From contig NZ_CANMBB010000001.1 in assembly GCF_947495965.1 (NCBI RefSeq), positions 521,728-585,727 of the forward strand: DNA of 64,000 nt, given 5' to 3'. Within the stretch, counting starts at the first letter, position 1. Each line of letters begins with the position of its first letter. Positions 1 to 64,000 of the stretch are shown here, one piece after another. The stretch comes from an uncultured Maribacter sp. (GTDB taxonomy: Bacteria > Bacteroidota > Bacteroidia > Flavobacteriales > Flavobacteriaceae). The notes beneath the pieces were generated by a model. That model was given only the letters and a program-made list of their open reading frames with translations, was not told where the DNA came from and ran no database searches. The position numbers and the translations under genes are program-made.

Positions 1-363
1 GAAACAAAGGTAGTTACTACAAACAAACCTAATTCTATAAAACTTACAGTAGACAAAAAAATTCTATCTGCAGATGGATACGATGTTTCTCATATTGTTG
101 CTCAATTAATAGACGACAATGGAAACCCTGTAAAAACTGAAAATCGTACAATTAATTTTGAAAGTAAAGGGGAAATAAAGATATTAGGCGTGGACAATGG
201 GGCCATTACAAATGTTCAAGACTTTAATTCCAATACAATTAAAACAGATAATGGTAGATGCTTATTAATTGTTCAATCTATAAAAAATATCCCAGGAGAA
301 GTAACAATAACAGCAAATTCTACTAACCTAAAAAGCGAATCAATATCCATATCAATTAAATAA
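1..363 (+). CDS. 3' fragment of a glycoside hydrolase, probably the Ig-like C-terminal domain of a GH2 beta-galactosidase (gene starts upstream of the window)
   Basis: Frame 1 is open from base 1 to TAA at 361-363. The pattern '...SADGYDVSHIVAQLIDDNGNPV...ILGVDNGAITNVQDF...NGRCLLIVQS...GEVTITANS' resembles the C-terminal domain of Bacteroidota GH2 enzymes as I recall them. Confidence 0.5.
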   Translation, partial: ETKVVTTNKPNSIKLTVDKKILSADGYDVSHIVAQLIDDNGNPVKTENRTINFESKGEIKILGVDNGAITNVQDFNSNTIKTDNGRCLLIVQSIKNIPGEVTITANSTNLKSESISISIK

Positions 364-372
364 TAATTAAAA

Positions 373-1605
373 ATGATTTTAAAAACCAAAATATTTATTT
401 ACCTATCTTCGATTGCATTATTAGCTTCATGTAATTCTAACACTAATATGAACACCAACGAAAAAAATCAAAAGGAAGATTCAGTAGAAATATCTGAAGC
501 CCAGATAGACCATTTAGGCATTACAGATGTAAACCATCTTAGTGCAGCTTCTAAAAGAGCTTTAAAATGGCCTATGGATCTAGGCAATGAATGGTTTATT
601 CAATTTGGCCCTTTAAAGCCTTTAAAAGGAGATTTAGCATATGAAGAAGGTGTGGTGCGTAGAGACCCAAGTGCTATGATTAAAGAAAATGGCAAATACT
701 ACGTATGGTATTCTAAAAGCACAGGCCCTTCCCAAGGTTTCGGTGGCGATATTGAAAAGGAAAAAGTTTTCCCATGGGATCGTTGCGATATTTGGTATGC
801 AACCTCAGAAGATGGCGAAACATGGAAAGAAGAAGGTTTAGCTGTCGCTAGAGGTAAAAAAGGAGAATATGATGACCGATCTGTATTTACAGTAGAAATC
901 ATGAAACACGAAAATAAGTATTACCTATGCTACCAAACGGTAAAATCTCCGTATAATGTAAGGGTAAAAAACCAAATAGGCTTAGCTTGGTCAGATTCTC
1001 CAAACGGTCCTTGGACAAAAAGCAAAGAACCTATTTTAAGTCCTGCTGACAACGGAATTTGGAAAGGAGAAGAGCAGGATAGATTTGCTGTTGAAAAGAA
1101 AGGAGATTTTGATAGTCATAAAGTTCATGATCCATGTATTATTCCATACAAAGGAAAATTCTATCTTTACTACAAAGGGGAACAAATGGGAGAACAAATT
1201 ACATTTGGTGGTAGACAAATTCGTCATGGTGTAGCTATTGCAGATAAACCAGAAGGGCCTTACATTAAATCCCCTTACAATCCAATAAGTAATAGTGGTC
1301 ATGAAATTTGTGTTTGGCCATACAATGATGGGATTGCAGCATTAATTACAACAGATGGTCCAGAAAAAAATACAATACAATGGGCTAAGGATGGTATAAA
1401 TTTTGAAATTATGTCTGTTATACCAGGAGTTAACGCTCATGCGATTGGACTTAATAGAGATGCAGACAATGAAAAAGAACCAACAGAGATATTACGTTGG
1501 GGCTTATCTCATATATACAACAATAGTGACTACCAAAGCATTATGAGTTACACATCTGCAAGGAAAACAAAACACGTAGCCAAAGGGGTTAAAAAGAGTA
1601 AATAA
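373..1605 (+). CDS. ahgA: GH117 alpha-1,3-(3,6-anhydro)-L-galactosidase (neoagaro-oligosaccharide hydrolase), lipoprotein
   Basis: 410-aa ORF with a lipobox (LLASC). It is colinear with remembered AhgA-type GH117 sequences: [88 protein letters not shown]. Confidence 0.85.
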
Positions 1606-1629
1606 AATTAAAAAACGAATCTTAAAAAA

Positions 1630-1660
1630 GGCGACAATTATAGGATTGTCGCCTTTTTTT
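1630..1660 (+). terminator. Rho-independent terminator after the GH117 gene
   Basis: GGCGACAAT (1630-1638), loop TATAGG, ATTGTCGCC (1645-1653), then T7 (1654-1660). Confidence 0.8.
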
Positions 1661-1697
1661 ATAAATTGCCATATAATAGATTATCACTCAATAGCAC

Positions 1698-2489
1698 ATG
1701 AATAAGCCAAAAGCCGATTTAAAAACAGCCTATAACGTTCCTAATTTAGAAAGAGGCTTATTAGTAATAGAACTACTGGCAACAAAAAAAAGCGGCCTAA
1801 CCCTATCAGAAATAACCGAAACACTATCCTTAACAAAAACAACAGCTTTTAGAGTTATAAGTACGCTAATCTTTAAAAATTACCTTCAAAAAAACGAGAC
1901 AACAAAAAAAATTACACTCTCTAGAAAAATGCTTAGTCTTGGAATATCTTCTATGAATGAACAAAGCATTGTAGAAATGTCTATAGATGTAATGCGAGCA
2001 TTGAGAGATGAATTAAAAGAATCTGTTATGCTGGGTGTTTTATTGGGCACCAAAGGCTCTATTTTAGAACAAGTTGCATCTTCTTACCCAGTAAAACTTT
2101 TTGTAGAACAAGGCACACAATTTAATATTCATAGTTCTGTTGGCGGAAAAAGTATTTTAGCGTTTTTACCAAATGAAGAAACAAACGAAATATTAAAAAA
2201 AATTACGCTAACAGAGTATACAAAAAACACTATTACCTCTAAAAAAGAATTTAGAGAACAACTTAAAGAAATAAAAAAGTTAGGCTACGCCATAGATAAT
2301 GGAGAAGATATACGAGGAATTCACTGTGTAGGCGCGCCCATTTTTAATGAATACGGCCGTCCGGTTGCAGCTTTATGGATTACTGCGCCACATGGTAGAT
2401 TACCCCATGAACAATTTCATGAAAAAGGAGAAATAATTGCAAAATACGCCTTAGAAATTTCTGCGAAACTAGGCTTTCTACAATCCTAG
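1698..2489 (+). CDS. IclR-family transcriptional regulator
   Basis: 263 aa. N-terminal winged HTH (LERGLLVIELLA...GLTLSEITETLSLTKTTAFRVISTL) and a C-terminal IclR effector domain (GYAIDNGEDIRGIHCVGAPIF). Confidence 0.85.
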   Translation: MNKPKADLKTAYNVPNLERGLLVIELLATKKSGLTLSEITETLSLTKTTAFRVISTLIFKNYLQKNETTKKITLSRKMLSLGISSMNEQSIVEMSIDVMRALRDELKESVMLGVLLGTKGSILEQVASSYPVKLFVEQGTQFNIHSSVGGKSILAFLPNEETNEILKKITLTEYTKNTITSKKEFREQLKEIKKLGYAIDNGEDIRGIHCVGAPIFNEYGRPVAALWITAPHGRLPHEQFHEKGEIIAKYALEISAKLGFLQS

Positions 2490-2600
2490 AAAACTTTTTC
2501 GTCATAAAAGCTACTTTAGACTGATTGTCTTTTAGTTACAACTACTACAACTTTAATTATTTACGGCTATATTTTAACAAATAGTATACGATAAAAATTG

Positions 2601-2608
2601 TATATTTG
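2601..2608 (+). promoter_or_regulatory. Bacteroidota-type -7 promoter box (TAnnTTTG) for the operon starting at 2650
   Basis: TATATTTG lies 42 nt upstream of the ATG at 2650 and matches the TAnnTTTG consensus. Confidence 0.4.
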
Positions 2609-2641
2609 TTTCAAATGAGAAACTAGTTTATTATTTGAAAC
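2608..2641. promoter_or_regulatory. 34-bp nested palindrome, candidate operator (IclR?)
   Basis: GTTTCAAAT-GAG-AAACTAGTTT-ATT-ATTTGAAAC. The outer 9-bp arms are perfect (2608-2616 / 2633-2641) and the core AAACTAGTTT (2620-2629) is a perfect palindrome. It sits between the -7 box and the start codon. Confidence 0.5.
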
Positions 2642-2649
2642 CTAAATAA

Positions 2650-3666
2650 ATGAAAGCGACAAGATACGAAGGAAACAAAACCTTTAGTGTAGTAGAAACG
2701 GAAAAAGAAGCTCCAAAAGAAGGAGAAGTACGTATAAAAGTAGCCTATTCAGGAGTATGTGGTACCGATGTACATATTTATCATGGTATGATGGATAAAA
2801 GAGTAGCAATGCCGCAAACTATTGGTCATGAAATGTCTGGAACCATAGATGCAGTAGGCGCTGGTGTATCTGGATTTTCTGAAGGAGACAAAGTGGTAGT
2901 GCGCCCGTTAGATGACACTAAAGTAAAACCATCAGACAAAGGATTTAATCACATCTGTGAAGAATTAAATTTTATAGGAATAGACAGCCCTGGTTCTATG
3001 CAACAATATTGGAATGTTCCTGCTTTTACTTTACACAAATTAAAGGAAAATACAGATTTAAAATTGGCAGCATTAATAGAACCTTTATCTGTAGCAACAC
3101 ATGATGTTCGCTTAAGCGGTTTAGTGTCAGGTGAAACTGCTGTTGTTTTAGGTGGTGGCCCAATTGGCTTATTAGTAGCAATGGTTGCTAAAGAAGTTGG
3201 CGCACAAGTAATTATATCTGAAGTAAACCCAATACGTATTGCAAAAGCTAAAGAATTAGGCTTTGATGCAGTTAGCCCTATAGAGGTTGATTTAGTGGAA
3301 TATGTTCACGGAAAAACAGAAGGTAGAAAAGCTGATGTTGTTTTTGAAGTTGCAGGTGTACAACCAGCACTTGACGTAATGACAGAAGTTGCAGGTATAA
3401 GAGGGCGCATTTTAATGGTAGCTATTCACGGAGAAAAGAAGCCAATAGATCTTTTTAAATTCTTTTGGAAAGAATTAAAATTAATAGGTGCTCGTGTATA
3501 TGAGAAAGAAGATTATGAAAAATCTATTGCATTAATTACAGCAAATGAGTTGCCGTTTGAAGAAATGATTACAGATGTACAACCATTATCTAACATTCAA
3601 CAAGTTTTTGAAAATATAGATAAAAATCCTGATGGATTAAAAGTCTTAATGGATTGTCAATTATAA
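2650..3666 (+). CDS. Zn-dependent medium-chain alcohol dehydrogenase; candidate 2-keto-3-deoxy-L-galactonate 5-dehydrogenase
   Basis: 338 aa. Motifs GVCGTDVH, GHEMSG (catalytic Zn) and Rossmann GGGPIG. The specific role is inferred from operon context. Confidence 0.8.
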   Translation: MKATRYEGNKTFSVVETEKEAPKEGEVRIKVAYSGVCGTDVHIYHGMMDKRVAMPQTIGHEMSGTIDAVGAGVSGFSEGDKVVVRPLDDTKVKPSDKGFNHICEELNFIGIDSPGSMQQYWNVPAFTLHKLKENTDLKLAALIEPLSVATHDVRLSGLVSGETAVVLGGGPIGLLVAMVAKEVGAQVIISEVNPIRIAKAKELGFDAVSPIEVDLVEYVHGKTEGRKADVVFEVAGVQPALDVMTEVAGIRGRILMVAIHGEKKPIDLFKFFWKELKLIGARVYEKEDYEKSIALITANELPFEEMITDVQPLSNIQQVFENIDKNPDGLKVLMDCQL

Positions 3667-3718
3667 AATAACAAACAAGCCAATTGCTTAAAGTAAAAGG
3701 CAAATAGCATCATAAGAA

Positions 3719-4489
3719 ATGAGTATTTTAAATAGTTTTAGTCTAGAAGGTAAAGTAGCCATTGTAACTGGTTGCAAAAGAGGAATAGGAAAAGGAATGG
3801 CAATAGCTCTAGCAGAAGCTGGAGCAGATATTATTGGTGTTTCCGCAACCTTAGAATTACAAGGTAGTTCTATTGAAAAAGAAGTTGTTGCTAGGGGCAA
3901 AAAATTTACAGCATACCAATGCGATTTTTCAGATAGAAAATCACTTTACGCTTTTATAAAAGAAGTAAAGGCAAATCATTCTCAAATAGATATTTTAATA
4001 AATAACGCAGGAACTATTCTTAGAACTCCGGCTGCAGAACACCCAGATGATATGTGGGACAAGGTTATTGAAGTAAACCAAAATGCACAATTTATTTTAA
4101 CTAGAGAAATAGGTAAAGACATGATTGCTCGCGGTTCAGGAAAAATAGTATTTACAGCGTCTCTACTAACCTATCAAGGTGGTATCACTGTGCCAGGTTA
4201 TGCAGCTAGTAAAGGAGCCATTGGGCAAATGATTATGGCTTTTGCTAACGAATGGGCTGGTAAAGGAGTAAATGTAAATGGTATAGCTCCAGGCTATATA
4301 GCAACAGACAATACAGAAGCATTACGTAATAACCCAGAAAGAGCAGATTCTATTCTAGCTCGTATCCCTGCAGGTCGTTGGGGAGAACCAGCAGATTTTG
4401 CTGGTCCAGTTGTATTCCTAAGCTCTAAAGCTTCAGACTACATGCACGGTTCTATTACGCTAGTAGATGGCGGTTGGATGGGTAGATAA
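3719..4489 (+). CDS. kduD: KduD-type short-chain dehydrogenase (2-dehydro-3-deoxy-D-gluconate 5-dehydrogenase / 2,5-diketo-3-deoxy-L-galactonate 5-reductase)
   Basis: 256 aa, colinear with remembered E. coli KduD: FSLEGKVAIVTGCKRGIGKGMA, NNAG, YAASKGA, NVNGIAPGY, RIPAGRWG, VDGGWMGR. Confidence 0.8.
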   Translation: MSILNSFSLEGKVAIVTGCKRGIGKGMAIALAEAGADIIGVSATLELQGSSIEKEVVARGKKFTAYQCDFSDRKSLYAFIKEVKANHSQIDILINNAGTILRTPAAEHPDDMWDKVIEVNQNAQFILTREIGKDMIARGSGKIVFTASLLTYQGGITVPGYAASKGAIGQMIMAFANEWAGKGVNVNGIAPGYIATDNTEALRNNPERADSILARIPAGRWGEPADFAGPVVFLSSKASDYMHGSITLVDGGWMGR

Positions 4490-4526
4490 GTAAACTCTCA
4501 ACTATTATTCACATTATCAAACTAAG

Positions 4527-5957
4527 ATGAAAACAAAAAAACAAGAAATAAAGTCTATTTGGAAACAAATAATTGTTTTCATAGGCTTATTTTTTATTAG
4601 CTTTTCTTCCACTATTTATGGTCAAGAACAGCCTAATATTGTTTTCATCTTGTCTGATGATGCTGGTTATGCAGATTTTGGATTTCAAGGGAGTAAAGAC
4701 TTTAAAACTCCTAATTTAGATACCTTAGCTAAAAGTGGTGTTAAATTTACACAAGCATATGTTTCTGCTGCAGTATGCGGACCATCAAGAGCTGGGCTTT
4801 TAACTGGAAAGTACCAACAAAAATTTGGTTACGAAGAAAATAACGTGCCAGGTATAATGAGTCCTTCAGGTCTACAAGGCGATGAAATGGGATTACCATT
4901 AAATCAAAAAACGATAGCAGATTATCTTCATAAATTAGGATACAAAACAGCTGTTTTTGGAAAATGGCACATGGGAAATACAGACCGTTTTCACCCAACA
5001 AAAAGAGGTTTCGATGAGTTTTATGGCTTTAGAGGTGGTGCTCGTAGTTATTACGAAATTACAAAAGACAGCAAAAAACAAAGAAAAGAAGACCGATTAG
5101 AAAGAGGTTTTGAAGAGTTCAAAGAAAGTGAATTGTATTTAACAGATGCTTTGGCAAAAGAAACAATGAACTTCATGGAACGTAATAAAGATAATCCGTT
5201 TTTCGTGTATTTATCTTTTAATGCTGTGCACACTCCTATGGAGGCCAGAGAAGACGATTTAAAAAAAATACCCCCTCACTTAACAGGAAAACGAAGAACA
5301 CTTGCAGCTATGACAATAGGTTTAGATCGAGCATGCGGACAAGTACTTCAAAAAATAAAAGATTTAGGCATAGAAAAAAACACGCTAATTGTTTTTGGAA
5401 ATGACAATGGCGGCCCGTCAGATTCAAATGAATCTAATAACCATCCATTAAGTGGAACAAAAGCTAACCACCTAGAAGGTGGAATTAGAATTCCCTTTTT
5501 AATGTCGTGGAAAGGAAAATTAAAAAAAGGAACAACCTATAATAACCCAATCTCTACTCTAGACTTATTGCCAACTTTTGTTTCTGTAGCAGGCGGTGAT
5601 GTTAGTGCTATTAAAGATTTAGATGGCGTTAATTTATTACCGTACTTAGAAAAAGGTAATGAAGAAAAGCCCCATGAAACTTTATATTGGAAAAAAGAAA
5701 ATAGAGGCGCTATACGTCATGGAGATTATAAGTTAATTAGATTTCCTGACAGACCTGCAGAATTATACAATATTGAGCAAGACATCTCAGAAGTAAACGA
5801 TTTAGCTTCTCAAAATCCAGAAAAAGTAAAAGAGATGTATAAGATGTTATTTCAATGGGAACTAACATTAGAAAGACCTCTTTGGCAACTCGAAAGAAAA
5901 TTTGAAGGTAAGGCTGCTACGAGAATGGACAATTTCAGAAAAGAAAAAATAAAATAA
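4527..5957 (+). CDS. S1-family (formylglycine-dependent) sulfatase, secreted
   Basis: 476 aa with a signal peptide. Motifs NIVFILSDD, active-site [11 protein letters not shown] and GKWH. Confidence 0.85.
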
Positions 5958-5968
5958 AAACTATCAAA

Positions 5969-7423
5969 ATGTCAGAAATTAAAGAGTACAAATTATTCAT
6001 CAATGGAGAGTGGGTAAAATCTACCTCTGGAGAAACTATTGATATTATTAGCCCTTCTACAGAAGAAGTAGTGGCGAGAGTTCAAAACGGTACTGCAGAA
6101 GAAGCATTACAAACATTAGAAGCTGCTGATAAAGCTCAGAAAGAATGGAAAAAGTTACCTGCAAGAACCCGTGCAGAGTTGTTGTATAAGTTAGCAGATG
6201 AAATAGATGCTAACAACGAGGAGCTTGCTCAATTATTAGTAAAAGAACAAGGAAAACTTTTAAAAGTAGCTCGTTTTGAAGTAGCTGTAGGTGCATCTTT
6301 TATAAGATATGCATGTGAAGGAGCAAGAAGAATTGAGGGAGATATTATTCCTTCAGATAATCCTAATGAACAAATATGGATTCAGAAAGTACCAAGAGGG
6401 GTTGTTGTTGCAATTACAGCTTGGAACTTCCCATTTGCTCTAGCTGGTCGTAAATTAGGACCTGCTTTAGTTGCTGGTAACTCTATTGTAATTAAACCAA
6501 CATCTGAAACTCCTTTAGCAACTTTAGAGTTAGGTAATTTGGCTAACAAAGTTGGTATTCCTGCTGGGGTAATAAACATTTTAACAGGCCCTGGTAGAGC
6601 TATGGGGAACGCGTTAGTTGAAAGCCCTATTTGTAAAATGGTTACTATGACAGGTTCTACTCCTGTAGGACAACAAATTGCTCGTAATGCTGCTCAAAAT
6701 CTAACACACGTACAATTAGAATTAGGCGGTAAAGCTCCATTTATTGTTTTTGAAGACGCTGATATTGATGCTGCAGTAGATGCAGCCCTGCACTCTCGTT
6801 TTGATAACTGTGGACAAGTTTGTACATGCAACGAACGTATGTATATTCACGAAGGTATTTATGATACTTTCATGAAAAAATTCCTTGCTAAAGTAGCCGA
6901 AATAAAAGTTGGAGACCCAATGTTAGAAGAAACAGATATGGGACCTAAAGTAAACGGTTCAGAACTAAAACACATGGAGCACTTAGTAGAAGTTTCTGTA
7001 AAAGAAGGAGCTACAATTGCTGCAGGTGGTAAACGCCCTGAAGGAGCTGGTTTCGAAAAAGGATTCTGGTTTGAGCCTACAGTGCTTACCAATGTAACAC
7101 AAGAAATGACTATTGTTCATGAAGAATCTTTTGGCCCAATATTACCAGTGCTAAAATTCAAAACTTTTGAAGAGGTTATTGGGTATGCTAATGATTGTGA
7201 GTATGGTTTAGCTGCAATGGTATTTACAAATGACATGAATACTATCATGAAATGTAATGACGAACTAGAATACGGAGAAATCTATGTAAATAGAGGTCAT
7301 GGAGAGCAACACCAAGGTTTCCATAATGGCTATAAACTTTCTGGTTCTGGTGGGGAAGATGGTAAATATGGTTTTGAACAATACATGGAGAAGAAAACTT
7401 TTTACGTAAGACATAAAGCATAA
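5969..7423 (+). CDS. NAD(P)-dependent aldehyde dehydrogenase (AldA-like); candidate 3,6-anhydro-L-galactose dehydrogenase
   Basis: 484 aa. Motifs WNFP, ELGGKAP, catalytic Cys in QVCTCNERMY, and EESFGP. Substrate is inferred from context. Confidence 0.8.
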   Translation: MSEIKEYKLFINGEWVKSTSGETIDIISPSTEEVVARVQNGTAEEALQTLEAADKAQKEWKKLPARTRAELLYKLADEIDANNEELAQLLVKEQGKLLKVARFEVAVGASFIRYACEGARRIEGDIIPSDNPNEQIWIQKVPRGVVVAITAWNFPFALAGRKLGPALVAGNSIVIKPTSETPLATLELGNLANKVGIPAGVINILTGPGRAMGNALVESPICKMVTMTGSTPVGQQIARNAAQNLTHVQLELGGKAPFIVFEDADIDAAVDAALHSRFDNCGQVCTCNERMYIHEGIYDTFMKKFLAKVAEIKVGDPMLEETDMGPKVNGSELKHMEHLVEVSVKEGATIAAGGKRPEGAGFEKGFWFEPTVLTNVTQEMTIVHEESFGPILPVLKFKTFEEVIGYANDCEYGLAAMVFTNDMNTIMKCNDELEYGEIYVNRGHGEQHQGFHNGYKLSGSGGEDGKYGFEQYMEKKTFYVRHKA

Positions 7424-7429
7424 TACAAT

Positions 7430-7468
7430 TTAAAGGCAGTTTGTAATTGTAATACAAACTGCCTTTAA
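7430..7468 (+). other. Strong intercistronic stem-loop (16-bp stem, 7-nt loop) without a clean U-tract
   Basis: TTAAAGGCAGTTTGTA (7430-7445), loop ATTGTAA, TACAAACTGCCTTTAA (7453-7468). Lies between the ALDH stop and the next ATG at 7487. Confidence 0.6.
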
Positions 7469-7486
7469 TTAATATATTTAGAGAAG

Positions 7487-8581
7487 ATGAGCACAAAAAT
7501 TTCGAACATAAAAACACGCTTATTTACAGTTCCATTACCTGAGGTAATGTCTGATGCTAAACACGGTGACCACTACCATTTTGAGTTAGTTACCGTTACA
7601 ATTACTTTAGAAGACGGTAGTGAAGGTACTGGATACACCTATACTGGTGGTAAAGGAGGCTTCTCTATAAAAGCAATGGTAGAGCATGATTTTAGGGATG
7701 CTTTAATAAGTAAAGATGGAACAGATATTGAGGGTATTTATGACTTCCTAGAATGGCACGTACACTATGTAGGCCGTGGTGGTATTGCTTCTTTTGCAAT
7801 CTCTGCAGTAGACATTGCCCTTTGGGATATTCGCTGTAAAAAATTAGGGCAACCATTATGGAAAGTTGCAGGAGGCACAGATAACACTTGTAAAGCTTAC
7901 TGTGGGGGGATAGATTTAATGTTTCCAATAGAAAAGCTTTTAAATAACATGAAAGGTTATCTAGAAAGTGGATTTAATGCCGTAAAAATAAAAATAGGAA
8001 GAGAAAACCTAGAGGAAGATTTAGAGCGTATAAAGGCAGTTAGAGAGTACATTGGCCCAGATGTTACTTTTATGGTAGATGCTAATTATTCAATGACTGT
8101 AGAAAAAGCCATTAAAGCCATAGAAGGTTTTAAAGAATATAACATTACATGGTTTGAAGAGCCTATAATTCCTGATAACTACAAAGGTTTTGGAGAAATA
8201 GTAGAGAAAACAGGTTTTCCACTAGCTATGGGAGAAAATCTACACACTATTCATGAATTTGAATATGCAATGGAGCAATCCAAGTTATCTTTTATACAAC
8301 CAGACGCCTCAAATTGTGGTGGAGTTACAGGATGGTTAGCTGCTGCAAGATTAGCTGATAAACATAACATACCAGCTTGTTCTCATGGTATGCAAGAACT
8401 ACACGTAAGTTTAGTGTCTTCACAACCAAACTCTGGTTGGTTAGAAGTGCATAGTTTCCCTATTGATCAATATACAACCAGACCATTAGTAGTAGAAAAT
8501 CATAGAGCAGTTGCTCCAGATTATCCTGGTACAGGTGTAATTTTTAATTGGGATAAATTAAGTCCTTTTGAAGAAAAATAA
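7487..8581 (+). CDS. Enolase-superfamily (mandelate racemase/muconate lactonizing) enzyme; candidate 3,6-anhydro-L-galactonate cycloisomerase
   Basis: 364 aa. Motifs AVKIKIG, and metal-ligand contexts [21 protein letters not shown]. Confidence 0.75.
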
Positions 8582-8605
8582 AATCTATAATTAAACAACA
8601 ATCCT

Positions 8606-9643
8606 ATGAGTATTAAAAAAACAGAATTTGGTGTTCTCAATTCTAACAAAATAGATTTATTTACTATAACAAATAGTAACGGAGTTGAAGTGCAAATTAC
8701 AAATTATGGCGCTACAATAACCACTATAAAAGTACCAAATTCTAAAGGTATTATAGAAAATATTGCTTGTGGTTTTGATACTCTAGATGGTTATTTTGAA
8801 AAAACTTATGTAGAAAACTCTCCTTATTTTGGAGGAACTATTGGCAGATATTGTTCTCAAATAAAAGACTCCAAGTTTAGTATTAACGATAAAGAATATA
8901 CTTTAAATAAAAACTGTGGAGAAAACAATCTTCACGGCGGCGTAACTGGTTTTGACAAAAAAATATGGAAAGCAGAACAAACTAATGATAGTGTCCTAAA
9001 AATGACACTTTACAGTAAAGATCTAGAGGAAGGTTTCCCTGGAAATGTAGCGGTTTCTGTAACATTTACATTAACAGAAGAAAACGCTTTAAGAATAGAT
9101 TATTCTGCAACACCAGACCAAGACACTCCTTTATCCCTAACAAACCATACCTATTTTAATTTAGATGCTTTTTCTAATACTATTGAAAATCATATAGCGC
9201 AAGTAAACACCCACAAAAAACAAGTAATGGATAATACTGGCGCAGGTACTGGTGAAATTGAAGATGTTACTAATAAAGCCGATGACTTAACAAAAGGCAA
9301 AAAAATTGGAGATGTTCACGAAGCCATGAATGATGGTTTTGAGCATTTTTATGTTTTTGATAATCCAAATTTTGATTTACAAGAAGTTGCTACTATTAAA
9401 TCTAAAACTTCAGGAAGGTCATTAACTGTATTAAGTTCCGAACCATGTATGTTACTTTATACTGGAAAATATACATCCGATGAAATAAAGAGAGAAAACG
9501 GAGAACAATATGGTAAATACAGAGGTTTTTGTTGCGAAACGCATCGTTACCAAAATGGTCCGAATATAGAAAACTCACCTGGAACTATTACCAAAGCTGG
9601 AGAAGAATTTAAAAGTACTACCATTTTCAAATTTGGATGGTAA
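8606..9643 (+). CDS. galM: Aldose 1-epimerase (galactose mutarotase family), cytoplasmic
   Basis: 345 aa. Motifs NYGATI, NNLHGG, GFPGN, LTNHTYFNL, ETHRYQN. Confidence 0.75.
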   Translation: MSIKKTEFGVLNSNKIDLFTITNSNGVEVQITNYGATITTIKVPNSKGIIENIACGFDTLDGYFEKTYVENSPYFGGTIGRYCSQIKDSKFSINDKEYTLNKNCGENNLHGGVTGFDKKIWKAEQTNDSVLKMTLYSKDLEEGFPGNVAVSVTFTLTEENALRIDYSATPDQDTPLSLTNHTYFNLDAFSNTIENHIAQVNTHKKQVMDNTGAGTGEIEDVTNKADDLTKGKKIGDVHEAMNDGFEHFYVFDNPNFDLQEVATIKSKTSGRSLTVLSSEPCMLLYTGKYTSDEIKRENGEQYGKYRGFCCETHRYQNGPNIENSPGTITKAGEEFKSTTIFKFGW

Positions 9644-9674
9644 TAAACCAATTAATAACTAAAACTAAATAATT

Positions 9675-10694
9675 ATGATAATAGGTGTTTTATTAGCAAT
9701 ACTTGCAGGCTTACTATTAGGGCTTTATGCCTTACCAGAAAAATTTACTAAAGATTTTGAATTTGAAAATACGTGGAGCATGTTCTTTGCGATTAATACG
9801 TTTGTAGTTCCTAATGTTGCTGCATTTTTATTAATCGACGGTTTTTCGGATGTCTTAGCTGCAATTCCTAGTAGCGCTTTAATAACCATGATTATTTGTA
9901 GTATACTTTGGGGAATTGGTGCTATGATGTGGGGAAAAGCTATTAACCATATTGGTCTTTCCCTTGGATTTTCCATTTTTATAGGTACTATTATCTTGGT
10001 AGGTTCTCTATTACCATTTATTCAGGTAGGATTACCCAAAACAAATGTATTTTTAACAATTTTGGCAGGTTTAGCAGTTGTTCTTGTAGGTGTAATGGCT
10101 AATGGTAAAGCTGGTATTATAAGACAAAAAGATGAAGAAGCTAATAATGAATCCGAAACAACGAAAAGTGGATCAGTAATCACTGGAATTTTAATTGCAA
10201 TTGTTGGTGGATTACTAGCTACAGGTTTTAGTTATGCATATGCAGCTGGTGGAGAAATAATTGATACAGCATCTCAAGCACAAGGTAATGCGCCATGGAA
10301 AAGTGCCATAGCAGTTATGTATGTTATTTATATGGCAGGTGGCGTAGCTATAGCTATTTATTTTGCACAACAATTAACAGCTAAAAAATTATGGGGAAAA
10401 TTTAAAACACCTCATTTAGGAAAAAATATAATGCTTACTACTGTAATGGGAGTGTTTAACTTTGCAGCATCCGTAGTATTTGCTTACGCAGGTTTTAAGC
10501 TAGGTAAAGAATTAGGAGGAACGGTTGGTTATGCAATCTTTAACACTGCATGTGTAGTAACCGCTATTGTTAGTGGTTTAGTTACAAAAGAGTGGGTTAA
10601 AGCTTCGTCTAAAGCTAAAAATTTCCTATACATTGGGTTAACTTGTATGGTTGTAGGTATTATAATTATTGCTTACAGTAATGGTATAGGATAA
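9675..10694 (+). CDS. RhaT-family sugar:H+ symporter
   Basis: 339 aa with about 10 TM segments. Resembles remembered E. coli RhaT (WGIGAMMWGKAINHIGLSLGFSI, LVTKEW). Confidence 0.7.
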   Translation: MIIGVLLAILAGLLLGLYALPEKFTKDFEFENTWSMFFAINTFVVPNVAAFLLIDGFSDVLAAIPSSALITMIICSILWGIGAMMWGKAINHIGLSLGFSIFIGTIILVGSLLPFIQVGLPKTNVFLTILAGLAVVLVGVMANGKAGIIRQKDEEANNESETTKSGSVITGILIAIVGGLLATGFSYAYAAGGEIIDTASQAQGNAPWKSAIAVMYVIYMAGGVAIAIYFAQQLTAKKLWGKFKTPHLGKNIMLTTVMGVFNFAASVVFAYAGFKLGKELGGTVGYAIFNTACVVTAIVSGLVTKEWVKASSKAKNFLYIGLTCMVVGIIIIAYSNGIG

Positions 10695-10773
10695 AATTTT
10701 CATTAGAAAAACATTTGTTCTATTCAAAAGAACATTAATAACAAACAAAATAAATAGATTACTATAAATTGCC

Positions 10774-10810
10774 AGCACTTTAGAAATAATTCTAAAGTGC
10801 TATTTTTTTT
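10774..10810 (+). terminator. Rho-independent terminator-like hairpin ending 5 nt before the next start codon
   Basis: AGCACTTTAGAA (10774-10785), loop ATAA, TTCTAAAGTGCT (10790-10801), then A+T8. Confidence 0.75.
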
Positions 10811-10815
10811 ACAAT

Positions 10816-13035
10816 ATGTTATACAAAGCAACATTTTTTACAATTTTACTAAGTTTTCTTATTTTTTTTAATAGCTGCAAAGAGGAAAAGAAAACATATA
10901 CCGATGTTATTTACAAAAAGCCTGAAATAGTAAAAGATCCTGCTGTACAATTCCTATCTCCTGAAGAAAGTATGAAAACCATGTTTTTACCCGAAGGATA
11001 CCATGTAGAATTAGTAGCTAGCGAACCTATGATTAATGAGCCCGTTGCCACAGCTTGGGATGCGAACGGCAGGTTATATGTTGCAGAAATGCTAACATAC
11101 ATGCAAGATATAGACGGTACAAACCAACAAGAACCTTGGAGTAGAATTTCTGTATTAGAAGATATAGATGGTGATGGAAAAATGGATAAAAGCACTGTGT
11201 TTATAGATAGCTTAATACTACCAAGAATTATATTACCTCTTGATGATAGAGTAATTGTAGGCGAAACCTACAATCGTAATATATGGAGTTATAGAGATAC
11301 TGATGGAGACTTAATAGCCGATGAAAAAATATTACTACTAGAAAATAAAAAAAGAGACAATTCTAATTTAGAACACCAGTCTGCAAGCATGATTTGGAGT
11401 ATAGACAACTGGTTATATCTCTCAAAAAATTCTTTGCGGTACAGGTTTACTCGTGGTAAAATAGAAATAGATACTCTTGCTGATGCTCCTAACGGACAAT
11501 GGGGTTTAACCCAAGATGAAAACGGACAACTATTCTACTCTAGTGCAGGTGGAGAAACACCTGCTTTAGGATACCAACAACACCCTTTTTATGGAAATTT
11601 AGAAGTTGAGAATAATTGGGAAGAAGGTTTTGAAAAAGTTTGGCCCGTTATAGGAACTCCAGATGTTCAAGGTGGTTTAAAAAGACTACGTGAAGATGGG
11701 ACACTTAATCATTTTACCGCCAGTTGTGGACAATCCATATTTCTAGGAGATAAACTACCTGCATATGGAGATTTATTTATTCCAGAACCAGTTGGAAGGC
11801 TAATACGTAGAGCAACTGTCCAAAATATAAACGGAAAAAACGTATTAAAAAACACCTATAAAGAAACGGAGTTCATGGCTTCTACCGATGCTAATTTTAG
11901 ACCAGTACATACAAATACTGGTCCAGATGGTTGTTTATATGTAGTAGATATGTACCGTGGTATAATTCAAGAGGGTAATTGGGTTAGAAAAGGAAGCTTT
12001 TTAAGACCTGTTGTTGAAAGAAAAAAATTAGATAAAAACATTGGAAAAGGGAGAATATACAGAATAGTGCATGATGAAATAGAACCTGTAAAAACTGAAA
12101 AATTATTACAAAAATCTCCTGAAGAATTAATTTCATATTTAGGACACCCTAATGGTTGGTATAGAATTAATGCGCAAAAATTAATTATTCTTAAAAATGA
12201 TAAATCTATAATTTCTAAGCTTAAAGAAATAACAACAGATAATGAATCCTTTTTTAACTCTAAAGATTCTAATTCTTCTGCATTAGAAAGGTTACATGGC
12301 TTATGGACTCTAGATGGATTAGATGCTGTTACCCAGGATCTAGTCCTAAAAAAACTAAAAGATAAAGACCCAAGAGTAAGGCGCGCGGCTTTACGTATTA
12401 GTGAATCGTTTTTAAAAAATGGAAATACTGAAATTAAGAATGCTGTATATGCTATGAAAAGTGATAAGGATAAAAATGTTATTATTCAATTGCTACTATC
12501 CTTAAGGTCTAGTAAATCCAAAGATGCAAAAGCTAGTATTAAGGAAATTATGAACATGCATAAAAACAATGAGGTAATAACTATTGTAGGCACAGAGGGA
12601 ATTAAAGAAGTACCTCAAGAAATTGAGTTAATAAAGAAAAAACATGTTTTAGAAAATTCTAATGTTAGAAATAACATCATTAAAGGATATATTGCTTTTA
12701 AGAATACTTGCGTAGCATGCCACGGTACAAATGGAGAAGGAAAAGAAGGTTTAGCACCTTCTTTAATAGGTTCGCCAAGGGTAACTGGCTCTAGAGATAT
12801 TACTACAAAGATTCTACTAAATGGTTTAACAGGCCCTCTAGATGGTAAAGAATATGCTGGTGTTATGGTTGGCATGAAACACCAAGATGATGAATGGATT
12901 GCAGGTGTGTTAACTTACATTAGAAAACATCTTAACAATGCTACCCCTATTGGCGCTTGGCAAGTAACAAATGTTAGAAATAAAATTAAAGACCGAGAAG
13001 ATTATTGGACTCTAGAAGAACTTTATAAAAAATAA
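10816..13035 (+). CDS. PVC-type 'membrane-bound dehydrogenase domain' / HEAT-repeat / c-type cytochrome fusion protein
   Basis: 739 aa with a lipoprotein-like signal (FFNSC). N-terminal PEGYHVELVASEPMINEPVATAWDANGRLYVAEM, a central HEAT-like region (DPRVRRAALR), and a C-terminal haem motif CVACHG. Confidence 0.7.
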   Translation: MLYKATFFTILLSFLIFFNSCKEEKKTYTDVIYKKPEIVKDPAVQFLSPEESMKTMFLPEGYHVELVASEPMINEPVATAWDANGRLYVAEMLTYMQDIDGTNQQEPWSRISVLEDIDGDGKMDKSTVFIDSLILPRIILPLDDRVIVGETYNRNIWSYRDTDGDLIADEKILLLENKKRDNSNLEHQSASMIWSIDNWLYLSKNSLRYRFTRGKIEIDTLADAPNGQWGLTQDENGQLFYSSAGGETPALGYQQHPFYGNLEVENNWEEGFEKVWPVIGTPDVQGGLKRLREDGTLNHFTASCGQSIFLGDKLPAYGDLFIPEPVGRLIRRATVQNINGKNVLKNTYKETEFMASTDANFRPVHTNTGPDGCLYVVDMYRGIIQEGNWVRKGSFLRPVVERKKLDKNIGKGRIYRIVHDEIEPVKTEKLLQKSPEELISYLGHPNGWYRINAQKLIILKNDKSIISKLKEITTDNESFFNSKDSNSSALERLHGLWTLDGLDAVTQDLVLKKLKDKDPRVRRAALRISESFLKNGNTEIKNAVYAMKSDKDKNVIIQLLLSLRSSKSKDAKASIKEIMNMHKNNEVITIVGTEGIKEVPQEIELIKKKHVLENSNVRNNIIKGYIAFKNTCVACHGTNGEGKEGLAPSLIGSPRVTGSRDITTKILLNGLTGPLDGKEYAGVMVGMKHQDDEWIAGVLTYIRKHLNNATPIGAWQVTNVRNKIKDREDYWTLEELYKK

Positions 13036-13095
13036 AGCTTAGTAGAGAACGTATTTCTTTGCTACACACAAATGATAAATGGTTAGTAAGTTTTT

Positions 13096-14952
13096 TTAAT
13101 TTAAAAGAAGCTTTCCTGACCATTTTTTATTTGCCAAACTTACTTTATAAACATATAACCCAGAAGTTAATTTAACACCGTTATTACTTTCTCCATTCCA
13201 TTGTAAAACCCAGTCATTAGAAGTCCCTATTTCTTGTTCTAAGCTAAATACTTTTGCTCCCACTATTGTATATATACTAAGACGCAGAACTCCAGTTTCT
13301 TTATTCAAAAAATTAAATGTTATATGTTCTTTAAAAGGATTTGGGTGCACTATTAAATCTTTCTCTAAAACTTTATCATTAGGTATTTCATCAAATAGTA
13401 CAGAATCTATTTCTGGCGTTGCCTCCTCCTCTTCTAAATTATAAAAGTCTCCTTCTTGCATCCCTTGTTTTTCAACAATTTTTATCTTTTGATTTATTGC
13501 TATATCATATATTTTTTCTTGAATAGAATTGGGCCATTGAATAAACAAACTATCTATTTTATTTACATTTCCTAATCCAAAATGTGCTGGTTTAACACTT
13601 TGCCCCATAATAGTAGCCCCATGTAATAATCTATGTATAGAATCTCCTTCTACATATGCAATGAGTTTACTTCCAAAAGCATTTTTATTAGAGGTTATTC
13701 CTTCTAAGTTAACCTGTAACCATGCATCTGAAATTGCAGTTGTATTTTTATATAAGTATGGTGCTTTATTTGTATTACTAACAAGAATATCTAAATCGCC
13801 ATCCTCATCATAATCAAAAACCTCTGCTCCCATTCCATTATGTATTCCATTTGCGGCAGATTCATTTGTCCAATCTGTAAATTTTTGTTCTCCTTCTTTT
13901 CTTAAGTTTTTAAAAAAAACATTCTCATAATGCAAATCTGCTTCTCCATTTACAACATATAAATCTTGGTCTCCATCATTATCTGCATCTAAAAATCTAG
14001 TTCCCCAACCATAATGGCCATTACCCACACCTTCTTGGTTGGTTACATTTACAAAAGGCCCTTCTGCTGTTCCCATAAACAAAGGATTACTTTTAGATTC
14101 TGCTATGTTGGTAACATAAATATCATAATAACCATCGTTATTAAAATCTCCAATTGTAGAGCCCATTCCGCAACCTGTATTTCTTAAATTATAAGCATCT
14201 GTAACATTCACAAAAGATTGGCCTTCTTGGTTTAAATAAAAATTACTCAATCCAAAGTCATTCACCACATATAAATCTAACCATCCATCATGGTTCGCAT
14301 CAATAGGTAAAGAAGACCATGTTCTATTACCATCATTTATATTTAAAGCACCTATAATTTCTTCAAAAGTACCATCTGCCTGGTTATTAAATAATCTATT
14401 TTCGTCTTCTAAATAAAAGAGGTATAAATCTAAATCCCCATCATTATCATAATCCCACCATAAACTACCCGAATTATTACAACTTAAACAAGGCTCTATT
14501 TTTGCTGCTTGGGTTACATCTTTAAAAGTTTTATCTCCCATATTCTTGTATAATTGTGTTCCATTTTGATGGGATAATAAAATATCTGGATACCCATCAT
14601 TATCATAATCTGCCCATGAAGCACCTAACTTCAAATCCTGCTTTTCTGCATTAGAATGTTGTATTCCAAAACCCGCATCTTTAGTAACATCTTCTAACCT
14701 TCCGTTTATATTTTCTAAAAGACGGCTCCAAGTAGTTTCATCATTTGCATCAAAAGAATTATAAGCAACTATAAAAACATCTAAATCTCCATCTAAATCA
14801 TAATCGGCAACAGCATTACCATAATTTATTTTCATTTCGGATAATGCCCTAGACTCTACTTCTGTAAACTGCTGTGTGTATGCAAAAAAAGATATAAGAA
14901 AAAAAAGCACTACTGCGGGTACTCTGCAAAGTTTAAACTTTTTTATATTCAT
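13096..14952 (-). CDS. FG-GAP/VCBS-repeat (CRTAC1/ASPIC-UnbV-like) protein with T9SS C-terminal sorting domain
   Basis: Start chosen at MNIKKFKL... (signal peptide); the ORF extends to 15033. Repeated D-x-D-x-DG-x-D motifs (DYDLDGDLD, DYDNDGYPD, DADNDGDQD). C-terminal HPNPF...LYVYKV...GKLLLN is a T9SS type A tail. Confidence 0.7.
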   Translation of the reverse strand: MNIKKFKLCRVPAVVLFFLISFFAYTQQFTEVESRALSEMKINYGNAVADYDLDGDLDVFIVAYNSFDANDETTWSRLLENINGRLEDVTKDAGFGIQHSNAEKQDLKLGASWADYDNDGYPDILLSHQNGTQLYKNMGDKTFKDVTQAAKIEPCLSCNNSGSLWWDYDNDGDLDLYLFYLEDENRLFNNQADGTFEEIIGALNINDGNRTWSSLPIDANHDGWLDLYVVNDFGLSNFYLNQEGQSFVNVTDAYNLRNTGCGMGSTIGDFNNDGYYDIYVTNIAESKSNPLFMGTAEGPFVNVTNQEGVGNGHYGWGTRFLDADNDGDQDLYVVNGEADLHYENVFFKNLRKEGEQKFTDWTNESAANGIHNGMGAEVFDYDEDGDLDILVSNTNKAPYLYKNTTAISDAWLQVNLEGITSNKNAFGSKLIAYVEGDSIHRLLHGATIMGQSVKPAHFGLGNVNKIDSLFIQWPNSIQEKIYDIAINQKIKIVEKQGMQEGDFYNLEEEEATPEIDSVLFDEIPNDKVLEKDLIVHPNPFKEHITFNFLNKETGVLRLSIYTIVGAKVFSLEQEIGTSNDWVLQWNGESNNGVKLTSGLYVYKVSLANKKWSGKLLLN

Positions 14953-15078
14953 AATTACCAATCTAATTTTATAAATTCTGTAGTTTATAAAACTACTTAA
15001 GTAATTCTTTAAACCTAAAGAGCTATTGTTCAATTAAGGGTTGTTATAGGTCAGGAAATACATAGCCATCCAAAAATA

Positions 15079-18000
15079 TTATTCTAAAGACGGATATGTA
15101 TATGCTTGTAAATAGTAATTATTATTTGCTACCAACACTACATTCTTTGACCCTATTTTTATTTTTTTCATATCCTTGACATCGTTTGGTGTATAAAATC
15201 CGCTTTCAATAACGTTTATTGGTATAAATTCTCCCTTACCATTTCCTTGAAGATAAAGTCCTATACCAGAATCATTACGTGGAGTTTCTATTTCAGAAGT
15301 AAATAAATTTCCTGCCAACAGAATATCTTTATTACCATCTTTATTAAAATCTTCTAACACTATTGCATTAACACTTGCTATTTGTGCTAGCATAGGCAAT
15401 TGGGTTATGCTAAAGTTTTCTCCATTTAGGTTTTCTGCATATATAGATGCAAAGTTCTTTGCTTTTAAATGAAGTGCTTTATTCAAGTTTTCTCCATAAA
15501 TACCTTCTAAAGTAGATTCTCCAAAAGACTCAAAAGTTGGGAATTTTTCTCCTAAAGAAGGAATTTGTTCAATAGAGCAAGACCTACCCCTTATAGGGTA
15601 AATATTCCCCTCTTCATAATAACTTAAAACAATATCTGTTGTGCTATTTTTATCAAAATCATAACTATGCACTTGAAAAGGAGTTTTTTTAGAAGCTTTA
15701 TATTTATAATTAAGACCTAAGTTTCCAAAAACTAAATCCTTATCTCCATCATTATCCATATCTGCAGCAGTAACTTTATAATACCAACCTTCTAAATCTT
15801 TAAAAGCTTCATATTTTTTTTGAACAAATTCTCCCGTATCATTTTGTATTAAAGTTACTATTGGCATCCACTCTCCTACTACAACTAAATCTAATTTTTT
15901 ATCCTTATTTATATCTACCCAAGTACTAGAAGTTACCATGCCTATTTTATTTAAATCTTTTGCTTTGGTAATAGTAACATCTTTTAAATAACCATTTACA
16001 TTTTCTAAAAGAATACTGCTTGCTGGATAAGGATATTTTGCAGGCACTAACCTACCTCCTATAAACAAATCTATATCCCCATCATTATCATAATCTGCTT
16101 TAGATACAACAGAGCCACTTATTAAATTTTGAGGAACTCTTTTAACATCTTTTTTAAAATTTCCTTTACCATCATTAATATAAATACGGTCTTGTAATTT
16201 TTTGCTGTTTACTGCAAATTCATTCCCACCACTGACTACAAATAAATCCATATCTGAATCATTATCAACATCAAAAAAAACACAACCCATATCTTCCGAT
16301 GCTTTATCTATACTCCAAGGTTTAGAAGTGCTTTTTTTAAACGTTCCATTTGTATTCTGAATATATAAAGTACCTTCATTCTCTGCTGCGCCACCAATAT
16401 AAAAATCTTCTAGGTAATCATTATTTACATCTGCAACCGCTATAGAAGGTCCAAATTGAGACATTTTATGTGGCAGTAAAACTTGCTTATCATAATCATT
16501 GTATTCATTTTCTTGATGTTTATGTTCAATTCCATGTTCTTTTGCTATGGTATTAAAAGTGAGTCCTTTTATTGGTTCTTCTTTTGTCTCTGCAATGATT
16601 TTAGCACTTTTGCTTTGTACAATTTCTAATTGTTGATTAACATCTACATTTTCTAAAATAGTTTTTTCCCAGTTTGGCCATTCAACTATTATTTTTTCTA
16701 TTTCTTTATTTTTTCCAACACCAAAATGAGCTATATCTTGGCTTTTAGACATATACCCTCTTGTATTACTCATTTCAATTATTTGCCAAACTTTAGAATC
16801 TTTATATAGTTTTACTCGTGTACAGTATAAATTAGTATTCTTTTTTGGTATTAATTTTAGTTGCAAAAAATTATTTAAATTCTTTTCCGTTGTAGTATTT
16901 CTATAAACAAATGCTTTTTGATTTATATTACTTACTACTAAATCTAAATCGCCATCATTATCTAAATCTGCATAAGCAGCTCCATTAGATAAACTTGGTA
17001 TATTAATACCCCAATCTTTTGTCTTTTTTGAAAATGTAAAATCGCCATTATTTTTATAAATAAAATTATCTATTTTATCTTCAGGAGCCATTTGTGCTAA
17101 TTCTAAAACATTAACAAGTTCTTGGAATTTTTTGCCCTGTTTTTTAGCTTCTACCTCTATGCTATCTAATATAACTTTGTACTTTAAATTTACATCGCTA
17201 TTACGCATATTTCTTTTAATTCCGTTAGTTACAAATATGTCTTTATACCCATCATTATCATAATCTGCAATTAATGGCCCCCAACTCCAATCTGTATTAG
17301 AAACTCCTGCCATTTGTGCTAAATCACTAAAAGTTCCATTACCATTATTTCTTTGTAGTGTGTTAAACATGTATTGGTAATGACCACCCTCCTTTACAAT
17401 TTTCCAAAAATTTTCTGGACGCATACCGCCCATATTAGTTTTAATTCTTTTGTGGTCTTCTGCTACCATATCTAGAACCATAATATCTAGATTACCATCA
17501 TTATCATAATCTGCAATATCACTCCCCATACTAAAATTAGAAATGTGTTTAAAAGATGTTTTTAATATCTCTTGAAAAGTTCCATTTTGATTATTTAAAT
17601 ACATATAATCTGGTGCATCATAGTCATTTGCCACATAAATATCTGGCCAACCATCATTATTAATATCACCAATTGCAGCAGATAAACCATGAGCCATGTT
17701 TTCTGTTCCTGCTTCTGCAGAAACCTCAATATACCCTTTTGTTTTACCTAAATTTTTATAAAGTTTATCGCTATATCTAGAGTCTTTATATTTATCTTTT
17801 CCTCCTATTCTATTTCCTATACCTGGAGGCTGATTTACCAAATAAATATCTATGTAACCATCTTTGTTGTAGTCAAAAAAATTAGCTTGTTTAGAATACC
17901 CTGTATTAGCTACTTTGTAGACCTTTGCACTTTCTGTAAAAGTTGCATCACCATTATTAATATAAAGATAGTTTGCGCTAAGCTTTTTATTTCCTTGTGT

Positions 18001-18429
18001 ATTTTTACAAACATAAATATCTAAATAACCATCAGAATTAACATCTCCAAAGGTTACTCCAGTAGACCATGTTTTATCCTCTATAAGTCCTGCTTTTTTG
18101 GAAATATTTTCAAACACAAAATTTCCTTTATTCAGATACAGCTCATCATTTACTTGATTACCGCTAAAGTAAATATCTGGCAACCCGTCATTATTAATAT
18201 CACCAATTGCAACACCTGCACCTGTAACAAAATCCTCGTTTGTGAGGTGATTTTCATCACTAGTTTCTACAAGAGTATTTTCAAAAGAAATATTCGTGTA
18301 CTCTTTATCTAACAAAACAAATAGTTTGTCATCAGCTTTTATACTTGGAAGTTCATTTTCTTTACAGGAATGTAATGGTATTATTAGCCCTAGTATAAGG
18401 CTTAATTTTAGTAGTTCTATTTTAAACAA
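15079..18429 (-). CDS. Large FG-GAP/VCBS-repeat protein with two ASPIC/UnbV-like modules, lipoprotein
   Basis: 1116 aa with a lipobox (PLHSC). It has more than 12 copies of the GD(I/V)NNDG.PD / DYDNDG..D calcium-loop motifs. Confidence 0.7.
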   Translation of the reverse strand: MFKIELLKLSLILGLIIPLHSCKENELPSIKADDKLFVLLDKEYTNISFENTLVETSDENHLTNEDFVTGAGVAIGDINNDGLPDIYFSGNQVNDELYLNKGNFVFENISKKAGLIEDKTWSTGVTFGDVNSDGYLDIYVCKNTQGNKKLSANYLYINNGDATFTESAKVYKVANTGYSKQANFFDYNKDGYIDIYLVNQPPGIGNRIGGKDKYKDSRYSDKLYKNLGKTKGYIEVSAEAGTENMAHGLSAAIGDINNDGWPDIYVANDYDAPDYMYLNNQNGTFQEILKTSFKHISNFSMGSDIADYDNDGNLDIMVLDMVAEDHKRIKTNMGGMRPENFWKIVKEGGHYQYMFNTLQRNNGNGTFSDLAQMAGVSNTDWSWGPLIADYDNDGYKDIFVTNGIKRNMRNSDVNLKYKVILDSIEVEAKKQGKKFQELVNVLELAQMAPEDKIDNFIYKNNGDFTFSKKTKDWGINIPSLSNGAAYADLDNDGDLDLVVSNINQKAFVYRNTTTEKNLNNFLQLKLIPKKNTNLYCTRVKLYKDSKVWQIIEMSNTRGYMSKSQDIAHFGVGKNKEIEKIIVEWPNWEKTILENVDVNQQLEIVQSKSAKIIAETKEEPIKGLTFNTIAKEHGIEHKHQENEYNDYDKQVLLPHKMSQFGPSIAVADVNNDYLEDFYIGGAAENEGTLYIQNTNGTFKKSTSKPWSIDKASEDMGCVFFDVDNDSDMDLFVVSGGNEFAVNSKKLQDRIYINDGKGNFKKDVKRVPQNLISGSVVSKADYDNDGDIDLFIGGRLVPAKYPYPASSILLENVNGYLKDVTITKAKDLNKIGMVTSSTWVDINKDKKLDLVVVGEWMPIVTLIQNDTGEFVQKKYEAFKDLEGWYYKVTAADMDNDGDKDLVFGNLGLNYKYKASKKTPFQVHSYDFDKNSTTDIVLSYYEEGNIYPIRGRSCSIEQIPSLGEKFPTFESFGESTLEGIYGENLNKALHLKAKNFASIYAENLNGENFSITQLPMLAQIASVNAIVLEDFNKDGNKDILLAGNLFTSEIETPRNDSGIGLYLQGNGKGEFIPINVIESGFYTPNDVKDMKKIKIGSKNVVLVANNNYYLQAYTYPSLE

Positions 18430-18602
18430 ATCTTAATTTTTTTAGACTTTAAATAAAGAACGCACATATAATTCATTGTAAATGGTAAAAATTGACCAAA
18501 ACCAAATACATACTAATCAAACAATACTGAAAAAAACTAAAAAAACAATAGATTTAATCTCTACATCCCCTTAATTATTACTATATTAGTGTGGGTAGCG
18601 CT

Positions 18603-18610
18603 TATTTTTG
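18603..18610 (+). promoter_or_regulatory. Candidate -7 box (TAnnTTTG)
   Basis: TATTTTTG lies 27 nt upstream of the ATG at 18637. Confidence 0.3.
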
Positions 18611-18636
18611 TTTTTGTAAAAAAATTATGTAGATAA

Positions 18637-20688
18637 ATGAGGAATTTAAATAAGAAATACAGTTGTTTTTATAGACAAACAATAGCTTTTTTAGCTTTTG
18701 TTATGTTGTGCTGCACTTCTATTTTACATGCTCAACAAAAACAAATTTTAAATAATAAAGAATTTAACAACACAAACTTACTAGTTACTAATAGTCCTCT
18801 TAAAAGTAAATTAGATTACTCTTTTAATACGAACAAATCCTCTTTTTTTACTTACAAAAAAAGCAATGTAAACTTTACTTCTTTAACCACTAAAAAAATA
18901 AATAAAGATCCTTTAGAAAGCTCCAAGAATATTTGGTATGCAGTGCCAAAACCTATTTCTTTTAGCACTTATTCCCCTTATGGTAAAAAAGCATGGCCTC
19001 TTCTATTTATTGGTACATTTTTTATAAGTATCTTATTAATATCATGGTATTATAAACAGTTACGAATTAATGAAAAAAACATATTTAAAGTTCAAGAGGC
19101 TGCCAATGAAATTAACCGATTAAAATTACATTTTTTCACAACTATTAATCATGATTTTAAGTCGCCACTCACAAATATTCTAAATCCTTTAGAGGAACTT
19201 TTAGCACTAAAAACCAATGATGCTTTTATTGAAACTAAACTAAAATCTATTGAATCTAATGTAAAACAACTCATTGGTGTTGTTAACGAATTAACAGACT
19301 ACAGAAAAATAGAAATTGGGGAATCTGAACTTGTTTTAGAAAAAGAAAATATTATAGATTTTATAAGAAATAGTATTGAGTCTCACAAAATAATAGCTCA
19401 AAATAAAAATGTACTCTTATTATTCAAAAGTAAATTATTAGTCTCTGATGTTTGGTTTGATGGAGATAGGTTTGAAAAAGTAATTACTGATATTACTTAT
19501 GAATTAATACAAAATGCACAAGAAGAAAGTACTATTACAATTTCTACAGAAATACCTTCGGACTTACTTAAAATAAACCGAAAAAATAGAGAAATAGAGT
19601 GTAAGTATATTCTAATAAAACTTGAGGCAGAAAACGATACACCAGGTTTAGACACTTTAAACCGTTCAGAAGATTTTTTAAATACAAAGTATAAAGTTAT
19701 AGAAAAAATAATACAGCTACATTATGGAACTATTTCTTCTAAAACTAAAAATAGTTACGTATTAAAAATACCACTAGGAAATGTGCATTTAGTGTCTGGA
19801 GAAACCCCTAATACCTCGGAAACTAATAGCAATAACATAAAATATAATGGCGAGATTAATTCTAGTTTAGTTATAGAAAAATCAAAGCCAACGATATTAA
19901 TTTATGATAACTCTAAAAAAACAAGAAGCCTAATAAAAAAAGGTCTTCATAATAAATATTCCATTCTAGAGGCCAAAAATAGCAAAGAAGCCTTAAACCT
20001 TGCCTTAGAAAAAATTCCTAAACTTATAATTGGAGACGTATCTACAGAACAATCTAGCGGTATAGCTTTATGTTATCAACTTAAGAATAATGCAAAAACT
20101 AGTCATATTCCCATTATACTTTTATCACCATTAAATACTGTAGAAAATAGGATGGAAGGGTTTGAATCTGGTGCAGATGCTTATATTTCTAAACCTATTA
20201 AAATGGAACTTTTAAGTTTAAGAGTAGACAAATTAGTAGAATCTAGAGCATCTATTGGCAGGTATTTAAAAACACAAGAGCTTTTAACTTTAGAAGATGT
20301 TAGTATAAATTCTAATGAACAAACATTTTTAAATAAAATTATGTCTTTCTTAGAAGAGCACATGCAGAATGAATCCTATGGTGTAGATCAATTAGCAGAA
20401 GACATGAGCCTAAGTAGGTCTACATTATTTAGAAAACTAAAAAATTTAACTGGCCATGCTCCAAATGAATTTATTAGAATGATTAAACTTAAACGTGCTT
20501 CGCAGTTGCTAGCAAAAAACCAATATACAATTTCTGAAATTAGTTATTTAGTTGGGTTCAACGATCCTAATTATTTTGGCAAATGTTTTAGAAAAATGTT
20601 TGGACAATCCCCTTCATCTTATATTTCTAAATACAAAAAAAATGGGGATGACAACACGGATTTCAAAACAAATTCAACTAAAATATAA
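18637..20688 (+). CDS. Hybrid two-component-system-like regulator lacking the periplasmic sensor (TM-TM-HisKA-degenerate HATPase-REC-AraC HTH)
   Basis: 683 aa. Only about 85 residues lie between the two hydrophobic segments. H-box is HDFKSPL and the N-box-like region is ELIQNA. There is no G2 (GxGxGL) box. The receiver keeps the acceptor-Asp context (LIIGDV), S/T and K. The C-terminal AraC HTH is intact (SRSTLFRKLK...GFNDPNYFGKCFRKMFG). Confidence 0.7.
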   Translation: MRNLNKKYSCFYRQTIAFLAFVMLCCTSILHAQQKQILNNKEFNNTNLLVTNSPLKSKLDYSFNTNKSSFFTYKKSNVNFTSLTTKKINKDPLESSKNIWYAVPKPISFSTYSPYGKKAWPLLFIGTFFISILLISWYYKQLRINEKNIFKVQEAANEINRLKLHFFTTINHDFKSPLTNILNPLEELLALKTNDAFIETKLKSIESNVKQLIGVVNELTDYRKIEIGESELVLEKENIIDFIRNSIESHKIIAQNKNVLLLFKSKLLVSDVWFDGDRFEKVITDITYELIQNAQEESTITISTEIPSDLLKINRKNREIECKYILIKLEAENDTPGLDTLNRSEDFLNTKYKVIEKIIQLHYGTISSKTKNSYVLKIPLGNVHLVSGETPNTSETNSNNIKYNGEINSSLVIEKSKPTILIYDNSKKTRSLIKKGLHNKYSILEAKNSKEALNLALEKIPKLIIGDVSTEQSSGIALCYQLKNNAKTSHIPIILLSPLNTVENRMEGFESGADAYISKPIKMELLSLRVDKLVESRASIGRYLKTQELLTLEDVSINSNEQTFLNKIMSFLEEHMQNESYGVDQLAEDMSLSRSTLFRKLKNLTGHAPNEFIRMIKLKRASQLLAKNQYTISEISYLVGFNDPNYFGKCFRKMFGQSPSSYISKYKKNGDDNTDFKTNSTKI

Positions 20689-20738
20689 CTCAAAATTTAC
20701 TATCATATCTTAACTTTACCCAAAAGTTATCTAACGCA

Positions 20739-22028
20739 ATGAATACTAAAAACTCAACAGGTAGTATTAGAAAACGTTTTAATGTATTAACCTTAGTATT
20801 TATTTCTGTTGTCATTAATTATATAGACAGGAGTAACATTTCTGTAGCAGCATTTGCTTTAAGCCAAGATTTGAGTTTAAGCTCTATACAAATGGGATAT
20901 ATTTTTTCTGCATTTGCATGGACATATGCCATTTTTCAAATTCCAGGAGGCATCCTAGTAGATAATATAAAAGCAAGAATTCTATATCCAATAATGTTAA
21001 TATTATGGTCTATTTCTAGCTTATTACAAGGGTTTATAAATTCTTTTACCGCATTAGCAGGTTTAAGAGCTAGTAGTGGTATTTTTCAGGCTCCATCCTT
21101 TCCAACAAATAATGCCATAGCAAGCAAATGGTTTCCAGAAAAAGAAAGAGCATCTGCAATAGCTATATATACTTCTGGACAATATGTTGGACTAGCTTTT
21201 TTAACTCCTCTTTTAGTTTCTGTTCAATATTATTTAGGATGGAGAGGGTTATTTATTTTCTCAGGAATTATAGGGCTTATACTTAGCTATATATGGTACA
21301 AATTTTATAGAGATCCAAAAGACCACGAAAGTATTAGTAAAACTGAATTAGAATATATTTGTCAAGACGAGCCAAATACAATTAGTACCAACGAGAGTGA
21401 AGATGCTATAAAGTTCTCTTGGAAAGACATTAAACATGCCTTTGTACACAAAAAACTTTGGGGACTTTATATTGGTCAATTTTGTATTGGTTCTCTTATA
21501 ATATTCTTCTTAACCTGGTTCCCTACATATTTAGTACAATATAGAGGTATTGATTTTCTGGAATCTGGTTTTTTGGCTTCTATACCTTTTTTAGCTGCAT
21601 TTGTAGGTGTAATACTATCTGGATTTACATCCGACTTTTTAATCCGTAAAGGTTACAAGAAAGAAGTAGCAAGAAAATTACCAATTATATGTGGTATGCT
21701 ACTTTCTACTTGTATTATTGGAGTTAATTATACTGACAATACAAATTTTATAATTCTTTTTTTAACTATTGCTTTTTTTGGAAACGGATTTGCTAGTACA
21801 ACATGGGTTTTTGTTTCCTTAATGGCTCCAAAAAAACTCATTGGTCTTGTAGGAGGCACATTTAACTTTATTGGTTCTTCCTCTGCTGTAATTACTCCAA
21901 TTGCTATAGGTTATCTTGCCAAAAATGGAGATTTTAGACCAGCTATTTTCTTTATAACCTGCCTTACTTTTGTTGGTCTTTTATCCTTTATCTTCTTAGT
22001 TGGAAAAATTAAAAGAATTAATATTTAA
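20739..22028 (+). CDS. ACS-family MFS permease, DgoT-like (acid-sugar transporter), paralogue 1
   Basis: 429 aa. Matches include NYIDRSN, GYIFSAFAWTYAIFQIPGG, GLRASSGIFQAPSFPTNN and WFPEKERASAIAIYTSGQYVGLAFLTPLL, close to remembered E. coli DgoT. Confidence 0.8.
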   Translation: MNTKNSTGSIRKRFNVLTLVFISVVINYIDRSNISVAAFALSQDLSLSSIQMGYIFSAFAWTYAIFQIPGGILVDNIKARILYPIMLILWSISSLLQGFINSFTALAGLRASSGIFQAPSFPTNNAIASKWFPEKERASAIAIYTSGQYVGLAFLTPLLVSVQYYLGWRGLFIFSGIIGLILSYIWYKFYRDPKDHESISKTELEYICQDEPNTISTNESEDAIKFSWKDIKHAFVHKKLWGLYIGQFCIGSLIIFFLTWFPTYLVQYRGIDFLESGFLASIPFLAAFVGVILSGFTSDFLIRKGYKKEVARKLPIICGMLLSTCIIGVNYTDNTNFIILFLTIAFFGNGFASTTWVFVSLMAPKKLIGLVGGTFNFIGSSSAVITPIAIGYLAKNGDFRPAIFFITCLTFVGLLSFIFLVGKIKRINI

Positions 22029-22409
22029 GAGTTTTATTCAAAAAAATACAGGTTTTCTAAATCTTCCTTAAAAATTTTACAACATATTACCCAAAATAAC
22101 CTTTGTGCTTTCTAGAGTATACTAGATAATACCTGAACATATAGTAAAAAAAGGTAAATAACGGTCATATATAGGTATTAAAAGACCAAAATACTAGAAA
22201 CTCACACACTTTACGGGTTTTGATCATATGTTAAAAAATCCTTAACAATGACCACATTTTACCGAGCATAAATTAGCAAAAAAGCAATTTTTGCATAGGA
22301 AAAATGAGGATTTGATATTTATTAAGAATTTACTATTACTCACAGCTCTTAAAAAATTTACTTCTTCATTACCTAACTACTAAACAAATTAACTCATTAA
22401 ATCAATTTT

Positions 22410-25400
22410 ATGAAAAAACGATTAACTACTCGATTTAAACCACGCAACCTTTTGTTTGGTTTAGCAATTATGCTATTCTGCGTTACTTCTGCAGAAGCGC
22501 AGTCTACCCAAATAACAGGTAATGTAACAGACCAGCTAAACGAAGTTCTTATTGGAGCAAACATAGTTGTAAAAGGAACTACAAACGGTGTGGTTTCAGA
22601 CTTTGATGGTAATTATACACTCAAAGCTAACAAAGGAGATGTATTAGTTGTAAGCTATACTGGCTTTACTACTAAAGAAGTAACAATAGGCGATAATACA
22701 ACCATTAACATACAACTATCCGAAAGTGCAGAAGCACTCGAAGAAGTGGTTCTTATTGGGTACGGTTCTAGAAAAAAGACCGATGTTGTAACAGCTGTGA
22801 GTACTGTGGACAATGATTTTCTTGACCAACAACCATCTGCAGATGCTACAAGAGCATTACAAGGTAGTGCCTCTGGTGTAACTGTAGTAGCATCCGCAAG
22901 ACCAGGACAACAAGCACAAGTAAGGATTCGTGGTTTAGGTAGTATCAATGGTAATAACCCATTGTATATTATTGATGGTTCTATTGGAGGTTCTATACCA
23001 CCACCAGACCAAATAAAAACCATTCAAGTATTAAAAGATGCTTCATCTACTGCCATTTATGGTTCTAGAGGTGCAAATGGTGTAATATTAGTTACTACAA
23101 AATCTGGAAGAAAAAATCAGAAGGCAAAACTGCAATTAAATGTTAAAACTGGTGTTGGAAAAAGTAACGCTAAAATGGATTTAGTTACCGACCCTAATTT
23201 AATTGGCCAAATGATATGGTTAGAACAAACAAATGATGGTATTGCACCAAATCACCCACATTTTCAGTTTGACCCTAATGACATAACAGCTACTAGGGTT
23301 AATGATTATCTATTTCCAAATGGAGCATCTAACGGAGACCCTTCTACAGATCCTTCTTTATATGAGGAAAGAAACTATCCAATTACACGTACTAACCAAA
23401 ATGGTACCGATTGGTTAGAAGAAATGTATGACAGTACAGCTTTGTTGCAAGAATACGGACTTTCTGTTACTGGTGGTTCAGAAAAGACAACTTATGCATT
23501 AAATGCTAGTTTCTTTGATGAGGAAGGTATATTTAAATACAATTCTTTTAACAGATATGCTTTTAGATCTAATATAGATTCTGAAATAACGGATTGGTTA
23601 ACTATTGGTCAAAGACTAGGTGCCACTTTCACAGAAAGTAAAGGGAACACAATAGGTTTTAATGCTATAGCCGAAACAAGTCCTTTAATTCCTCTTTTAG
23701 ATGAAGGCGGAAATTATGCAGGAGGTATTGTAGGTGGTAACCTAAACGATGGTCCTAACCCAGTAGGAAGTAATTTTAGAAATAGAAGAGACCTAAGAAA
23801 AACAATGAATTTAACGGGTAACTTTTATATGCAAATAGAGCCTTTAAAAGATTTAAAGTTTAAATCTTTATTTGGATATAACATGAACTGGTTTAGTAAC
23901 CATGACCCAAGATTTGCTGATCCAGAAAACACTAACGGTTCTTTTGCAAACACCTTAAGTGAAACAAGAAACAATAGATTAACATGGAACTTTTCTAACA
24001 CACTTACCTATGCAAAAACATTTTCAGAAGTTCACAATGTAGATGTTCTTTTAGGTATGGAATCCTACAAAAGTAGTTTTGACGAAATACAAGCTGGTAG
24101 AGCAGGTTACATATCTACTAATCCAGATTTTTACTACTTAACTGCTGGAGCAGATGGTATAACAAATGATTCCAATGCTAGTGCAGGATCTTTATTTTCT
24201 TTGTTTTCTAGATTATACTACTCCTATGATAATAAATATATGATAGAAGGTACTGTTAGACGAGATGCTTCTTCCATATTTACATCAGACAAAAGAGTTG
24301 GTTACTTTCCAGCAGTATCTGCAGGTTGGGTAGTATCTAGAGAAAACTTCATGGAAGGCACTAGTGGTTGGTTAAACCAATTAAAGTTTAGAGTTGGTTG
24401 GGGTCAATCTGGTAATGACCAAATAGGCAGTAGTAGTAATATCTTTAGTACATATGGTTCTGGTTTAGGAAACTCATACTATGGTTTAGGTGGTAATGAT
24501 AACACTATTGCTTTAGGATACCAATCTATTGCTTATGGGAACCCTAATGCTGTTTGGGAAACTACAGAATCTACAAACTTTGGTATTGATGCGACTATTG
24601 TTGGTGGATTAAATTTAAGTGTAGATGTTTGGAGAAAGAAAACAAGCGATATGTTATTTCCTATAGAATTACCTGCTGTTGTAGGGCAAGCACAATTCCC
24701 AGCTGTAAACATTGGGACTATGGATAATAACGGTGTTGATATAGAACTTAGTTATAACGGTAGTGTAGGAGCTGACTTTACTTATAATATAGGGGCAAAT
24801 ATTTCTACTTATAAAAATGAAGTTACACAATTATCTGGTGGAGAAAATGATTTTGTAACAGGTAGAAGTGAAAGAGGACAAACCTATACTAGAGCAGAAA
24901 ATGGCCGTTCTTTTCCAGAATTTTATGGTTATGTTGTAGAAGGCATTTTCCAAACACAACCAGAAGCAGATGCGCATGCTACGAATGGCACTTATAACCA
25001 ACCTGGTAATCTTAAAATAAAAGATATTAGTGGTCCAAATGGCGTACCAGATGGAGAAATTACTCCAGATGATAGAACATCTATTGGAAACCCACATCCA
25101 GATTTTACTGCAGGTTTAAATTTAGGAATGCAATATAAAAACTTTGACCTTACCGCTATCTGGTATGCAAGTGTTGGTAATGACTTAATTAATTATTACA
25201 ACAGATTTACAAGATATGGTTTATTTCAAGGTCCAAAAGCATCCGATCGTTTATATAAATCTTGGGGAAGTCCATATCTAGAAAATAATGAAGATGCTGT
25301 ATTACCTAAAGCATCTAGTACAACAAGTTTTGAGCAAAACACACATTCAGATATGGTGGAAGATGGTACATTCTTGCGTCTAAAATCATTACAAATAGGA

Positions 25401-25628
25401 TACAACTTACCAAGTAATGTATTAGATAAAATAGGTGTTTCTAATATGCGTATTTATTTAATGGGAACAAACTTAATTACTCTTTTTGATGATTATTCTG
25501 GTTTAGATGTTGAAGTATTTCCTGCTTTTGATGCAAACAATCAAAATAGTGAAATAAATAAAGGTTTCGACTTTGGAACATGGCCACAACCGAAACAATT
25601 TGTCCTTGGTTTAAATATTAGTTTATAA
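22410..25628 (+). CDS. SusC-like TonB-dependent outer-membrane transporter
   Basis: 1072 aa with a signal peptide. CarboxypepD_reg-like ITGNVTD...GANIVVKGTTNGVVSDFDGNYTL, plug VVLIGYGSRKKTD and IYGSRGANGVILVTTK, and a C-terminal beta-strand ending in an aromatic/aliphatic residue. Confidence 0.9.
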   Translation: MKKRLTTRFKPRNLLFGLAIMLFCVTSAEAQSTQITGNVTDQLNEVLIGANIVVKGTTNGVVSDFDGNYTLKANKGDVLVVSYTGFTTKEVTIGDNTTINIQLSESAEALEEVVLIGYGSRKKTDVVTAVSTVDNDFLDQQPSADATRALQGSASGVTVVASARPGQQAQVRIRGLGSINGNNPLYIIDGSIGGSIPPPDQIKTIQVLKDASSTAIYGSRGANGVILVTTKSGRKNQKAKLQLNVKTGVGKSNAKMDLVTDPNLIGQMIWLEQTNDGIAPNHPHFQFDPNDITATRVNDYLFPNGASNGDPSTDPSLYEERNYPITRTNQNGTDWLEEMYDSTALLQEYGLSVTGGSEKTTYALNASFFDEEGIFKYNSFNRYAFRSNIDSEITDWLTIGQRLGATFTESKGNTIGFNAIAETSPLIPLLDEGGNYAGGIVGGNLNDGPNPVGSNFRNRRDLRKTMNLTGNFYMQIEPLKDLKFKSLFGYNMNWFSNHDPRFADPENTNGSFANTLSETRNNRLTWNFSNTLTYAKTFSEVHNVDVLLGMESYKSSFDEIQAGRAGYISTNPDFYYLTAGADGITNDSNASAGSLFSLFSRLYYSYDNKYMIEGTVRRDASSIFTSDKRVGYFPAVSAGWVVSRENFMEGTSGWLNQLKFRVGWGQSGNDQIGSSSNIFSTYGSGLGNSYYGLGGNDNTIALGYQSIAYGNPNAVWETTESTNFGIDATIVGGLNLSVDVWRKKTSDMLFPIELPAVVGQAQFPAVNIGTMDNNGVDIELSYNGSVGADFTYNIGANISTYKNEVTQLSGGENDFVTGRSERGQTYTRAENGRSFPEFYGYVVEGIFQTQPEADAHATNGTYNQPGNLKIKDISGPNGVPDGEITPDDRTSIGNPHPDFTAGLNLGMQYKNFDLTAIWYASVGNDLINYYNRFTRYGLFQGPKASDRLYKSWGSPYLENNEDAVLPKASSTTSFEQNTHSDMVEDGTFLRLKSLQIGYNLPSNVLDKIGVSNMRIYLMGTNLITLFDDYSGLDVEVFPAFDANNQNSEINKGFDFGTWPQPKQFVLGLNISL

Positions 25629-25633
25629 AAAAA

Positions 25634-27391
25634 ATGAAAATGAAGAAAATATATAAAAAAATAAGCCTTTTGGTAATTCTAGGAATTGCTGTTAGTGCTT
25701 GTAAAGATGAATTTTTAGAAGAATTCCCTAGAGGTGTTGTAACAATAGATACACTTTCTGACGAACCTGGTGCTAATCTATTATTAGTAGGAGCATATTC
25801 TGTTATTGATGGTTACTCACAAGGAGGCCCAGGTGGAGCTGGTGAAGCCTCTGCTACGAACTGGGTATGGGGAGATGTACCTTCTGATGATATGCACCGT
25901 GGAGACCAAACTGGTGGCTGGAGTGCAATAAACTTAATTGAAAGATACGAAGTAGACCCAACTAACCCATGGGTAGAAGGTTTATGGAAAGCAAATTATG
26001 ATGGTATTGCAAGAGCTAATGATGTTATTAGAGTTCTTAGAAATGCAGGAGAAAACATTCCTGCAGCAGGCGCAACACAAATTGAAGCAGAAGCTAGATG
26101 GTTAAGAGCATGGTTTCATTTTCAATTAAGAACAAAAATTGAAAAAATACCATATATAACAGAAGACGTTAACCCTGCAGAAGTTTCAAACGAAGCAGAA
26201 GTTTGGGATAATATTGAAGCAGATATTCAATGGGGTATAGATAACAATATGGATGAAACTCCAGAAATTGGTCGTGCTTCTCGTTGGGCAGCTAAAGCAT
26301 TAAAAGCTAGAGTTCATATGTTTCAAAATGAGTTTGATTTAGCAAAACCTTTATTAGACGACATTATAGATAATGGCCCATTTGTATTAATGGATCACTT
26401 TTATGATAATCATGACGAAGAAAAGCAAAACAATGCGGAAAGTATTTTTGAAATACAATACACTGTAAATGATGGTGATGCTGGAGGGCATAATGCAGGT
26501 TCAGACCATAGAACTTTATTTCCTAGAGGTGCGGATATAGGATTATGTTGCGCATATAGTGCTCCTTCTTTTGATCTTTTTAACGCCTTTAAAGTTGATG
26601 CTCAAGGATTACCTTTATTAGATACATTCCAAGATGATTTATTATTAGAAGATTATGGTTTATTAGATACAGATCCTTTTACACCAACGGCTGAACTTCT
26701 TGACCCTAGAGTAGACTGGACAATTGCAAGACGTGGAATTCCATTTTTTGATTGGGGACCAATGTCTGGTGGCGACTGGATGTTAGACCAAGCAGGAATG
26801 GGGCCTTTCTTAAACAAGAAAATAATGTTCTACAAAAGAAATTTTCAGACTATATCTATTAACACACCTACATGGTCAGCTGGTTTAAATGGTAATAACT
26901 GGAGACTATTTAGATTAGGACATATTATTCTTTGGAGAGCAGAAGTTGCTGTAGAAGAAAATGATCTAGAAACTGCAAAAGACCTAGTTAATGAGATACG
27001 TCTTAGAGCTCAGGATGATATTGTTATGGGACGAATCAGCAATACTACTTTTGGATCTGATGACCCAATAGTTATTGATGAATCACAACCCGCTGCAAAT
27101 TACTTATTAGGATTGTATCCTTCTTTTCCTGATCAAGATTATGCAAGAAAAGCAGTTCGTCATGAAACAAGATTAGAGTTTGCATTAGAAGGTATGCGCT
27201 TTCAAGATTTAGTTCGTTGGGGTATAGATGCTGAAACTATGAATTCATATTTAGCATCAGAATTATCTGCTAACAAATTACCTTGGATTCAAGGAGCAAA
27301 TTACACCGCTGGTCAAGATGATCATTTTCCTGTACCACAAACGCAGTTAGATTTACAATCTGGTGTATTAACACAAGACCCTGCATATTAA
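25634..27391 (+). CDS. SusD/RagB-family outer-membrane lipoprotein
   Basis: 585 aa. Starts 5 nt after SusC, has a lipobox (AVSAC), and contains TPR-like SusD motifs (ARWLRAWFHFQL, RLEFALEGMRFQDLVRWG). Confidence 0.85.
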   Translation: MKMKKIYKKISLLVILGIAVSACKDEFLEEFPRGVVTIDTLSDEPGANLLLVGAYSVIDGYSQGGPGGAGEASATNWVWGDVPSDDMHRGDQTGGWSAINLIERYEVDPTNPWVEGLWKANYDGIARANDVIRVLRNAGENIPAAGATQIEAEARWLRAWFHFQLRTKIEKIPYITEDVNPAEVSNEAEVWDNIEADIQWGIDNNMDETPEIGRASRWAAKALKARVHMFQNEFDLAKPLLDDIIDNGPFVLMDHFYDNHDEEKQNNAESIFEIQYTVNDGDAGGHNAGSDHRTLFPRGADIGLCCAYSAPSFDLFNAFKVDAQGLPLLDTFQDDLLLEDYGLLDTDPFTPTAELLDPRVDWTIARRGIPFFDWGPMSGGDWMLDQAGMGPFLNKKIMFYKRNFQTISINTPTWSAGLNGNNWRLFRLGHIILWRAEVAVEENDLETAKDLVNEIRLRAQDDIVMGRISNTTFGSDDPIVIDESQPAANYLLGLYPSFPDQDYARKAVRHETRLEFALEGMRFQDLVRWGIDAETMNSYLASELSANKLPWIQGANYTAGQDDHFPVPQTQLDLQSGVLTQDPAY

Positions 27392-27420
27392 AAATTTTGT
27401 TTGAGTTGAGTTTTGAGCTA

Positions 27421-27465
27421 AGAACGGCAAGTAACTTTTTTAAGTAAACTGCCGTTCTTTTTTTA
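27421..27465 (+). terminator. Rho-independent terminator/attenuator after susD
   Basis: AGAACGGCA (27421-27429) pairs with TGCCGTTCT (27450-27458), followed by T7. Confidence 0.7.
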
Positions 27466-27582
27466 CCTAAAAAACGTACTAATATTTTATAATAAACACA
27501 TTAGTTACTTCATATTAATCATCCGTGCTGTTAATACTATTAATATCCACATAATTTCGTAAGGACTTTAAAAAGAAAGAAA

Positions 27583-28872
27583 ATGACCAAAAAACCAACC
27601 ACAAGAAAAAGATTTAATATCCTTGCTATGATTTTTATAACTGTAGTAATAAACTATTTAGATCGCAGTAATATCTCTATAGCAGCATCAGCTCTTCAAG
27701 ATGATTTAGGTATAGACTCCATTAAAATGGGCTATGTCTTTTCTGCATTTGCATGGACCTATGCATTATTACAAATACCTGGAGGTGCAATTGCTGATAG
27801 AGTAAAATCTAGAGTACTATACACCTTTATAATGGTTTTCTGGTCTATTGCTACTTTAATTCAAGGTATGGTAAATTCTTTTACCGCATTAATTGGATTA
27901 AGAGCTAGTATTGGTTTTTTTGAAGCTCCTTCATACCCTATAAATAATTTAGTAGTTACACGTTGGTTCCCAGAAAACGAGAGAGCTACAGCAATAGGAA
28001 TTTACACTTCTGGGCAATTTTTAGGAATGGCTTTTTTATTACCAGTTTTAACTTTAATACAAGATGCATTTGGCTGGAGAGGGCTTTTTATAATCTCAGG
28101 AATTATAGGTCTTGTATGGGCTGCAATTTGGTATTTCTTTTATAGAGACCCAAAAGACCATAAATCTATTAGCCAATCAGAATTAGATTATATTCAAGAA
28201 GGTGGTGGCCTTATAGAAACAAAAAAACAGACAGAAGTTAAAGAAAAATTTAACTGGGAAGATATTAAAGAAGTATTTAGTTACCGTAAACTATGGGGAT
28301 TATACATAGGTCAATTTTGCTTAGGAGCAACTTTAATATTTTTTCTTACATGGTTCCCTACCTATTTAGTAAAGTATAGAGGATTAGATTTTTTAAAATC
28401 TGGTTTTTTAGCCTCAATACCTTACCTGGCAGCTTTTGTTGGAGTTTTACTCTCCGGATTTGTATCGGATTACCTTACCAAAAAAGGATACTCTGTAGAA
28501 ATCTCTAGAAAACTTCCAATAATTATTGGAATGCTACTTTCCATAGGTGTAATTGGAGCAAATTATACCGATGATACTTTCTTCATTATACTATTCTTAT
28601 CTATTTCCTTTTTTGGAAACGGATTAGCTAGTATAGCCTGGGTATTTATATCCTTAATAGCACCAACAAGGCTTATTGGTTTAACTGGTGGCGCATTTAA
28701 TTTTATTGGCGGTTTAGCTGGTATTGTTATACCTATTACAATAGGTTACCTTGTAAAAGACGGAGACTTTAGTCCTGCTTTATTCTTTATTGGCGGAATA
28801 GCATTATTAGGGTTTGTTTCCTACACTTTCATTGTTGGTAAAGTAGAACGTATTGTACCAAAAAACAAATAA
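27583..28872 (+). CDS. ACS-family MFS permease, DgoT-like, paralogue 2
   Basis: 429 aa, roughly 60% identical by eye to 20739-22028. Keeps GFFEAPSYP. Confidence 0.8.
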   Translation: MTKKPTTRKRFNILAMIFITVVINYLDRSNISIAASALQDDLGIDSIKMGYVFSAFAWTYALLQIPGGAIADRVKSRVLYTFIMVFWSIATLIQGMVNSFTALIGLRASIGFFEAPSYPINNLVVTRWFPENERATAIGIYTSGQFLGMAFLLPVLTLIQDAFGWRGLFIISGIIGLVWAAIWYFFYRDPKDHKSISQSELDYIQEGGGLIETKKQTEVKEKFNWEDIKEVFSYRKLWGLYIGQFCLGATLIFFLTWFPTYLVKYRGLDFLKSGFLASIPYLAAFVGVLLSGFVSDYLTKKGYSVEISRKLPIIIGMLLSIGVIGANYTDDTFFIILFLSISFFGNGLASIAWVFISLIAPTRLIGLTGGAFNFIGGLAGIVIPITIGYLVKDGDFSPALFFIGGIALLGFVSYTFIVGKVERIVPKNK

Positions 28873-28909
28873 AATATTAGTCTACTAATAATAATTTAGA
28901 ATATAACAC

Positions 28910-30067
28910 ATGAAAATCACTGATATAAAAACATATCCAATAAATGTTGGGAGTGGTAGCCAATTAGTAATTAAGGTAGAAACAAATAGTGGCATCTATG
29001 GTTGGGGAGCATCTGGCCTATCCGGAAGAGAATTTCCAGTAATTGGAGCAATAGAACACTACAAACCTTTACTTATTGGAAAAAATCCAATGCAAATTGG
29101 AGCTATATGGCAAGATTTATATAGAGGGCAGTATTTTGAAGGCGGAAGAGTTTTAACCGCAGCCATATCTGCAATAGATATAGCATTATATGATATAAAA
29201 GGAAAAGCTTTAGGTGTTCCTGTTTATGAACTCTTAGGTGGTAAACAACGTAATTTTGTAGAATGTTTTGCATCGGTACGTTTTTCTACCCTAGAAGAAC
29301 TTATTAGACTTTCTAAAGGGCTTGTTGCGGATGGATGGAATATGCTACGCCTAGCTCCTGCCGAATTTGAAGCACAAGAAAACCAAAGTGAATTTGAACC
29401 TAGAGAATCTATAGCAATAATTTCTGAATGGTTAATTGCATTAAGAAAAGAAGTAGGAACAAGAATAACTATTGGTATAGATTACCATACAAGACTAACT
29501 CAAGCAGAAACATACTCTTTTATACAAAGAATGCCTAAAGGGACTATAGATTTTATAGAAGAACCTATACGTGATGAAAATCCTGAAGCATATGAAAATC
29601 TTCGTAAAATGATAGATATTCCTTTTGCAATAGGAGAAGAGTTTTCAAGCAAATGGCAATTTATGCCTTTCATAGAAAAAAACATTACGCAATATGCAAG
29701 AATAGATGTTTGTAATGTTGGGGGTATTACCGAAGCTAAAAAGGTTGCTGCTATGGCAGAAACGCACTATATAGATTTAATGCCACACAACCCTTTAGGA
29801 CCAATATGTACCGCCGCTACGATACACTTAGCAGCATCATGTCCTAATTTTAGTTGGTTAGAAGAAGTAAATACTGGTGCTCATGTTATAACAAATGACC
29901 CAAAATTTTACCCTATGCAACATAAATTAGCAGGTCCAAGATATCCAGTTACGGACACTCCAGGCTTAGGAGTAGAATTTAACGAAGAGTATGCAAAAAC
30001 ATTAAAATTTAAACCTGTAGAAATTCCACGTCTTTATAGAAAAGATGGATCTCTCACTAATTGGTAA
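28910..30067 (+). CDS. Enolase-superfamily acid-sugar dehydratase of the DgoD/ManD branch (galactonate dehydratase-like; a DauB-like cycloisomerase role is possible)
   Basis: 385 aa. N-terminal MKITDIKTY...VETNSGIYGWG, then AIDIALYDIKGKALGVPVYELLGG. Metal-ligand contexts GIDYH, FIEEP, AIGEEF. C-terminal DGSLTNW resembles DgoD. Confidence 0.7.
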   Translation: MKITDIKTYPINVGSGSQLVIKVETNSGIYGWGASGLSGREFPVIGAIEHYKPLLIGKNPMQIGAIWQDLYRGQYFEGGRVLTAAISAIDIALYDIKGKALGVPVYELLGGKQRNFVECFASVRFSTLEELIRLSKGLVADGWNMLRLAPAEFEAQENQSEFEPRESIAIISEWLIALRKEVGTRITIGIDYHTRLTQAETYSFIQRMPKGTIDFIEEPIRDENPEAYENLRKMIDIPFAIGEEFSSKWQFMPFIEKNITQYARIDVCNVGGITEAKKVAAMAETHYIDLMPHNPLGPICTAATIHLAASCPNFSWLEEVNTGAHVITNDPKFYPMQHKLAGPRYPVTDTPGLGVEFNEEYAKTLKFKPVEIPRLYRKDGSLTNW

Positions 30068-30072
30068 ACACT

Positions 30073-31080
30073 ATGAGTTTTACAACTTTTGGAGAAATAA
30101 TGCTTAGGCTAACCCCTAACGATTACGCTGCTAAAATAAATAGCGCAAAAACTTTTGGAGTACATTTTGCTGGCTCAGAATCTAATGTAGCTAGCTCCTT
30201 AGCGTATTTAGGCAATAAAACACAGTTTGTTACTAAACTTCCAAACAATCAGCTAGGAGATGCAGCTGTTAACTCTTTAAGATTCTATGGTATAAGTACA
30301 AATAACATATTAAGAGGTGGCAATAGAATTGGAACTTATTTTATAGAAATTGGTTCCTCTATAAGACCATCTAGTGTAATATATGACAGAGAAAATTCTG
30401 CTATTGCTAGTATAAAAAACAATGAGTTTGACTGGGAAAAAGTTTTAGAAGGGCAAAAATATCTTTTTATTTCTGGAATTACACCTGCATTATCTAAATA
30501 TTGTGCTGATGAAGTAATTTCTTTAGCTAAAATTGCAAGAAAATTAAATGTTAAGGTTAGCTTTGATATGAATTACAGAAGAACTCTTTGGAGTGATGTA
30601 TCAAATGCTCGAAAAATATTTGATGCTATTTTAGAAAACACAGACATTCTGTTTGGAAATATGGGCGTATTAAATGATGTTTATGGTATGACAGGTGATG
30701 GCGCTAATAGCATAGACAAAACAGTTGATATTATTGCTAAAGCGAAGAAAGAATTCAGTCTAAAAGAACTAGCTTTTACGGTCCGTGATCATTATTCTGC
30801 TAATGAAAATGCATTATCTGGTATTTATCTAGGTGCTAATGACCCAATTGTCTCTGACACCTATAAAGTACAGATCCTAGATCGTTTTGGCACAGGAGAT
30901 GCTTTTGCTGCAGGATGTTTACACGGATTAAATAAAGATTGGAACAAAGAAAAGGTAATTGGTTTTGCAACCGCCGCTTTTGCTTTAAAACATACTATAA
31001 AAGGAGACCAACATACAAGTAACGAAGAAGAAATTAACTCCATAAGAAATGGAAATATAACTGGACACGTATTACGATGA
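30073..31080 (+). CDS. kdgK: PfkB-family 2-dehydro-3-deoxygluconokinase (KDG/KDGal kinase)
   Basis: Start taken at ATG 30073 (MSFTTFGEIMLRL); the ORF-track start at 30061 overlaps the previous gene. Contains the PfkB motif DRFGTGDAFAAG. Confidence 0.8.
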   Translation: MSFTTFGEIMLRLTPNDYAAKINSAKTFGVHFAGSESNVASSLAYLGNKTQFVTKLPNNQLGDAAVNSLRFYGISTNNILRGGNRIGTYFIEIGSSIRPSSVIYDRENSAIASIKNNEFDWEKVLEGQKYLFISGITPALSKYCADEVISLAKIARKLNVKVSFDMNYRRTLWSDVSNARKIFDAILENTDILFGNMGVLNDVYGMTGDGANSIDKTVDIIAKAKKEFSLKELAFTVRDHYSANENALSGIYLGANDPIVSDTYKVQILDRFGTGDAFAAGCLHGLNKDWNKEKVIGFATAAFALKHTIKGDQHTSNEEEINSIRNGNITGHVLR

Positions 31081-31709
31081 AAAGAGAAGAGATTTTAGAA
31101 ATAATTAAAGATAGCAAGATAGTTGTTGTTATAAGAATGAAAGAACAACAGCAAGTTGCAAAAGTTATTGATGCTTTGGTTGCGGGAGGAATTAAAGCAC
31201 TAGAGGTAACTTCTAATACCCCTGGTTACTTAGAAGAAATTTCTAAAGCTAGAGCCAAATACCCTAATACTCTTATTGGCGCTGGTACAGTTACTAATGC
31301 AAGTAAAGCTAAAGACTCTGTAAATGCCGGTGCGCAATTTTTAGTTACACCAAATACAAACATTGAAACTATTAAGGTTGCTCATGAAAACAACATCCCA
31401 GTTTTAATGGGAGCTATTACCCCATCAGAAATTAGCATGGCTGCTGAAGCTGGTGCGGATATTGTTAAAATTTTCCCTGCTGGGGCCATGGGAATTAACT
31501 ATTTTAAAGCAGTAAAAGCCCCTTTAAGTGATATTCCATTATTTGCTGTAGGTGGTATTGATGAAAATAGTGCGGCAGATTGGATTGCTGCCGGTGCTGA
31601 AGGACTTGGCATTGGTGGCGGATTAACAAAAGTTGTTAATTCCGAATCTGATTTTAATGATATTGTAACTTTATCAAAAAAATACTTATCTATTCTTAAT
31701 GAAAAATAG
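31077..31709 (+). CDS. eda: KDPG/KHG (KDPGal) aldolase
   Basis: 210 aa with an ATGA start/stop overlap with kdgK. Motifs ALEVTSNTP, GAGTV, FLVTPN, VKIFPA (Schiff-base Lys context), AVGGI. Confidence 0.85.
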   Translation: MKREEILEIIKDSKIVVVIRMKEQQQVAKVIDALVAGGIKALEVTSNTPGYLEEISKARAKYPNTLIGAGTVTNASKAKDSVNAGAQFLVTPNTNIETIKVAHENNIPVLMGAITPSEISMAAEAGADIVKIFPAGAMGINYFKAVKAPLSDIPLFAVGGIDENSAADWIAAGAEGLGIGGGLTKVVNSESDFNDIVTLSKKYLSILNEK

Positions 31710-31740
31710 TACGATTTTTTAAAAAACTATCAAACAAAAA

Positions 31741-31777
31741 AGAGCCTGTGATTGTATATATCACAGGCTCTTTTTTT
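31741..31777. terminator. Bidirectional rho-independent terminator between convergent genes
   Basis: A-run, AGAGCCTGTGAT (31741-31752), loop TGTATAT, ATCACAGGCTCT (31760-31771), T-run. Confidence 0.85.
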
Positions 31778-31792
31778 ATTAACCTTCCTTTA

Positions 31793-33364
31793 TTACTTAA
31801 GGATTATCTTTTGCGTTTTTTTATAATCATTTCCTCTAATACCTATAAAAACATCCATCATTTCTTTTAACTTCTCAGGATTTTCTTCAGCAACATTTTT
31901 TTGTTGGCCTAAATCGTCCTTTAAATTATAAAGCATTGGTACATCAGAGTTTCCTGGCTCAATATTTACTTGATCCATAACAGCCACACCACTATATGCA
32001 GGTATCATAGCCCAATCTCCTTGTCTTAATGCTGTTCTAGAACCAGCTTCAAGAACTAGGTTATCCCTTCCCTTTTTACTTTTTCCAAGAAATGCATCTA
32101 AAAGGTTTTCACTGTCTTTTACTTTAACATCGCTACCAACTAAAGTAGCCAAAGATGAAAGTAAATCTAGTTGACAAACTAAAGCATCTGAAACACCTGG
32201 AGATATAGTCCCTTTCCAATAGGTAAAGAAAGGAACACGTGTACCCGCTTCAAACAAGCTATACTTTCCTCCTCTAAGACCGCCTGCTGGAGTATGGTCT
32301 CCTAATTTCTCTACCGCTTCATCATAATACCCATCGTTTAATACAGGGCCATTATCACTAGAAAAAACTATTATTGTATTCTCTAATACACCTTCTTCTT
32401 CTAAAGTCTTTACAAACTCTCCTACACACCAATCTGCCTCCATAATAACATCTCCACGAGCTCCTAAACCAGACTTACCTACAAATCTTGGATGCGGTGT
32501 ACGTGGCACATGTGGTTGTTGCATGGCATAGTATAAAAAGAAAGGTTCGTTTTTATGTTTTTTAACATAGTCTTGCGCACCTTTTAAAAAGTGATCTGCC
32601 ATATCTTCATCTACCCATTTAGCAGACTCTCCACCTTTCATATACCCAATTCTTGGAATTCCGTTTACAATACTATTATTATGACCATGATGCCATTTTA
32701 ATTTTAATAACTCTGGGTTATCTACACCTGTTGGCTGTCCTTCAAAATTTTCTTTATAATTAATTTCAATAGGATCATTAGGATCTAAATTAACAACATC
32801 ACCGTTTTCTATATATACAGTTGGCACTCTATCTTGCGTTGCTGCCATAATATAAGAATAGTCAAAACCAACTTCATTAGGACTTGGTTTAACTTTCTCA
32901 TTCCAGTTTACATGTCCGCTTCCTAATCCTAAATGCCATTTACCTACAACACCGGTGTAATATCCCTCTTGATTAAGCATTTTTGGGACTGTCATTTGCT
33001 CTTCACTAATAAGCAGCGGAGCCGTTCCTGGCAATATCTTAGCATTTTTATTTCTCCATGGGTAAGAACCTGTTAATAAAGCATATCTACTAGGAGTACA
33101 AGTAGCTGATGACGCATAACCGTTTGTAAAACGTAAGCCGTTATTCGCTAATTTATCCATATTTGGAGTTTTCAAAACTGTAGAACCATTGAATCCTACA
33201 TCTCCATATCCTAAATCATCCATATAAATAAAAACGATATTAGGCTTTTTCTGAGTCTCTTCTTCTATTGCAGTTTCTGCTTTCTTTTCTTTACAACTAG
33301 AAAAAAATGCAAAACAAACTGTTAGAAAAAGTAAAAAGCTACTCTTTTTAATTTTGTTTGTCAT
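31793..33364 (-). CDS. S1-family sulfatase, lipoprotein
   Basis: 523 aa with a lipobox (FFSSC). Motifs NIVFIYMDDLGYGD, CTPSRYALLTG, GKWHLG. Confidence 0.85.
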   Translation of the reverse strand: MTNKIKKSSFLLFLTVCFAFFSSCKEKKAETAIEEETQKKPNIVFIYMDDLGYGDVGFNGSTVLKTPNMDKLANNGLRFTNGYASSATCTPSRYALLTGSYPWRNKNAKILPGTAPLLISEEQMTVPKMLNQEGYYTGVVGKWHLGLGSGHVNWNEKVKPSPNEVGFDYSYIMAATQDRVPTVYIENGDVVNLDPNDPIEINYKENFEGQPTGVDNPELLKLKWHHGHNNSIVNGIPRIGYMKGGESAKWVDEDMADHFLKGAQDYVKKHKNEPFFLYYAMQQPHVPRTPHPRFVGKSGLGARGDVIMEADWCVGEFVKTLEEEGVLENTIIVFSSDNGPVLNDGYYDEAVEKLGDHTPAGGLRGGKYSLFEAGTRVPFFTYWKGTISPGVSDALVCQLDLLSSLATLVGSDVKVKDSENLLDAFLGKSKKGRDNLVLEAGSRTALRQGDWAMIPAYSGVAVMDQVNIEPGNSDVPMLYNLKDDLGQQKNVAEENPEKLKEMMDVFIGIRGNDYKKTQKIILK

Positions 33365-33432
33365 AATATTATTTATTGAGTTATTGAATTAAGTTAGCGA
33401 AATATAAGAATTTATACCTTTATAAAGCGTAA

Positions 33433-33469
33433 AAATTACAATTAATAAACTTCTTATAAATTGTAATTT
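33433..33469 (-). terminator. Weak AT-only hairpin plus short T-run after the Gfo/Idh/MocA gene
   Basis: AAATTACAATT (33433-33443) and AATTGTAATTT (33459-33469). On the minus strand it is followed by TT-ACGC. Confidence 0.3.
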
Positions 33470-33475
33470 ATGGAC

Positions 33476-34501
33476 TTAAATAGAAACTTCTTTTCCTAAT
33501 TTACTAGACTCATATATTTTATCTTGTACTATTATGTTTTGTAAATACAAAGAAACATCCGTCTCAAAAGGTTTCGTAGAACTAAGCTGGTCTATAAAAT
33601 GTTTTTGGGTATTAAAAACACAATCTCCAGCAAAATTTTTATGCTCAAATTTATATAGGTGTTCTTTCTCCTTTTTTCCTAGTAATTGAATAGTTATTTT
33701 ACCATCTTCATATAATCTAATACTACCTTTAGTACCTTCTATTACTACTTTACCAAAAGTAAATCTAGGATTGTCTGATGTACTTTCATTATACCTATTC
33801 GCATCTAAAAAGCCAACCGCCCCATTATCAAAATCAAAATTTACCCAAGCAAAATCTTCTCCTTTTATATTAATATTTAAGGTTTTTAATTTTGCATAAA
33901 CTTTTGTAATTTCTCCTCCTAAATAACGAAAAACATCTATAAAATGGATACCTGTTTCATAGATTAATAGCTTTTTCATTTCTCTAAAATAGGGTTGTCT
34001 ATTCCTATAGGCATCATGTTGCCAACCATCTCCCATACGCATACATAAATTAATAGTGTGCAACTTCTTCCCAATAGTATTTTGTACTAATAATTTTTTA
34101 ATCTCTCTGTGCCATGGTTGAAAACGAAAATTCTCATGCACCATCATTCTTACATTAGATTCTTCTATTATTTTAGCGAGTTGTAAAGACTCCTTATAGG
34201 TTGGAGCAAGTGGTTTTTGGCAGATGATATGAATATTATTGGCTACTGCAATTTTACATATATCTAAGTGTGTATTTGGCGGTGTAATAACATCTACAAA
34301 ATCTGGGCTTTCTTGCTTAAGCATTTCTTCAAAATTATCATACGCTTTTGCAAAACCATAGGTATTACATATTGTTTGAGCTTTTTCTTTAGAAATATCG
34401 CAAACCGCAATTATTTCTACGTTTTCTAAGCGCGCCCATGCCTCATAATGAAATTGGCTAAAATACCCTGCACCAATACAAACTCCTTTATAAATTTTCA
34501 T
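33476..34501 (-). CDS. Gfo/Idh/MocA-family NAD(P) oxidoreductase, cytoplasmic
   Basis: 341 aa. Rossmann N-terminus VCIGAGYFSQFHYEAW...IIAVCD and the EKP-like motif CQKPLA. Confidence 0.75.
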   Translation of the reverse strand: MKIYKGVCIGAGYFSQFHYEAWARLENVEIIAVCDISKEKAQTICNTYGFAKAYDNFEEMLKQESPDFVDVITPPNTHLDICKIAVANNIHIICQKPLAPTYKESLQLAKIIEESNVRMMVHENFRFQPWHREIKKLLVQNTIGKKLHTINLCMRMGDGWQHDAYRNRQPYFREMKKLLIYETGIHFIDVFRYLGGEITKVYAKLKTLNINIKGEDFAWVNFDFDNGAVGFLDANRYNESTSDNPRFTFGKVVIEGTKGSIRLYEDGKITIQLLGKKEKEHLYKFEHKNFAGDCVFNTQKHFIDQLSSTKPFETDVSLYLQNIIVQDKIYESSKLGKEVSI

Positions 34502-34503
34502 TC

Positions 34504-35772
34504 TTAATATTGTGAAAAGTGTTTATGTGGTTTCATATTAAACCATAACAAAACTGCTATAATATTTAAAATTGCTCCTACAATAAAAAACAACGTTGTA
34601 CTACCTGTCCAAGATAATAAATATGGGAACAATAAAGCAGTTATAAAGGCTCCAATATTACCAGCCATATTCATTGTACCAGAAACTGTTCCCGCATGTT
34701 TTTTGCCAATATCTACACAAAATGCCCAAGATGGTGGTAAAGTCATATCTGCTCCAAAAATAGCAATGCTTAAAAACACTATAGCTCCAACAGCAGAGCT
34801 CATGTAAACACTACCAAGTAAACCTATTGCAGCTAATGTAAAACCTAAAGAAGCTGGAAATATTCTAGAGGTATCCCATTTTCCTTTTTTAAATATTTTA
34901 TCTATTAGCCAACCAGAAAACCAATTGCCAAAAGCGCCAAAAATTAAAGGAATTGCAGTGTACATACCTGCCTCCACAGTATCTAGGTTATATTCGCTTT
35001 TAATATGAGGAAACAACCAAGTAAGTGCAAAGAAAAAAGTGAAATTACTACAAAAATATTGCCCCATTGCAAGCCACATATTTTTAGATTTCATTAATGT
35101 TCCAAAATGTATTTTTTTGGTAGTAGCATTCGTGTTTTTTTCTTGTCTTTGCGATATTATAAAGTCTTTTTCTTCCTCACTAATATTTTTTAACTCTTCT
35201 GGTGTATCTCTAAAAAAAATATACCAACAAGCTGCCCAAACGCCACCTAACACTCCTAATATTATAAAAGTGTTACGCCAACCAAAATCTGTTATTGCCC
35301 AAGCAACAACGGGTACAGCAAAAGCTGCCCCCAAACGAGAGCCAGAAAAATTAATTCCTGTAACTATTCCTCTTTCTTTTAAAGGAATCCAACTATAAAT
35401 TGCTCTAGACATACCAGGGAAAGCACCAGCTTCTCCTGCACCAAATAAAAATCTAATTATTAATAATGAAATAAAACTCCAAGCAGCTCCTGTAATTGCC
35501 GTAAAAGAAGACCATAAAACAACTATAATAGTCAATATTTTTCTTGGACCAAAACGATCTACCATTATCCCAGAAGGCGTTTGAAAAAAAGCATACCCAA
35601 GTGAAAAAGAAGCTAAAACCCATCCCATTTGTTTATCGCTTAAACTAAGAGCCTCTGCAATAGGTTCTTTAGCTACAGAAATACAAATACGGTCTACATA
35701 TAATAATAAGGCTAAAAGAAAAGTGCCTACTACCATAAAATACCGCTTGGGGAAAAAGCTGTTTTTTTTCAT
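34504..35772 (-). CDS. ACS-family MFS permease (glucarate/tartrate TtuB-like anion:cation symporter)
   Basis: 422 aa with 12 TM segments. Motifs YVDRICISVA, GYAFFQTPSG, FGAGEAGAFPG. Confidence 0.75.
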   Translation of the reverse strand: MKKNSFFPKRYFMVVGTFLLALLLYVDRICISVAKEPIAEALSLSDKQMGWVLASFSLGYAFFQTPSGIMVDRFGPRKILTIIVVLWSSFTAITGAAWSFISLLIIRFLFGAGEAGAFPGMSRAIYSWIPLKERGIVTGINFSGSRLGAAFAVPVVAWAITDFGWRNTFIILGVLGGVWAACWYIFFRDTPEELKNISEEEKDFIISQRQEKNTNATTKKIHFGTLMKSKNMWLAMGQYFCSNFTFFFALTWLFPHIKSEYNLDTVEAGMYTAIPLIFGAFGNWFSGWLIDKIFKKGKWDTSRIFPASLGFTLAAIGLLGSVYMSSAVGAIVFLSIAIFGADMTLPPSWAFCVDIGKKHAGTVSGTMNMAGNIGAFITALLFPYLLSWTGSTTLFFIVGAILNIIAVLLWFNMKPHKHFSQY

Positions 35773-37154
35773 TTTAAAAGTTTTAATAATTCATATAATG
35801 CTGTTTCATCTCCTACATTTCCTGGAAAAATAATATATGGCATTTTAGGAAATTTACTCTCCTCCCCTAATTGCCAAATAGGAACGCCTTTTATTGCTTG
35901 CCCCATTACAAGAGCTCTTTTAACTTTCAATGCTTTTGTAGCAACATCACTAGAGGTAATTCCTCCTTTTGCAATTATATATTTAGGAGTACATGACAAA
36001 TTTTTAACTATACGAATAAGCCCATTAGATACTAAGTTTACAATCTCTAGACTTTTAGACTCTGACTCCCCTTTAATAATAGTTCTGCTAGTAAAAAGAA
36101 CAACGTCTTCTCCTTTTTCTAAATTACGATTTACTCTAGAAATTAATTCTTCTATTTCCTTACTAAAAACAGCAGTATTTAATACATTGGTAACATCTAA
36201 CTCTAAAAAAATTGCATTTGTATTTTCTTTTAAATAATTTAATTGCAATGTCGTTTTTGGAACATAAGACCCTATTACTAACAAAGAACCTGAGGTAGAA
36301 TTTTCTCCAAATATTTCTTTTTTAGTTAAACAATCTTTTGGAAGTATCCCAGTAATAGCATTCACAAAAGATGCAGCTGTTCTATATAGTATAGTTTCTT
36401 TACTTTGTAAACATGCCAAGGCTAGTTTCTCTAAATCTGCATAAGATGTTGCATTGGCAACTATATGTGATATTGCTGGACTTATAAGAACACTTTGTAA
36501 ATTTTCCTCTGAATTTTCTCTTAATTCTTTAATAGATAAACTCCCAATATTTTTAGGATCTACTTTAGCATTTGTTTTTTCTATTATCCAATCTATAAGA
36601 TTAGAAGATAAATAGCCAAAAGTATTATCCTTTGCAAATGGTGTTTTTGCAGCTGGAATAAACTCCTTACCTTCTTTTACGTAATGAATATTTTTATAGG
36701 TATACCTACCTCCCTCAAAAAAAGCAGGCGCTAATACATGCTTAGCTTTTGGTATTTGTAACCCTTCTGCAAGAGCATTAACTTCATTAGGATAATGCCC
36801 CCTTAAAGTAGAATCTCCCCTACTAATTAAAACTAATTCTTTTTTATGTTTTTTAGATAACTTATTAAGTCTAGAACCAATTAATGCAGCTAATAGATTT
36901 GCATCTTGTATTTGCAAACTTCTAGAATTAGTTAAAATAAAAAAAACAGGGCTATTAAGTATTTCTTTTTCAAGAACCTTATCTGTCCATTCTGTAATTA
37001 CTGGTACATTATATACTGTTTGGGTTCCAGTAGGATCATCATCTAAAACAACAATAGTTTTAGGGCTTTTTTTTAGTTCTTTACGTATCGCCTCTACAGA
37101 GCCTTGTAACAGTTCTCCCTCTTCAATAGATTTTAAAATTTCTTCTTTTAGCAT
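35769..37154 (-). CDS. Four-carbon acid-sugar kinase family protein (DUF1537; OtnK/DtnK/DenK family)
   Basis: 461 aa. N-terminal VVLDDDPTGTQTV, then NSRSL, GDSTLRGH, and C-terminal IAKGGITSSDVA...IFPGNVGD. Confidence 0.75.
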   Translation of the reverse strand: MLKEEILKSIEEGELLQGSVEAIRKELKKSPKTIVVLDDDPTGTQTVYNVPVITEWTDKVLEKEILNSPVFFILTNSRSLQIQDANLLAALIGSRLNKLSKKHKKELVLISRGDSTLRGHYPNEVNALAEGLQIPKAKHVLAPAFFEGGRYTYKNIHYVKEGKEFIPAAKTPFAKDNTFGYLSSNLIDWIIEKTNAKVDPKNIGSLSIKELRENSEENLQSVLISPAISHIVANATSYADLEKLALACLQSKETILYRTAASFVNAITGILPKDCLTKKEIFGENSTSGSLLVIGSYVPKTTLQLNYLKENTNAIFLELDVTNVLNTAVFSKEIEELISRVNRNLEKGEDVVLFTSRTIIKGESESKSLEIVNLVSNGLIRIVKNLSCTPKYIIAKGGITSSDVATKALKVKRALVMGQAIKGVPIWQLGEESKFPKMPYIIFPGNVGDETALYELLKLLK

Positions 37155-37157
37155 TAT

Positions 37158-37808
37158 TTATTCCTCTATTGCTATTACTCTTGCAGGAGCACCATCTCCA
37201 CCTTCTACCTTTATAGGAAGTGCAACCAATGTAAATTTTGACGAAGAAAGAGCTTCTAAATTAGTAAGCCCTTCAATAATTATAATATCATTCTTCATTA
37301 AAATATTATGTATTTCGGTTACTTCCTCAATGTTATTAACATCTGCAACAGATGGTGGCTCTACACCTATAATATTTACTTTTTTTTCTCCAAGCCATAA
37401 AGCCAATTCTTTACTTATTCTAGGCAATGCATTACGATACTCTTGTGATTCTATTTTTTTACTCCACCCTGTTTGTAATAAAATACTATCTCCAGGGCTA
37501 ATTTTATCTGCAATAGTCTCCAGATGTTTTATAGTAATTAATTCTTTGGGTTTTATTGCTGTTACGTTTACCTTCCAAGCACTAGAAATAAGCCTGTTAA
37601 CAGGTATAGTATCTATAGTCTGGGTATTTACACCAAAATGAATGGGGGCATCCATATGTGTACCACTATGAGAGTATAAATTTAGAGTTGTTGCGTTCCA
37701 ACCATCTTTAGAAATTGTACGAGCAGGTTCTATAGAAACCCCACTCATAGAATTTTTTATGGGTAGGGTTATATCTATAATTTTCTTGTCGTTCATTCTC
37801 TTACGCAA
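37158..37808 (-). CDS. Cyclase-family (kynurenine-formamidase-like) metal-dependent hydrolase
   Basis: 216 aa (alternative start at 37796). Contains the signature HSGTHMDAPIHF; also GVEPPSVAD and EIHNIL. Confidence 0.7.
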   Translation of the reverse strand: MRKRMNDKKIIDITLPIKNSMSGVSIEPARTISKDGWNATTLNLYSHSGTHMDAPIHFGVNTQTIDTIPVNRLISSAWKVNVTAIKPKELITIKHLETIADKISPGDSILLQTGWSKKIESQEYRNALPRISKELALWLGEKKVNIIGVEPPSVADVNNIEEVTEIHNILMKNDIIIIEGLTNLEALSSSKFTLVALPIKVEGGDGAPARVIAIEE

Positions 37809-38880
37809 CTACTAATTCTGTAGTCTCTATATAATTTACAACACTATTTGCTACATCAGAGGTAGATGCACTTCCTTTAAGGTCTTTGGTTAAATTTCCT
37901 TTAGAAGTAGTGTACGCAATCCCTTTCATAATATCTTTAGCAGCTTCTATTTCTCCTAAATGCTCCAACATTATAGCTGCAGACCAAATTTGACCTATTG
38001 GATTTGCTATATTTTGCCCAGCAATATCTGGAGCAGAACCATGTATAGGCTCAAACATAGATGGAAAATCCTTTTCAGGATTAATATTTCCACTTCCTCC
38101 AAGACCAAGACTACCCATAATAGCTCCTCCTAAATCGGATAATATGTCTCCAAAAAGATTTGTAGTTAAGATTACATCAAAAACTTCTGGTCTAAGCACA
38201 AAACTTGCAGATGCATTATCTATATACATTGTATTGTATTCTACATCTGTGTACTGTTCTGCAACCTCTGCAATAACCCTATCCCAATACGCAAGACTAT
38301 GTATTAAGGTATTAGATTTTGTTACATTAGTTACTTTACTTCTTCTTTTTCTTGCTAATTTAAAAGAGTAGTGCGCAATACGTTCTATTCCAAATCTAGT
38401 AAACACACTAGTATCTGTAGCAACTCCACCAGCTTCTTCTGCATGCATTATTTGTCCATTTTGAACAAATTCTCCTTCATTGTTTTCACGAACCACAACA
38501 AAATCTATATCCTCTTGTGTTTTATCTCTTAACGGACTATCTATTCCTGGAAATAATTTTACAGGTCTATAGTTTACATACTGCTTAAGCTTTCCCCTTA
38601 CTTTAAAAGTATAATCTCTAGCAGGCAAAGTATCATCTACTTCGGGTAAACCAACAGCTCCAAAATAAATTGCATCAAATTTTTTCATTTGTTCTATACC
38701 ATCTTCTGGCATAAATTCTCCATATTTTAAATAATGTCCTGCTCCCCAAGACAATTCATTTAAATCTAAACTAAAACCATGCTTTTTTGCAACAGCTTTT
38801 AATACAGAAACACCTGCTGGTACAATTTCTGCTCCAATTCCGTCTCCGTTTACAACGGCTATTTTATACGCTTTTCCCAT
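37801..38880 (-). CDS. Tartrate dehydrogenase/decarboxylase-like member of the isocitrate/isopropylmalate dehydrogenase family
   Basis: Start taken at MGKAYKIAVVNGDGIG (38880); the ORF track uses a TTG at 38904. Colinear with remembered Pseudomonas TDH: FDAIYFGAVG, VVVRENNEGE, VTKSN, NLFGDILSD, FPSMFEPIHGSAPDIAGQNIANP, MLEHLGE. Confidence 0.8.
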   Translation of the reverse strand: MGKAYKIAVVNGDGIGAEIVPAGVSVLKAVAKKHGFSLDLNELSWGAGHYLKYGEFMPEDGIEQMKKFDAIYFGAVGLPEVDDTLPARDYTFKVRGKLKQYVNYRPVKLFPGIDSPLRDKTQEDIDFVVVRENNEGEFVQNGQIMHAEEAGGVATDTSVFTRFGIERIAHYSFKLARKRRSKVTNVTKSNTLIHSLAYWDRVIAEVAEQYTDVEYNTMYIDNASASFVLRPEVFDVILTTNLFGDILSDLGGAIMGSLGLGGSGNINPEKDFPSMFEPIHGSAPDIAGQNIANPIGQIWSAAIMLEHLGEIEAAKDIMKGIAYTTSKGNLTKDLKGSASTSDVANSVVNYIETTELVVA

Positions 38881-38894
38881 TTTAAGTGAATTAT

Positions 38895-38914
38895 TTTTGC
38901 GCAATTTTGCGCAA
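38895..38914. promoter_or_regulatory. Perfect tandem direct repeat 2 x TTTTGCGCAA, each containing the palindrome TTGCGCAA; candidate operator
   Basis: 38895-38904 is identical to 38905-38914. It lies 15 nt upstream of the minus-strand start codon at 38880. Confidence 0.45.
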
Positions 38915-38955
38915 CTACAAAATGTTTATTTAATAATTTAAATGCTAATTAAATT

Positions 38956-38963
38956 CAAAATTA
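38956..38963 (-). promoter_or_regulatory. Candidate -7 box (TAATTTTG on the minus strand) for the divergent five-gene operon
   Basis: The plus strand reads CAAAATTA; its reverse complement TAATTTTG matches TAnnTTTG. Confidence 0.35.
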
Positions 38964-38975
38964 TATAATTTTAAC

Positions 38976-38983
38976 TACATTTG
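38976..38983 (+). promoter_or_regulatory. Candidate -7 box (TACATTTG) for the LacI-family gene
   Basis: Matches TAnnTTTG, 49 nt upstream of the ATG at 39032. Confidence 0.35.
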
Positions 38984-39001
38984 ATTGAATATATACTATT
39001 A

Positions 39002-39023
39002 TTTGTGCAAAAAATTGCACAAA
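39002..39023. promoter_or_regulatory. 22-bp palindrome TTTGTGCAA-AAAA-TTGCACAAA; candidate LacI-family operator (autoregulation)
   Basis: Perfect 9-bp arms that share the TTG(C/T)GCAA core with the tandem repeat at 38895-38914. It ends 8 nt before the LacI start codon. Confidence 0.5.
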
Positions 39024-39031
39024 ATGTAATT

Positions 39032-40072
39032 ATGACAAAAAATATAAGAGATAAAGAAACTCCTACTTTAAAGGATATTGCAGAAACGCTAAATATTTCT
39101 ATATCTACTGCTTCTAGAGCTTTAAAAAACAACCCTAGGATTAGTAGAAAAACACAAGAAATGGTAAAAAATACCGCGAAAAGAATGGGGTATTTGTCTA
39201 TAGATATGCTTAGTGAAGAAAAAAAGAAAGCAACTAACCTTATTGGAGTAATAGTTCCTAAAATTAGTTATCACTTATACGCCATGGCAATAAGTGGTAT
39301 AGAGCATATTGCAGAAAAAAACGGCATGCACATTATAGTATGCCAATCTAATGAATCTTATGAAAGAGAAAAAAGCTTAGTAAAAGAGCTTATACAAGCT
39401 GGGGTAAATGGCATAATAGCTTCTTTGGCTAGTGAAACTAAAGATTTTTCACATTTTCTAGAGTTAAAAAAAATAGGCATTCCATTAGTTTTTTTTAATA
39501 GAGAGTGTAATGATGTAATTACGCATAAGGTAACCATAGACAATAAAAGAGCTGCTTATGAAGCTGTTATGCATTTAATTTCTGTTGGATGCAAAAAAAT
39601 AGCATATATAGGAGGGCCAGAGGTGCTACAAATAAATAAAGAACGGGCTCAGGGTTTTAAAGATGCTTTAGCAGATAATAATATATTATTAGATGACAAT
39701 CATATAATTTATAGCAGGTTTGATAGAGAAAGTACATTAACTGCTGCAAGGTCTTTATTGTACTCTCCTGATTACCCAGACGGAATTTTAACCTTTAGCG
39801 ATCAAATAGCAATTAGTGTAATGTTAGCTGCAAAAGAAAGAGGAATTGCTATACCTGAAAAATTATCTCTAATTGGTTTTAACAACGAGCCAATAGATGA
39901 GCTTTTAGAACCCTCTTTAACCAGTATAGATCAACCTGGTTATAGAATGGGAGAAGAATCTGCTCAACTTCTTTTAAAACAGCTTACTAACTTTAATAAT
40001 ATATACGAAAAAAGAATCCTAAAATCATTTTTAGTAGTACGTAATTCTACAAATAAAAATAGAAAATCGTAA
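39032..40072 (+). CDS. LacI-family transcriptional regulator
   Basis: Start taken at MTKNIRDKETPTLKDIAETLNISISTASRALKN (HTH_LacI); the ORF-track TTG start at 38981 is rejected. The C-terminal periplasmic-binding-protein-like fold contains IGFNN. Confidence 0.85.
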   Translation: MTKNIRDKETPTLKDIAETLNISISTASRALKNNPRISRKTQEMVKNTAKRMGYLSIDMLSEEKKKATNLIGVIVPKISYHLYAMAISGIEHIAEKNGMHIIVCQSNESYEREKSLVKELIQAGVNGIIASLASETKDFSHFLELKKIGIPLVFFNRECNDVITHKVTIDNKRAAYEAVMHLISVGCKKIAYIGGPEVLQINKERAQGFKDALADNNILLDDNHIIYSRFDRESTLTAARSLLYSPDYPDGILTFSDQIAISVMLAAKERGIAIPEKLSLIGFNNEPIDELLEPSLTSIDQPGYRMGEESAQLLLKQLTNFNNIYEKRILKSFLVVRNSTNKNRKS

Positions 40073-40125
40073 CCTCTAACCCTTAAACCAAAAATATAAT
40101 TAACACTTACAATTAAACTTCACTA

Positions 40126-43035
40126 ATGAAACATTTAAATTATAAACTAAAAATAGCATTTACTCTAGCTATATTTTTATTTGGAATTAATGCAAACGCA
40201 CAAAATCAAAAAATTTCGGAAGAAAAAAATGGTATTTTACTAATTGAAGCCGAAAACTTTAAAAATCAAACTAAAACAGAGGTTCGTAAATGGCATATTA
40301 TTACAGACCAAAATAATCTAGAAACCAAAACAGCAAGCAATAACAGTTATATTAAATTATTACCAGATACTAGAACCAACCACCAAGACAAACTTATTCC
40401 TAATGTTAATTTTAGTAATGAGCCTGGAAAAATGGCAATTCTACATTACAAAGTAAAAATTAATACTCCAGGGCGTTATTACGTATGGGCAAGTGCTTAT
40501 AGCTCTAATTCTGAAGATAACGGTATACATGTTGGCTTAAATGGAGAATGGCCAGAAAGCGGACAAAGAATGCAATGGTGCGATGGCAAAAACTCATGGT
40601 TTTGGTCAAGTAAACAAAGAACTTTAGAAGTACACTGTGGTGTTCCTGGTTTAATTTATTTAGATATTGACAAAGCAGGAGAATATGACATTCAATTTAG
40701 TATGCGAGAAGATGGTTTTACAATGGACCAGTGGTTAATGACTACAGACAAACATTTTTCTTTTGACAAACTTACAAAAGACAAAAAAACCATCTCTTTA
40801 ATGGATGCTGTTAAGCAAAAATACCCTGATTATGTTACTATAAAAGCTACCGATTTTGAAATTCAAAACAATACTTTTTATGTAGATAAAAATTGGCTAG
40901 CAATTAATCCAGATAAAAATGAAACCGCTAAAGCAACTTATAAATATACAGGTGCTTCTGGTTTGTTTGATATAGTCGTGCATGGCGTTGGAGAAAACGA
41001 CGGAAGATCTTCATTTACACTAACTGTAAATAAATTTCCGCAAGGAACATTTAGACCAGAATTAAGCACAGATGCTTTTGAAGAAGGGCCAGACTATGGC
41101 AAAACATTTTTAGATGTACAATTAAACACAAACGACATTATTACCATTGATGGAAAAATTGGAAGCAGAGATCAAAAAGAATTTAGTAGAGGCCGTTGGA
41201 GCGGAATAAACATCACCCCTATTGGAAAAGGAGATAAATTGCTCAAAAGTTTAAATGATGGAAATGAAAATACCACTGTTAAAATAGATGGAGAATTAAA
41301 AAAGTGGCATAAGGTTACACTTACTTTTGATGGGCCACTTACCTCCGAAACAAAAAAGAATAACCCTTTTATGAATTTTCGTTTTAATACTACGTTTACA
41401 CATACAAAAACTGGTAAAAAATATTTAATTCCAGGTTATTTTGCTGCAGATGGCTATGCAGGAGAATCTTCTGCTACAGATGGGAACAAATGGCGTGTGC
41501 ATTTTGCTCCCGATGAAATAGGAGAATGGACATATTCTGTTGATTTTAGAAAAGGTAATTGGGTTGCCGTTAGCGATAAAATAAACTCTGGTTTAAGTGC
41601 TGGTTATATGGATGGAGCTACGGGTAAATTCACTATTGAAAACACCGATAAAAAAGGAAAAGATTTTAGAGCAAAAGGTAGACTCCAATATGTTGGCGAA
41701 CGCTATTTAAAATTTGCAGAAACAGGAGAATACTTTTTAAAACAAGGGCCAGATGCTCCAGAAAACTTTTTATCTTATATAGATTTTGATGGTACTTTTC
41801 ATAATGATGGCCATAAAGACAATTTAGTAAAGACTTGGGAAGCACATGAAAAAGATTGGAAAGAAGGAGATTTAACATGGAAAAATGGAAAAGGAAAAGC
41901 AATTGTAGGAGCTCTAAATTATTTAGCCTCTAAAGATTTAAATTCTGTTTCCTTTTTAACTAATAATATTGCTGGTGATGATCAAAATGTATTCCCATAT
42001 ATAGATTACGATACCTATGACCGTATTGATGTTTCTAAAATGGACCAATGGGAGTCTCTTTTTGCATATGCTCAAAAATTAGGCTTATTTCTTCATTTTA
42101 AAACTTTAGAAGTAGAAAACCAAGGCTTACTAGATAATGGTGGCGTAGGCGCTAACAGTAAACTATATTATAGAGAATTAATGGCTAGGTTTGGCCACCA
42201 CTTAGCTTTGAACTGGAATTTATGTGAAGAAAATGGAGAATGGATAAAAGACCACCCAACACCACCGCAAAGTACAGAAGAAAGATTAGCTATGACACAT
42301 TATTTTAAAAACCACGATCCTTACCATCACCATTTAGTAATTCATAATGGCATAAAGTATGATGATTTATTAGGTCCTGATAGTGGATTAACTGGCCCTT
42401 CTATACAAACCCACAAAGCAGATTTTAGCACCATTCATAAAGAGGTATTACACTTATTAAAAATATCGAAAGAAGCAGGTTTTCAATGGGCAGCTGCAGT
42501 AGACGAACCTGGTGATGCGCAACATTCTTTATTACCAGATGATGAAAACCCAGATCATGACAATGCTAGAAGAAATGCGTTATGGGGTACTTTTATGGCC
42601 GGTGGCTGGGGTAACGAATGGTACTTTGGTTACAAACATCCAAACTCTGATATTACATGCCAAGACTACCGTTCTCGAGATTTATTTTGGGATCAGGCTG
42701 TACACGCTATTAATTTCTTTAAGAATAATACCGTTCCTTTCTGGGAAATGCAAAATAACAATAGCTTAGTAGGTAATCCGGAGAATAAAAATACGGTATA
42801 CTGCCTTGCTAAAGAAAATGAAACTTATGTTGTATACTTAAACTCTAAGCCAACCTCTTCTTTAGATTTAACAAACGCTACTGGCGAATATAAAGTTCTT
42901 TGGTATAACCCAAAACAAGGTGGTACTTTAAAAAAATCTAAAGTAAAAAAAGTTAAAGGAGGAGCCGTAGTAGAATTAGGAAAATCTCCTGACAAAAAAC
43001 AATTAGATTGGGTTATTCTTGTTACAAAAGAATAA
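40126..43035 (+). CDS. Secreted multidomain putative glycoside hydrolase: two N-terminal CBM-like domains, DUF5060-like Ig domain and a clan GH-A-like (beta/alpha)8 domain
   Basis: 969 aa with a signal peptide. LLIEAENF...MDQWLMT is a CBM-like module. GELKKWHKVTLTFDGP...WRVHFAPDEIGEWTYSV is DUF5060-like. LALNWNLCEENGEW resembles the NE(P) acid/base strand of clan GH-A. Confidence 0.55.
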   Translation: MKHLNYKLKIAFTLAIFLFGINANAQNQKISEEKNGILLIEAENFKNQTKTEVRKWHIITDQNNLETKTASNNSYIKLLPDTRTNHQDKLIPNVNFSNEPGKMAILHYKVKINTPGRYYVWASAYSSNSEDNGIHVGLNGEWPESGQRMQWCDGKNSWFWSSKQRTLEVHCGVPGLIYLDIDKAGEYDIQFSMREDGFTMDQWLMTTDKHFSFDKLTKDKKTISLMDAVKQKYPDYVTIKATDFEIQNNTFYVDKNWLAINPDKNETAKATYKYTGASGLFDIVVHGVGENDGRSSFTLTVNKFPQGTFRPELSTDAFEEGPDYGKTFLDVQLNTNDIITIDGKIGSRDQKEFSRGRWSGINITPIGKGDKLLKSLNDGNENTTVKIDGELKKWHKVTLTFDGPLTSETKKNNPFMNFRFNTTFTHTKTGKKYLIPGYFAADGYAGESSATDGNKWRVHFAPDEIGEWTYSVDFRKGNWVAVSDKINSGLSAGYMDGATGKFTIENTDKKGKDFRAKGRLQYVGERYLKFAETGEYFLKQGPDAPENFLSYIDFDGTFHNDGHKDNLVKTWEAHEKDWKEGDLTWKNGKGKAIVGALNYLASKDLNSVSFLTNNIAGDDQNVFPYIDYDTYDRIDVSKMDQWESLFAYAQKLGLFLHFKTLEVENQGLLDNGGVGANSKLYYRELMARFGHHLALNWNLCEENGEWIKDHPTPPQSTEERLAMTHYFKNHDPYHHHLVIHNGIKYDDLLGPDSGLTGPSIQTHKADFSTIHKEVLHLLKISKEAGFQWAAAVDEPGDAQHSLLPDDENPDHDNARRNALWGTFMAGGWGNEWYFGYKHPNSDITCQDYRSRDLFWDQAVHAINFFKNNTVPFWEMQNNNSLVGNPENKNTVYCLAKENETYVVYLNSKPTSSLDLTNATGEYKVLWYNPKQGGTLKKSKVKKVKGGAVVELGKSPDKKQLDWVILVTKE

Positions 43036-43083
43036 AAAAACTAAAGGCAGGCATAAAAACCTACCTTCTAGTGTGTGTTAATT

Positions 43084-43118
43084 AAAGAAGCGAGGAAATA
43101 TTTCCTCGCTTCTTTTTT
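43084..43118. terminator. Bidirectional terminator: perfect 32-bp palindrome plus T-run
   Basis: AAAGAAGCGAGGAAAT/ATTTCCTCGCTTCTTT (43084-43115), with the T-run continuing to 43118. Lies between convergent genes. Confidence 0.85.
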
Positions 43119-43136
43119 ATACCTGCAAAAACTCTT

Positions 43137-44705
43137 TTAATATTTAATTATGTTTGAATGGCGTTTTTCTTGATACCAAGGGTCGTTCGTTTTTTCTAGT
43201 AACTCTGCTAAATGTCCTAATAGTAAATTAGCAACCTTAGGATTCTCATTAAGTGCAATTTTTTTCTTTTGATAAGGATCATTCATATTATCATAAAAAT
43301 AAGCTTGATCTACTGCTTTAGCATCAAACTCATCCCATTGTTTCTTATTTTCTTTAACACATAGTGTATACCTATCTGTGTGCACTCCTCTTGAATTTCC
43401 TAACATTATTAAAACTGCTTCAGGTTTTTCAATTTCTGAATTTTCTGGTGCTACTAACACTGATGAAAAATTAATTCCTTCTACTGATTTTGGAATTTTA
43501 TTACCCAAACCCGTTAATCCCATAGTTGTTGGTAATACATCTGGCACACTAAATAATATATCAGAAATACCAGGTTTTAACCCTTTTGGCCAATGTACTA
43601 TAAACGGTATTGCTAACGACTCTAGTTCAAAAGCATTTTTTCCAGTTTTGGAATGACTTCCCAACATTTCTCCATGATCAGAACTAAATAAAACTATGGT
43701 ATTATCTAAGGCACCCATACGCTCCAGCTCATCAATAACAAAACCTATATATTTATCTGCACTAGTAACATTTGCGTAATAATGACGTGCATAATCTGCT
43801 ACTTTATAATCCACATTTTCTCTTACTACTAAATTTTCATCAATATCTGAAAACTCATCAACATCATAATGCTTATGCAATTGTTCCATATCTGTATTTT
43901 CATCATCCCATGGGTTATGTGGCGGATTCATAGACCATATCATACAAAATGGTTTATCTGCATCACGTTGCTGCCTTTCATTTTTTAAATAAGAAATAAT
44001 TTTCTCTGCTTCATTTTTAGCCGAAAAAGTCTTAGGCAAATGTAATTCTCCATCCTTTTTACCTTCTATTGTAGTAGAATCATTAGAATATATATGAGGA
44101 TTATAATGAGAGTCTTTCAAAGATTGGTAAAAATATTCTATACTATGTCGTTTTTTACCTGGGGGAATATAAGTGTCATAGGTATTAACATAATGTCCAC
44201 CAGGAGCATCCGTTGTTCCTACATAATTACCATTTTCATCAAACAAAGGCTCTGTTTTTAACCAATGGCATTTTCCAAAATACGAGGTATTGTAACCTGC
44301 TTTATAAAACAAATCTGGAATGGTCTCAATATCATCCCTTAAACTATGCTCTCTTCCTTTTTTACAATTATTCCAAATACCATTTTGTTCTGGATAAAGT
44401 CCAGAAAGCATCATACCTCTATAAGGGCTACATAATGGAAAATTGCTAATAGCGTTTGTAAAAACCACCCCATTTTTTGCAAGCTTATCTATAGTTGGGG
44501 TTACCACTGGATCTGCTTTTCCTTGTGCTAATTCTTTATATGGAGATTCATTCCAAAAACCAGCACTATAACGTCTTAATTGATCGGGAAAAATAATTAA
44601 AACATTGGGTTTTTTAACTTCTTCTTTTTTTGATATCTCCTTTTTAGCTTTATCCCCACAACTAACAAAGGCAATAAATAATGAGAGTGTTATAAAATAC
44701 TTCAT
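43137..44705 (-). CDS. S1-family sulfatase with atypical active-site motif (CSPYR), lipoprotein
   Basis: Start taken at MKYFITLSLFIAFVSCG (44705), which removes the overlap with the upstream gene. Motifs NVLIIFPDQ, CSPYRGMMLSG, GKCHW, SSDHGE. Confidence 0.8.
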   Translation of the reverse strand: MKYFITLSLFIAFVSCGDKAKKEISKKEEVKKPNVLIIFPDQLRRYSAGFWNESPYKELAQGKADPVVTPTIDKLAKNGVVFTNAISNFPLCSPYRGMMLSGLYPEQNGIWNNCKKGREHSLRDDIETIPDLFYKAGYNTSYFGKCHWLKTEPLFDENGNYVGTTDAPGGHYVNTYDTYIPPGKKRHSIEYFYQSLKDSHYNPHIYSNDSTTIEGKKDGELHLPKTFSAKNEAEKIISYLKNERQQRDADKPFCMIWSMNPPHNPWDDENTDMEQLHKHYDVDEFSDIDENLVVRENVDYKVADYARHYYANVTSADKYIGFVIDELERMGALDNTIVLFSSDHGEMLGSHSKTGKNAFELESLAIPFIVHWPKGLKPGISDILFSVPDVLPTTMGLTGLGNKIPKSVEGINFSSVLVAPENSEIEKPEAVLIMLGNSRGVHTDRYTLCVKENKKQWDEFDAKAVDQAYFYDNMNDPYQKKKIALNENPKVANLLLGHLAELLEKTNDPWYQEKRHSNIIKY

Positions 44706-44707
44706 GC

Positions 44708-46279
44708 TTACTTTTTTTCTTTTAATATCCATTTTGGTAAATACCCTAGTCTTAATTTTAGCTGTTCTTCAAATAAAGACTCTGGCTTTATTGGCGTTCC
44801 TAAACTTTCTAATATTTGTACCTCATCCTCTTTAAAAGTTGTTCCCGAACCATGAAAACCAACTATTATTGGTGGTACTATTCGCCAATACCAACTATCC
44901 TTAGCAATAAACCTAAAATTAGTTTCGGCCGCATCTATCTCTTTAAAATTCCACAATACTAAGTAACGACCATGGTTAGGTAAGTTCTTTATTGCTCCTC
45001 CTCCTCTGCCAGCAAAAAAACCTCCTTCTACATTATCAAAAAGTGTACTTCTTGGTTGCGAGGCATGGCTTTCAAAACTTGTGTGTGCAGGATATTTTGA
45101 ACGCCAAATAACAGTTGCGGTAGTACTACCTCCTGCAACACCAACTGCATGATGCATTCCTGCTAAATCATTAATCTTAGCCAACAACACCCCTGTACAA
45201 CCACCTCCTGCATGCAAAGAACTATGCCCTATTTTCCCTGTAATTGTAATATTTAAAGCTGTACTGGCAGCTGCGCCAGAAAAACTCATTGGTACATTTA
45301 CATTTTTAAAGGTGCAATCTTTTATCCAAGAATCTACCACATTACTCATACTTAGAATTTTCCAACCCCCATCATCTTGGGCTGATCTATGATGCACAAA
45401 TTCTTTAGTCCAGTTTCCCTCAAATGTAATATTCTCGAAACCTACATGATTTAAGTGTGGATAACTCTTTATTTTCCAACCATGTTCTGCATTTACATCA
45501 TAATGTATTGGAGAAACAAATGTTATTATATTACCTGTAATTTTAGAAACTTTATGACGCTCATTTACCTGTACACCATCATTAATAATTGTTGTCCACT
45601 TTGGCTCCACTTTTAAAGGTTGTACATCATATTTTATTAGGCTTTTATCATTATTTACAACTTCTAATATAACCCAATCTCCCTCCTTAATTTTATCTAC
45701 ATTATCTACCACAACAGAATGTGTTTCTCTTCTAGAGTTTTTAACAACATTTGCCAATACTTCTGGCTTTTTATCCACAGATACCTTAACAGCAGCAGGA
45801 ACCGTCCATAATTGTTCTGGATTAGCAGGAGACAAATCTTTATCAAAAAACAAAATAGTGTTTTCCTCACTTTCCCCTCTAAAAACAATATGAGAAGATT
45901 TTATTTTTATAATACTTTCTGTATCATTCCCAGTATTTATCATGTATTTGCCATCTGGAAAGTATATAATACCTTTTCCTTTTTTTGATGCCGCTTTTAT
46001 TGCCTTATTTAAAGCATCCTTATCCGATTTATTATCATTTGAAACTGCCCCAAAATTAGCAACATTAAATACGGGATAGTCTACATTTGGAATTGCCTCT
46101 TCGGAATATTTATAACCTGCATAAGAAAAATTAGGAAGAATAGCTTCTGTTCCATTTTTTGATGCGGTTACATAATTATCCCAAACAGACTCTTTTTGTG
46201 CTTTGCAACCTATTGCAAAAAACAAAGTCATTAAAAAAACAAGATTATTACTCTTCATTAGACTCTGTTTTATATTCAT
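44708..46279 (-). CDS. Right-handed beta-helix protein (pectate-lyase-superfamily N-domain + DUF4955-like C-domain); candidate polysaccharide lyase, possibly PL29-like
   Basis: Lipobox (FFAIGC). NFGAVSNDNKSDKDALNKAIKAASKKGKGIIYFPDGKYMI is the typical Pectate_lyase_3 opening. The start is 46279 or 46258, and either overlaps the GH88 3' end. Confidence 0.55.
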   Translation of the reverse strand: MNIKQSLMKSNNLVFLMTLFFAIGCKAQKESVWDNYVTASKNGTEAILPNFSYAGYKYSEEAIPNVDYPVFNVANFGAVSNDNKSDKDALNKAIKAASKKGKGIIYFPDGKYMINTGNDTESIIKIKSSHIVFRGESEENTILFFDKDLSPANPEQLWTVPAAVKVSVDKKPEVLANVVKNSRRETHSVVVDNVDKIKEGDWVILEVVNNDKSLIKYDVQPLKVEPKWTTIINDGVQVNERHKVSKITGNIITFVSPIHYDVNAEHGWKIKSYPHLNHVGFENITFEGNWTKEFVHHRSAQDDGGWKILSMSNVVDSWIKDCTFKNVNVPMSFSGAAASTALNITITGKIGHSSLHAGGGCTGVLLAKINDLAGMHHAVGVAGGSTTATVIWRSKYPAHTSFESHASQPRSTLFDNVEGGFFAGRGGGAIKNLPNHGRYLVLWNFKEIDAAETNFRFIAKDSWYWRIVPPIIVGFHGSGTTFKEDEVQILESLGTPIKPESLFEEQLKLRLGYLPKWILKEKK

Positions 46280-47459
46280 TTTTATAACGCAACAAAGCTT
46301 CAAAATAATAATAATCTGCATAATTTAAAGGCACATCAATTTCATTATTATGAGGTATACTGCCTACACTATGCTTTAATAAGAAATTATGATTTTCACC
46401 TAAAGCAGCCGTATATTCTTTAGTTGCTAGTGTGTTCAAAATTTTATCAATTGCTCCTTTATAATTCTCCTTAGAATATTTGTCTAATTCTATTAATGCA
46501 GATGCAGTAATAGTTGCTGCGGAAACATCTCTAGGCTCATTTGGAATATGCTCTGCATTATAATCCCAATACGGAATACCATCTTCTGGTGTTCCTTTAA
46601 AGTTTAAAATATAGTTAGCAATTTTTTGCGCTTGTTCTAAATACTTTTTGTCTTTAGTATACCTATAACATACAGTATAACCATACAGTCCCCATGCCTG
46701 ACCTCTAGCCCATGAGCTATCATGAGAAAAACCTTGTGCTGTTTGTTTGTGTCTTACCTCTCCCGTTTCTGGGTTATAATCTACAACATGAAAAGAACTA
46801 TTATTTTCTCTGAAATGATTTTTTATTGTTGTGTTTGCATGTGTTATTGCTGCTTCTTTATATTTTGAATCTCCTGTTAGTTTACTTGCTTCAAATAACA
46901 ATTCTAAATTCATCATATTATCTACAATAACAGGAAACATCCATCCTCTTTCTTTTTGCCACCCTCCAGTTACATCCCAACTTTTAATACAACCAACATT
47001 TGGATTAAAACGAGTAAGTAAGGAATTTGATGCTGTAATCATAACCTCTTTAAAAGCTTCATTCTTTGTTAATCTAAAACCATTACCATAAGAACAATTA
47101 AATACAAAACCTAAATCATGATTTGTAGTTAAATGTTTATGACTCTCAAATTGTGCTTGAAACTTTTCTGCAGCCATTTGCCACTTTTTATTCCCTGTTG
47201 CTTCAAAAAGATACCAACAAGAACCGGGGAAAAAGCCTTCCGTCCAATCAAACCTTTCTTTTGCCCAATGCATTTCACCATCTTTATTTATGGTTCTTGG
47301 TATTCTATTTGCCTTCTCTGCTTCTACCACTAATAATGAAAATTGCTTTTCTGCCTTTTCCATTACACTTTCTTCTTTTTTAGTTTCTGCTTTTTTTTCT
47401 TGACAAGAATAAAACAGACAAATTAAAAGGGGTAGTACTATTTTTTTTATCAATTTCAT
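46248..47459 (-). CDS. GH88 unsaturated glucuronyl hydrolase, lipoprotein
   Basis: 403 aa with a lipobox (LFYSC). Motifs WTEGFFPGSCWY, HDLGFVF, VDNMMNLELLF, SFHVVDY, SWARGQAWGLYGY. Confidence 0.85.
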   Translation of the reverse strand: MKLIKKIVLPLLICLFYSCQEKKAETKKEESVMEKAEKQFSLLVVEAEKANRIPRTINKDGEMHWAKERFDWTEGFFPGSCWYLFEATGNKKWQMAAEKFQAQFESHKHLTTNHDLGFVFNCSYGNGFRLTKNEAFKEVMITASNSLLTRFNPNVGCIKSWDVTGGWQKERGWMFPVIVDNMMNLELLFEASKLTGDSKYKEAAITHANTTIKNHFRENNSSFHVVDYNPETGEVRHKQTAQGFSHDSSWARGQAWGLYGYTVCYRYTKDKKYLEQAQKIANYILNFKGTPEDGIPYWDYNAEHIPNEPRDVSAATITASALIELDKYSKENYKGAIDKILNTLATKEYTAALGENHNFLLKHSVGSIPHNNEIDVPLNYADYYYFEALLRYKNEYKTESNEE

Positions 47460-47492
47460 TTTGTTTTTTGTTAGTTATCTTTGCGTAAATTA

Positions 47493-47516
47493 AAAAATAC
47501 AATCGATTGTATTTTT
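47493..47516. promoter_or_regulatory. Perfect 24-bp palindrome AAAAATACAATCGATTGTATTTTT (operator and/or terminator)
   Basis: Self-complementary over all 24 nt, centred on ATCGAT. Lies between the sulfatase stop (47561) and the GH88 start (47459). Confidence 0.55.
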
Positions 47517-47518
47517 AT

Positions 47519-47526
47519 CAAATGTA
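47519..47526 (-). promoter_or_regulatory. Candidate -7 box (TACATTTG on the minus strand) for the GH88 sub-operon
   Basis: The plus strand reads CAAATGTA; its reverse complement matches TAnnTTTG. It is 2 nt upstream (in transcription sense) of the 24-bp palindrome. Confidence 0.35.
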
Positions 47527-47560
47527 ATAAAATATTTTACACAGAATTGATATTTTTAAA

Positions 47561-49246
47561 TTATTTTGAAGCAGACTGTATACTTACAAGCTCTTCCCAT
47601 TTAGCTTTTTTCCAATCTACAGGGGGCTTTAGCTCCTTCTTATTATTGTTATACAAAGCAACTAATTCTTTTACTTTATCAGGAAGTTCCTGTGCTAAAT
47701 TATATTTTTCTGAAGGGTCTTTTAGTATATTATATAATTCAAACTTTGGCTTATCCCCTTCAAGAAAATCAGTATAAATACCTTTTTCTATTTCCCCTAC
47801 ATACCTTAATAAATAATTCTCTTTTATAACAGTCCATGCGGGTGGTGCATGTCCTGGTTCCTCTCCCCTAGACAAAACAGATTTATTTAGTAAAAAACCC
47901 CATTTTCTAGAATGTATTCCTGCCCAATATAAATAATCATGTACAGGCTCTTTTGTTTGTTTTGTTACCAATGGCAATAAACTTTTCCCGTCAATATTCT
48001 CTGGAACTTTACCTTCTGCAGCATCTATTAAAGTTGGTATAATATCCATAGCAGATACTAATTCATCTGACTTAAATCCTTCATGTATTTTACCTTTCCA
48101 ATAGAAAAACATAGGCACATGCATACCTCCTTGATAATAGGTTCCTTTATGGCCTGCAAAAGGTGCATTTCCTGGTAATGTAGATGGCCCTCCTGTCATC
48201 CCTCCATTATCCGAAGTAAATGCTATAATTGTATTTTCTAATTGATTTATTGATTTTAAATACTCCGTTATTCGTTTTAAATTATAATCTACACCATATA
48301 CATGTGCATAAAAGTTATTTAAGTCATAAGATTTTGTTTTAAATCTGTCATAATACTTACTAGGAGCTTTAGGCTGCAATGAGTCATGAACCGCATGATA
48401 ATCTAATTGTACATAAAATGGTTTATCACTTTTTGCCTGTTCTTTCATAAAATCTAAGGCCTTATCTGTAAAGACATCTGTATTATACCCTTTTTGTTTT
48501 CCTGCGTGTTCATAATTTTCCCAAACTAAAGTTGAATTATAAAACTGACTTGACCAATAATTATATCCATAATAATAATCGAAACCATGATTAAGGGGAT
48601 TATCCTTCTTAATAACGGAACCTCTATAACCAGAAGCCTCCATTGCCTTATAAGCTTCAAGATTTATTTCTTTTACTTTTCTATATGGCATGTTTTCATC
48701 AATTCCAGCTTCTCTTAAAACATTTTTTAGAACATTATCATCTCGCCTTCCTATATGCCATTTACCTATATGTGCAGTAGCATAACCCAAGTCTTTTAAT
48801 TTTTCTGCTAAATGTGTTCCTTTTTCTAGTCCCTTAGCTTCACAATCTAAATTGGTATAAATACCATACTTCCCTTGAAAAACTCCTGTTGCAATGCCCA
48901 TTCTAGACGGGGCGCATAAATTACTACTAGTATAAGCGTTAGAAAAAACAACACCATCTTTTGCTAAACTTGTCATTGTTGGTATAGCCATTTTAGATAA
49001 TTGCAATGCTTCTTCTGGAGTATAATCCTGTCTTTCTTTTACTAATTGCACAAAATAAGGGTCAAAACTATCGGTATTTAGTGTTGTATTATTTACTCCC
49101 CATTGTCCGTACCCTAAATCATCCACCATAACAAAAAGAATATTAGGTTTCTTAGATACAATCTCTTTTTTCTTAGCCTTTTCACAACTAAAAAAGAGAA
49201 AAGAAGCAATTGAAAATAAAAAAAATACACCGCAAAAAAATTTCAT
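47561..49246 (-). CDS. S1-family sulfatase, lipoprotein
   Basis: 561 aa with a lipobox (LFFSC). Motifs NILFVMVDDLGYG, CAPSRMGIATG, GKWHIG, TSDNGG. Confidence 0.85.
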   Translation of the reverse strand: MKFFCGVFFLFSIASFLFFSCEKAKKKEIVSKKPNILFVMVDDLGYGQWGVNNTTLNTDSFDPYFVQLVKERQDYTPEEALQLSKMAIPTMTSLAKDGVVFSNAYTSSNLCAPSRMGIATGVFQGKYGIYTNLDCEAKGLEKGTHLAEKLKDLGYATAHIGKWHIGRRDDNVLKNVLREAGIDENMPYRKVKEINLEAYKAMEASGYRGSVIKKDNPLNHGFDYYYGYNYWSSQFYNSTLVWENYEHAGKQKGYNTDVFTDKALDFMKEQAKSDKPFYVQLDYHAVHDSLQPKAPSKYYDRFKTKSYDLNNFYAHVYGVDYNLKRITEYLKSINQLENTIIAFTSDNGGMTGGPSTLPGNAPFAGHKGTYYQGGMHVPMFFYWKGKIHEGFKSDELVSAMDIIPTLIDAAEGKVPENIDGKSLLPLVTKQTKEPVHDYLYWAGIHSRKWGFLLNKSVLSRGEEPGHAPPAWTVIKENYLLRYVGEIEKGIYTDFLEGDKPKFELYNILKDPSEKYNLAQELPDKVKELVALYNNNKKELKPPVDWKKAKWEELVSIQSASK

Positions 49247-49269
49247 ATAATATATTTAAATGTATAAGA

Positions 49270-49297
49270 AAGGTTGCAAAATTTCTTTTACAACCTT
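49270..49297 (-). terminator. Hairpin immediately after susD (attenuator-like)
   Basis: AAGGTTG (49270-49276) and CAACCTT (49291-49297), extended by 4 A-T pairs after one mismatch. The T-tract is weak. Confidence 0.4.
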
Positions 49298-49321
49298 AAA
49301 CCTAACTAACATTAATTTACC

Positions 49322-50836
49322 TTATTGAATTTTAAATCCTTCTGGATTTTGTTCTAACTCACTTAAATTAATTGCATTAAATGGTATTGGTGCAATATAC
49401 TGTGCCTTAGAGGGTTGCCTTACCAATACTACATCTTCATCTGGAGACCTTAAAGCTGTAATTTCTTCTAATTTTTCAGTTCTAATTAGATCAAACCATC
49501 TTTTATACTCTCCTGCTAGTTCCCAACCTTTTTCTGCAATAATTTCATCTACAGTTGGAGAGACTACATCAACAGAAAGATCTGCTACATTATATGGTAA
49601 ACCTGCAGCTCTTCTTTTAACTTGATTAAACGCTTCTATTGAACTTGCATTTGACCCTATTCTTGCTTGCGCTTCTGCATATATTAGTAATATTTCTGCA
49701 TACCTATACAATTCAATAGACCTAAAAGATACTGGTCTACCTCCAAAAGTTAAATCTTCTCCCGCTGTAAATTTACCATACATTGGGTGTTGCCGCTGAG
49801 ATTCTTGCCAAGGTTTAGTTGCCGGATCTCTTGGTGTAAGGACTCCTCCTGGGGCTCTTCTTTGAGGTATATCTAAAAGAAATGTAGCTTCTTTTCTTGG
49901 ACCTTCAGGAAAATTTTCAAAAAACTGCAGTTCCGGGAAAGCATCAGAAAAACCTCTAGCTTCATGAAAACTGAAAGCTGTTGGCCCTCCATTTACTATA
50001 CTTTTATCATCTGGGAATTTTAGTGAAAAAATAGACTCTGTACTATTCTGGCCGGATAACAACCACAATTCATCTATTGGTAATAATGTATGATACCCTA
50101 AATCTATTATTTCTTTAGCTTTATTAGCTGCTAATTGATATTTAGTAGCATCTTTTACTGGCCATCCTGCCCAAGTTAAGTACAGGTCTGCCAATACTGC
50201 TTTAGCGAAAGTTGAAGAGGCTCTTCCTGGCGCTACTTCGCCTGGTAAGGGTAAAGAAGCTTCTGCTATAAGTAAATCTTCCTCTATATGTTCATAGTTA
50301 AGTAACACTGTAGCTCTTTTTTCCTTTCCTGTTGGAATATCTTCTTCTAAAATAACTGGCACATTACCATGTGTTCTAACCAAGTTTAAATAACATAAAG
50401 CTCTAAAAAGACGTGCTTCCCCGTCTCCAACCTTAATTGCCTCTTCAGAGGCCGTTGAAGTCTTTAGTCCTTTTATTAAAGTATTACTATAGTAAATGTT
50501 TTTCCAATAAGAGTCCCATGCTATTGGAAGCCAATTTATATCTGAATTTTCTCCACTTCCATAATCGAACCTATCAAAAACACGAAAAGGTGCTTTATTC
50601 CCTGCAATCCATGTTGTAAGATCATCGGCTCCATAGGTAGCAGCCATTCTCGTATGCGGAGTTTTATGTAAGTTTAACATTTCTCTATATATAGGAGCTA
50701 AACTAGCTGTAATATCTCCTTCACTACCTAGTCTATCTAAAGTAAGTAAACTACTGGTGTCTTCTTCTAAATCAGAGCATGAGTGGCTTATAAAAACCAT
50801 TAATGCGAGCAGTATAATTTTATTTATATGTTTCAT
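49322..50836 (-). CDS. SusD/RagB-family outer-membrane lipoprotein
   Basis: 504 aa with a lipobox (ISHSC). Motifs ARLFRALCYLNLVRTHG, LIYAEA, KRWFDLIR. Confidence 0.85.
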   Translation of the reverse strand: MKHINKIILLALMVFISHSCSDLEEDTSSLLTLDRLGSEGDITASLAPIYREMLNLHKTPHTRMAATYGADDLTTWIAGNKAPFRVFDRFDYGSGENSDINWLPIAWDSYWKNIYYSNTLIKGLKTSTASEEAIKVGDGEARLFRALCYLNLVRTHGNVPVILEEDIPTGKEKRATVLLNYEHIEEDLLIAEASLPLPGEVAPGRASSTFAKAVLADLYLTWAGWPVKDATKYQLAANKAKEIIDLGYHTLLPIDELWLLSGQNSTESIFSLKFPDDKSIVNGGPTAFSFHEARGFSDAFPELQFFENFPEGPRKEATFLLDIPQRRAPGGVLTPRDPATKPWQESQRQHPMYGKFTAGEDLTFGGRPVSFRSIELYRYAEILLIYAEAQARIGSNASSIEAFNQVKRRAAGLPYNVADLSVDVVSPTVDEIIAEKGWELAGEYKRWFDLIRTEKLEEITALRSPDEDVVLVRQPSKAQYIAPIPFNAINLSELEQNPEGFKIQ

Positions 50837-50854
50837 AGTTCTTATTTTTTATTA

Positions 50855-53800
50855 TTAAAAGGATACATTTAGACCAAGGGTTACGGAACGATTAATTGGA
50901 TATGAATTATAATCGATACCAACATCAGCGTCTGCATCTGCTCCCGAAGCAGTTGCTTCTGGATCAAACCCTGTATAATCAGTAATAATAAATAAGTTCT
51001 CTACGCTAGTATATAATCTTAGTTTACTTAGCCCTAGTTTATCTAAAAAATTACTATTTACATTATAACTTAATGCAATGTTTTTCATAGTTATATAAGA
51101 CCCATCTTCAATAAATTGAGAAGATAAAATCTCTGTACCGTCTCTACCAGAAGGTATATTACTAGGATTTGTCGGCGTCCATCTATCTCTATAATCTCCA
51201 TATACGGCATGGAACTGTTGCGCTCCGAGTGCCATTAAACGTGCTCTTTGTAAATTATATATGTCATTCCCCTGAGAACCAGTTAATACAAAATTTAAGT
51301 TCCAGTTTTTATAATTTACATCCCAGTTCCAACCCCAAGTATAATCTGCATTACCATCTCCAATTGTTGTTATATCATCTGTAGAAATAATTCCGTCTGG
51401 CACACCATCTGGTCCGCTAATGTCTCTATATTTAGCATTCCCAGGTGTTCCCTCAGCTTCTTCACCCAATTGGTATACTCCATCAAATATATATCCTCTA
51501 AATGAGCTTATTGGTAACCCAACTTCTACCCTTGTAGGTTTTACTGGAAAGGTATTTGCTCTAATATCATCTCCAACTTCAATAAACTGCACATCATCAT
51601 TTAATGATAACACTTTATTTCTATTACTAGAGAAACTTAAGGTTGAGTTTATACTCCAATTATCATTTTGTAAAATTCTAGCACCAAGAGTAACTTCAAA
51701 ACCTTTATTTTCTACCTCACCCGCATTTACAAATTTATTTGTAGGCCCTACAAAAGATGGTAATTGCGTATCTAGTAAAAGATCCGTTGTATTCTTTTTA
51801 TAGTAATCTATAGACATAGTTAAACCAGAATTCCATAACCCGATATCTAAACCAGCATTAATTTGTTCTGTTGTTTCCCATGTTAAATCTGGATTAGCTA
51901 ATCGATTAGAAGGAGCTACCCCGACAGTATAGTTTCCGCTAAATGGGTAATTAATATCTTCATCTAAAATAGCTCTTGATCGAGTCCCAAAAACAGAAAT
52001 ACCTTGATTTCCTACTTGACCATAACTAAGTCTTAGTTTTAAGTTATTTATGCTTTCTACATTTTGGATGAATTGTTCTTCTGATATTTTCCACGCAAAA
52101 GATGCCGATGGAAAGTACCCCCATTTATTTTTTTGAAATACACTTGTTCCGTCTGCTCTTAAAGATGCTGTAAATAAATATTTATCTAATAGTGAATAGT
52201 TTACTCTTCCTAAAAAAGACTCTAATTCTCTATTCTGTTCTTCATTAGAAACTATTTGAACTGCAGCTGCAGATAAATTCTTAAAAGAAACTAAATCTGT
52301 AAAAAAGTCTGAAGCATCAACCTCTACTTCGCTACGATTTTCTTTAACAAATTCATGAATAGCATCAATTTTCAAGGAGCTTTTTTCTCCAATATCTACA
52401 CTATAAGTAAGACGATTAGTATTGAATAAATTAGTGAAAGATGTATTATCCACATTTGCTCTTCCAATACTACTAGAAATCAATGGAGCATATGTATTAT
52501 TATGAACCTCTGTTTTAACAATACCTGCAGAACTATTAAAAACTAAATTCTTAGCTAAATCATAATTCACATATCCATTAATACTATATCTGTCTCTTGT
52601 ATTTTCTCTTATATTATTCTCAACAGCAACTAAAGGATTAGTTTGTGATGTAGATACCTGTTTTGTAGAATTAAAGTTATATTCACCATCTTCATTAAAT
52701 GCTGTTGTTGTTGGATCAAAAGCTAAGCCAACACCCAAATCTGCTCTATTACCTTTTGATTCTACACGGCCAATATTAAAATTAACTCCTACTTTTAATT
52801 TTTCATTTAAATTGGCGTTAAAATTGGTTCTTAAATTTAAACGCTTATATTTTTGATCTACAACTGTTCCTTCTGTTTCATATAGGTTCCCAGAAATATA
52901 ATAATCTACATCTTTAGTTCCTCCGCTGGCAGAAATTTGAGCGTTATTAAAGAATGCTGTTTTAAACAACCTTTTTTGCCAATCTTCTCCTCCAGATAAT
53001 CTTAAAGCGTCAATTTCTGCTGTCGTGTAAAAAGGGTTGTTTGGATCATTAGGATCTCTTCCCTCAGAAAAATTTACACCCTCAGCAAATTCTACTGGAC
53101 TTAACAAATCTAATTTTTGTGTTACAGTAGATGTTCCTGTAAATAAATCTACATTTATTTTTGCTTTTCCTATACGTCCTTTTTTAGTTGTAATTAAAAC
53201 TACACCATTGGCTCCACGTGTACCATATATTGCAGTAGAAGAAGCATCTTTTAATACTTCCATAGACTGTATGTCATTTACATTTACTGTAGAAATATCT
53301 ACAAATTGCCCATCTACTACGTAAAGTGGTTCATTGCTACCTGTTATAGAATTAGCTCCACGTATTCTAATTTTAAAGCTTCCTCCAGGAGCTCCACTAG
53401 TTTGTGTTACTTGCACTCCAGATGCTCTACCTTGTAATGCCTGACTTACATCATTTAATGGTTGCTTGTCAAAATCTTTTGATGAAACAGATGTTAAAGC
53501 CCCTGTAACATCACTCTTTTTTACAGAACCATAACCAATAACAACTACATCATCTAGTTGTTCTGCATCTGGTTCCATTACAACATTTAAATTGGTAATA
53601 GAAGTTACTGTTTTCTCTATAGTTTTATATCCTATATAGCTAAAAACTAAAATATCTCCAGAAGATGCATTTATTTGATAATTGCCATCAAAATCAGATG
53701 CTGTTCCGTTGGCAGTTCCTTTTACTATAATGTTTACCCCTGGTATTACAAAACCATCCTCTGAGGAAGTGATTGTTCCTGAAATTTGTTGCTGTAAACT

Positions 53801-54214
53801 CTTAACTAGTTGTTTTTCATTTTTATGATTCTGATGTTTAACAAACTTTTCTGTAATATCCTCTTTAAGAATTATTTGCCTTCTCTTTACAACATATACT
53901 ATGTTCGTATGTAAAAACAAATCATTTAGAATATTTACCAAAGGCTCATTTGTAACATTCAATGAGACTAGCCTATTTTCGTCAATCTCATTATTCTTAT
54001 AGAGAAATTTAAAATTTGTGTCTTTTTCAATTTTCTCAAAAACGCGAGTAATTTTTACATTTTTCAGGTTACAGGTTACTTTTGCTTTCTGCGAGTATGT
54101 ATTAGCGTTGATTGAAAAAACGGAGACTAATAAAAGAATCGCAGTTAGTTTCATTGCTAAATTGAATTTTAACGAATAACGCATGGTTTGCGCCATTCTA
54201 GCTTTATTTTTCAT
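50855..54214 (-). CDS. SusC-like TonB-dependent transducer with N-terminal STN signalling domain
   Basis: 1119 aa (later Met codons at 54184 or 54154 are possible starts). STN-like region VKITRVFEKIEKDTNFKFLY...VVKRRQIILK, CarboxypepD_reg ISGTITSSEDGFVIPGVNIIVKGTANGTASDFDGNYQI, plug VVVIGYGSVKKSDVTG, and a terminal F. Confidence 0.9.
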   Translation of the reverse strand: MKNKARMAQTMRYSLKFNLAMKLTAILLLVSVFSINANTYSQKAKVTCNLKNVKITRVFEKIEKDTNFKFLYKNNEIDENRLVSLNVTNEPLVNILNDLFLHTNIVYVVKRRQIILKEDITEKFVKHQNHKNEKQLVKSLQQQISGTITSSEDGFVIPGVNIIVKGTANGTASDFDGNYQINASSGDILVFSYIGYKTIEKTVTSITNLNVVMEPDAEQLDDVVVIGYGSVKKSDVTGALTSVSSKDFDKQPLNDVSQALQGRASGVQVTQTSGAPGGSFKIRIRGANSITGSNEPLYVVDGQFVDISTVNVNDIQSMEVLKDASSTAIYGTRGANGVVLITTKKGRIGKAKINVDLFTGTSTVTQKLDLLSPVEFAEGVNFSEGRDPNDPNNPFYTTAEIDALRLSGGEDWQKRLFKTAFFNNAQISASGGTKDVDYYISGNLYETEGTVVDQKYKRLNLRTNFNANLNEKLKVGVNFNIGRVESKGNRADLGVGLAFDPTTTAFNEDGEYNFNSTKQVSTSQTNPLVAVENNIRENTRDRYSINGYVNYDLAKNLVFNSSAGIVKTEVHNNTYAPLISSSIGRANVDNTSFTNLFNTNRLTYSVDIGEKSSLKIDAIHEFVKENRSEVEVDASDFFTDLVSFKNLSAAAVQIVSNEEQNRELESFLGRVNYSLLDKYLFTASLRADGTSVFQKNKWGYFPSASFAWKISEEQFIQNVESINNLKLRLSYGQVGNQGISVFGTRSRAILDEDINYPFSGNYTVGVAPSNRLANPDLTWETTEQINAGLDIGLWNSGLTMSIDYYKKNTTDLLLDTQLPSFVGPTNKFVNAGEVENKGFEVTLGARILQNDNWSINSTLSFSSNRNKVLSLNDDVQFIEVGDDIRANTFPVKPTRVEVGLPISSFRGYIFDGVYQLGEEAEGTPGNAKYRDISGPDGVPDGIISTDDITTIGDGNADYTWGWNWDVNYKNWNLNFVLTGSQGNDIYNLQRARLMALGAQQFHAVYGDYRDRWTPTNPSNIPSGRDGTEILSSQFIEDGSYITMKNIALSYNVNSNFLDKLGLSKLRLYTSVENLFIITDYTGFDPEATASGADADADVGIDYNSYPINRSVTLGLNVSF

Positions 54215-54326
54215 ATTTTAGTTGTTCGTTAAATGGTTATTTAATTTTAATCATTTTTTATAATCGGGAAATGTGGCAGCATTTTCCGATTTTTGTTTTC
54301 AAGTAACTTACATAGGCGTTTCTTTT

Positions 54327-55481
54327 TTAGTTCTTATTAATTGTTATTACATTATTCTTAGCTTCAAAAGTAAATTCTATATTTTCAGCAAATGAATCAA
54401 GAACCTCTTCTATAGTTTCGACGTCGAATGAAGCTGTAAACATCTCTTTATTTAATTCTGAGTAGTTATTAATTATTTTTATATTATAATGTCTTTCTAA
54501 CCTACTAATTATACTACTAAAAGGAAGATTTTTAATAACTAACTTACCTTGTATCCAACCCGTATATATATCTGTATCTACCTTATTGAAAATCGTATTT
54601 TTATTTGCTACATTCCATTCTGCCTTGTAACCAGGTTGAAGTATTATATTATTTTCTTTTTCAATATCATTAACATCGGAAAGACTTACAGAACCTTCTA
54701 CCAAAACCGTATTAATAAATTTGTCCTCAGGATAAGCAGAAACATTGAACTCAGTTCCTAAAACCGTTACATCCATATCAGAAGTTGTAACAATAAAAGG
54801 ATGTTCTTTATCTTTACTCACATCAAAAAAAGCTTCTCCTTCTAGATAAACTTGTCGTTTTTTTCCCTTTAAAAATTTAACAGGATAACGTATAGAAGAG
54901 CCTGAATTAAGATGCACGGTAGTCCCATCTGACAAAGAAATTTCGAATTTTTTACCGTATGGTATAGTTAACTTATTGTATACTAACTTTTCTTCTACTC
55001 CCGCATTTGAGTAGTCTAATTTAGCTCCATCTTTCTTCCCTAAAATAACTCCTTTATCATCTGTAATGTTCTTATTGTTATCTAATGATAATATTTGAAT
55101 TTCTCCATTGTCTAATTGCAAGGTTATTGCATTAGAATCTATCTTAGAAATAGGCGCATTGTATTTAAAGGATGTATAAGCAGAATAACCTACAGATAGT
55201 ATTAAAGCAAAAATAGCTACATACTTCCATACCTCTATCGGTTTTTTATTTAAACTGGATTTATTTATTTCATATTCTTGATTTACCTTTTTCCAAGCAG
55301 TATTAGGATCTTGAATATTATCTATTTCTGATATATCTATACCTTTTTCATGAAGCTTTTTTAACCTTTTAAAAAGATTATCATTATCCGTAGATTGAAA
55401 CCTCCATTGTTCTAAAAAAGAATCTTCATCAGTAGAAATTTCTCCTCTAAGTTTCTTAACAATAAGCTTTGAAATTTTCAT
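54327..55481 (-). CDS. FecR-family anti-sigma factor
   Basis: 384 aa with one TM segment (WKYVAIFALILSVGYSAY). FecR core is VYLEGEAFFDVSKDKEHPFIVTTSDMDVTVLGTEFNVSAY. Confidence 0.85.
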   Translation of the reverse strand: MKISKLIVKKLRGEISTDEDSFLEQWRFQSTDNDNLFKRLKKLHEKGIDISEIDNIQDPNTAWKKVNQEYEINKSSLNKKPIEVWKYVAIFALILSVGYSAYTSFKYNAPISKIDSNAITLQLDNGEIQILSLDNNKNITDDKGVILGKKDGAKLDYSNAGVEEKLVYNKLTIPYGKKFEISLSDGTTVHLNSGSSIRYPVKFLKGKKRQVYLEGEAFFDVSKDKEHPFIVTTSDMDVTVLGTEFNVSAYPEDKFINTVLVEGSVSLSDVNDIEKENNIILQPGYKAEWNVANKNTIFNKVDTDIYTGWIQGKLVIKNLPFSSIISRLERHYNIKIINNYSELNKEMFTASFDVETIEEVLDSFAENIEFTFEAKNNVITINKN

Positions 55482-55564
55482 AAATAAGTCATCTAAAGAA
55501 TATAAACTCTTTATTATATGAGTAAAAAATAATGATTTAGGGTAGTGAAAAAATAAAAATTTTA

Positions 55565-56095
55565 CTAAAAAAATATAAATTCAACAATAATTAACAAAGA
55601 ATAGTAAGCATCTTTGACTTCTACTCTTAATATTTTATAAGCCTTTTTTAAGTGATATTTTACTGTATTTATAGATATACCTAGAGTTTTTGCCACTTTT
55701 TGATACTTTTCTCCTTCTAATACACACAAACTAAAAACCTTTTTACTTGCATCTGGAAGTGAAGCTATTGCCTTTTCCAAAAATTGTTTTTTTTCTTTTT
55801 GTATTAAATTTTCTTCCGCAGAAAATACTACATGTAATTTTTGAGTATCAAATACTTCATATTTATTTAACTCCTTAATTCTCTGCAAACTCTTGTTTTT
55901 AACAGAAATTGCAATATAAGCCTTAGGATTTAAAATACGTTTTAGTCTCCCTTTAAGTAGAATAGAAACACAAACGTCTTGAACTATTTCCTCTGCCTCA
56001 TCCATATCTTGTAAATAAGAATAGGATAATAGACACCATTCATCATAATGTTCTACAAAAACCTTTTCTAATATTTGGCTATTCTTATCCTTCAT
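55565..56095 (-). CDS. ECF (sigma-70 family) RNA polymerase sigma factor
   Basis: Start taken at MKDKNSQILEKVF (177 aa); the ORF-track extension is hydrophobic junk. Region 2 is EAEEIVQDVCV and the region 4 HTH is GEKYQKVAKTLGISINTVKYHLKKA. Confidence 0.85.
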   Translation of the reverse strand: MKDKNSQILEKVFVEHYDEWCLLSYSYLQDMDEAEEIVQDVCVSILLKGRLKRILNPKAYIAISVKNKSLQRIKELNKYEVFDTQKLHVVFSAEENLIQKEKKQFLEKAIASLPDASKKVFSLCVLEGEKYQKVAKTLGISINTVKYHLKKAYKILRVEVKDAYYSLLIIVEFIFF

Positions 56096-56113
56096 TGAGT
56101 AATTGAAAACCGC

Positions 56114-56134
56114 ATAGAATTTATTAAATTCTAT
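56114..56134. promoter_or_regulatory. 21-bp perfect palindrome ATAGAATTTA-T-TAAATTCTAT upstream of the ECF sigma gene
   Basis: 10-bp arms around a central T, 19-39 nt upstream of the sigma start codon at 56095. Confidence 0.3.
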
Positions 56135-56222
56135 AAAAAATATGCTTAAAAATATATTATTATCATAATATACACAATAATAATACACATTTTATTGTTT
56201 TCCCAAGAATAACTACAAAAAA

Positions 56223-56993
56223 CTATTCTACGAACTCTAATAACCCAAACCGGTTAGGTTGATGTACATTTTTAGAAATATCATAAATAGGAAAAATAGT
56301 AGAAGTAGATCTACGGTTACCTTCCAAATCATTACGGTCTTGTCTAATAGCTAAAAAAGCCCAACGATTACCCGTTTTTACTTCTTTTAGCTTTCCTAAT
56401 GCACCAAATTCTGAAAGTGGAATAGCCATTTCCATAGTCCATCCTTTATCTATATCAGTATTATTATTTATAGTTCCATCATATGTTATCTCTACTTTAA
56501 ACTTTGGATTATAATTCTTAAAAACTGCATGTTCATTTTTATAATAATCGTTAAAATAAATAAAATCATTTGATGCTTTATTTAGATTTAGCTCAAATCC
56601 AAAATGAGTATCTAAGCTATCTGGGACTGTTATTAAAAATAGTTCCGCACAGTCATCAAAATAAGGTTGCCCGTCTCTTTTAGTTTCTCTTGCAGTTATA
56701 TACTGGTCTTCACATTTAAAAAAAACATATAAATTCTCTTCATCCCAAAGCATTTTAAAAGTAGTTTTTTGCTTATCTGTAGATTTATCTATTTTATAAA
56801 AATAGTTTAACTCTCTTGCTTCAGTTTTGTCCCAAACTTCTTCCTCCTGTTTACCGTCTACAATAATAGAGGTTGTTGCTTTACTAACTTTAAAAACGGG
56901 TTGTTCCCCTAGTGACAATTTTTTCTTTTCCTGAGCATTACAGATGATACTAAGGAATAAAAACAGAAAAAAAAATTCTCTTATTTTAAGCAT
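56223..56993 (-). CDS. Secreted CBM9-like (carbohydrate-binding family 9 / DOMON-related) protein
   Basis: Start taken at MLKIREFFFLFLFLS (signal peptide). Motifs VDGKQEEEVWDK, FKMLWDEENLYVFFKCED, FDDCAELFL. Confidence 0.65.
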   Translation of the reverse strand: MLKIREFFFLFLFLSIICNAQEKKKLSLGEQPVFKVSKATTSIIVDGKQEEEVWDKTEARELNYFYKIDKSTDKQKTTFKMLWDEENLYVFFKCEDQYITARETKRDGQPYFDDCAELFLITVPDSLDTHFGFELNLNKASNDFIYFNDYYKNEHAVFKNYNPKFKVEITYDGTINNNTDIDKGWTMEMAIPLSEFGALGKLKEVKTGNRWAFLAIRQDRNDLEGNRRSTSTIFPIYDISKNVHQPNRFGLLEFVE

Positions 56994-57012
56994 CTTTAAT
57001 GGAGTTAAAAAA

Positions 57013-58482
57013 TTATTTTTTATTACCATTAAAAGCTGTTTGTTTAAACTTATATATGCTAGATGGAGTTCTACTTTCTTCTAATATTTTGACTAATTCT
57101 ACTACTTTATTTTTCATATTACTGGCAAGATTATTTGTTTCTCCTGGATCCTCTTCTAAATTATACAGCTCATAATCTCCATTTTTCTTAACATTATATC
57201 TTACTAATTTCCATTTTCCTTTTCTAATTGCCTGTCTTCCTCCTTTTTCATGAAATTCCCAATATAAATGATTATGTTGCTCTTGTACTTCTTCACTTTT
57301 TAAGGTTGGTAAAAAAGAGATTCCATCTAAATCACTTTCAATCTTTGCTTCAACAATCTCCCCTAATGTTGGTAAAACATCCCAAAAAGCAGAAACATGA
57401 TTTGTTGTTGTATTCTCCTTAATAACACCTTTCCATTTAGCAATCATAGGAACATGAATACCTCCTTCATACAAATCTCTTTTGTATCCACGGTATATAC
57501 CATTACTATTAAAATAATCTGGATCTGCCCCTCCTTCTATATGTGGGCCATTATCTGATGTAAAAATTATTAGCGTATTTTCCTCAAGGCCTAACTCTTT
57601 TAATTTACTAACAATATCTCCTACTTGATTATCTAATAGTGTTACCATTGCAGCAAAAGCTGCATGCGTATTTTCTTGAGATTCATAATCTCCATTTCTA
57701 TACTCTTCTCCACTATCTCTTCCTTCAAATGATTTTTCTGGTTCTAGTTTTCCTAAAAACATATCTATATATTTTTTAGGAGCGGCAAGTTCTGCATGTG
57801 GAATTACACTTGGATAGTACATAAAAAAGGGCTGGTTCTTATGTTTTTCCATAAAAGAAATTGCTTTTTCATGAATTAAATTAGGTGCATATTCTTCTTT
57901 TTTATAACCCTTATTACCATTAAGCATTACTTTGGTAGTATTATCCCATAAATGATATGGATAATAATGATGTCCTAAACGCTGACAATTATAGCCATAA
58001 AAAGTATCGAACCCCTGGTTTAATGGTTCTCCTTCTGAACCAGGATACCCTAAACCCCATTTTCCAAAAGCACCTGTAGCGTACCCTTTTTCTTGTAACA
58101 TTTGAGCCAAAGTAAATGTTCCTTTAGGCATTGGCCATTGCCCTTCTGGAAGAACTTCTTTATTGCCTCTAATAGGTGTATGCCCTGTATGCTGACCTGT
58201 TATTAATGCTGATCTTGATGGTGCACAAACAGTAGCACCAGAATAATGCTGCAAAAAAAACATCCCTTCACGAGCAAGCTTATCTATATTAGGAGTACTA
58301 AATTTTTTCTGTCCAGTAAAGCTTAAATCCCCATAACCCAAGTCATCTGCCAAAATGTATACTATATTAGGCAGCTTTATTTCTTTTTCTTTAGGCTTAT
58401 TTTCTTTTGTTTTACAAGAGAAAAAAATAAAAAAACAAAGTATACTTATTTGAAATTTTAATAGAAGATTTGTTGTTTTCAT
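57013..58482 (-). CDS. S1-family sulfatase, lipoprotein
   Basis: Start taken at MKTTNLLLKF...FFSC. Motifs NIVYILADDLGYGD, CAPSRSALITG, GKWGLG, TSDNGP. Confidence 0.85.
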   Translation of the reverse strand: MKTTNLLLKFQISILCFFIFFSCKTKENKPKEKEIKLPNIVYILADDLGYGDLSFTGQKKFSTPNIDKLAREGMFFLQHYSGATVCAPSRSALITGQHTGHTPIRGNKEVLPEGQWPMPKGTFTLAQMLQEKGYATGAFGKWGLGYPGSEGEPLNQGFDTFYGYNCQRLGHHYYPYHLWDNTTKVMLNGNKGYKKEEYAPNLIHEKAISFMEKHKNQPFFMYYPSVIPHAELAAPKKYIDMFLGKLEPEKSFEGRDSGEEYRNGDYESQENTHAAFAAMVTLLDNQVGDIVSKLKELGLEENTLIIFTSDNGPHIEGGADPDYFNSNGIYRGYKRDLYEGGIHVPMIAKWKGVIKENTTTNHVSAFWDVLPTLGEIVEAKIESDLDGISFLPTLKSEEVQEQHNHLYWEFHEKGGRQAIRKGKWKLVRYNVKKNGDYELYNLEEDPGETNNLASNMKNKVVELVKILEESRTPSSIYKFKQTAFNGNKK

Positions 58483-58501
58483 AAATACATATTGTTTAAA
58501 A

Positions 58502-59380
58502 TTATAGTTCACACTCTTCTTCTTTAAGATTTTGCAAAGTAGGATTATAAGCATTACTACTAACTAAATAGTTGCCATTATAATTAACTATAGCCTGCAA
58601 TTTAAGTCCGCAAAAACTTGAAAGGACTAAATTTTCATTAACTACTAATCTTTCTTTTATCGAGGTTAAATTAGAGAGGCCGTTTAAATTTAAACAACTA
58701 TTATTTCTTTCAATGAAAAGATTATCTACTTCCTCTAGACCTTCTAAGCCATTTAAATTTTCTATAGCATTCCCTACTATGTGCAACCATTGAGTACTTT
58801 TTAAATTAGTAAGACCATTTAAACTTTTTAAGTTATAATTATCTATCACATTTAAACTACTCGATAAATTAACTACTCCATTTAAACCTTCAAGATTCAT
58901 AAGAGTAACATTATGCCTTATAGAAATAACTGCCGCTTCAGAAATTTTTTCCAAACCTTTTAAACTAACTAATTTAGGATTACCTGAAATAATTACTTGC
59001 CCACTGGTTGTCATATTAGCCAAAGCCTCTATGCTTTCTATATTTTCATTTTGACTAATTGTTATAGAGTTTTCTACTTCTACAAGGTTTTCTAAGCCCA
59101 TTAAACTACTTAACTCATCATTAAATATTAGGAGTATACTTGACGCACTTTTTAGATTCTTTAGACTTTTTAATTCTAAAATATTTGTTGCTTCTAATTC
59201 ATCTCCGCCAATAGTTAGCACCCCATTAACTTGAGTAATTTTTTTTGCCCCAAAATCATCCACTTCTTTTTGAGTTTTGAGTGTTACATCTCCTTCAAAA
59301 ATTTTATCTGCAACAATAGCATCATCACTAGAGCAATTAAATAAAAAAACAATAAAAATTATTCCAAGTATTTTTTTCAT
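58502..59380 (-). CDS. Leucine-rich-repeat (receptor-L-domain-like) lipoprotein
   Basis: 292 aa with a lipobox (LFNC). It carries about nine irregular 22-24-aa repeats of the type L.GL.NL..(I/V)...L.I..N..L. Confidence 0.55.
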   Translation of the reverse strand: MKKILGIIFIVFLFNCSSDDAIVADKIFEGDVTLKTQKEVDDFGAKKITQVNGVLTIGGDELEATNILELKSLKNLKSASSILLIFNDELSSLMGLENLVEVENSITISQNENIESIEALANMTTSGQVIISGNPKLVSLKGLEKISEAAVISIRHNVTLMNLEGLNGVVNLSSSLNVIDNYNLKSLNGLTNLKSTQWLHIVGNAIENLNGLEGLEEVDNLFIERNNSCLNLNGLSNLTSIKERLVVNENLVLSSFCGLKLQAIVNYNGNYLVSSNAYNPTLQNLKEEECEL

Positions 59381-59399
59381 ATTACCTATTTTTTAATAT

Positions 59400-60389
59400 T
59401 CAATAATCTATCTTCTCCATGCTTTTCAATTCTGGAGAACCCCCTTTATTTCCTGAGCCAGATGCCACGTAGCAAGCACTCTTATAAACTATAATACCTG
59501 ATCCGTGTCTACCTCTTTGTAAACTAGGTTTTTTATACCATTCCTTTGTTTGGGTATTTAACACCTCAACTTCATTATGCGCTACTGGTTGGTTATCGGA
59601 TTCCCCGCCAATTACCCAAATATGTTTTTTAATTGCAGTTACCATATTACCAGCTCGTTCTGTAGGCAAATTATTCGGCATGGTTTCCCAACTCTCTTTT
59701 TCAATATCAAAAACATTTACTTCTGCTATTGTATGTTTAAAAGTTTCGTCTGGAGCTTTAGATTGCCTTCCTCCCAAGAGGTATATTTTATCTTCTACTA
59801 TAGTTGCCTGAAAATGGTCTCTTGCTATAGGAGCATCTGGTAAAATTTGCCACTCCCCAGTTTTTAAATTATAGGTGTCTAACCACTTTTTATGATCGCC
59901 AATATGGCCATTTTTTATACCACAAGATATATATACATTATCCTTATAAATAACATTTCCTGTAGAGCCTCTTACTCTTTCTTTTGGTATAGTATCTCCT
60001 TTATACCATCTATTTGTAGAAACATTATATATGTAAATATTTGGAACTGGTGTTTCACCTGGATACCTTCCTGTCATTGCTCCAATAACATAAACTAAAT
60101 TTTTATAAACTACTGGCTGAAAATGATGCAGCTCTATAGGTGGTTTAGCTCCTTTAGTCCAAACTCCAGTTACTGCATTATAAATACTTACAGGTCTAAT
60201 ACCTCTTCCTCCTAATAAATAAAATTTATCCTTAACACATACAAATGCGGCCTCATGCCTTCCTATTAATTCAGATTCATTTGTAGAGATTACATTTCCC
60301 CAGCTATTCTCTTTTTCTTTATTTTGTTTTGCCCCTGCACAAGAGATTAATAACACCAGTATACCACCAAAAAAAAATCTACCTAACAT
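59400..60389 (-). CDS. Kelch-repeat beta-propeller lipoprotein
   Basis: 329 aa with a lipobox (LISC). About six blades show the Kelch pattern (FYLLGG, VYVIGA, VYISCG, IYLLGG, IWVIGG, CYVASG, each followed by a W about 15 residues later). Confidence 0.6.
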   Translation of the reverse strand: MLGRFFFGGILVLLISCAGAKQNKEKENSWGNVISTNESELIGRHEAAFVCVKDKFYLLGGRGIRPVSIYNAVTGVWTKGAKPPIELHHFQPVVYKNLVYVIGAMTGRYPGETPVPNIYIYNVSTNRWYKGDTIPKERVRGSTGNVIYKDNVYISCGIKNGHIGDHKKWLDTYNLKTGEWQILPDAPIARDHFQATIVEDKIYLLGGRQSKAPDETFKHTIAEVNVFDIEKESWETMPNNLPTERAGNMVTAIKKHIWVIGGESDNQPVAHNEVEVLNTQTKEWYKKPSLQRGRHGSGIIVYKSACYVASGSGNKGGSPELKSMEKIDY

Positions 60390-60393
60390 TAAG

Positions 60394-61215
60394 TTAATTA
60401 TTTAAAAATTGTGAAATTGGAATATCTTCAGAAAATTCTTTTATTTTAATGTTCTTATAAAAAATCTCTGCTGTTTCTGCTTGTAAACCTATTACCCCTT
60501 CTTTATGTTTTATATTAGTCATTACATTAACCACCTTATTATTTAATTTAAAAATGGCATAAGAATTACCCATAACAATAACCTCGCAATGGTTCCATTT
60601 TCCATTAAGCGCATTATACTCCGCATTTATAGATGCTCTATGCTCCCCTCCCTTATGCGCTTGTAAAACACCTCCTTCTTTTAGAGGTGTATATGTTTTA
60701 TTTTCTGATGCTTTATCATGAATACTTGCATACCAATCAAAACTAGAGCCAGAATTCCATATATCTCCGGTATGGTTTAAATCTTTTATATGATTATATC
60801 GTACTTGATATTCTATACCTTCTGGCCATATTTTGGTGTTAAAAACATGAAAATACATTCCTGCATCATATTGGTAGGTATCGTAATTATTAAACAATTT
60901 ACTGCCCCATTTATAATCAAACTTAAAAATATAACGACTATATTTTTTCTTTGTAAAAATCATACAGTGCGTTTCATTCTTATTTTCTGAAACACCATAT
61001 TTATCTGGAAAATCTTTAAAAACATGGATTTCTTTATTCTTTTCTAAACTAAATACTTTTTTGGCTAACTCAGGGTCTTCCCCTTTACAATGGCAATCCC
61101 AATTATTTAAATTTTCTCCGTTGTACAATGGGATAAAATCTTTAATAGTTTCTGCTCCTTTATTTTTACAACTAAAAGCACAAAAAATTAAAGACAATAA
61201 AAAAAGGTTTTTCAT
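60394..61215 (-). CDS. DUF1080 ('3-keto-disaccharide hydrolase'-like, concanavalin-type jelly roll) lipoprotein
   Basis: 273 aa with a lipobox (AFSC). Motifs LYNGENLNNW, TGDIWN, GKWNHCEVIV, and the terminal GLQAETAEIFYKNIKIKEF typical of DUF1080. Confidence 0.6.
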   Translation of the reverse strand: MKNLFLLSLIFCAFSCKNKGAETIKDFIPLYNGENLNNWDCHCKGEDPELAKKVFSLEKNKEIHVFKDFPDKYGVSENKNETHCMIFTKKKYSRYIFKFDYKWGSKLFNNYDTYQYDAGMYFHVFNTKIWPEGIEYQVRYNHIKDLNHTGDIWNSGSSFDWYASIHDKASENKTYTPLKEGGVLQAHKGGEHRASINAEYNALNGKWNHCEVIVMGNSYAIFKLNNKVVNVMTNIKHKEGVIGLQAETAEIFYKNIKIKEFSEDIPISQFLNN

Positions 61216-61325
61216 TAGTCTATTGGTTTATGTATAATATGAGTAAAAGGGGGTTTACTAAAATAGAAAAATAAAAGGAGTATTAAAAGGCTGTTTTTGT
61301 TATGGTTAAAACTCCAAATAAAAAA

Positions 61326-61349
61326 GGGAGCCGTATACTATTGCCTCCC
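61326..61349 (-). terminator. Terminator-like hairpin after aceA
   Basis: GGGAG (61326-61330) pairs with CTCCC (61345-61349). It is flanked by an A-run and a T-run, so a T-run follows it on the minus strand. Confidence 0.45.
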
Positions 61350-61375
61350 TTTTTCCAAAAATAAAAAAAGACGAT

Positions 61376-62974
61376 TTATTTAACCATAACTGATTCCTTT
61401 TCCTTACTATCAAATTGATTACTTGTGTTTTTTTCTCCACCTGCCTTTAAAGCTTTATCTCCTGCAAAGAAGGTTTTATGGTCATCTCCTAAATCTGAAC
61501 CTGCCATTCTCTGATGTTTTACACAAGAAACTCCTTTTCGTATTTCTTGTCGCTGTACAGCATCTACGTAAGACAACATCCCTAAATCTCCAAAATAACC
61601 TTCTACTAGGTTATTCATGTGTAAAGCAGTAGTATGATAGGTCGGCAGTGTTATTAAATGGTGAAAGACTCCTGCATTTAAAGATGCTTCTATCTGAAAA
61701 GTTCTAATCATTTCATCTGCAATATCTGACAATGGGGTGTTATCATATTTTAAATCCATTAATTTTTCTCTACTATACCTAGACATATCCAAACCTTCTT
61801 TTTTCATAACATCATAGGCTTGCTGTCTAAAATTAATTGTCCAATTAAATGATGGGGAATTATTATATACCAATTTTGCATTAGGTACTTGTTCCTTAAC
61901 TCTATTTACCATATGTGCAATTTGATGAACATTTGGTGTGGGAGTTTCTATCCAAAGTAAATCTGCTCCATTTTTTAAACTGGTAACACAATCTAAAACT
62001 ACTCTATCAATATTAGAATTTGGTTTAAATTTATATAATCCATTAGGCATACGAACTGGCTTAACTAATTTTCCATTTCGCTTAAATAACACATCGTTAT
62101 CTTTAACTTCATTCGCAGAAACCTCTTCTGCCTCAATAAAATCCATATACTTTGATGCTAAATCTCCATCTTTAAGAGAAACAGGTAATTTTTGAGTTAA
62201 ACCTGCTCCTTCAGAATCTGTTCGTGCTACAATAATGCCTTCCTCTACTCCTAATTCTAAAAACGCATAACGCAGTGCATTTAATTTAGCTATAAAGTCT
62301 TCATGAGGCACTGTTACTTTACCATCTTGATGACCACACTGCTTAGCATCGGATACTTGATTCTCTATCTGTAGAGCACAAGCACCTGCCTCAATCATTT
62401 TTTTTGCAAGTAAATACGTTGCCTCTTCATTACCAAAACCTGCATCAATATCTGCTATGATTGGTACAACATGGGTTTCAAAATTATCAATCTCATCTTG
62501 CACATCTTCACCTGAATCTAAACGACGAAAAAGGTCGTTCAAGGCTACAGCATCTGCCTGACATAGGAAAGTGTATATCTCTTCGATTAACTTAGGCACA
62601 GCTGTTTTCTCATGCATAGATTGATCAGGCAAAGGCCCTAATTCTGAGCGTAAAGCTGCTACCATCCAACCAGAAAGGTATAAATATTTTTTATTGGTAG
62701 TACCGTGATGTTTTTTTACTGCAATCATTTTTTGTTGGGCAACAAAGCCATGCCAACAACCTAGAGATTGAGTGTATTTAGAGGAATCCTCATCATAATC
62801 TGCCATATCTTTTCGCATTATAGACGCTGTGTATTTGGCAATATCTAAACCTGTTTTAAACCTATTCTGAATTCTCATTCTTGCCGTATTCTCTGGGCTT
62901 ATTGCTGCCCATCTATTTCCATGCTGTTTCTTTATGTTACGAATAGCATTTATTGCTGAATTATAATTTTCCAT
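61376..62974 (-). CDS. aceA: Isocitrate lyase (long Bacteroidota/eukaryote-like form)
   Basis: 532 aa. Contains the ICL signature KQCGHQDGK, plus ADIDAGFG and ARTDSE. Confidence 0.9.
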   Translation of the reverse strand: MENYNSAINAIRNIKKQHGNRWAAISPENTARMRIQNRFKTGLDIAKYTASIMRKDMADYDEDSSKYTQSLGCWHGFVAQQKMIAVKKHHGTTNKKYLYLSGWMVAALRSELGPLPDQSMHEKTAVPKLIEEIYTFLCQADAVALNDLFRRLDSGEDVQDEIDNFETHVVPIIADIDAGFGNEEATYLLAKKMIEAGACALQIENQVSDAKQCGHQDGKVTVPHEDFIAKLNALRYAFLELGVEEGIIVARTDSEGAGLTQKLPVSLKDGDLASKYMDFIEAEEVSANEVKDNDVLFKRNGKLVKPVRMPNGLYKFKPNSNIDRVVLDCVTSLKNGADLLWIETPTPNVHQIAHMVNRVKEQVPNAKLVYNNSPSFNWTINFRQQAYDVMKKEGLDMSRYSREKLMDLKYDNTPLSDIADEMIRTFQIEASLNAGVFHHLITLPTYHTTALHMNNLVEGYFGDLGMLSYVDAVQRQEIRKGVSCVKHQRMAGSDLGDDHKTFFAGDKALKAGGEKNTSNQFDSKEKESVMVK

Positions 62975-62986
62975 ATTATTATTATT

Positions 62987-63118
62987 TTAAGAATACTTTA
63001 ATTGAGGTTGTTCTGTTGCTATTTTTTCAGTTAATACATTATAAGACTCATTCCATTGTATTGTGTTATTAATTGCCCAATTTGTAATTAATGACCGCTT
63101 TTTCGTTGAAGATTTCAT
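62987..63118 (-). CDS. Small hypothetical ORF (43 aa) in the aceB-aceA spacer
   Basis: I translated it by hand as MKSSTKKRSLITNWAINNTIQWNESYNVLTEKIATEQPQLKYS, from ATG at 63118 to TAA at 62987. There is no homology evidence. Confidence 0.2.
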   Translation of the reverse strand: MKSSTKKRSLITNWAINNTIQWNESYNVLTEKIATEQPQLKYS

Positions 63119-63152
63119 AATTTTGATTTACGTTATTATTTATTAATAATTT

Positions 63153-63195
63153 GAACCCTGCAATAGATGTTACCGCATCTGCGGGGTTCTTTTTT
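63153..63195 (+). terminator. Terminator-like hairpin whose G-U pair and U-tract only work on the plus strand (opposite to flanking genes)
   Basis: GAACCCTGCA (63153-63162) pairs with TGCGGGGTTC (63180-63189), with one T:G pair. T6 follows at 63190-63195 and overlaps the aceB stop codon. Confidence 0.3.
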
Positions 63196-64000
63196 ATATG
63201 TATTTATATGCCGAAAGTGTTAAAAACTCTACAAAAGTATTAGCTACTACTAGTTCTTTAAATAAAATAAAAGCTCTTTTAAACTGACCCTTTTTAATCT
63301 TTTTTGGACCTATCTCTGTGCATATTTTTTCTATTTCTTCGTCATAAATGTCTGCAAATAGATTACTAGTAAATTTTCTGCCATCTTCTAAAAAGACCTC
63401 TTTCTGTAACCAGTGCCAAATTTGCGTTCTAGAAATTTCTGCAGTTGCAGCGTCTTCCATTAAATTATATAGCGCTACCGCACCATTGCCTCGTAACCAT
63501 GCTTCTAAATAAAGTACTCCTACATTTATGTTTTTTCTAATACCTGCTTCTGTAATTGTCCCTTTTGGAAGTTCTACTAAGTCCCTTGGTTTAACATTAA
63601 CATCGTCTCTGGTAATATGTAATTGATTTGAAGATGGCATATACTTATTAAACTCTTTCATGGCTACATTTACCAATGCTGGGTGCGCAACCCATGTACC
63701 ATCATGGCCATTTTTAACTTCTCTTTCCTTATCTACACGAACCTTTTCTAGTGCCTCTTCATTTTCTTTTTCATTATTTTTAATAGGAATTTGTGCGGCC
63801 ATACCACCTATAGCAAGCACTCCTCTTTTATGACATCTTTGAATTACCAATTTAGAGTAAGCATCCATAAACGGAGAAGTCATAGTTACTTGATCCCTGT
63901 TAGGAACGACAAATCTTTGGTGATTTCTAAATTTTTTGATATATGAAAAAATATAATCCCATCTTCCACAATTTAATCCAACAATATGGTTTTTAAGTTC
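63194..64000 (-). CDS. aceB: Malate synthase A, C-terminal two-thirds (gene continues beyond the window end)
   Basis: The frame stays open upstream of the ORF-track Met: bases 64000-63884 translate to ELKNHIVGLNCGRWDYIFSYIKKFRNHQRFVVPNRDQV. Also contains HDGTWVAHP. Confidence 0.85.
   Translation of the reverse strand, partial: ELKNHIVGLNCGRWDYIFSYIKKFRNHQRFVVPNRDQVTMTSPFMDAYSKLVIQRCHKRGVLAIGGMAAQIPIKNNEKENEEALEKVRVDKEREVKNGHDGTWVAHPALVNVAMKEFNKYMPSSNQLHITRDDVNVKPRDLVELPKGTITEAGIRKNINVGVLYLEAWLRGNGAVALYNLMEDAATAEISRTQIWHWLQKEVFLEDGRKFTSNLFADIYDEEIEKICTEIGPKKIKKGQFKRAFILFKELVVANTFVEFLTLSAYKYI

Follow-up and report, generated by a model that had tools for sequence, protein, structure and literature searches.

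A five-gene operon in an uncultured Maribacter sp. represents, in marine flavobacteria, a gene module that is widespread but uncharacterised, and constitutes a strong lead for experiment on what is probably a catabolic route for a small, unusual sugar, matched by no characterised pathway. The invariant core of the module comprises a tartrate dehydrogenase-like (TDH-like) enzyme, a cyclase-family hydrolase (CYC), an MFS permease of ACS type and a dehydrogenase of the Gfo/Idh/MocA family (Gfo), to which a DUF1537 kinase (KIN) is added in the Maribacter sequence. The operon lies within the window, the whole 64,000-nucleotide stretch that was analysed, and its features are as follows.

37801..38880, minus strand: TDH-like gene, an IPMDH/tartrate-dehydrogenase-like NAD dehydrogenase of the 'Phe clade' (PF00180, 318 bits)
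37158..37796, minus strand: PF04199 'cyclase'-family metal-dependent hydrolase (PF04199, 99 bits)
35769..37154, minus strand: divergent DUF1537 acid-sugar kinase, SBD_N and NBD_C (PF07005 and PF17042)
34504..35772, minus strand: MFS permease of the anion:cation symporter (D-galactonate transporter) type (PF07690)
33476..34501, minus strand: Gfo/Idh/MocA NAD(P) dehydrogenase, cytoplasmic (PF01408, PF22725, PF02894)
39032..40072, plus strand: LacI-family regulator, divergent (PF00356 and Peripla_BP_1/3/4)
38897..38914, unstranded: operator-like tandem TTGCGCAA-tt-TTGCGCAA
39002..39023, unstranded: second operator-like palindrome TTTGTGCAA-aaaa-TTGCACAAA
38956..38983, unstranded: divergent Bacteroidota-type -7 boxes, TAnnTTTG (pattern search)
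40126..43035, plus strand: secreted DUF5060 protein, 969 aa (Pfam)

An earlier note on this DNA had described a closely packed minus-strand block (38880->33476), and the open reading frame listing agrees: using ATG starts, the successive junctions between the TDH-like, cyclase, DUF1537 kinase, MFS and Gfo genes are +4, +3, -4 and +2 nt, with the -4 nt kinase/MFS junction forming an ATGA overlap. If TTG 37808 were taken as the cyclase start instead, this gene would overlap the TDH-like gene by 8 nt. The five genes are a genuine, tightly packed operon, and the divergent gene does encode a LacI-family protein as had been noted, with PF00356 and Peripla_BP domains; indeed, all of the family assignments were correct, with Pfam matching every domain call.

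We found the block again in Zobellia (CAZ97932-CAZ97936 in Zobellia galactanivorans), Polaribacter, Aquimarina, Aggregatimonas and a Balneolaceae MAG, as well as in 80 metagenome loci, such that conservation of the gene set extends over several genera and more than one phylum. Chance cannot account for the arrangement, since the order TDH-CYC-KIN-MFS-GFO is identical in every flavobacterial locus examined and the TDH-like and cyclase genes are adjacent in 74 of the 80 metagenome loci, the remaining six being cut by a contig end. Many of the module loci originate from sediment, wetland or soil. The cyclase and Gfo genes had been viewed as having no place in either the threonate/erythronate or the tartrate pathway, but both belong with the TDH-like gene to the invariant core. 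It is the kinase that is facultative: the gene following the cyclase in the metagenome loci encodes a DUF1537 kinase in 35, a transaldolase-family protein (TAL_FSA) in 26, is absent in 11 and is lost to a contig end in 8, and an additional module variant carries a DAGK_cat kinase. Between loci of the kinase type and those of the transaldolase type, TDH-like proteins reach 92% identity, and the pairing of such near-identical proteins with a kinase, a transaldolase or no partner argues that the TDH-like substrate is unphosphorylated. The exchange of kinase and transaldolase implies that either acts downstream of the TDH-like enzyme, and the kinase would thus most likely act after this enzyme and not before it.

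A LacI gene also adjoins the block in three other genera (Zobellia, Polaribacter and Aquimarina) and in some 11 of the metagenome loci. In the window, the open reading frame listing starts lacI at TTG 38981, although ATG 39032 is likely to be the true start. The TTGCGCAA tandem is placed between a predicted -7 box and the TDH-like start codon, and the palindrome TTTGTGCAA-aaaa-TTGCACAAA is just upstream of the lacI start; the octamer is present in the window as four copies in these two intergenic operator-like sites and only two isolated others (10363 and 49046). In Zobellia and Polaribacter, a tandem TTGYGCAA pair likewise precedes the TDH-like gene and equivalent pairs are found on the LacI side, and the operator-like tandem sites are thus conserved across three genera (Maribacter, Zobellia and Polaribacter). 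The -7 boxes on the minus strand (TAATTTTG, 38963->38956) and the plus strand (TACATTTG, 38976-38983) would be promoters according to the known Bacteroidota consensus.

Behind LacI and its operator-like sites is the DUF5060 gene, which we infer to be co-regulated with the operon. Its product contains two GH115_C-like beta-sandwiches, DUF5060, a putative (beta/alpha)8 catalytic domain and Collagen_bind_2. A sequence profile found no solved relative; the best Foldseek matches of the protein model (mean pLDDT 71, with a low catalytic part) are the putative glycoside hydrolase 4N0R, GH5 ManDH5 and the GH140 apiosidases 5MSY and 8T9W, and a short member of the family has a weak match to PF13204 'Apiosidase' (E 7e-4, below cutoff). 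A DUF5060 gene is near the module in half of the metagenome loci (40/80), and in 33 it is the co-oriented gene immediately upstream. The suggestion that the operon is linked to its flanks holds for the DUF5060 gene and more loosely for the sulfatases, but not for the SusC/D pairs, as the block lies outside any PUL in Polaribacter and Aquimarina.

The TDH-like protein shares 48% identity with Pseudomonas putida TDH (3FLK) and 46% with Escherichia coli DmlA, and scores 462.8 against TIGR02089, under the 470.4 cutoff. The Asp residues that bind metal are retained, as are the Lys and three Arg, but the substrate loop, hydrophobic elsewhere in the family, has been remodelled to a polar one, and F138 in the motif RENNEGEF occupies the position of the family's catalytic Tyr. 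This Phe is present in 49/49 module sequences and in every TDH-like copy adjoining a cyclase, whereas all 26 canonical sequences have Tyr; among the best 150 family representatives Tyr is found in 117 and Phe in 9, and the nearest representative has Phe and is itself within a module. With Phe at the catalytic Tyr position, the clade is predicted not to be a standard oxidative decarboxylase.

The cyclase carries HSGTHMDAPIH, and the HxGTHxDxPxH motif is invariant. Its score to the arylformamidase equivalog is only 79.5 (cutoff 223), and the PF04199 family has precedents for both ester and lactone hydrolysis in a carboxylesterase and a dienelactone hydrolase (PMC5341072); we propose that it is a lactonase. 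Among solved structures, 5UHW is by far the best relative of the Gfo protein (phmmer 1.8e-39), and the structural model of Gfo (pLDDT 93) matches 5UHW with a Foldseek value of 5e-36 and a TM of 0.89, albeit with only 27-30% identity to the 5UHW-type enzyme. A 5UHW orthologue adjoins an NCBIfam-verified D-apionate lactonase, ApnL, within an RLP/OiaK/ApnO apiose cluster; from this context we infer that the 5UHW-type enzyme is an apiose dehydrogenase, and we propose that Gfo is an aldose 1-dehydrogenase.

The DUF1537 kinase has no PDB sequence match at E<=1e-3. Its nearest relatives outside the module, at ~40% identity, are clostridial kinases in clusters with an RpiB-regulator, an F_bP_aldolase and an NAD_binding_2 dehydrogenase, the same domains as make up the three-step pathway for threonate; the adjoining dehydrogenase scores as a tartronate-semialdehyde reductase (GarR). 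The substrates known for DUF1537 kinases are keto and hydroxy acids, either C4 or branched C5 (PMC12994016, PMC12540250). The MFS permease scores 273.6 against TIGR00893, under the cutoff of 395, and has relatives of 45-82% identity throughout the module loci. A 49.5% relative in Draconibacterium is situated beside two DUF5060 genes and RpiB/Dak1/Dak2/AP_endonuc_2 genes, a neighbourhood of erythrulose-type C4 chemistry that is an independent link to the substrate class.

The best explanation, to which we give an even chance of being right, is a route from aldose through lactone, acid sugar and keto-acid sugar to phosphorylation and DHAP. A small sugar, probably freed extracellularly by the DUF5060 enzyme, would be imported by the MFS permease; Gfo would oxidise its anomeric carbon to give a lactone, the cyclase-family hydrolase would open this to an acid sugar, and the TDH-like enzyme would oxidise a hydroxyl of the unphosphorylated, tartrate-like acid without the Tyr-dependent enol-protonation step. 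The product would be a keto-acid sugar that ends, as 3-oxo-tetronate and 3-oxo-isoapionate do, in a hydroxyacetone-type group; the window's DUF1537 kinase would phosphorylate it, with the carbon passing to DHAP and CO2, whereas in sister modules the transaldolase-family enzyme may use the same ketone without ATP. The substrate class is most likely a tetrose/tetronate or an apiose-like branched furanose, with a C4 acid sugar as the leading, unproven, candidate. Several observations run against this explanation: the anion-symporter-type permease suggests that the imported sugar is acidic rather than neutral, the three conserved carboxylate-binding Arg of the TDH family would suit a dicarboxylate, the module has no OtnC- or 2-OtnC-type decarboxylase, the ~40% relatives of the kinase are themselves putative 2-oxo-tetronate kinases beside a dehydrogenase that scores as a tartronate-semialdehyde reductase, and we know of no tetrose-containing glycan. 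The low identity of Gfo to the 5UHW-type enzyme, whose own role is deduced from context, and the low-confidence catalytic domain of the DUF5060 model weigh against it as well.

A substrate-specific form of the best explanation is a non-orthologous oxidative pathway for D-apiose or an apiose-like sugar, with DUF5060 as an apiosidase-like enzyme, Gfo as ApsD, and the cyclase, the TDH-like enzyme (as an oxidoisomerase) and the DUF1537 kinase standing in for ApnL, ApnO and OiaK; we consider this unlikely. Although the closest solved relative of Gfo is from an apiose cluster, tblastn yields no homologue of ApnL, ApnO, OiaK or RLP, and although OiaK belongs to DUF1537, BLAST shows no similarity between the window kinase and an OiaK-like protein. 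Foldseek and the PF13204 match relate the DUF5060 family to GH140 apiosidases, but the GH140 similarity is weak and comes from a low-confidence model. D-apionate is a (2R)-2-hydroxy acid, the type preferred by IPMDH-type enzymes, and plant pectins occur in the sediments, wetlands and soils from which so many module loci come; however, apiose is neutral and the permease anion-type, the erythrulose phosphate products would need isomerases that are missing from the module, and the sulfatase neighbours are unsuited to apiogalacturonan or RG-II.

In a model built on the earlier note's proposal that the TDH-like enzyme replaces PdxA2, a DtnK/DenK-like kinase would phosphorylate D-threonate or D-erythronate, the TDH-like enzyme would oxidatively decarboxylate the 4-phospho-tetronate to DHAP, and Gfo and the cyclase would feed in a tetrose or lactone. 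The reactions of PdxA and of IPMDH-type enzymes belong to one chemical class, the conserved Arg residues could bind phosphate, and the four-enzyme set would be self-contained. This model nonetheless appears quite improbable, in that the kinase is facultative, and 92%-identical TDH-like proteins occur in loci where its place is taken by a transaldolase-family gene or is empty; moreover, the Tyr needed after decarboxylation is Phe throughout the clade. D-threonate kinase (DtnK) is the sole NCBIfam match of the kinase, but its 79 bits are far under the cutoff of 450. Thus the operon, families, conservation and absence of canonical partners stand from the earlier interpretation, and the PdxA2 replacement, the misfit genes and the SusC/D link do not.

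A ttu-like tartrate/D-malate route is very unlikely. Here a TtuB-like MFS would import tartrate or a C4 uronic acid, the latter converted to tartrate by Gfo and the cyclase, the TDH-like enzyme would produce glycerate or hydroxypyruvate, and DUF1537 would be a glycerate kinase analogous to TtuD. The TDH-like protein is nearly at the TDH equivalog cutoff and keeps all of the three Arg, Lys and Asp residues, but the Tyr->Phe change removes a residue that TDH requires for its decarboxylating reactions, and the loop has turned polar. A dispensable kinase would be expected where housekeeping glycerate kinases can substitute, and its clostridial relatives adjoin the GarR-scoring reductase; the transaldolase-family enzyme that alternates with it, however, has no role on glycerate, hydroxypyruvate or tartrate. 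The permease is of a suitable anion-symporter type, but no TtuA, TtuD or TtuE homologue is present, and we know of no natural source of a free C4 uronic acid.

Finally, an aldose whose tail is anionic (for instance sulfoquinovose or a 6-sulfated hexose), processed by Gfo, cyclase and TDH-like enzymes mimicking G6PDH, lactonase and 6PGDH and then split as a ketose by kinase plus aldolase or by transaldolase, would account for the anion-type permease, conserved Arg and recurrent sulfatase neighbours, and parallels the alternation of the known sulfo-EMP and sulfo-transaldolase routes, but is highly improbable: clustering of neighbours gave no recurrent genes for a sulfonated or sulfated C2/C3 remnant or sulfite export, the transaldolase-family protein matches ordinary transaldolases (7e-10) better than it does sulfofructose transaldolase (1.5e-3), the Gfo resemblance to NAD-dependent sulfoquinovosidases is only generic, and we know of no DUF1537 kinase with a neutral ketose substrate.

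Returning to the best explanation, we compared it with known systems. By tblastn and Pfam analysis of the flanks, OtnC, 2-OtnC, OiaK, ApnO, ApnL and RLP-type genes are absent in or near the block, and a domain scan of the flanking genes shows no PdxA2 or OtnI domain, in agreement with the claim that no canonical DUF1537 partner is present. Nor did the literature searched describe a pathway with this gene set; the ttu, otn/dtn, three-step threonate and apiose pathways all fail to fit.

The threonate/erythronate pathways are the four-step L-threonate/D-erythronate pathway LtnD/DenD-OtnI-3OtnK-3OtnC (Zhang 2016) and the three-step pathway LtnD-2OtnK-2OtnC (Guo 2024), both as summarised in PMC12994016 and PMC12540250. 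As proposed for the operon, an NAD dehydrogenase in these pathways yields a small keto-acid sugar on which a DUF1537 kinase then acts, and both routes plausibly finish at DHAP and CO2; the exact domain set of the three-step pathway surrounds the kinase's nearest non-module relatives. The operon, however, lacks a beta-hydroxyacid dehydrogenase (NAD_binding_2/11), OtnI and an Aldolase_II or F_bP_aldolase decarboxylase; its dehydrogenase is of the TDH-like kind in which Phe replaces the catalytic Tyr, Gfo and the cyclase-family hydrolase are obligatory, and the kinase is exchangeable with a transaldolase-family protein.

The oxidative D-apiose pathway ApsD-ApnL-ApnO-OiaK-RLP (Carter et al. 2018, as cited in PMC12994016 and PMC11747546) has the same succession as the proposed route, of aldose 1-dehydrogenase, lactonase, NAD-dependent acid oxidation and DUF1537 kinase, and the 5UHW-type relative of Gfo comes from such a cluster. 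The operon's lactonase, acid-sugar oxidoreductase and kinase are nevertheless non-homologous or unrecognisably distant, it has no RuBisCO-like protein, and it uses an MFS transporter in place of the apiose ABC system.

With Agrobacterium vitis ttu (TtuA-E) the operon shares the pairing of an IPMDH-family TDH-like dehydrogenase with an ACS-type MFS, and with E. coli DmlA and P. putida TDH a dehydrogenase of 46-48% identity, although the Phe and the remodelled substrate loop set the window protein apart from all of these. The TtuD glycerate kinase, TtuE pyruvate kinase and LysR regulator are lacking, and the cyclase, Gfo and DUF1537 genes are extra.

Sugar 1-dehydrogenase, lactonase and acid-sugar dehydrogenase also follow one another in the Bacteroides vulgatus L-galactose pathway and the oxidative pentose-phosphate branch. 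All three enzymes there are from other families; the analogy is one of logic only, in which three steps deliver a ketose-type product into central metabolism.

Five open reading frames, all on the minus strand, lie within 33476-38904 in the ORF listing of the window, and the genes they contain are as follows.

37801-38880, minus strand, ATG start: TDH-like gene (IPMDH/tartrate-dehydrogenase-like NAD dehydrogenase)
37158-37796, minus strand, ATG start: cyclase gene
35769-37154, minus strand, ATG start: DUF1537 kinase gene
34504-35772, minus strand, ATG start: MFS permease gene
33476-34501, minus strand, ATG start: Gfo/Idh/MocA oxidoreductase (Gfo) gene

The junctions measure, in order, +4, +3, −4 and +2 nt, and this tight spacing together with the ORF coordinates bears out the five-gene minus-strand operon described in an earlier note on this DNA. 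Pfam searches also recovered all five of the domain families that it had named (Iso_dh, Cyclase, SBD_N plus NBD_C, MFS_1, and GFO_IDH_MocA with its C-terminal domains), and placed a LacI-family gene on the opposite strand. An upstream TTG is the mechanical ORF start for the LacI, TDH-like and cyclase genes alike (window 38981-39031; 38881-38904); the conserved N-termini of the proteins, like the −7 boxes, favour the internal ATGs at 39032 (LacI), 38880 (TDH-like) and 37796 (cyclase) as the true starts.

The LacI and TDH-like start codons are separated by 151 bp, and this intergenic region contains two Bacteroidota-type −7 boxes, one per strand, each followed by an operator-like site.

38897-38914: operator-like site 1, TTGCGCAA-tt-TTGCGCAA
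39002-39023: operator-like site 2, TTTGTGCAA-aaaa-TTGCACAAA

In Zobellia and Polaribacter this intergenic region likewise has tandem TTGYGCAA pairs on both sides, the tandem sites thus being kept in three genera. The rest of the window has just two copies of the octamer, both isolated, and an octamer search of the window marked no other promoters, so that no larger regulon is definable. A sigma-70 promoter scan fell below shuffle expectation; for Bacteroidota such a scan is not meaningful. The LacI protein combines an HTH with a periplasmic-binding-fold domain, and a palindromic site lies in the intergenic region next to its gene; on these sequence features we infer that it would repress both the five-gene operon and its own transcript, which runs into the DUF5060 gene (40126-43035).

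The earlier note had made its reading depend on conservation of the gene neighbourhood, and the block does recur in other genera and in metagenome loci. A Gfo protein 100% identical to that of the window is on record from an uncultured Maribacter. Two Maribacter genomes have the block (kinase identity 90-95%), and the order TDH-like, cyclase, kinase, MFS, Gfo is kept in Zobellia galactanivorans together with LacI and a full-length DUF5060 gene. The same five-gene order with LacI lies amid housekeeping genes in Polaribacter and is flanked by transposases in Aquimarina. Aggregatimonas has the block without LacI, between sulfatases and an ulvan lyase/rhaM/GH88 region, and a Balneolaceae MAG has it with a GntR regulator and with the MFS gene placed apart. 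A class II aldolase adjoining the Balneolaceae module was considered as 2-OtnC and rejected, since by NCBIfam it is the housekeeping enzyme FbaA (score 488.7, cutoff 297). The downstream sulfatase gene (31793-33364) follows the block in the two Maribacter genomes only.

Two PUL-like regions flank the operon, and a second acid-sugar unit with overlapping junctions adjoins it.

43137-58554, minus strand: PUL-like region with sulfatase, DUF4955/pectate-lyase-fold, GH88-like, sulfatase, SusD, SusC, FecR, ECF sigma, CBM9-like and sulfatase genes
18637-27391, plus strand: PUL-like region with hybrid two-component regulator, MFS, SusC and SusD genes
27583-31709, plus strand: second acid-sugar unit with ACS-type MFS, enolase-superfamily dehydratase/cycloisomerase, PfkB 2-keto-3-deoxy-acid kinase and KDPG-type aldolase genes

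The DUF4955-sulfatase-(DUF1080)-DUF5060 portion is common to the window and Zobellia. The second unit resembles DauB/C/D- or KDG-type lower pathways; its MFS protein is only 32% identical to that of the module and has a 62% paralogue at 20739-22028 (plus strand).

A scan with an alignment of the module cyclases gave a set of 80 metagenome loci, whose contents were counted with tblastn panels. The TDH-like gene is directly upstream of the cyclase in 74 of the 80, the remainder being contig ends. The gene after the cyclase is variable: a DUF1537 kinase in 35 loci, a TAL_FSA protein of ∼350 aa in 26, and no fifth gene in 11, where MFS or Gfo follows the cyclase directly; the contig ends there in the other 8. 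Against PF00923 TAL_FSA the ∼350-aa protein reaches 87 bits, and it can be aligned to the Lys motif of transaldolases, IKIPAT. On one further metagenome contig (L020:1169-7070) a sulfatase-GntR-TDH-like-cyclase-Gfo series is followed by a DAGK_cat-family kinase in place of the DUF1537 kinase, a third and unrelated way of filling the variable step. TDH-like proteins from kinase-type and transaldolase-type loci are interleaved, with identities of up to 92%, from which it follows that the fifth gene was swapped recently on an unchanged core. A DUF5060 gene is present in 40 of the 80 loci (directly upstream on the same strand in 33), and a sulfatase-like gene in 11.

The TDH-like protein scores 462.8 against TIGR02089 (tartrate dehydrogenase/decarboxylase), just under the equivalog cutoff of 470.4, and 412.8 against NF006048, under the cutoff of 501. 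P. putida TDH, E. coli DmlA and M. tuberculosis IPMDH share the catalytic motif RE(N/G)TEG(E/P)Y; the window protein and all module copies have the form RENxEGEF, and F138 of the window protein takes the place of the Tyr in the family's RENTEGEY. All 49 module sequences have Phe at this position and all 26 canonical ones have Tyr; of the family's 150 best representatives at 50% identity, Tyr occurs in 117 and Phe in 9. The nearest representative (56% identity) has Phe and is itself located in a module, and divergent TDH-like paralogues (36-38% identity) adjoining cyclases have Phe too; the gene contexts of P0287 and P0333, two distant IPMDH proteins with Phe, offered no further clue. Three substrate Arg residues (R95, R105, R131), the catalytic Lys (K188) and three metal-binding Asp residues (D221, D245, D249) are invariant in the alignment, and clade-specific positions fall in the loop preceding R95 and around D221 (for example T91/F92 for L/L, Y219 and N222). 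In the TDH/IPMDH family the catalytic Tyr protonates the enol once decarboxylation is done, and its loss argues for a reaction that would halt at the oxidation stage or take another course. The clade is not a standard TDH.

The best solved relative of Gfo is 5UHW, ahead by 18 orders of magnitude in sequence E-value and described in its entry as 'oxidoreductase from Agrobacterium radiobacter with NAD+ and magnesium'; the Gfo model (pLDDT 93) matches it in Foldseek with E 5e-36 and TM 0.89. A 93% orthologue of 5UHW lies in an unannotated D-apiose cluster on the Rhizobium lusitanum replicon NZ_CP050307 (comparison locus L014, 1115-13628), a PLSDB record without a gene table. The order there is RuBisCO-like protein, DUF1537, PGDH_C-type dehydrogenase, ABC transporter, Gfo, a 628-aa protein and Dak1/Dak2, the last pair being shared with a Draconibacterium cluster described below. 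By NCBIfam the 628-aa protein is the D-apionate lactonase ApnL, with a score of 1041 (cutoff 750), and the kinase is OiaK-like. A reading of 5UHW as D-apionate oxidoisomerase, which would have made Gfo ApnO-like, was dropped, since a published paper assigns ApnO to PDB 5T57, of PGDH_C/F420_oxidored type, and the 5UHW-type Gfo adjoins ApnL. From that position the R. lusitanum Gfo is most probably an apiose 1-dehydrogenase. The 5UHW type is the clear nearest relative of the window Gfo, at <30% identity and with a role of its own deduced from ApnL adjacency. Queried by tblastn with proteins of the R. lusitanum cluster, the window and the annotated genome loci L011, L012 and L015-L018 gave Gfo as the sole match (27-30% identity to the 5UHW-type protein), with no homologues of ApnL, ApnO, OiaK or the RuBisCO-like protein.

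The cyclase motif HSGTHMDAPIH fits the HxGTHxDxPxH of PF04199, its three His and Asp being invariant across module copies. The protein scores 79.5 against arylformamidase KynB (TIGR03035), far under the cutoff of 223, and the family has precedents for ester and lactone hydrolysis (PMC5341072). The permease belongs to the D-galactonate-transporter (anion:cation symporter) subfamily by NCBIfam. The kinase is a member of the DUF1537 four-carbon acid sugar kinase family, with full-length matches to PF07005 SBD_N (158.5 bits) and PF17042 NBD_C (125.1 bits), and by score and sequence similarity it falls outside the characterised subfamilies 3-OtnK, DtnK and OiaK; of the NCBIfam DUF1537 equivalogs it matches only DtnK, with 79 bits where the cutoff is 450. 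It gave no match in a PDB sequence search and no BLAST similarity to the R. lusitanum OiaK-like protein. Its closest relatives outside modules (∼40%) are clostridial, in clusters of RpiR, F_bP_aldolase, NAD_binding_2/11 dehydrogenase and DUF1537. This domain make-up is that of the three-step L-threonate/D-erythronate pathway (PMC12540250, PMC12994016); the dehydrogenase scores as tartronate-semialdehyde reductase (GarR) and the cluster kinase has no NCBIfam match, and the clusters may represent either the threonate pathway or a gar-like glycerate route. In four clostridial loci (L005, L008, L006, L004) clusters of this type, with a class IIb aldolase, adjoin acetaldehyde dehydrogenase/HMGL-like (DmpFG-type) genes.

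In the DUF5060 protein (969 aa) a signal peptide is combined with two GH115_C-like beta-sandwich domains, a DUF5060 domain, a core and Collagen_bind_2. Its database relatives all bear only the name 'DUF5060 domain-containing protein', the isolated core gave no Pfam match, and an alignment profile found no solved relative in the PDB. Its model (pLDDT 71, core low) matches the putative glycoside hydrolase 4N0R, a GH5 mannanase and GH140 apiosidases in Foldseek, with E 8e-9 to 1e-7 for the GH140 entries 5MSY and 8T9W in a region where the model is weak. A short family member scores 19.7 bits against PF13204 'Apiosidase', under the cutoff of 26.5. In Polaribacter (L012:6391-7056) a 221-aa stand-alone lipoprotein adjoining LacI is 58% identical to the N-terminal GH115_C-like domain (∼210 residues), the sole part of the DUF5060 protein left there; it is either what gene decay has spared or a binding domain of use in its own right. 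A Verrucomicrobiota DUF5060 gene context holds no module. The Draconibacterium cluster (L016 317-13036) contains enolase-superfamily, GntR, MFS, AP_endonuc_2, RpiB, Dak1, Dak2, AP_endonuc_2 and two DUF5060 genes (606 and 1011 aa), and no TDH-like, cyclase or Gfo gene. Its MFS protein is 49.5% identical to that of the module, its two AP_endonuc_2 genes are of isomerase type and its RpiB best matches RpiB and DerI; from this gene content it looks like an alternative, erythrulose-type use of the same imported compound.

We observed the gene content and its constancy, a fifth gene that is facultative and can be swapped, the Tyr-to-Phe hallmark and the regulator sites; the general mechanism that we propose for the operon has, in our estimation, about an even chance of being correct. 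Gfo and the cyclase would pair up as sugar 1-dehydrogenase and lactonase, and the TDH-like enzyme would take the unphosphorylated acid sugar, since near-identical copies work in kinase-less loci. The kinase and the transaldolase-family enzyme would be alternative handlers of a compound with a 1-hydroxy-2-keto end, an end shared by the classic DUF1537 substrates 3-oxo-tetronate and 3-oxo-isoapionate. No decarboxylase gene is encoded in the module. A C4 skeleton best explains a dehydrogenase that stays close to TDH, the need for no extra enzymes (all carbon ending as DHAP or F6P plus CO2), and the erythrulose-type genes of the Draconibacterium alternative. The main alternative is an apiose-like branched furanose, at which Gfo, DUF5060 and DUF1537 all hint; an acidic or dicarboxylic substrate would be the better fit to the anion-type permease and to the Arg triad that the TDH-like enzyme retains. 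The reading in the earlier note is supported in part: the operon is novel, conserved and possibly C4, but the order of steps, with the kinase first and the TDH-like enzyme replacing PdxA2, is probably wrong given the near-identical copies in kinase-less loci.

A DUF7133/DUF6797 protein is encoded near the module in three unrelated contexts (window 10816-18429; L003:7958-12387; L087:6248-8485). The window and L003 copies carry a cytochrome c or cupredoxin domain and have FG-GAP/ASPIC proteins beside them, and the L087 gene lies between cyclase and MFS. These proteins could be periplasmic sugar oxidases acidifying the imported compound, which would explain the anion-type permease.

We consider it rather unlikely that the module and DUF5060 together form a complete route, unknown until now, for an unrecognised component of an aquatic, often sulfated glycan, with both new TDH-like chemistry and a new capture step. 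The component could then be a branched or acidic furanose resembling apiose or aceric acid, and the Tyr-less enzyme might possibly halt oxidation at a 3-oxo acid/enediol or carry out an ApnO-like oxidoisomerisation. Capture of the keto acid would fall to a new DUF1537 kinase specificity or to decarboxylative dihydroxyacetone transfer by the transaldolase-family protein, and DUF5060 would constitute a new family of glycoside hydrolases.

The module is abundant in algal-glycan-degrading marine Flavobacteriaceae, including the model Zobellia galactanivorans, and in sediment and soil bacteria of other phyla. Solving the pathway would give functions to an isocitrate/isopropylmalate dehydrogenase clade without the Tyr, to a new subfamily of DUF1537 kinases, to a subfamily of cyclase-family hydrolases and to a divergent one of transaldolases, would probably assign DUF5060 proteins as a glycoside hydrolase family, and would identify the aquatic-polysaccharide sugar that these bacteria harvest. 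The natural kinase/transaldolase swap offers a ready handle on the pathway intermediate.

The earlier note had allowed that the enzymes might be orthologues of a characterised pathway, and our comparisons place the operon apart from otn/dtn, apiose and ttu. Pfam scans of the operon and flanking genes at 10.8-58.6 kb (27583-28872 excepted), with precomputed Pfam of five flavobacterial loci, found none of the otn/dtn/den partners PdxA2, OtnC (Aldolase_II), OtnI and LtnD/DenD, PdxA2 and OtnI being judged on Pfam content, and tblastn with 2-OtnC-like and LtnD-like queries gave no match. By the Pfam content of operon and flanks the TtuD-type glycerate kinase, TtuE pyruvate kinase and LysR regulator TtuA of A. 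vitis ttu are likewise absent. The literature searched offered nothing relevant on this gene set, on Zobellia and TDH, on DUF5060 function or on the kinase name. Pfam content sets ttu apart, and the regulator is LacI here and LysR there. We class the operon among the oxidative acid-sugar catabolic operons, with good prospects of new enzyme specificities; it would work like the DUF1537 acid-sugar pathways and the oxidative apiose pathway, but is a member of neither, nor of ttu.
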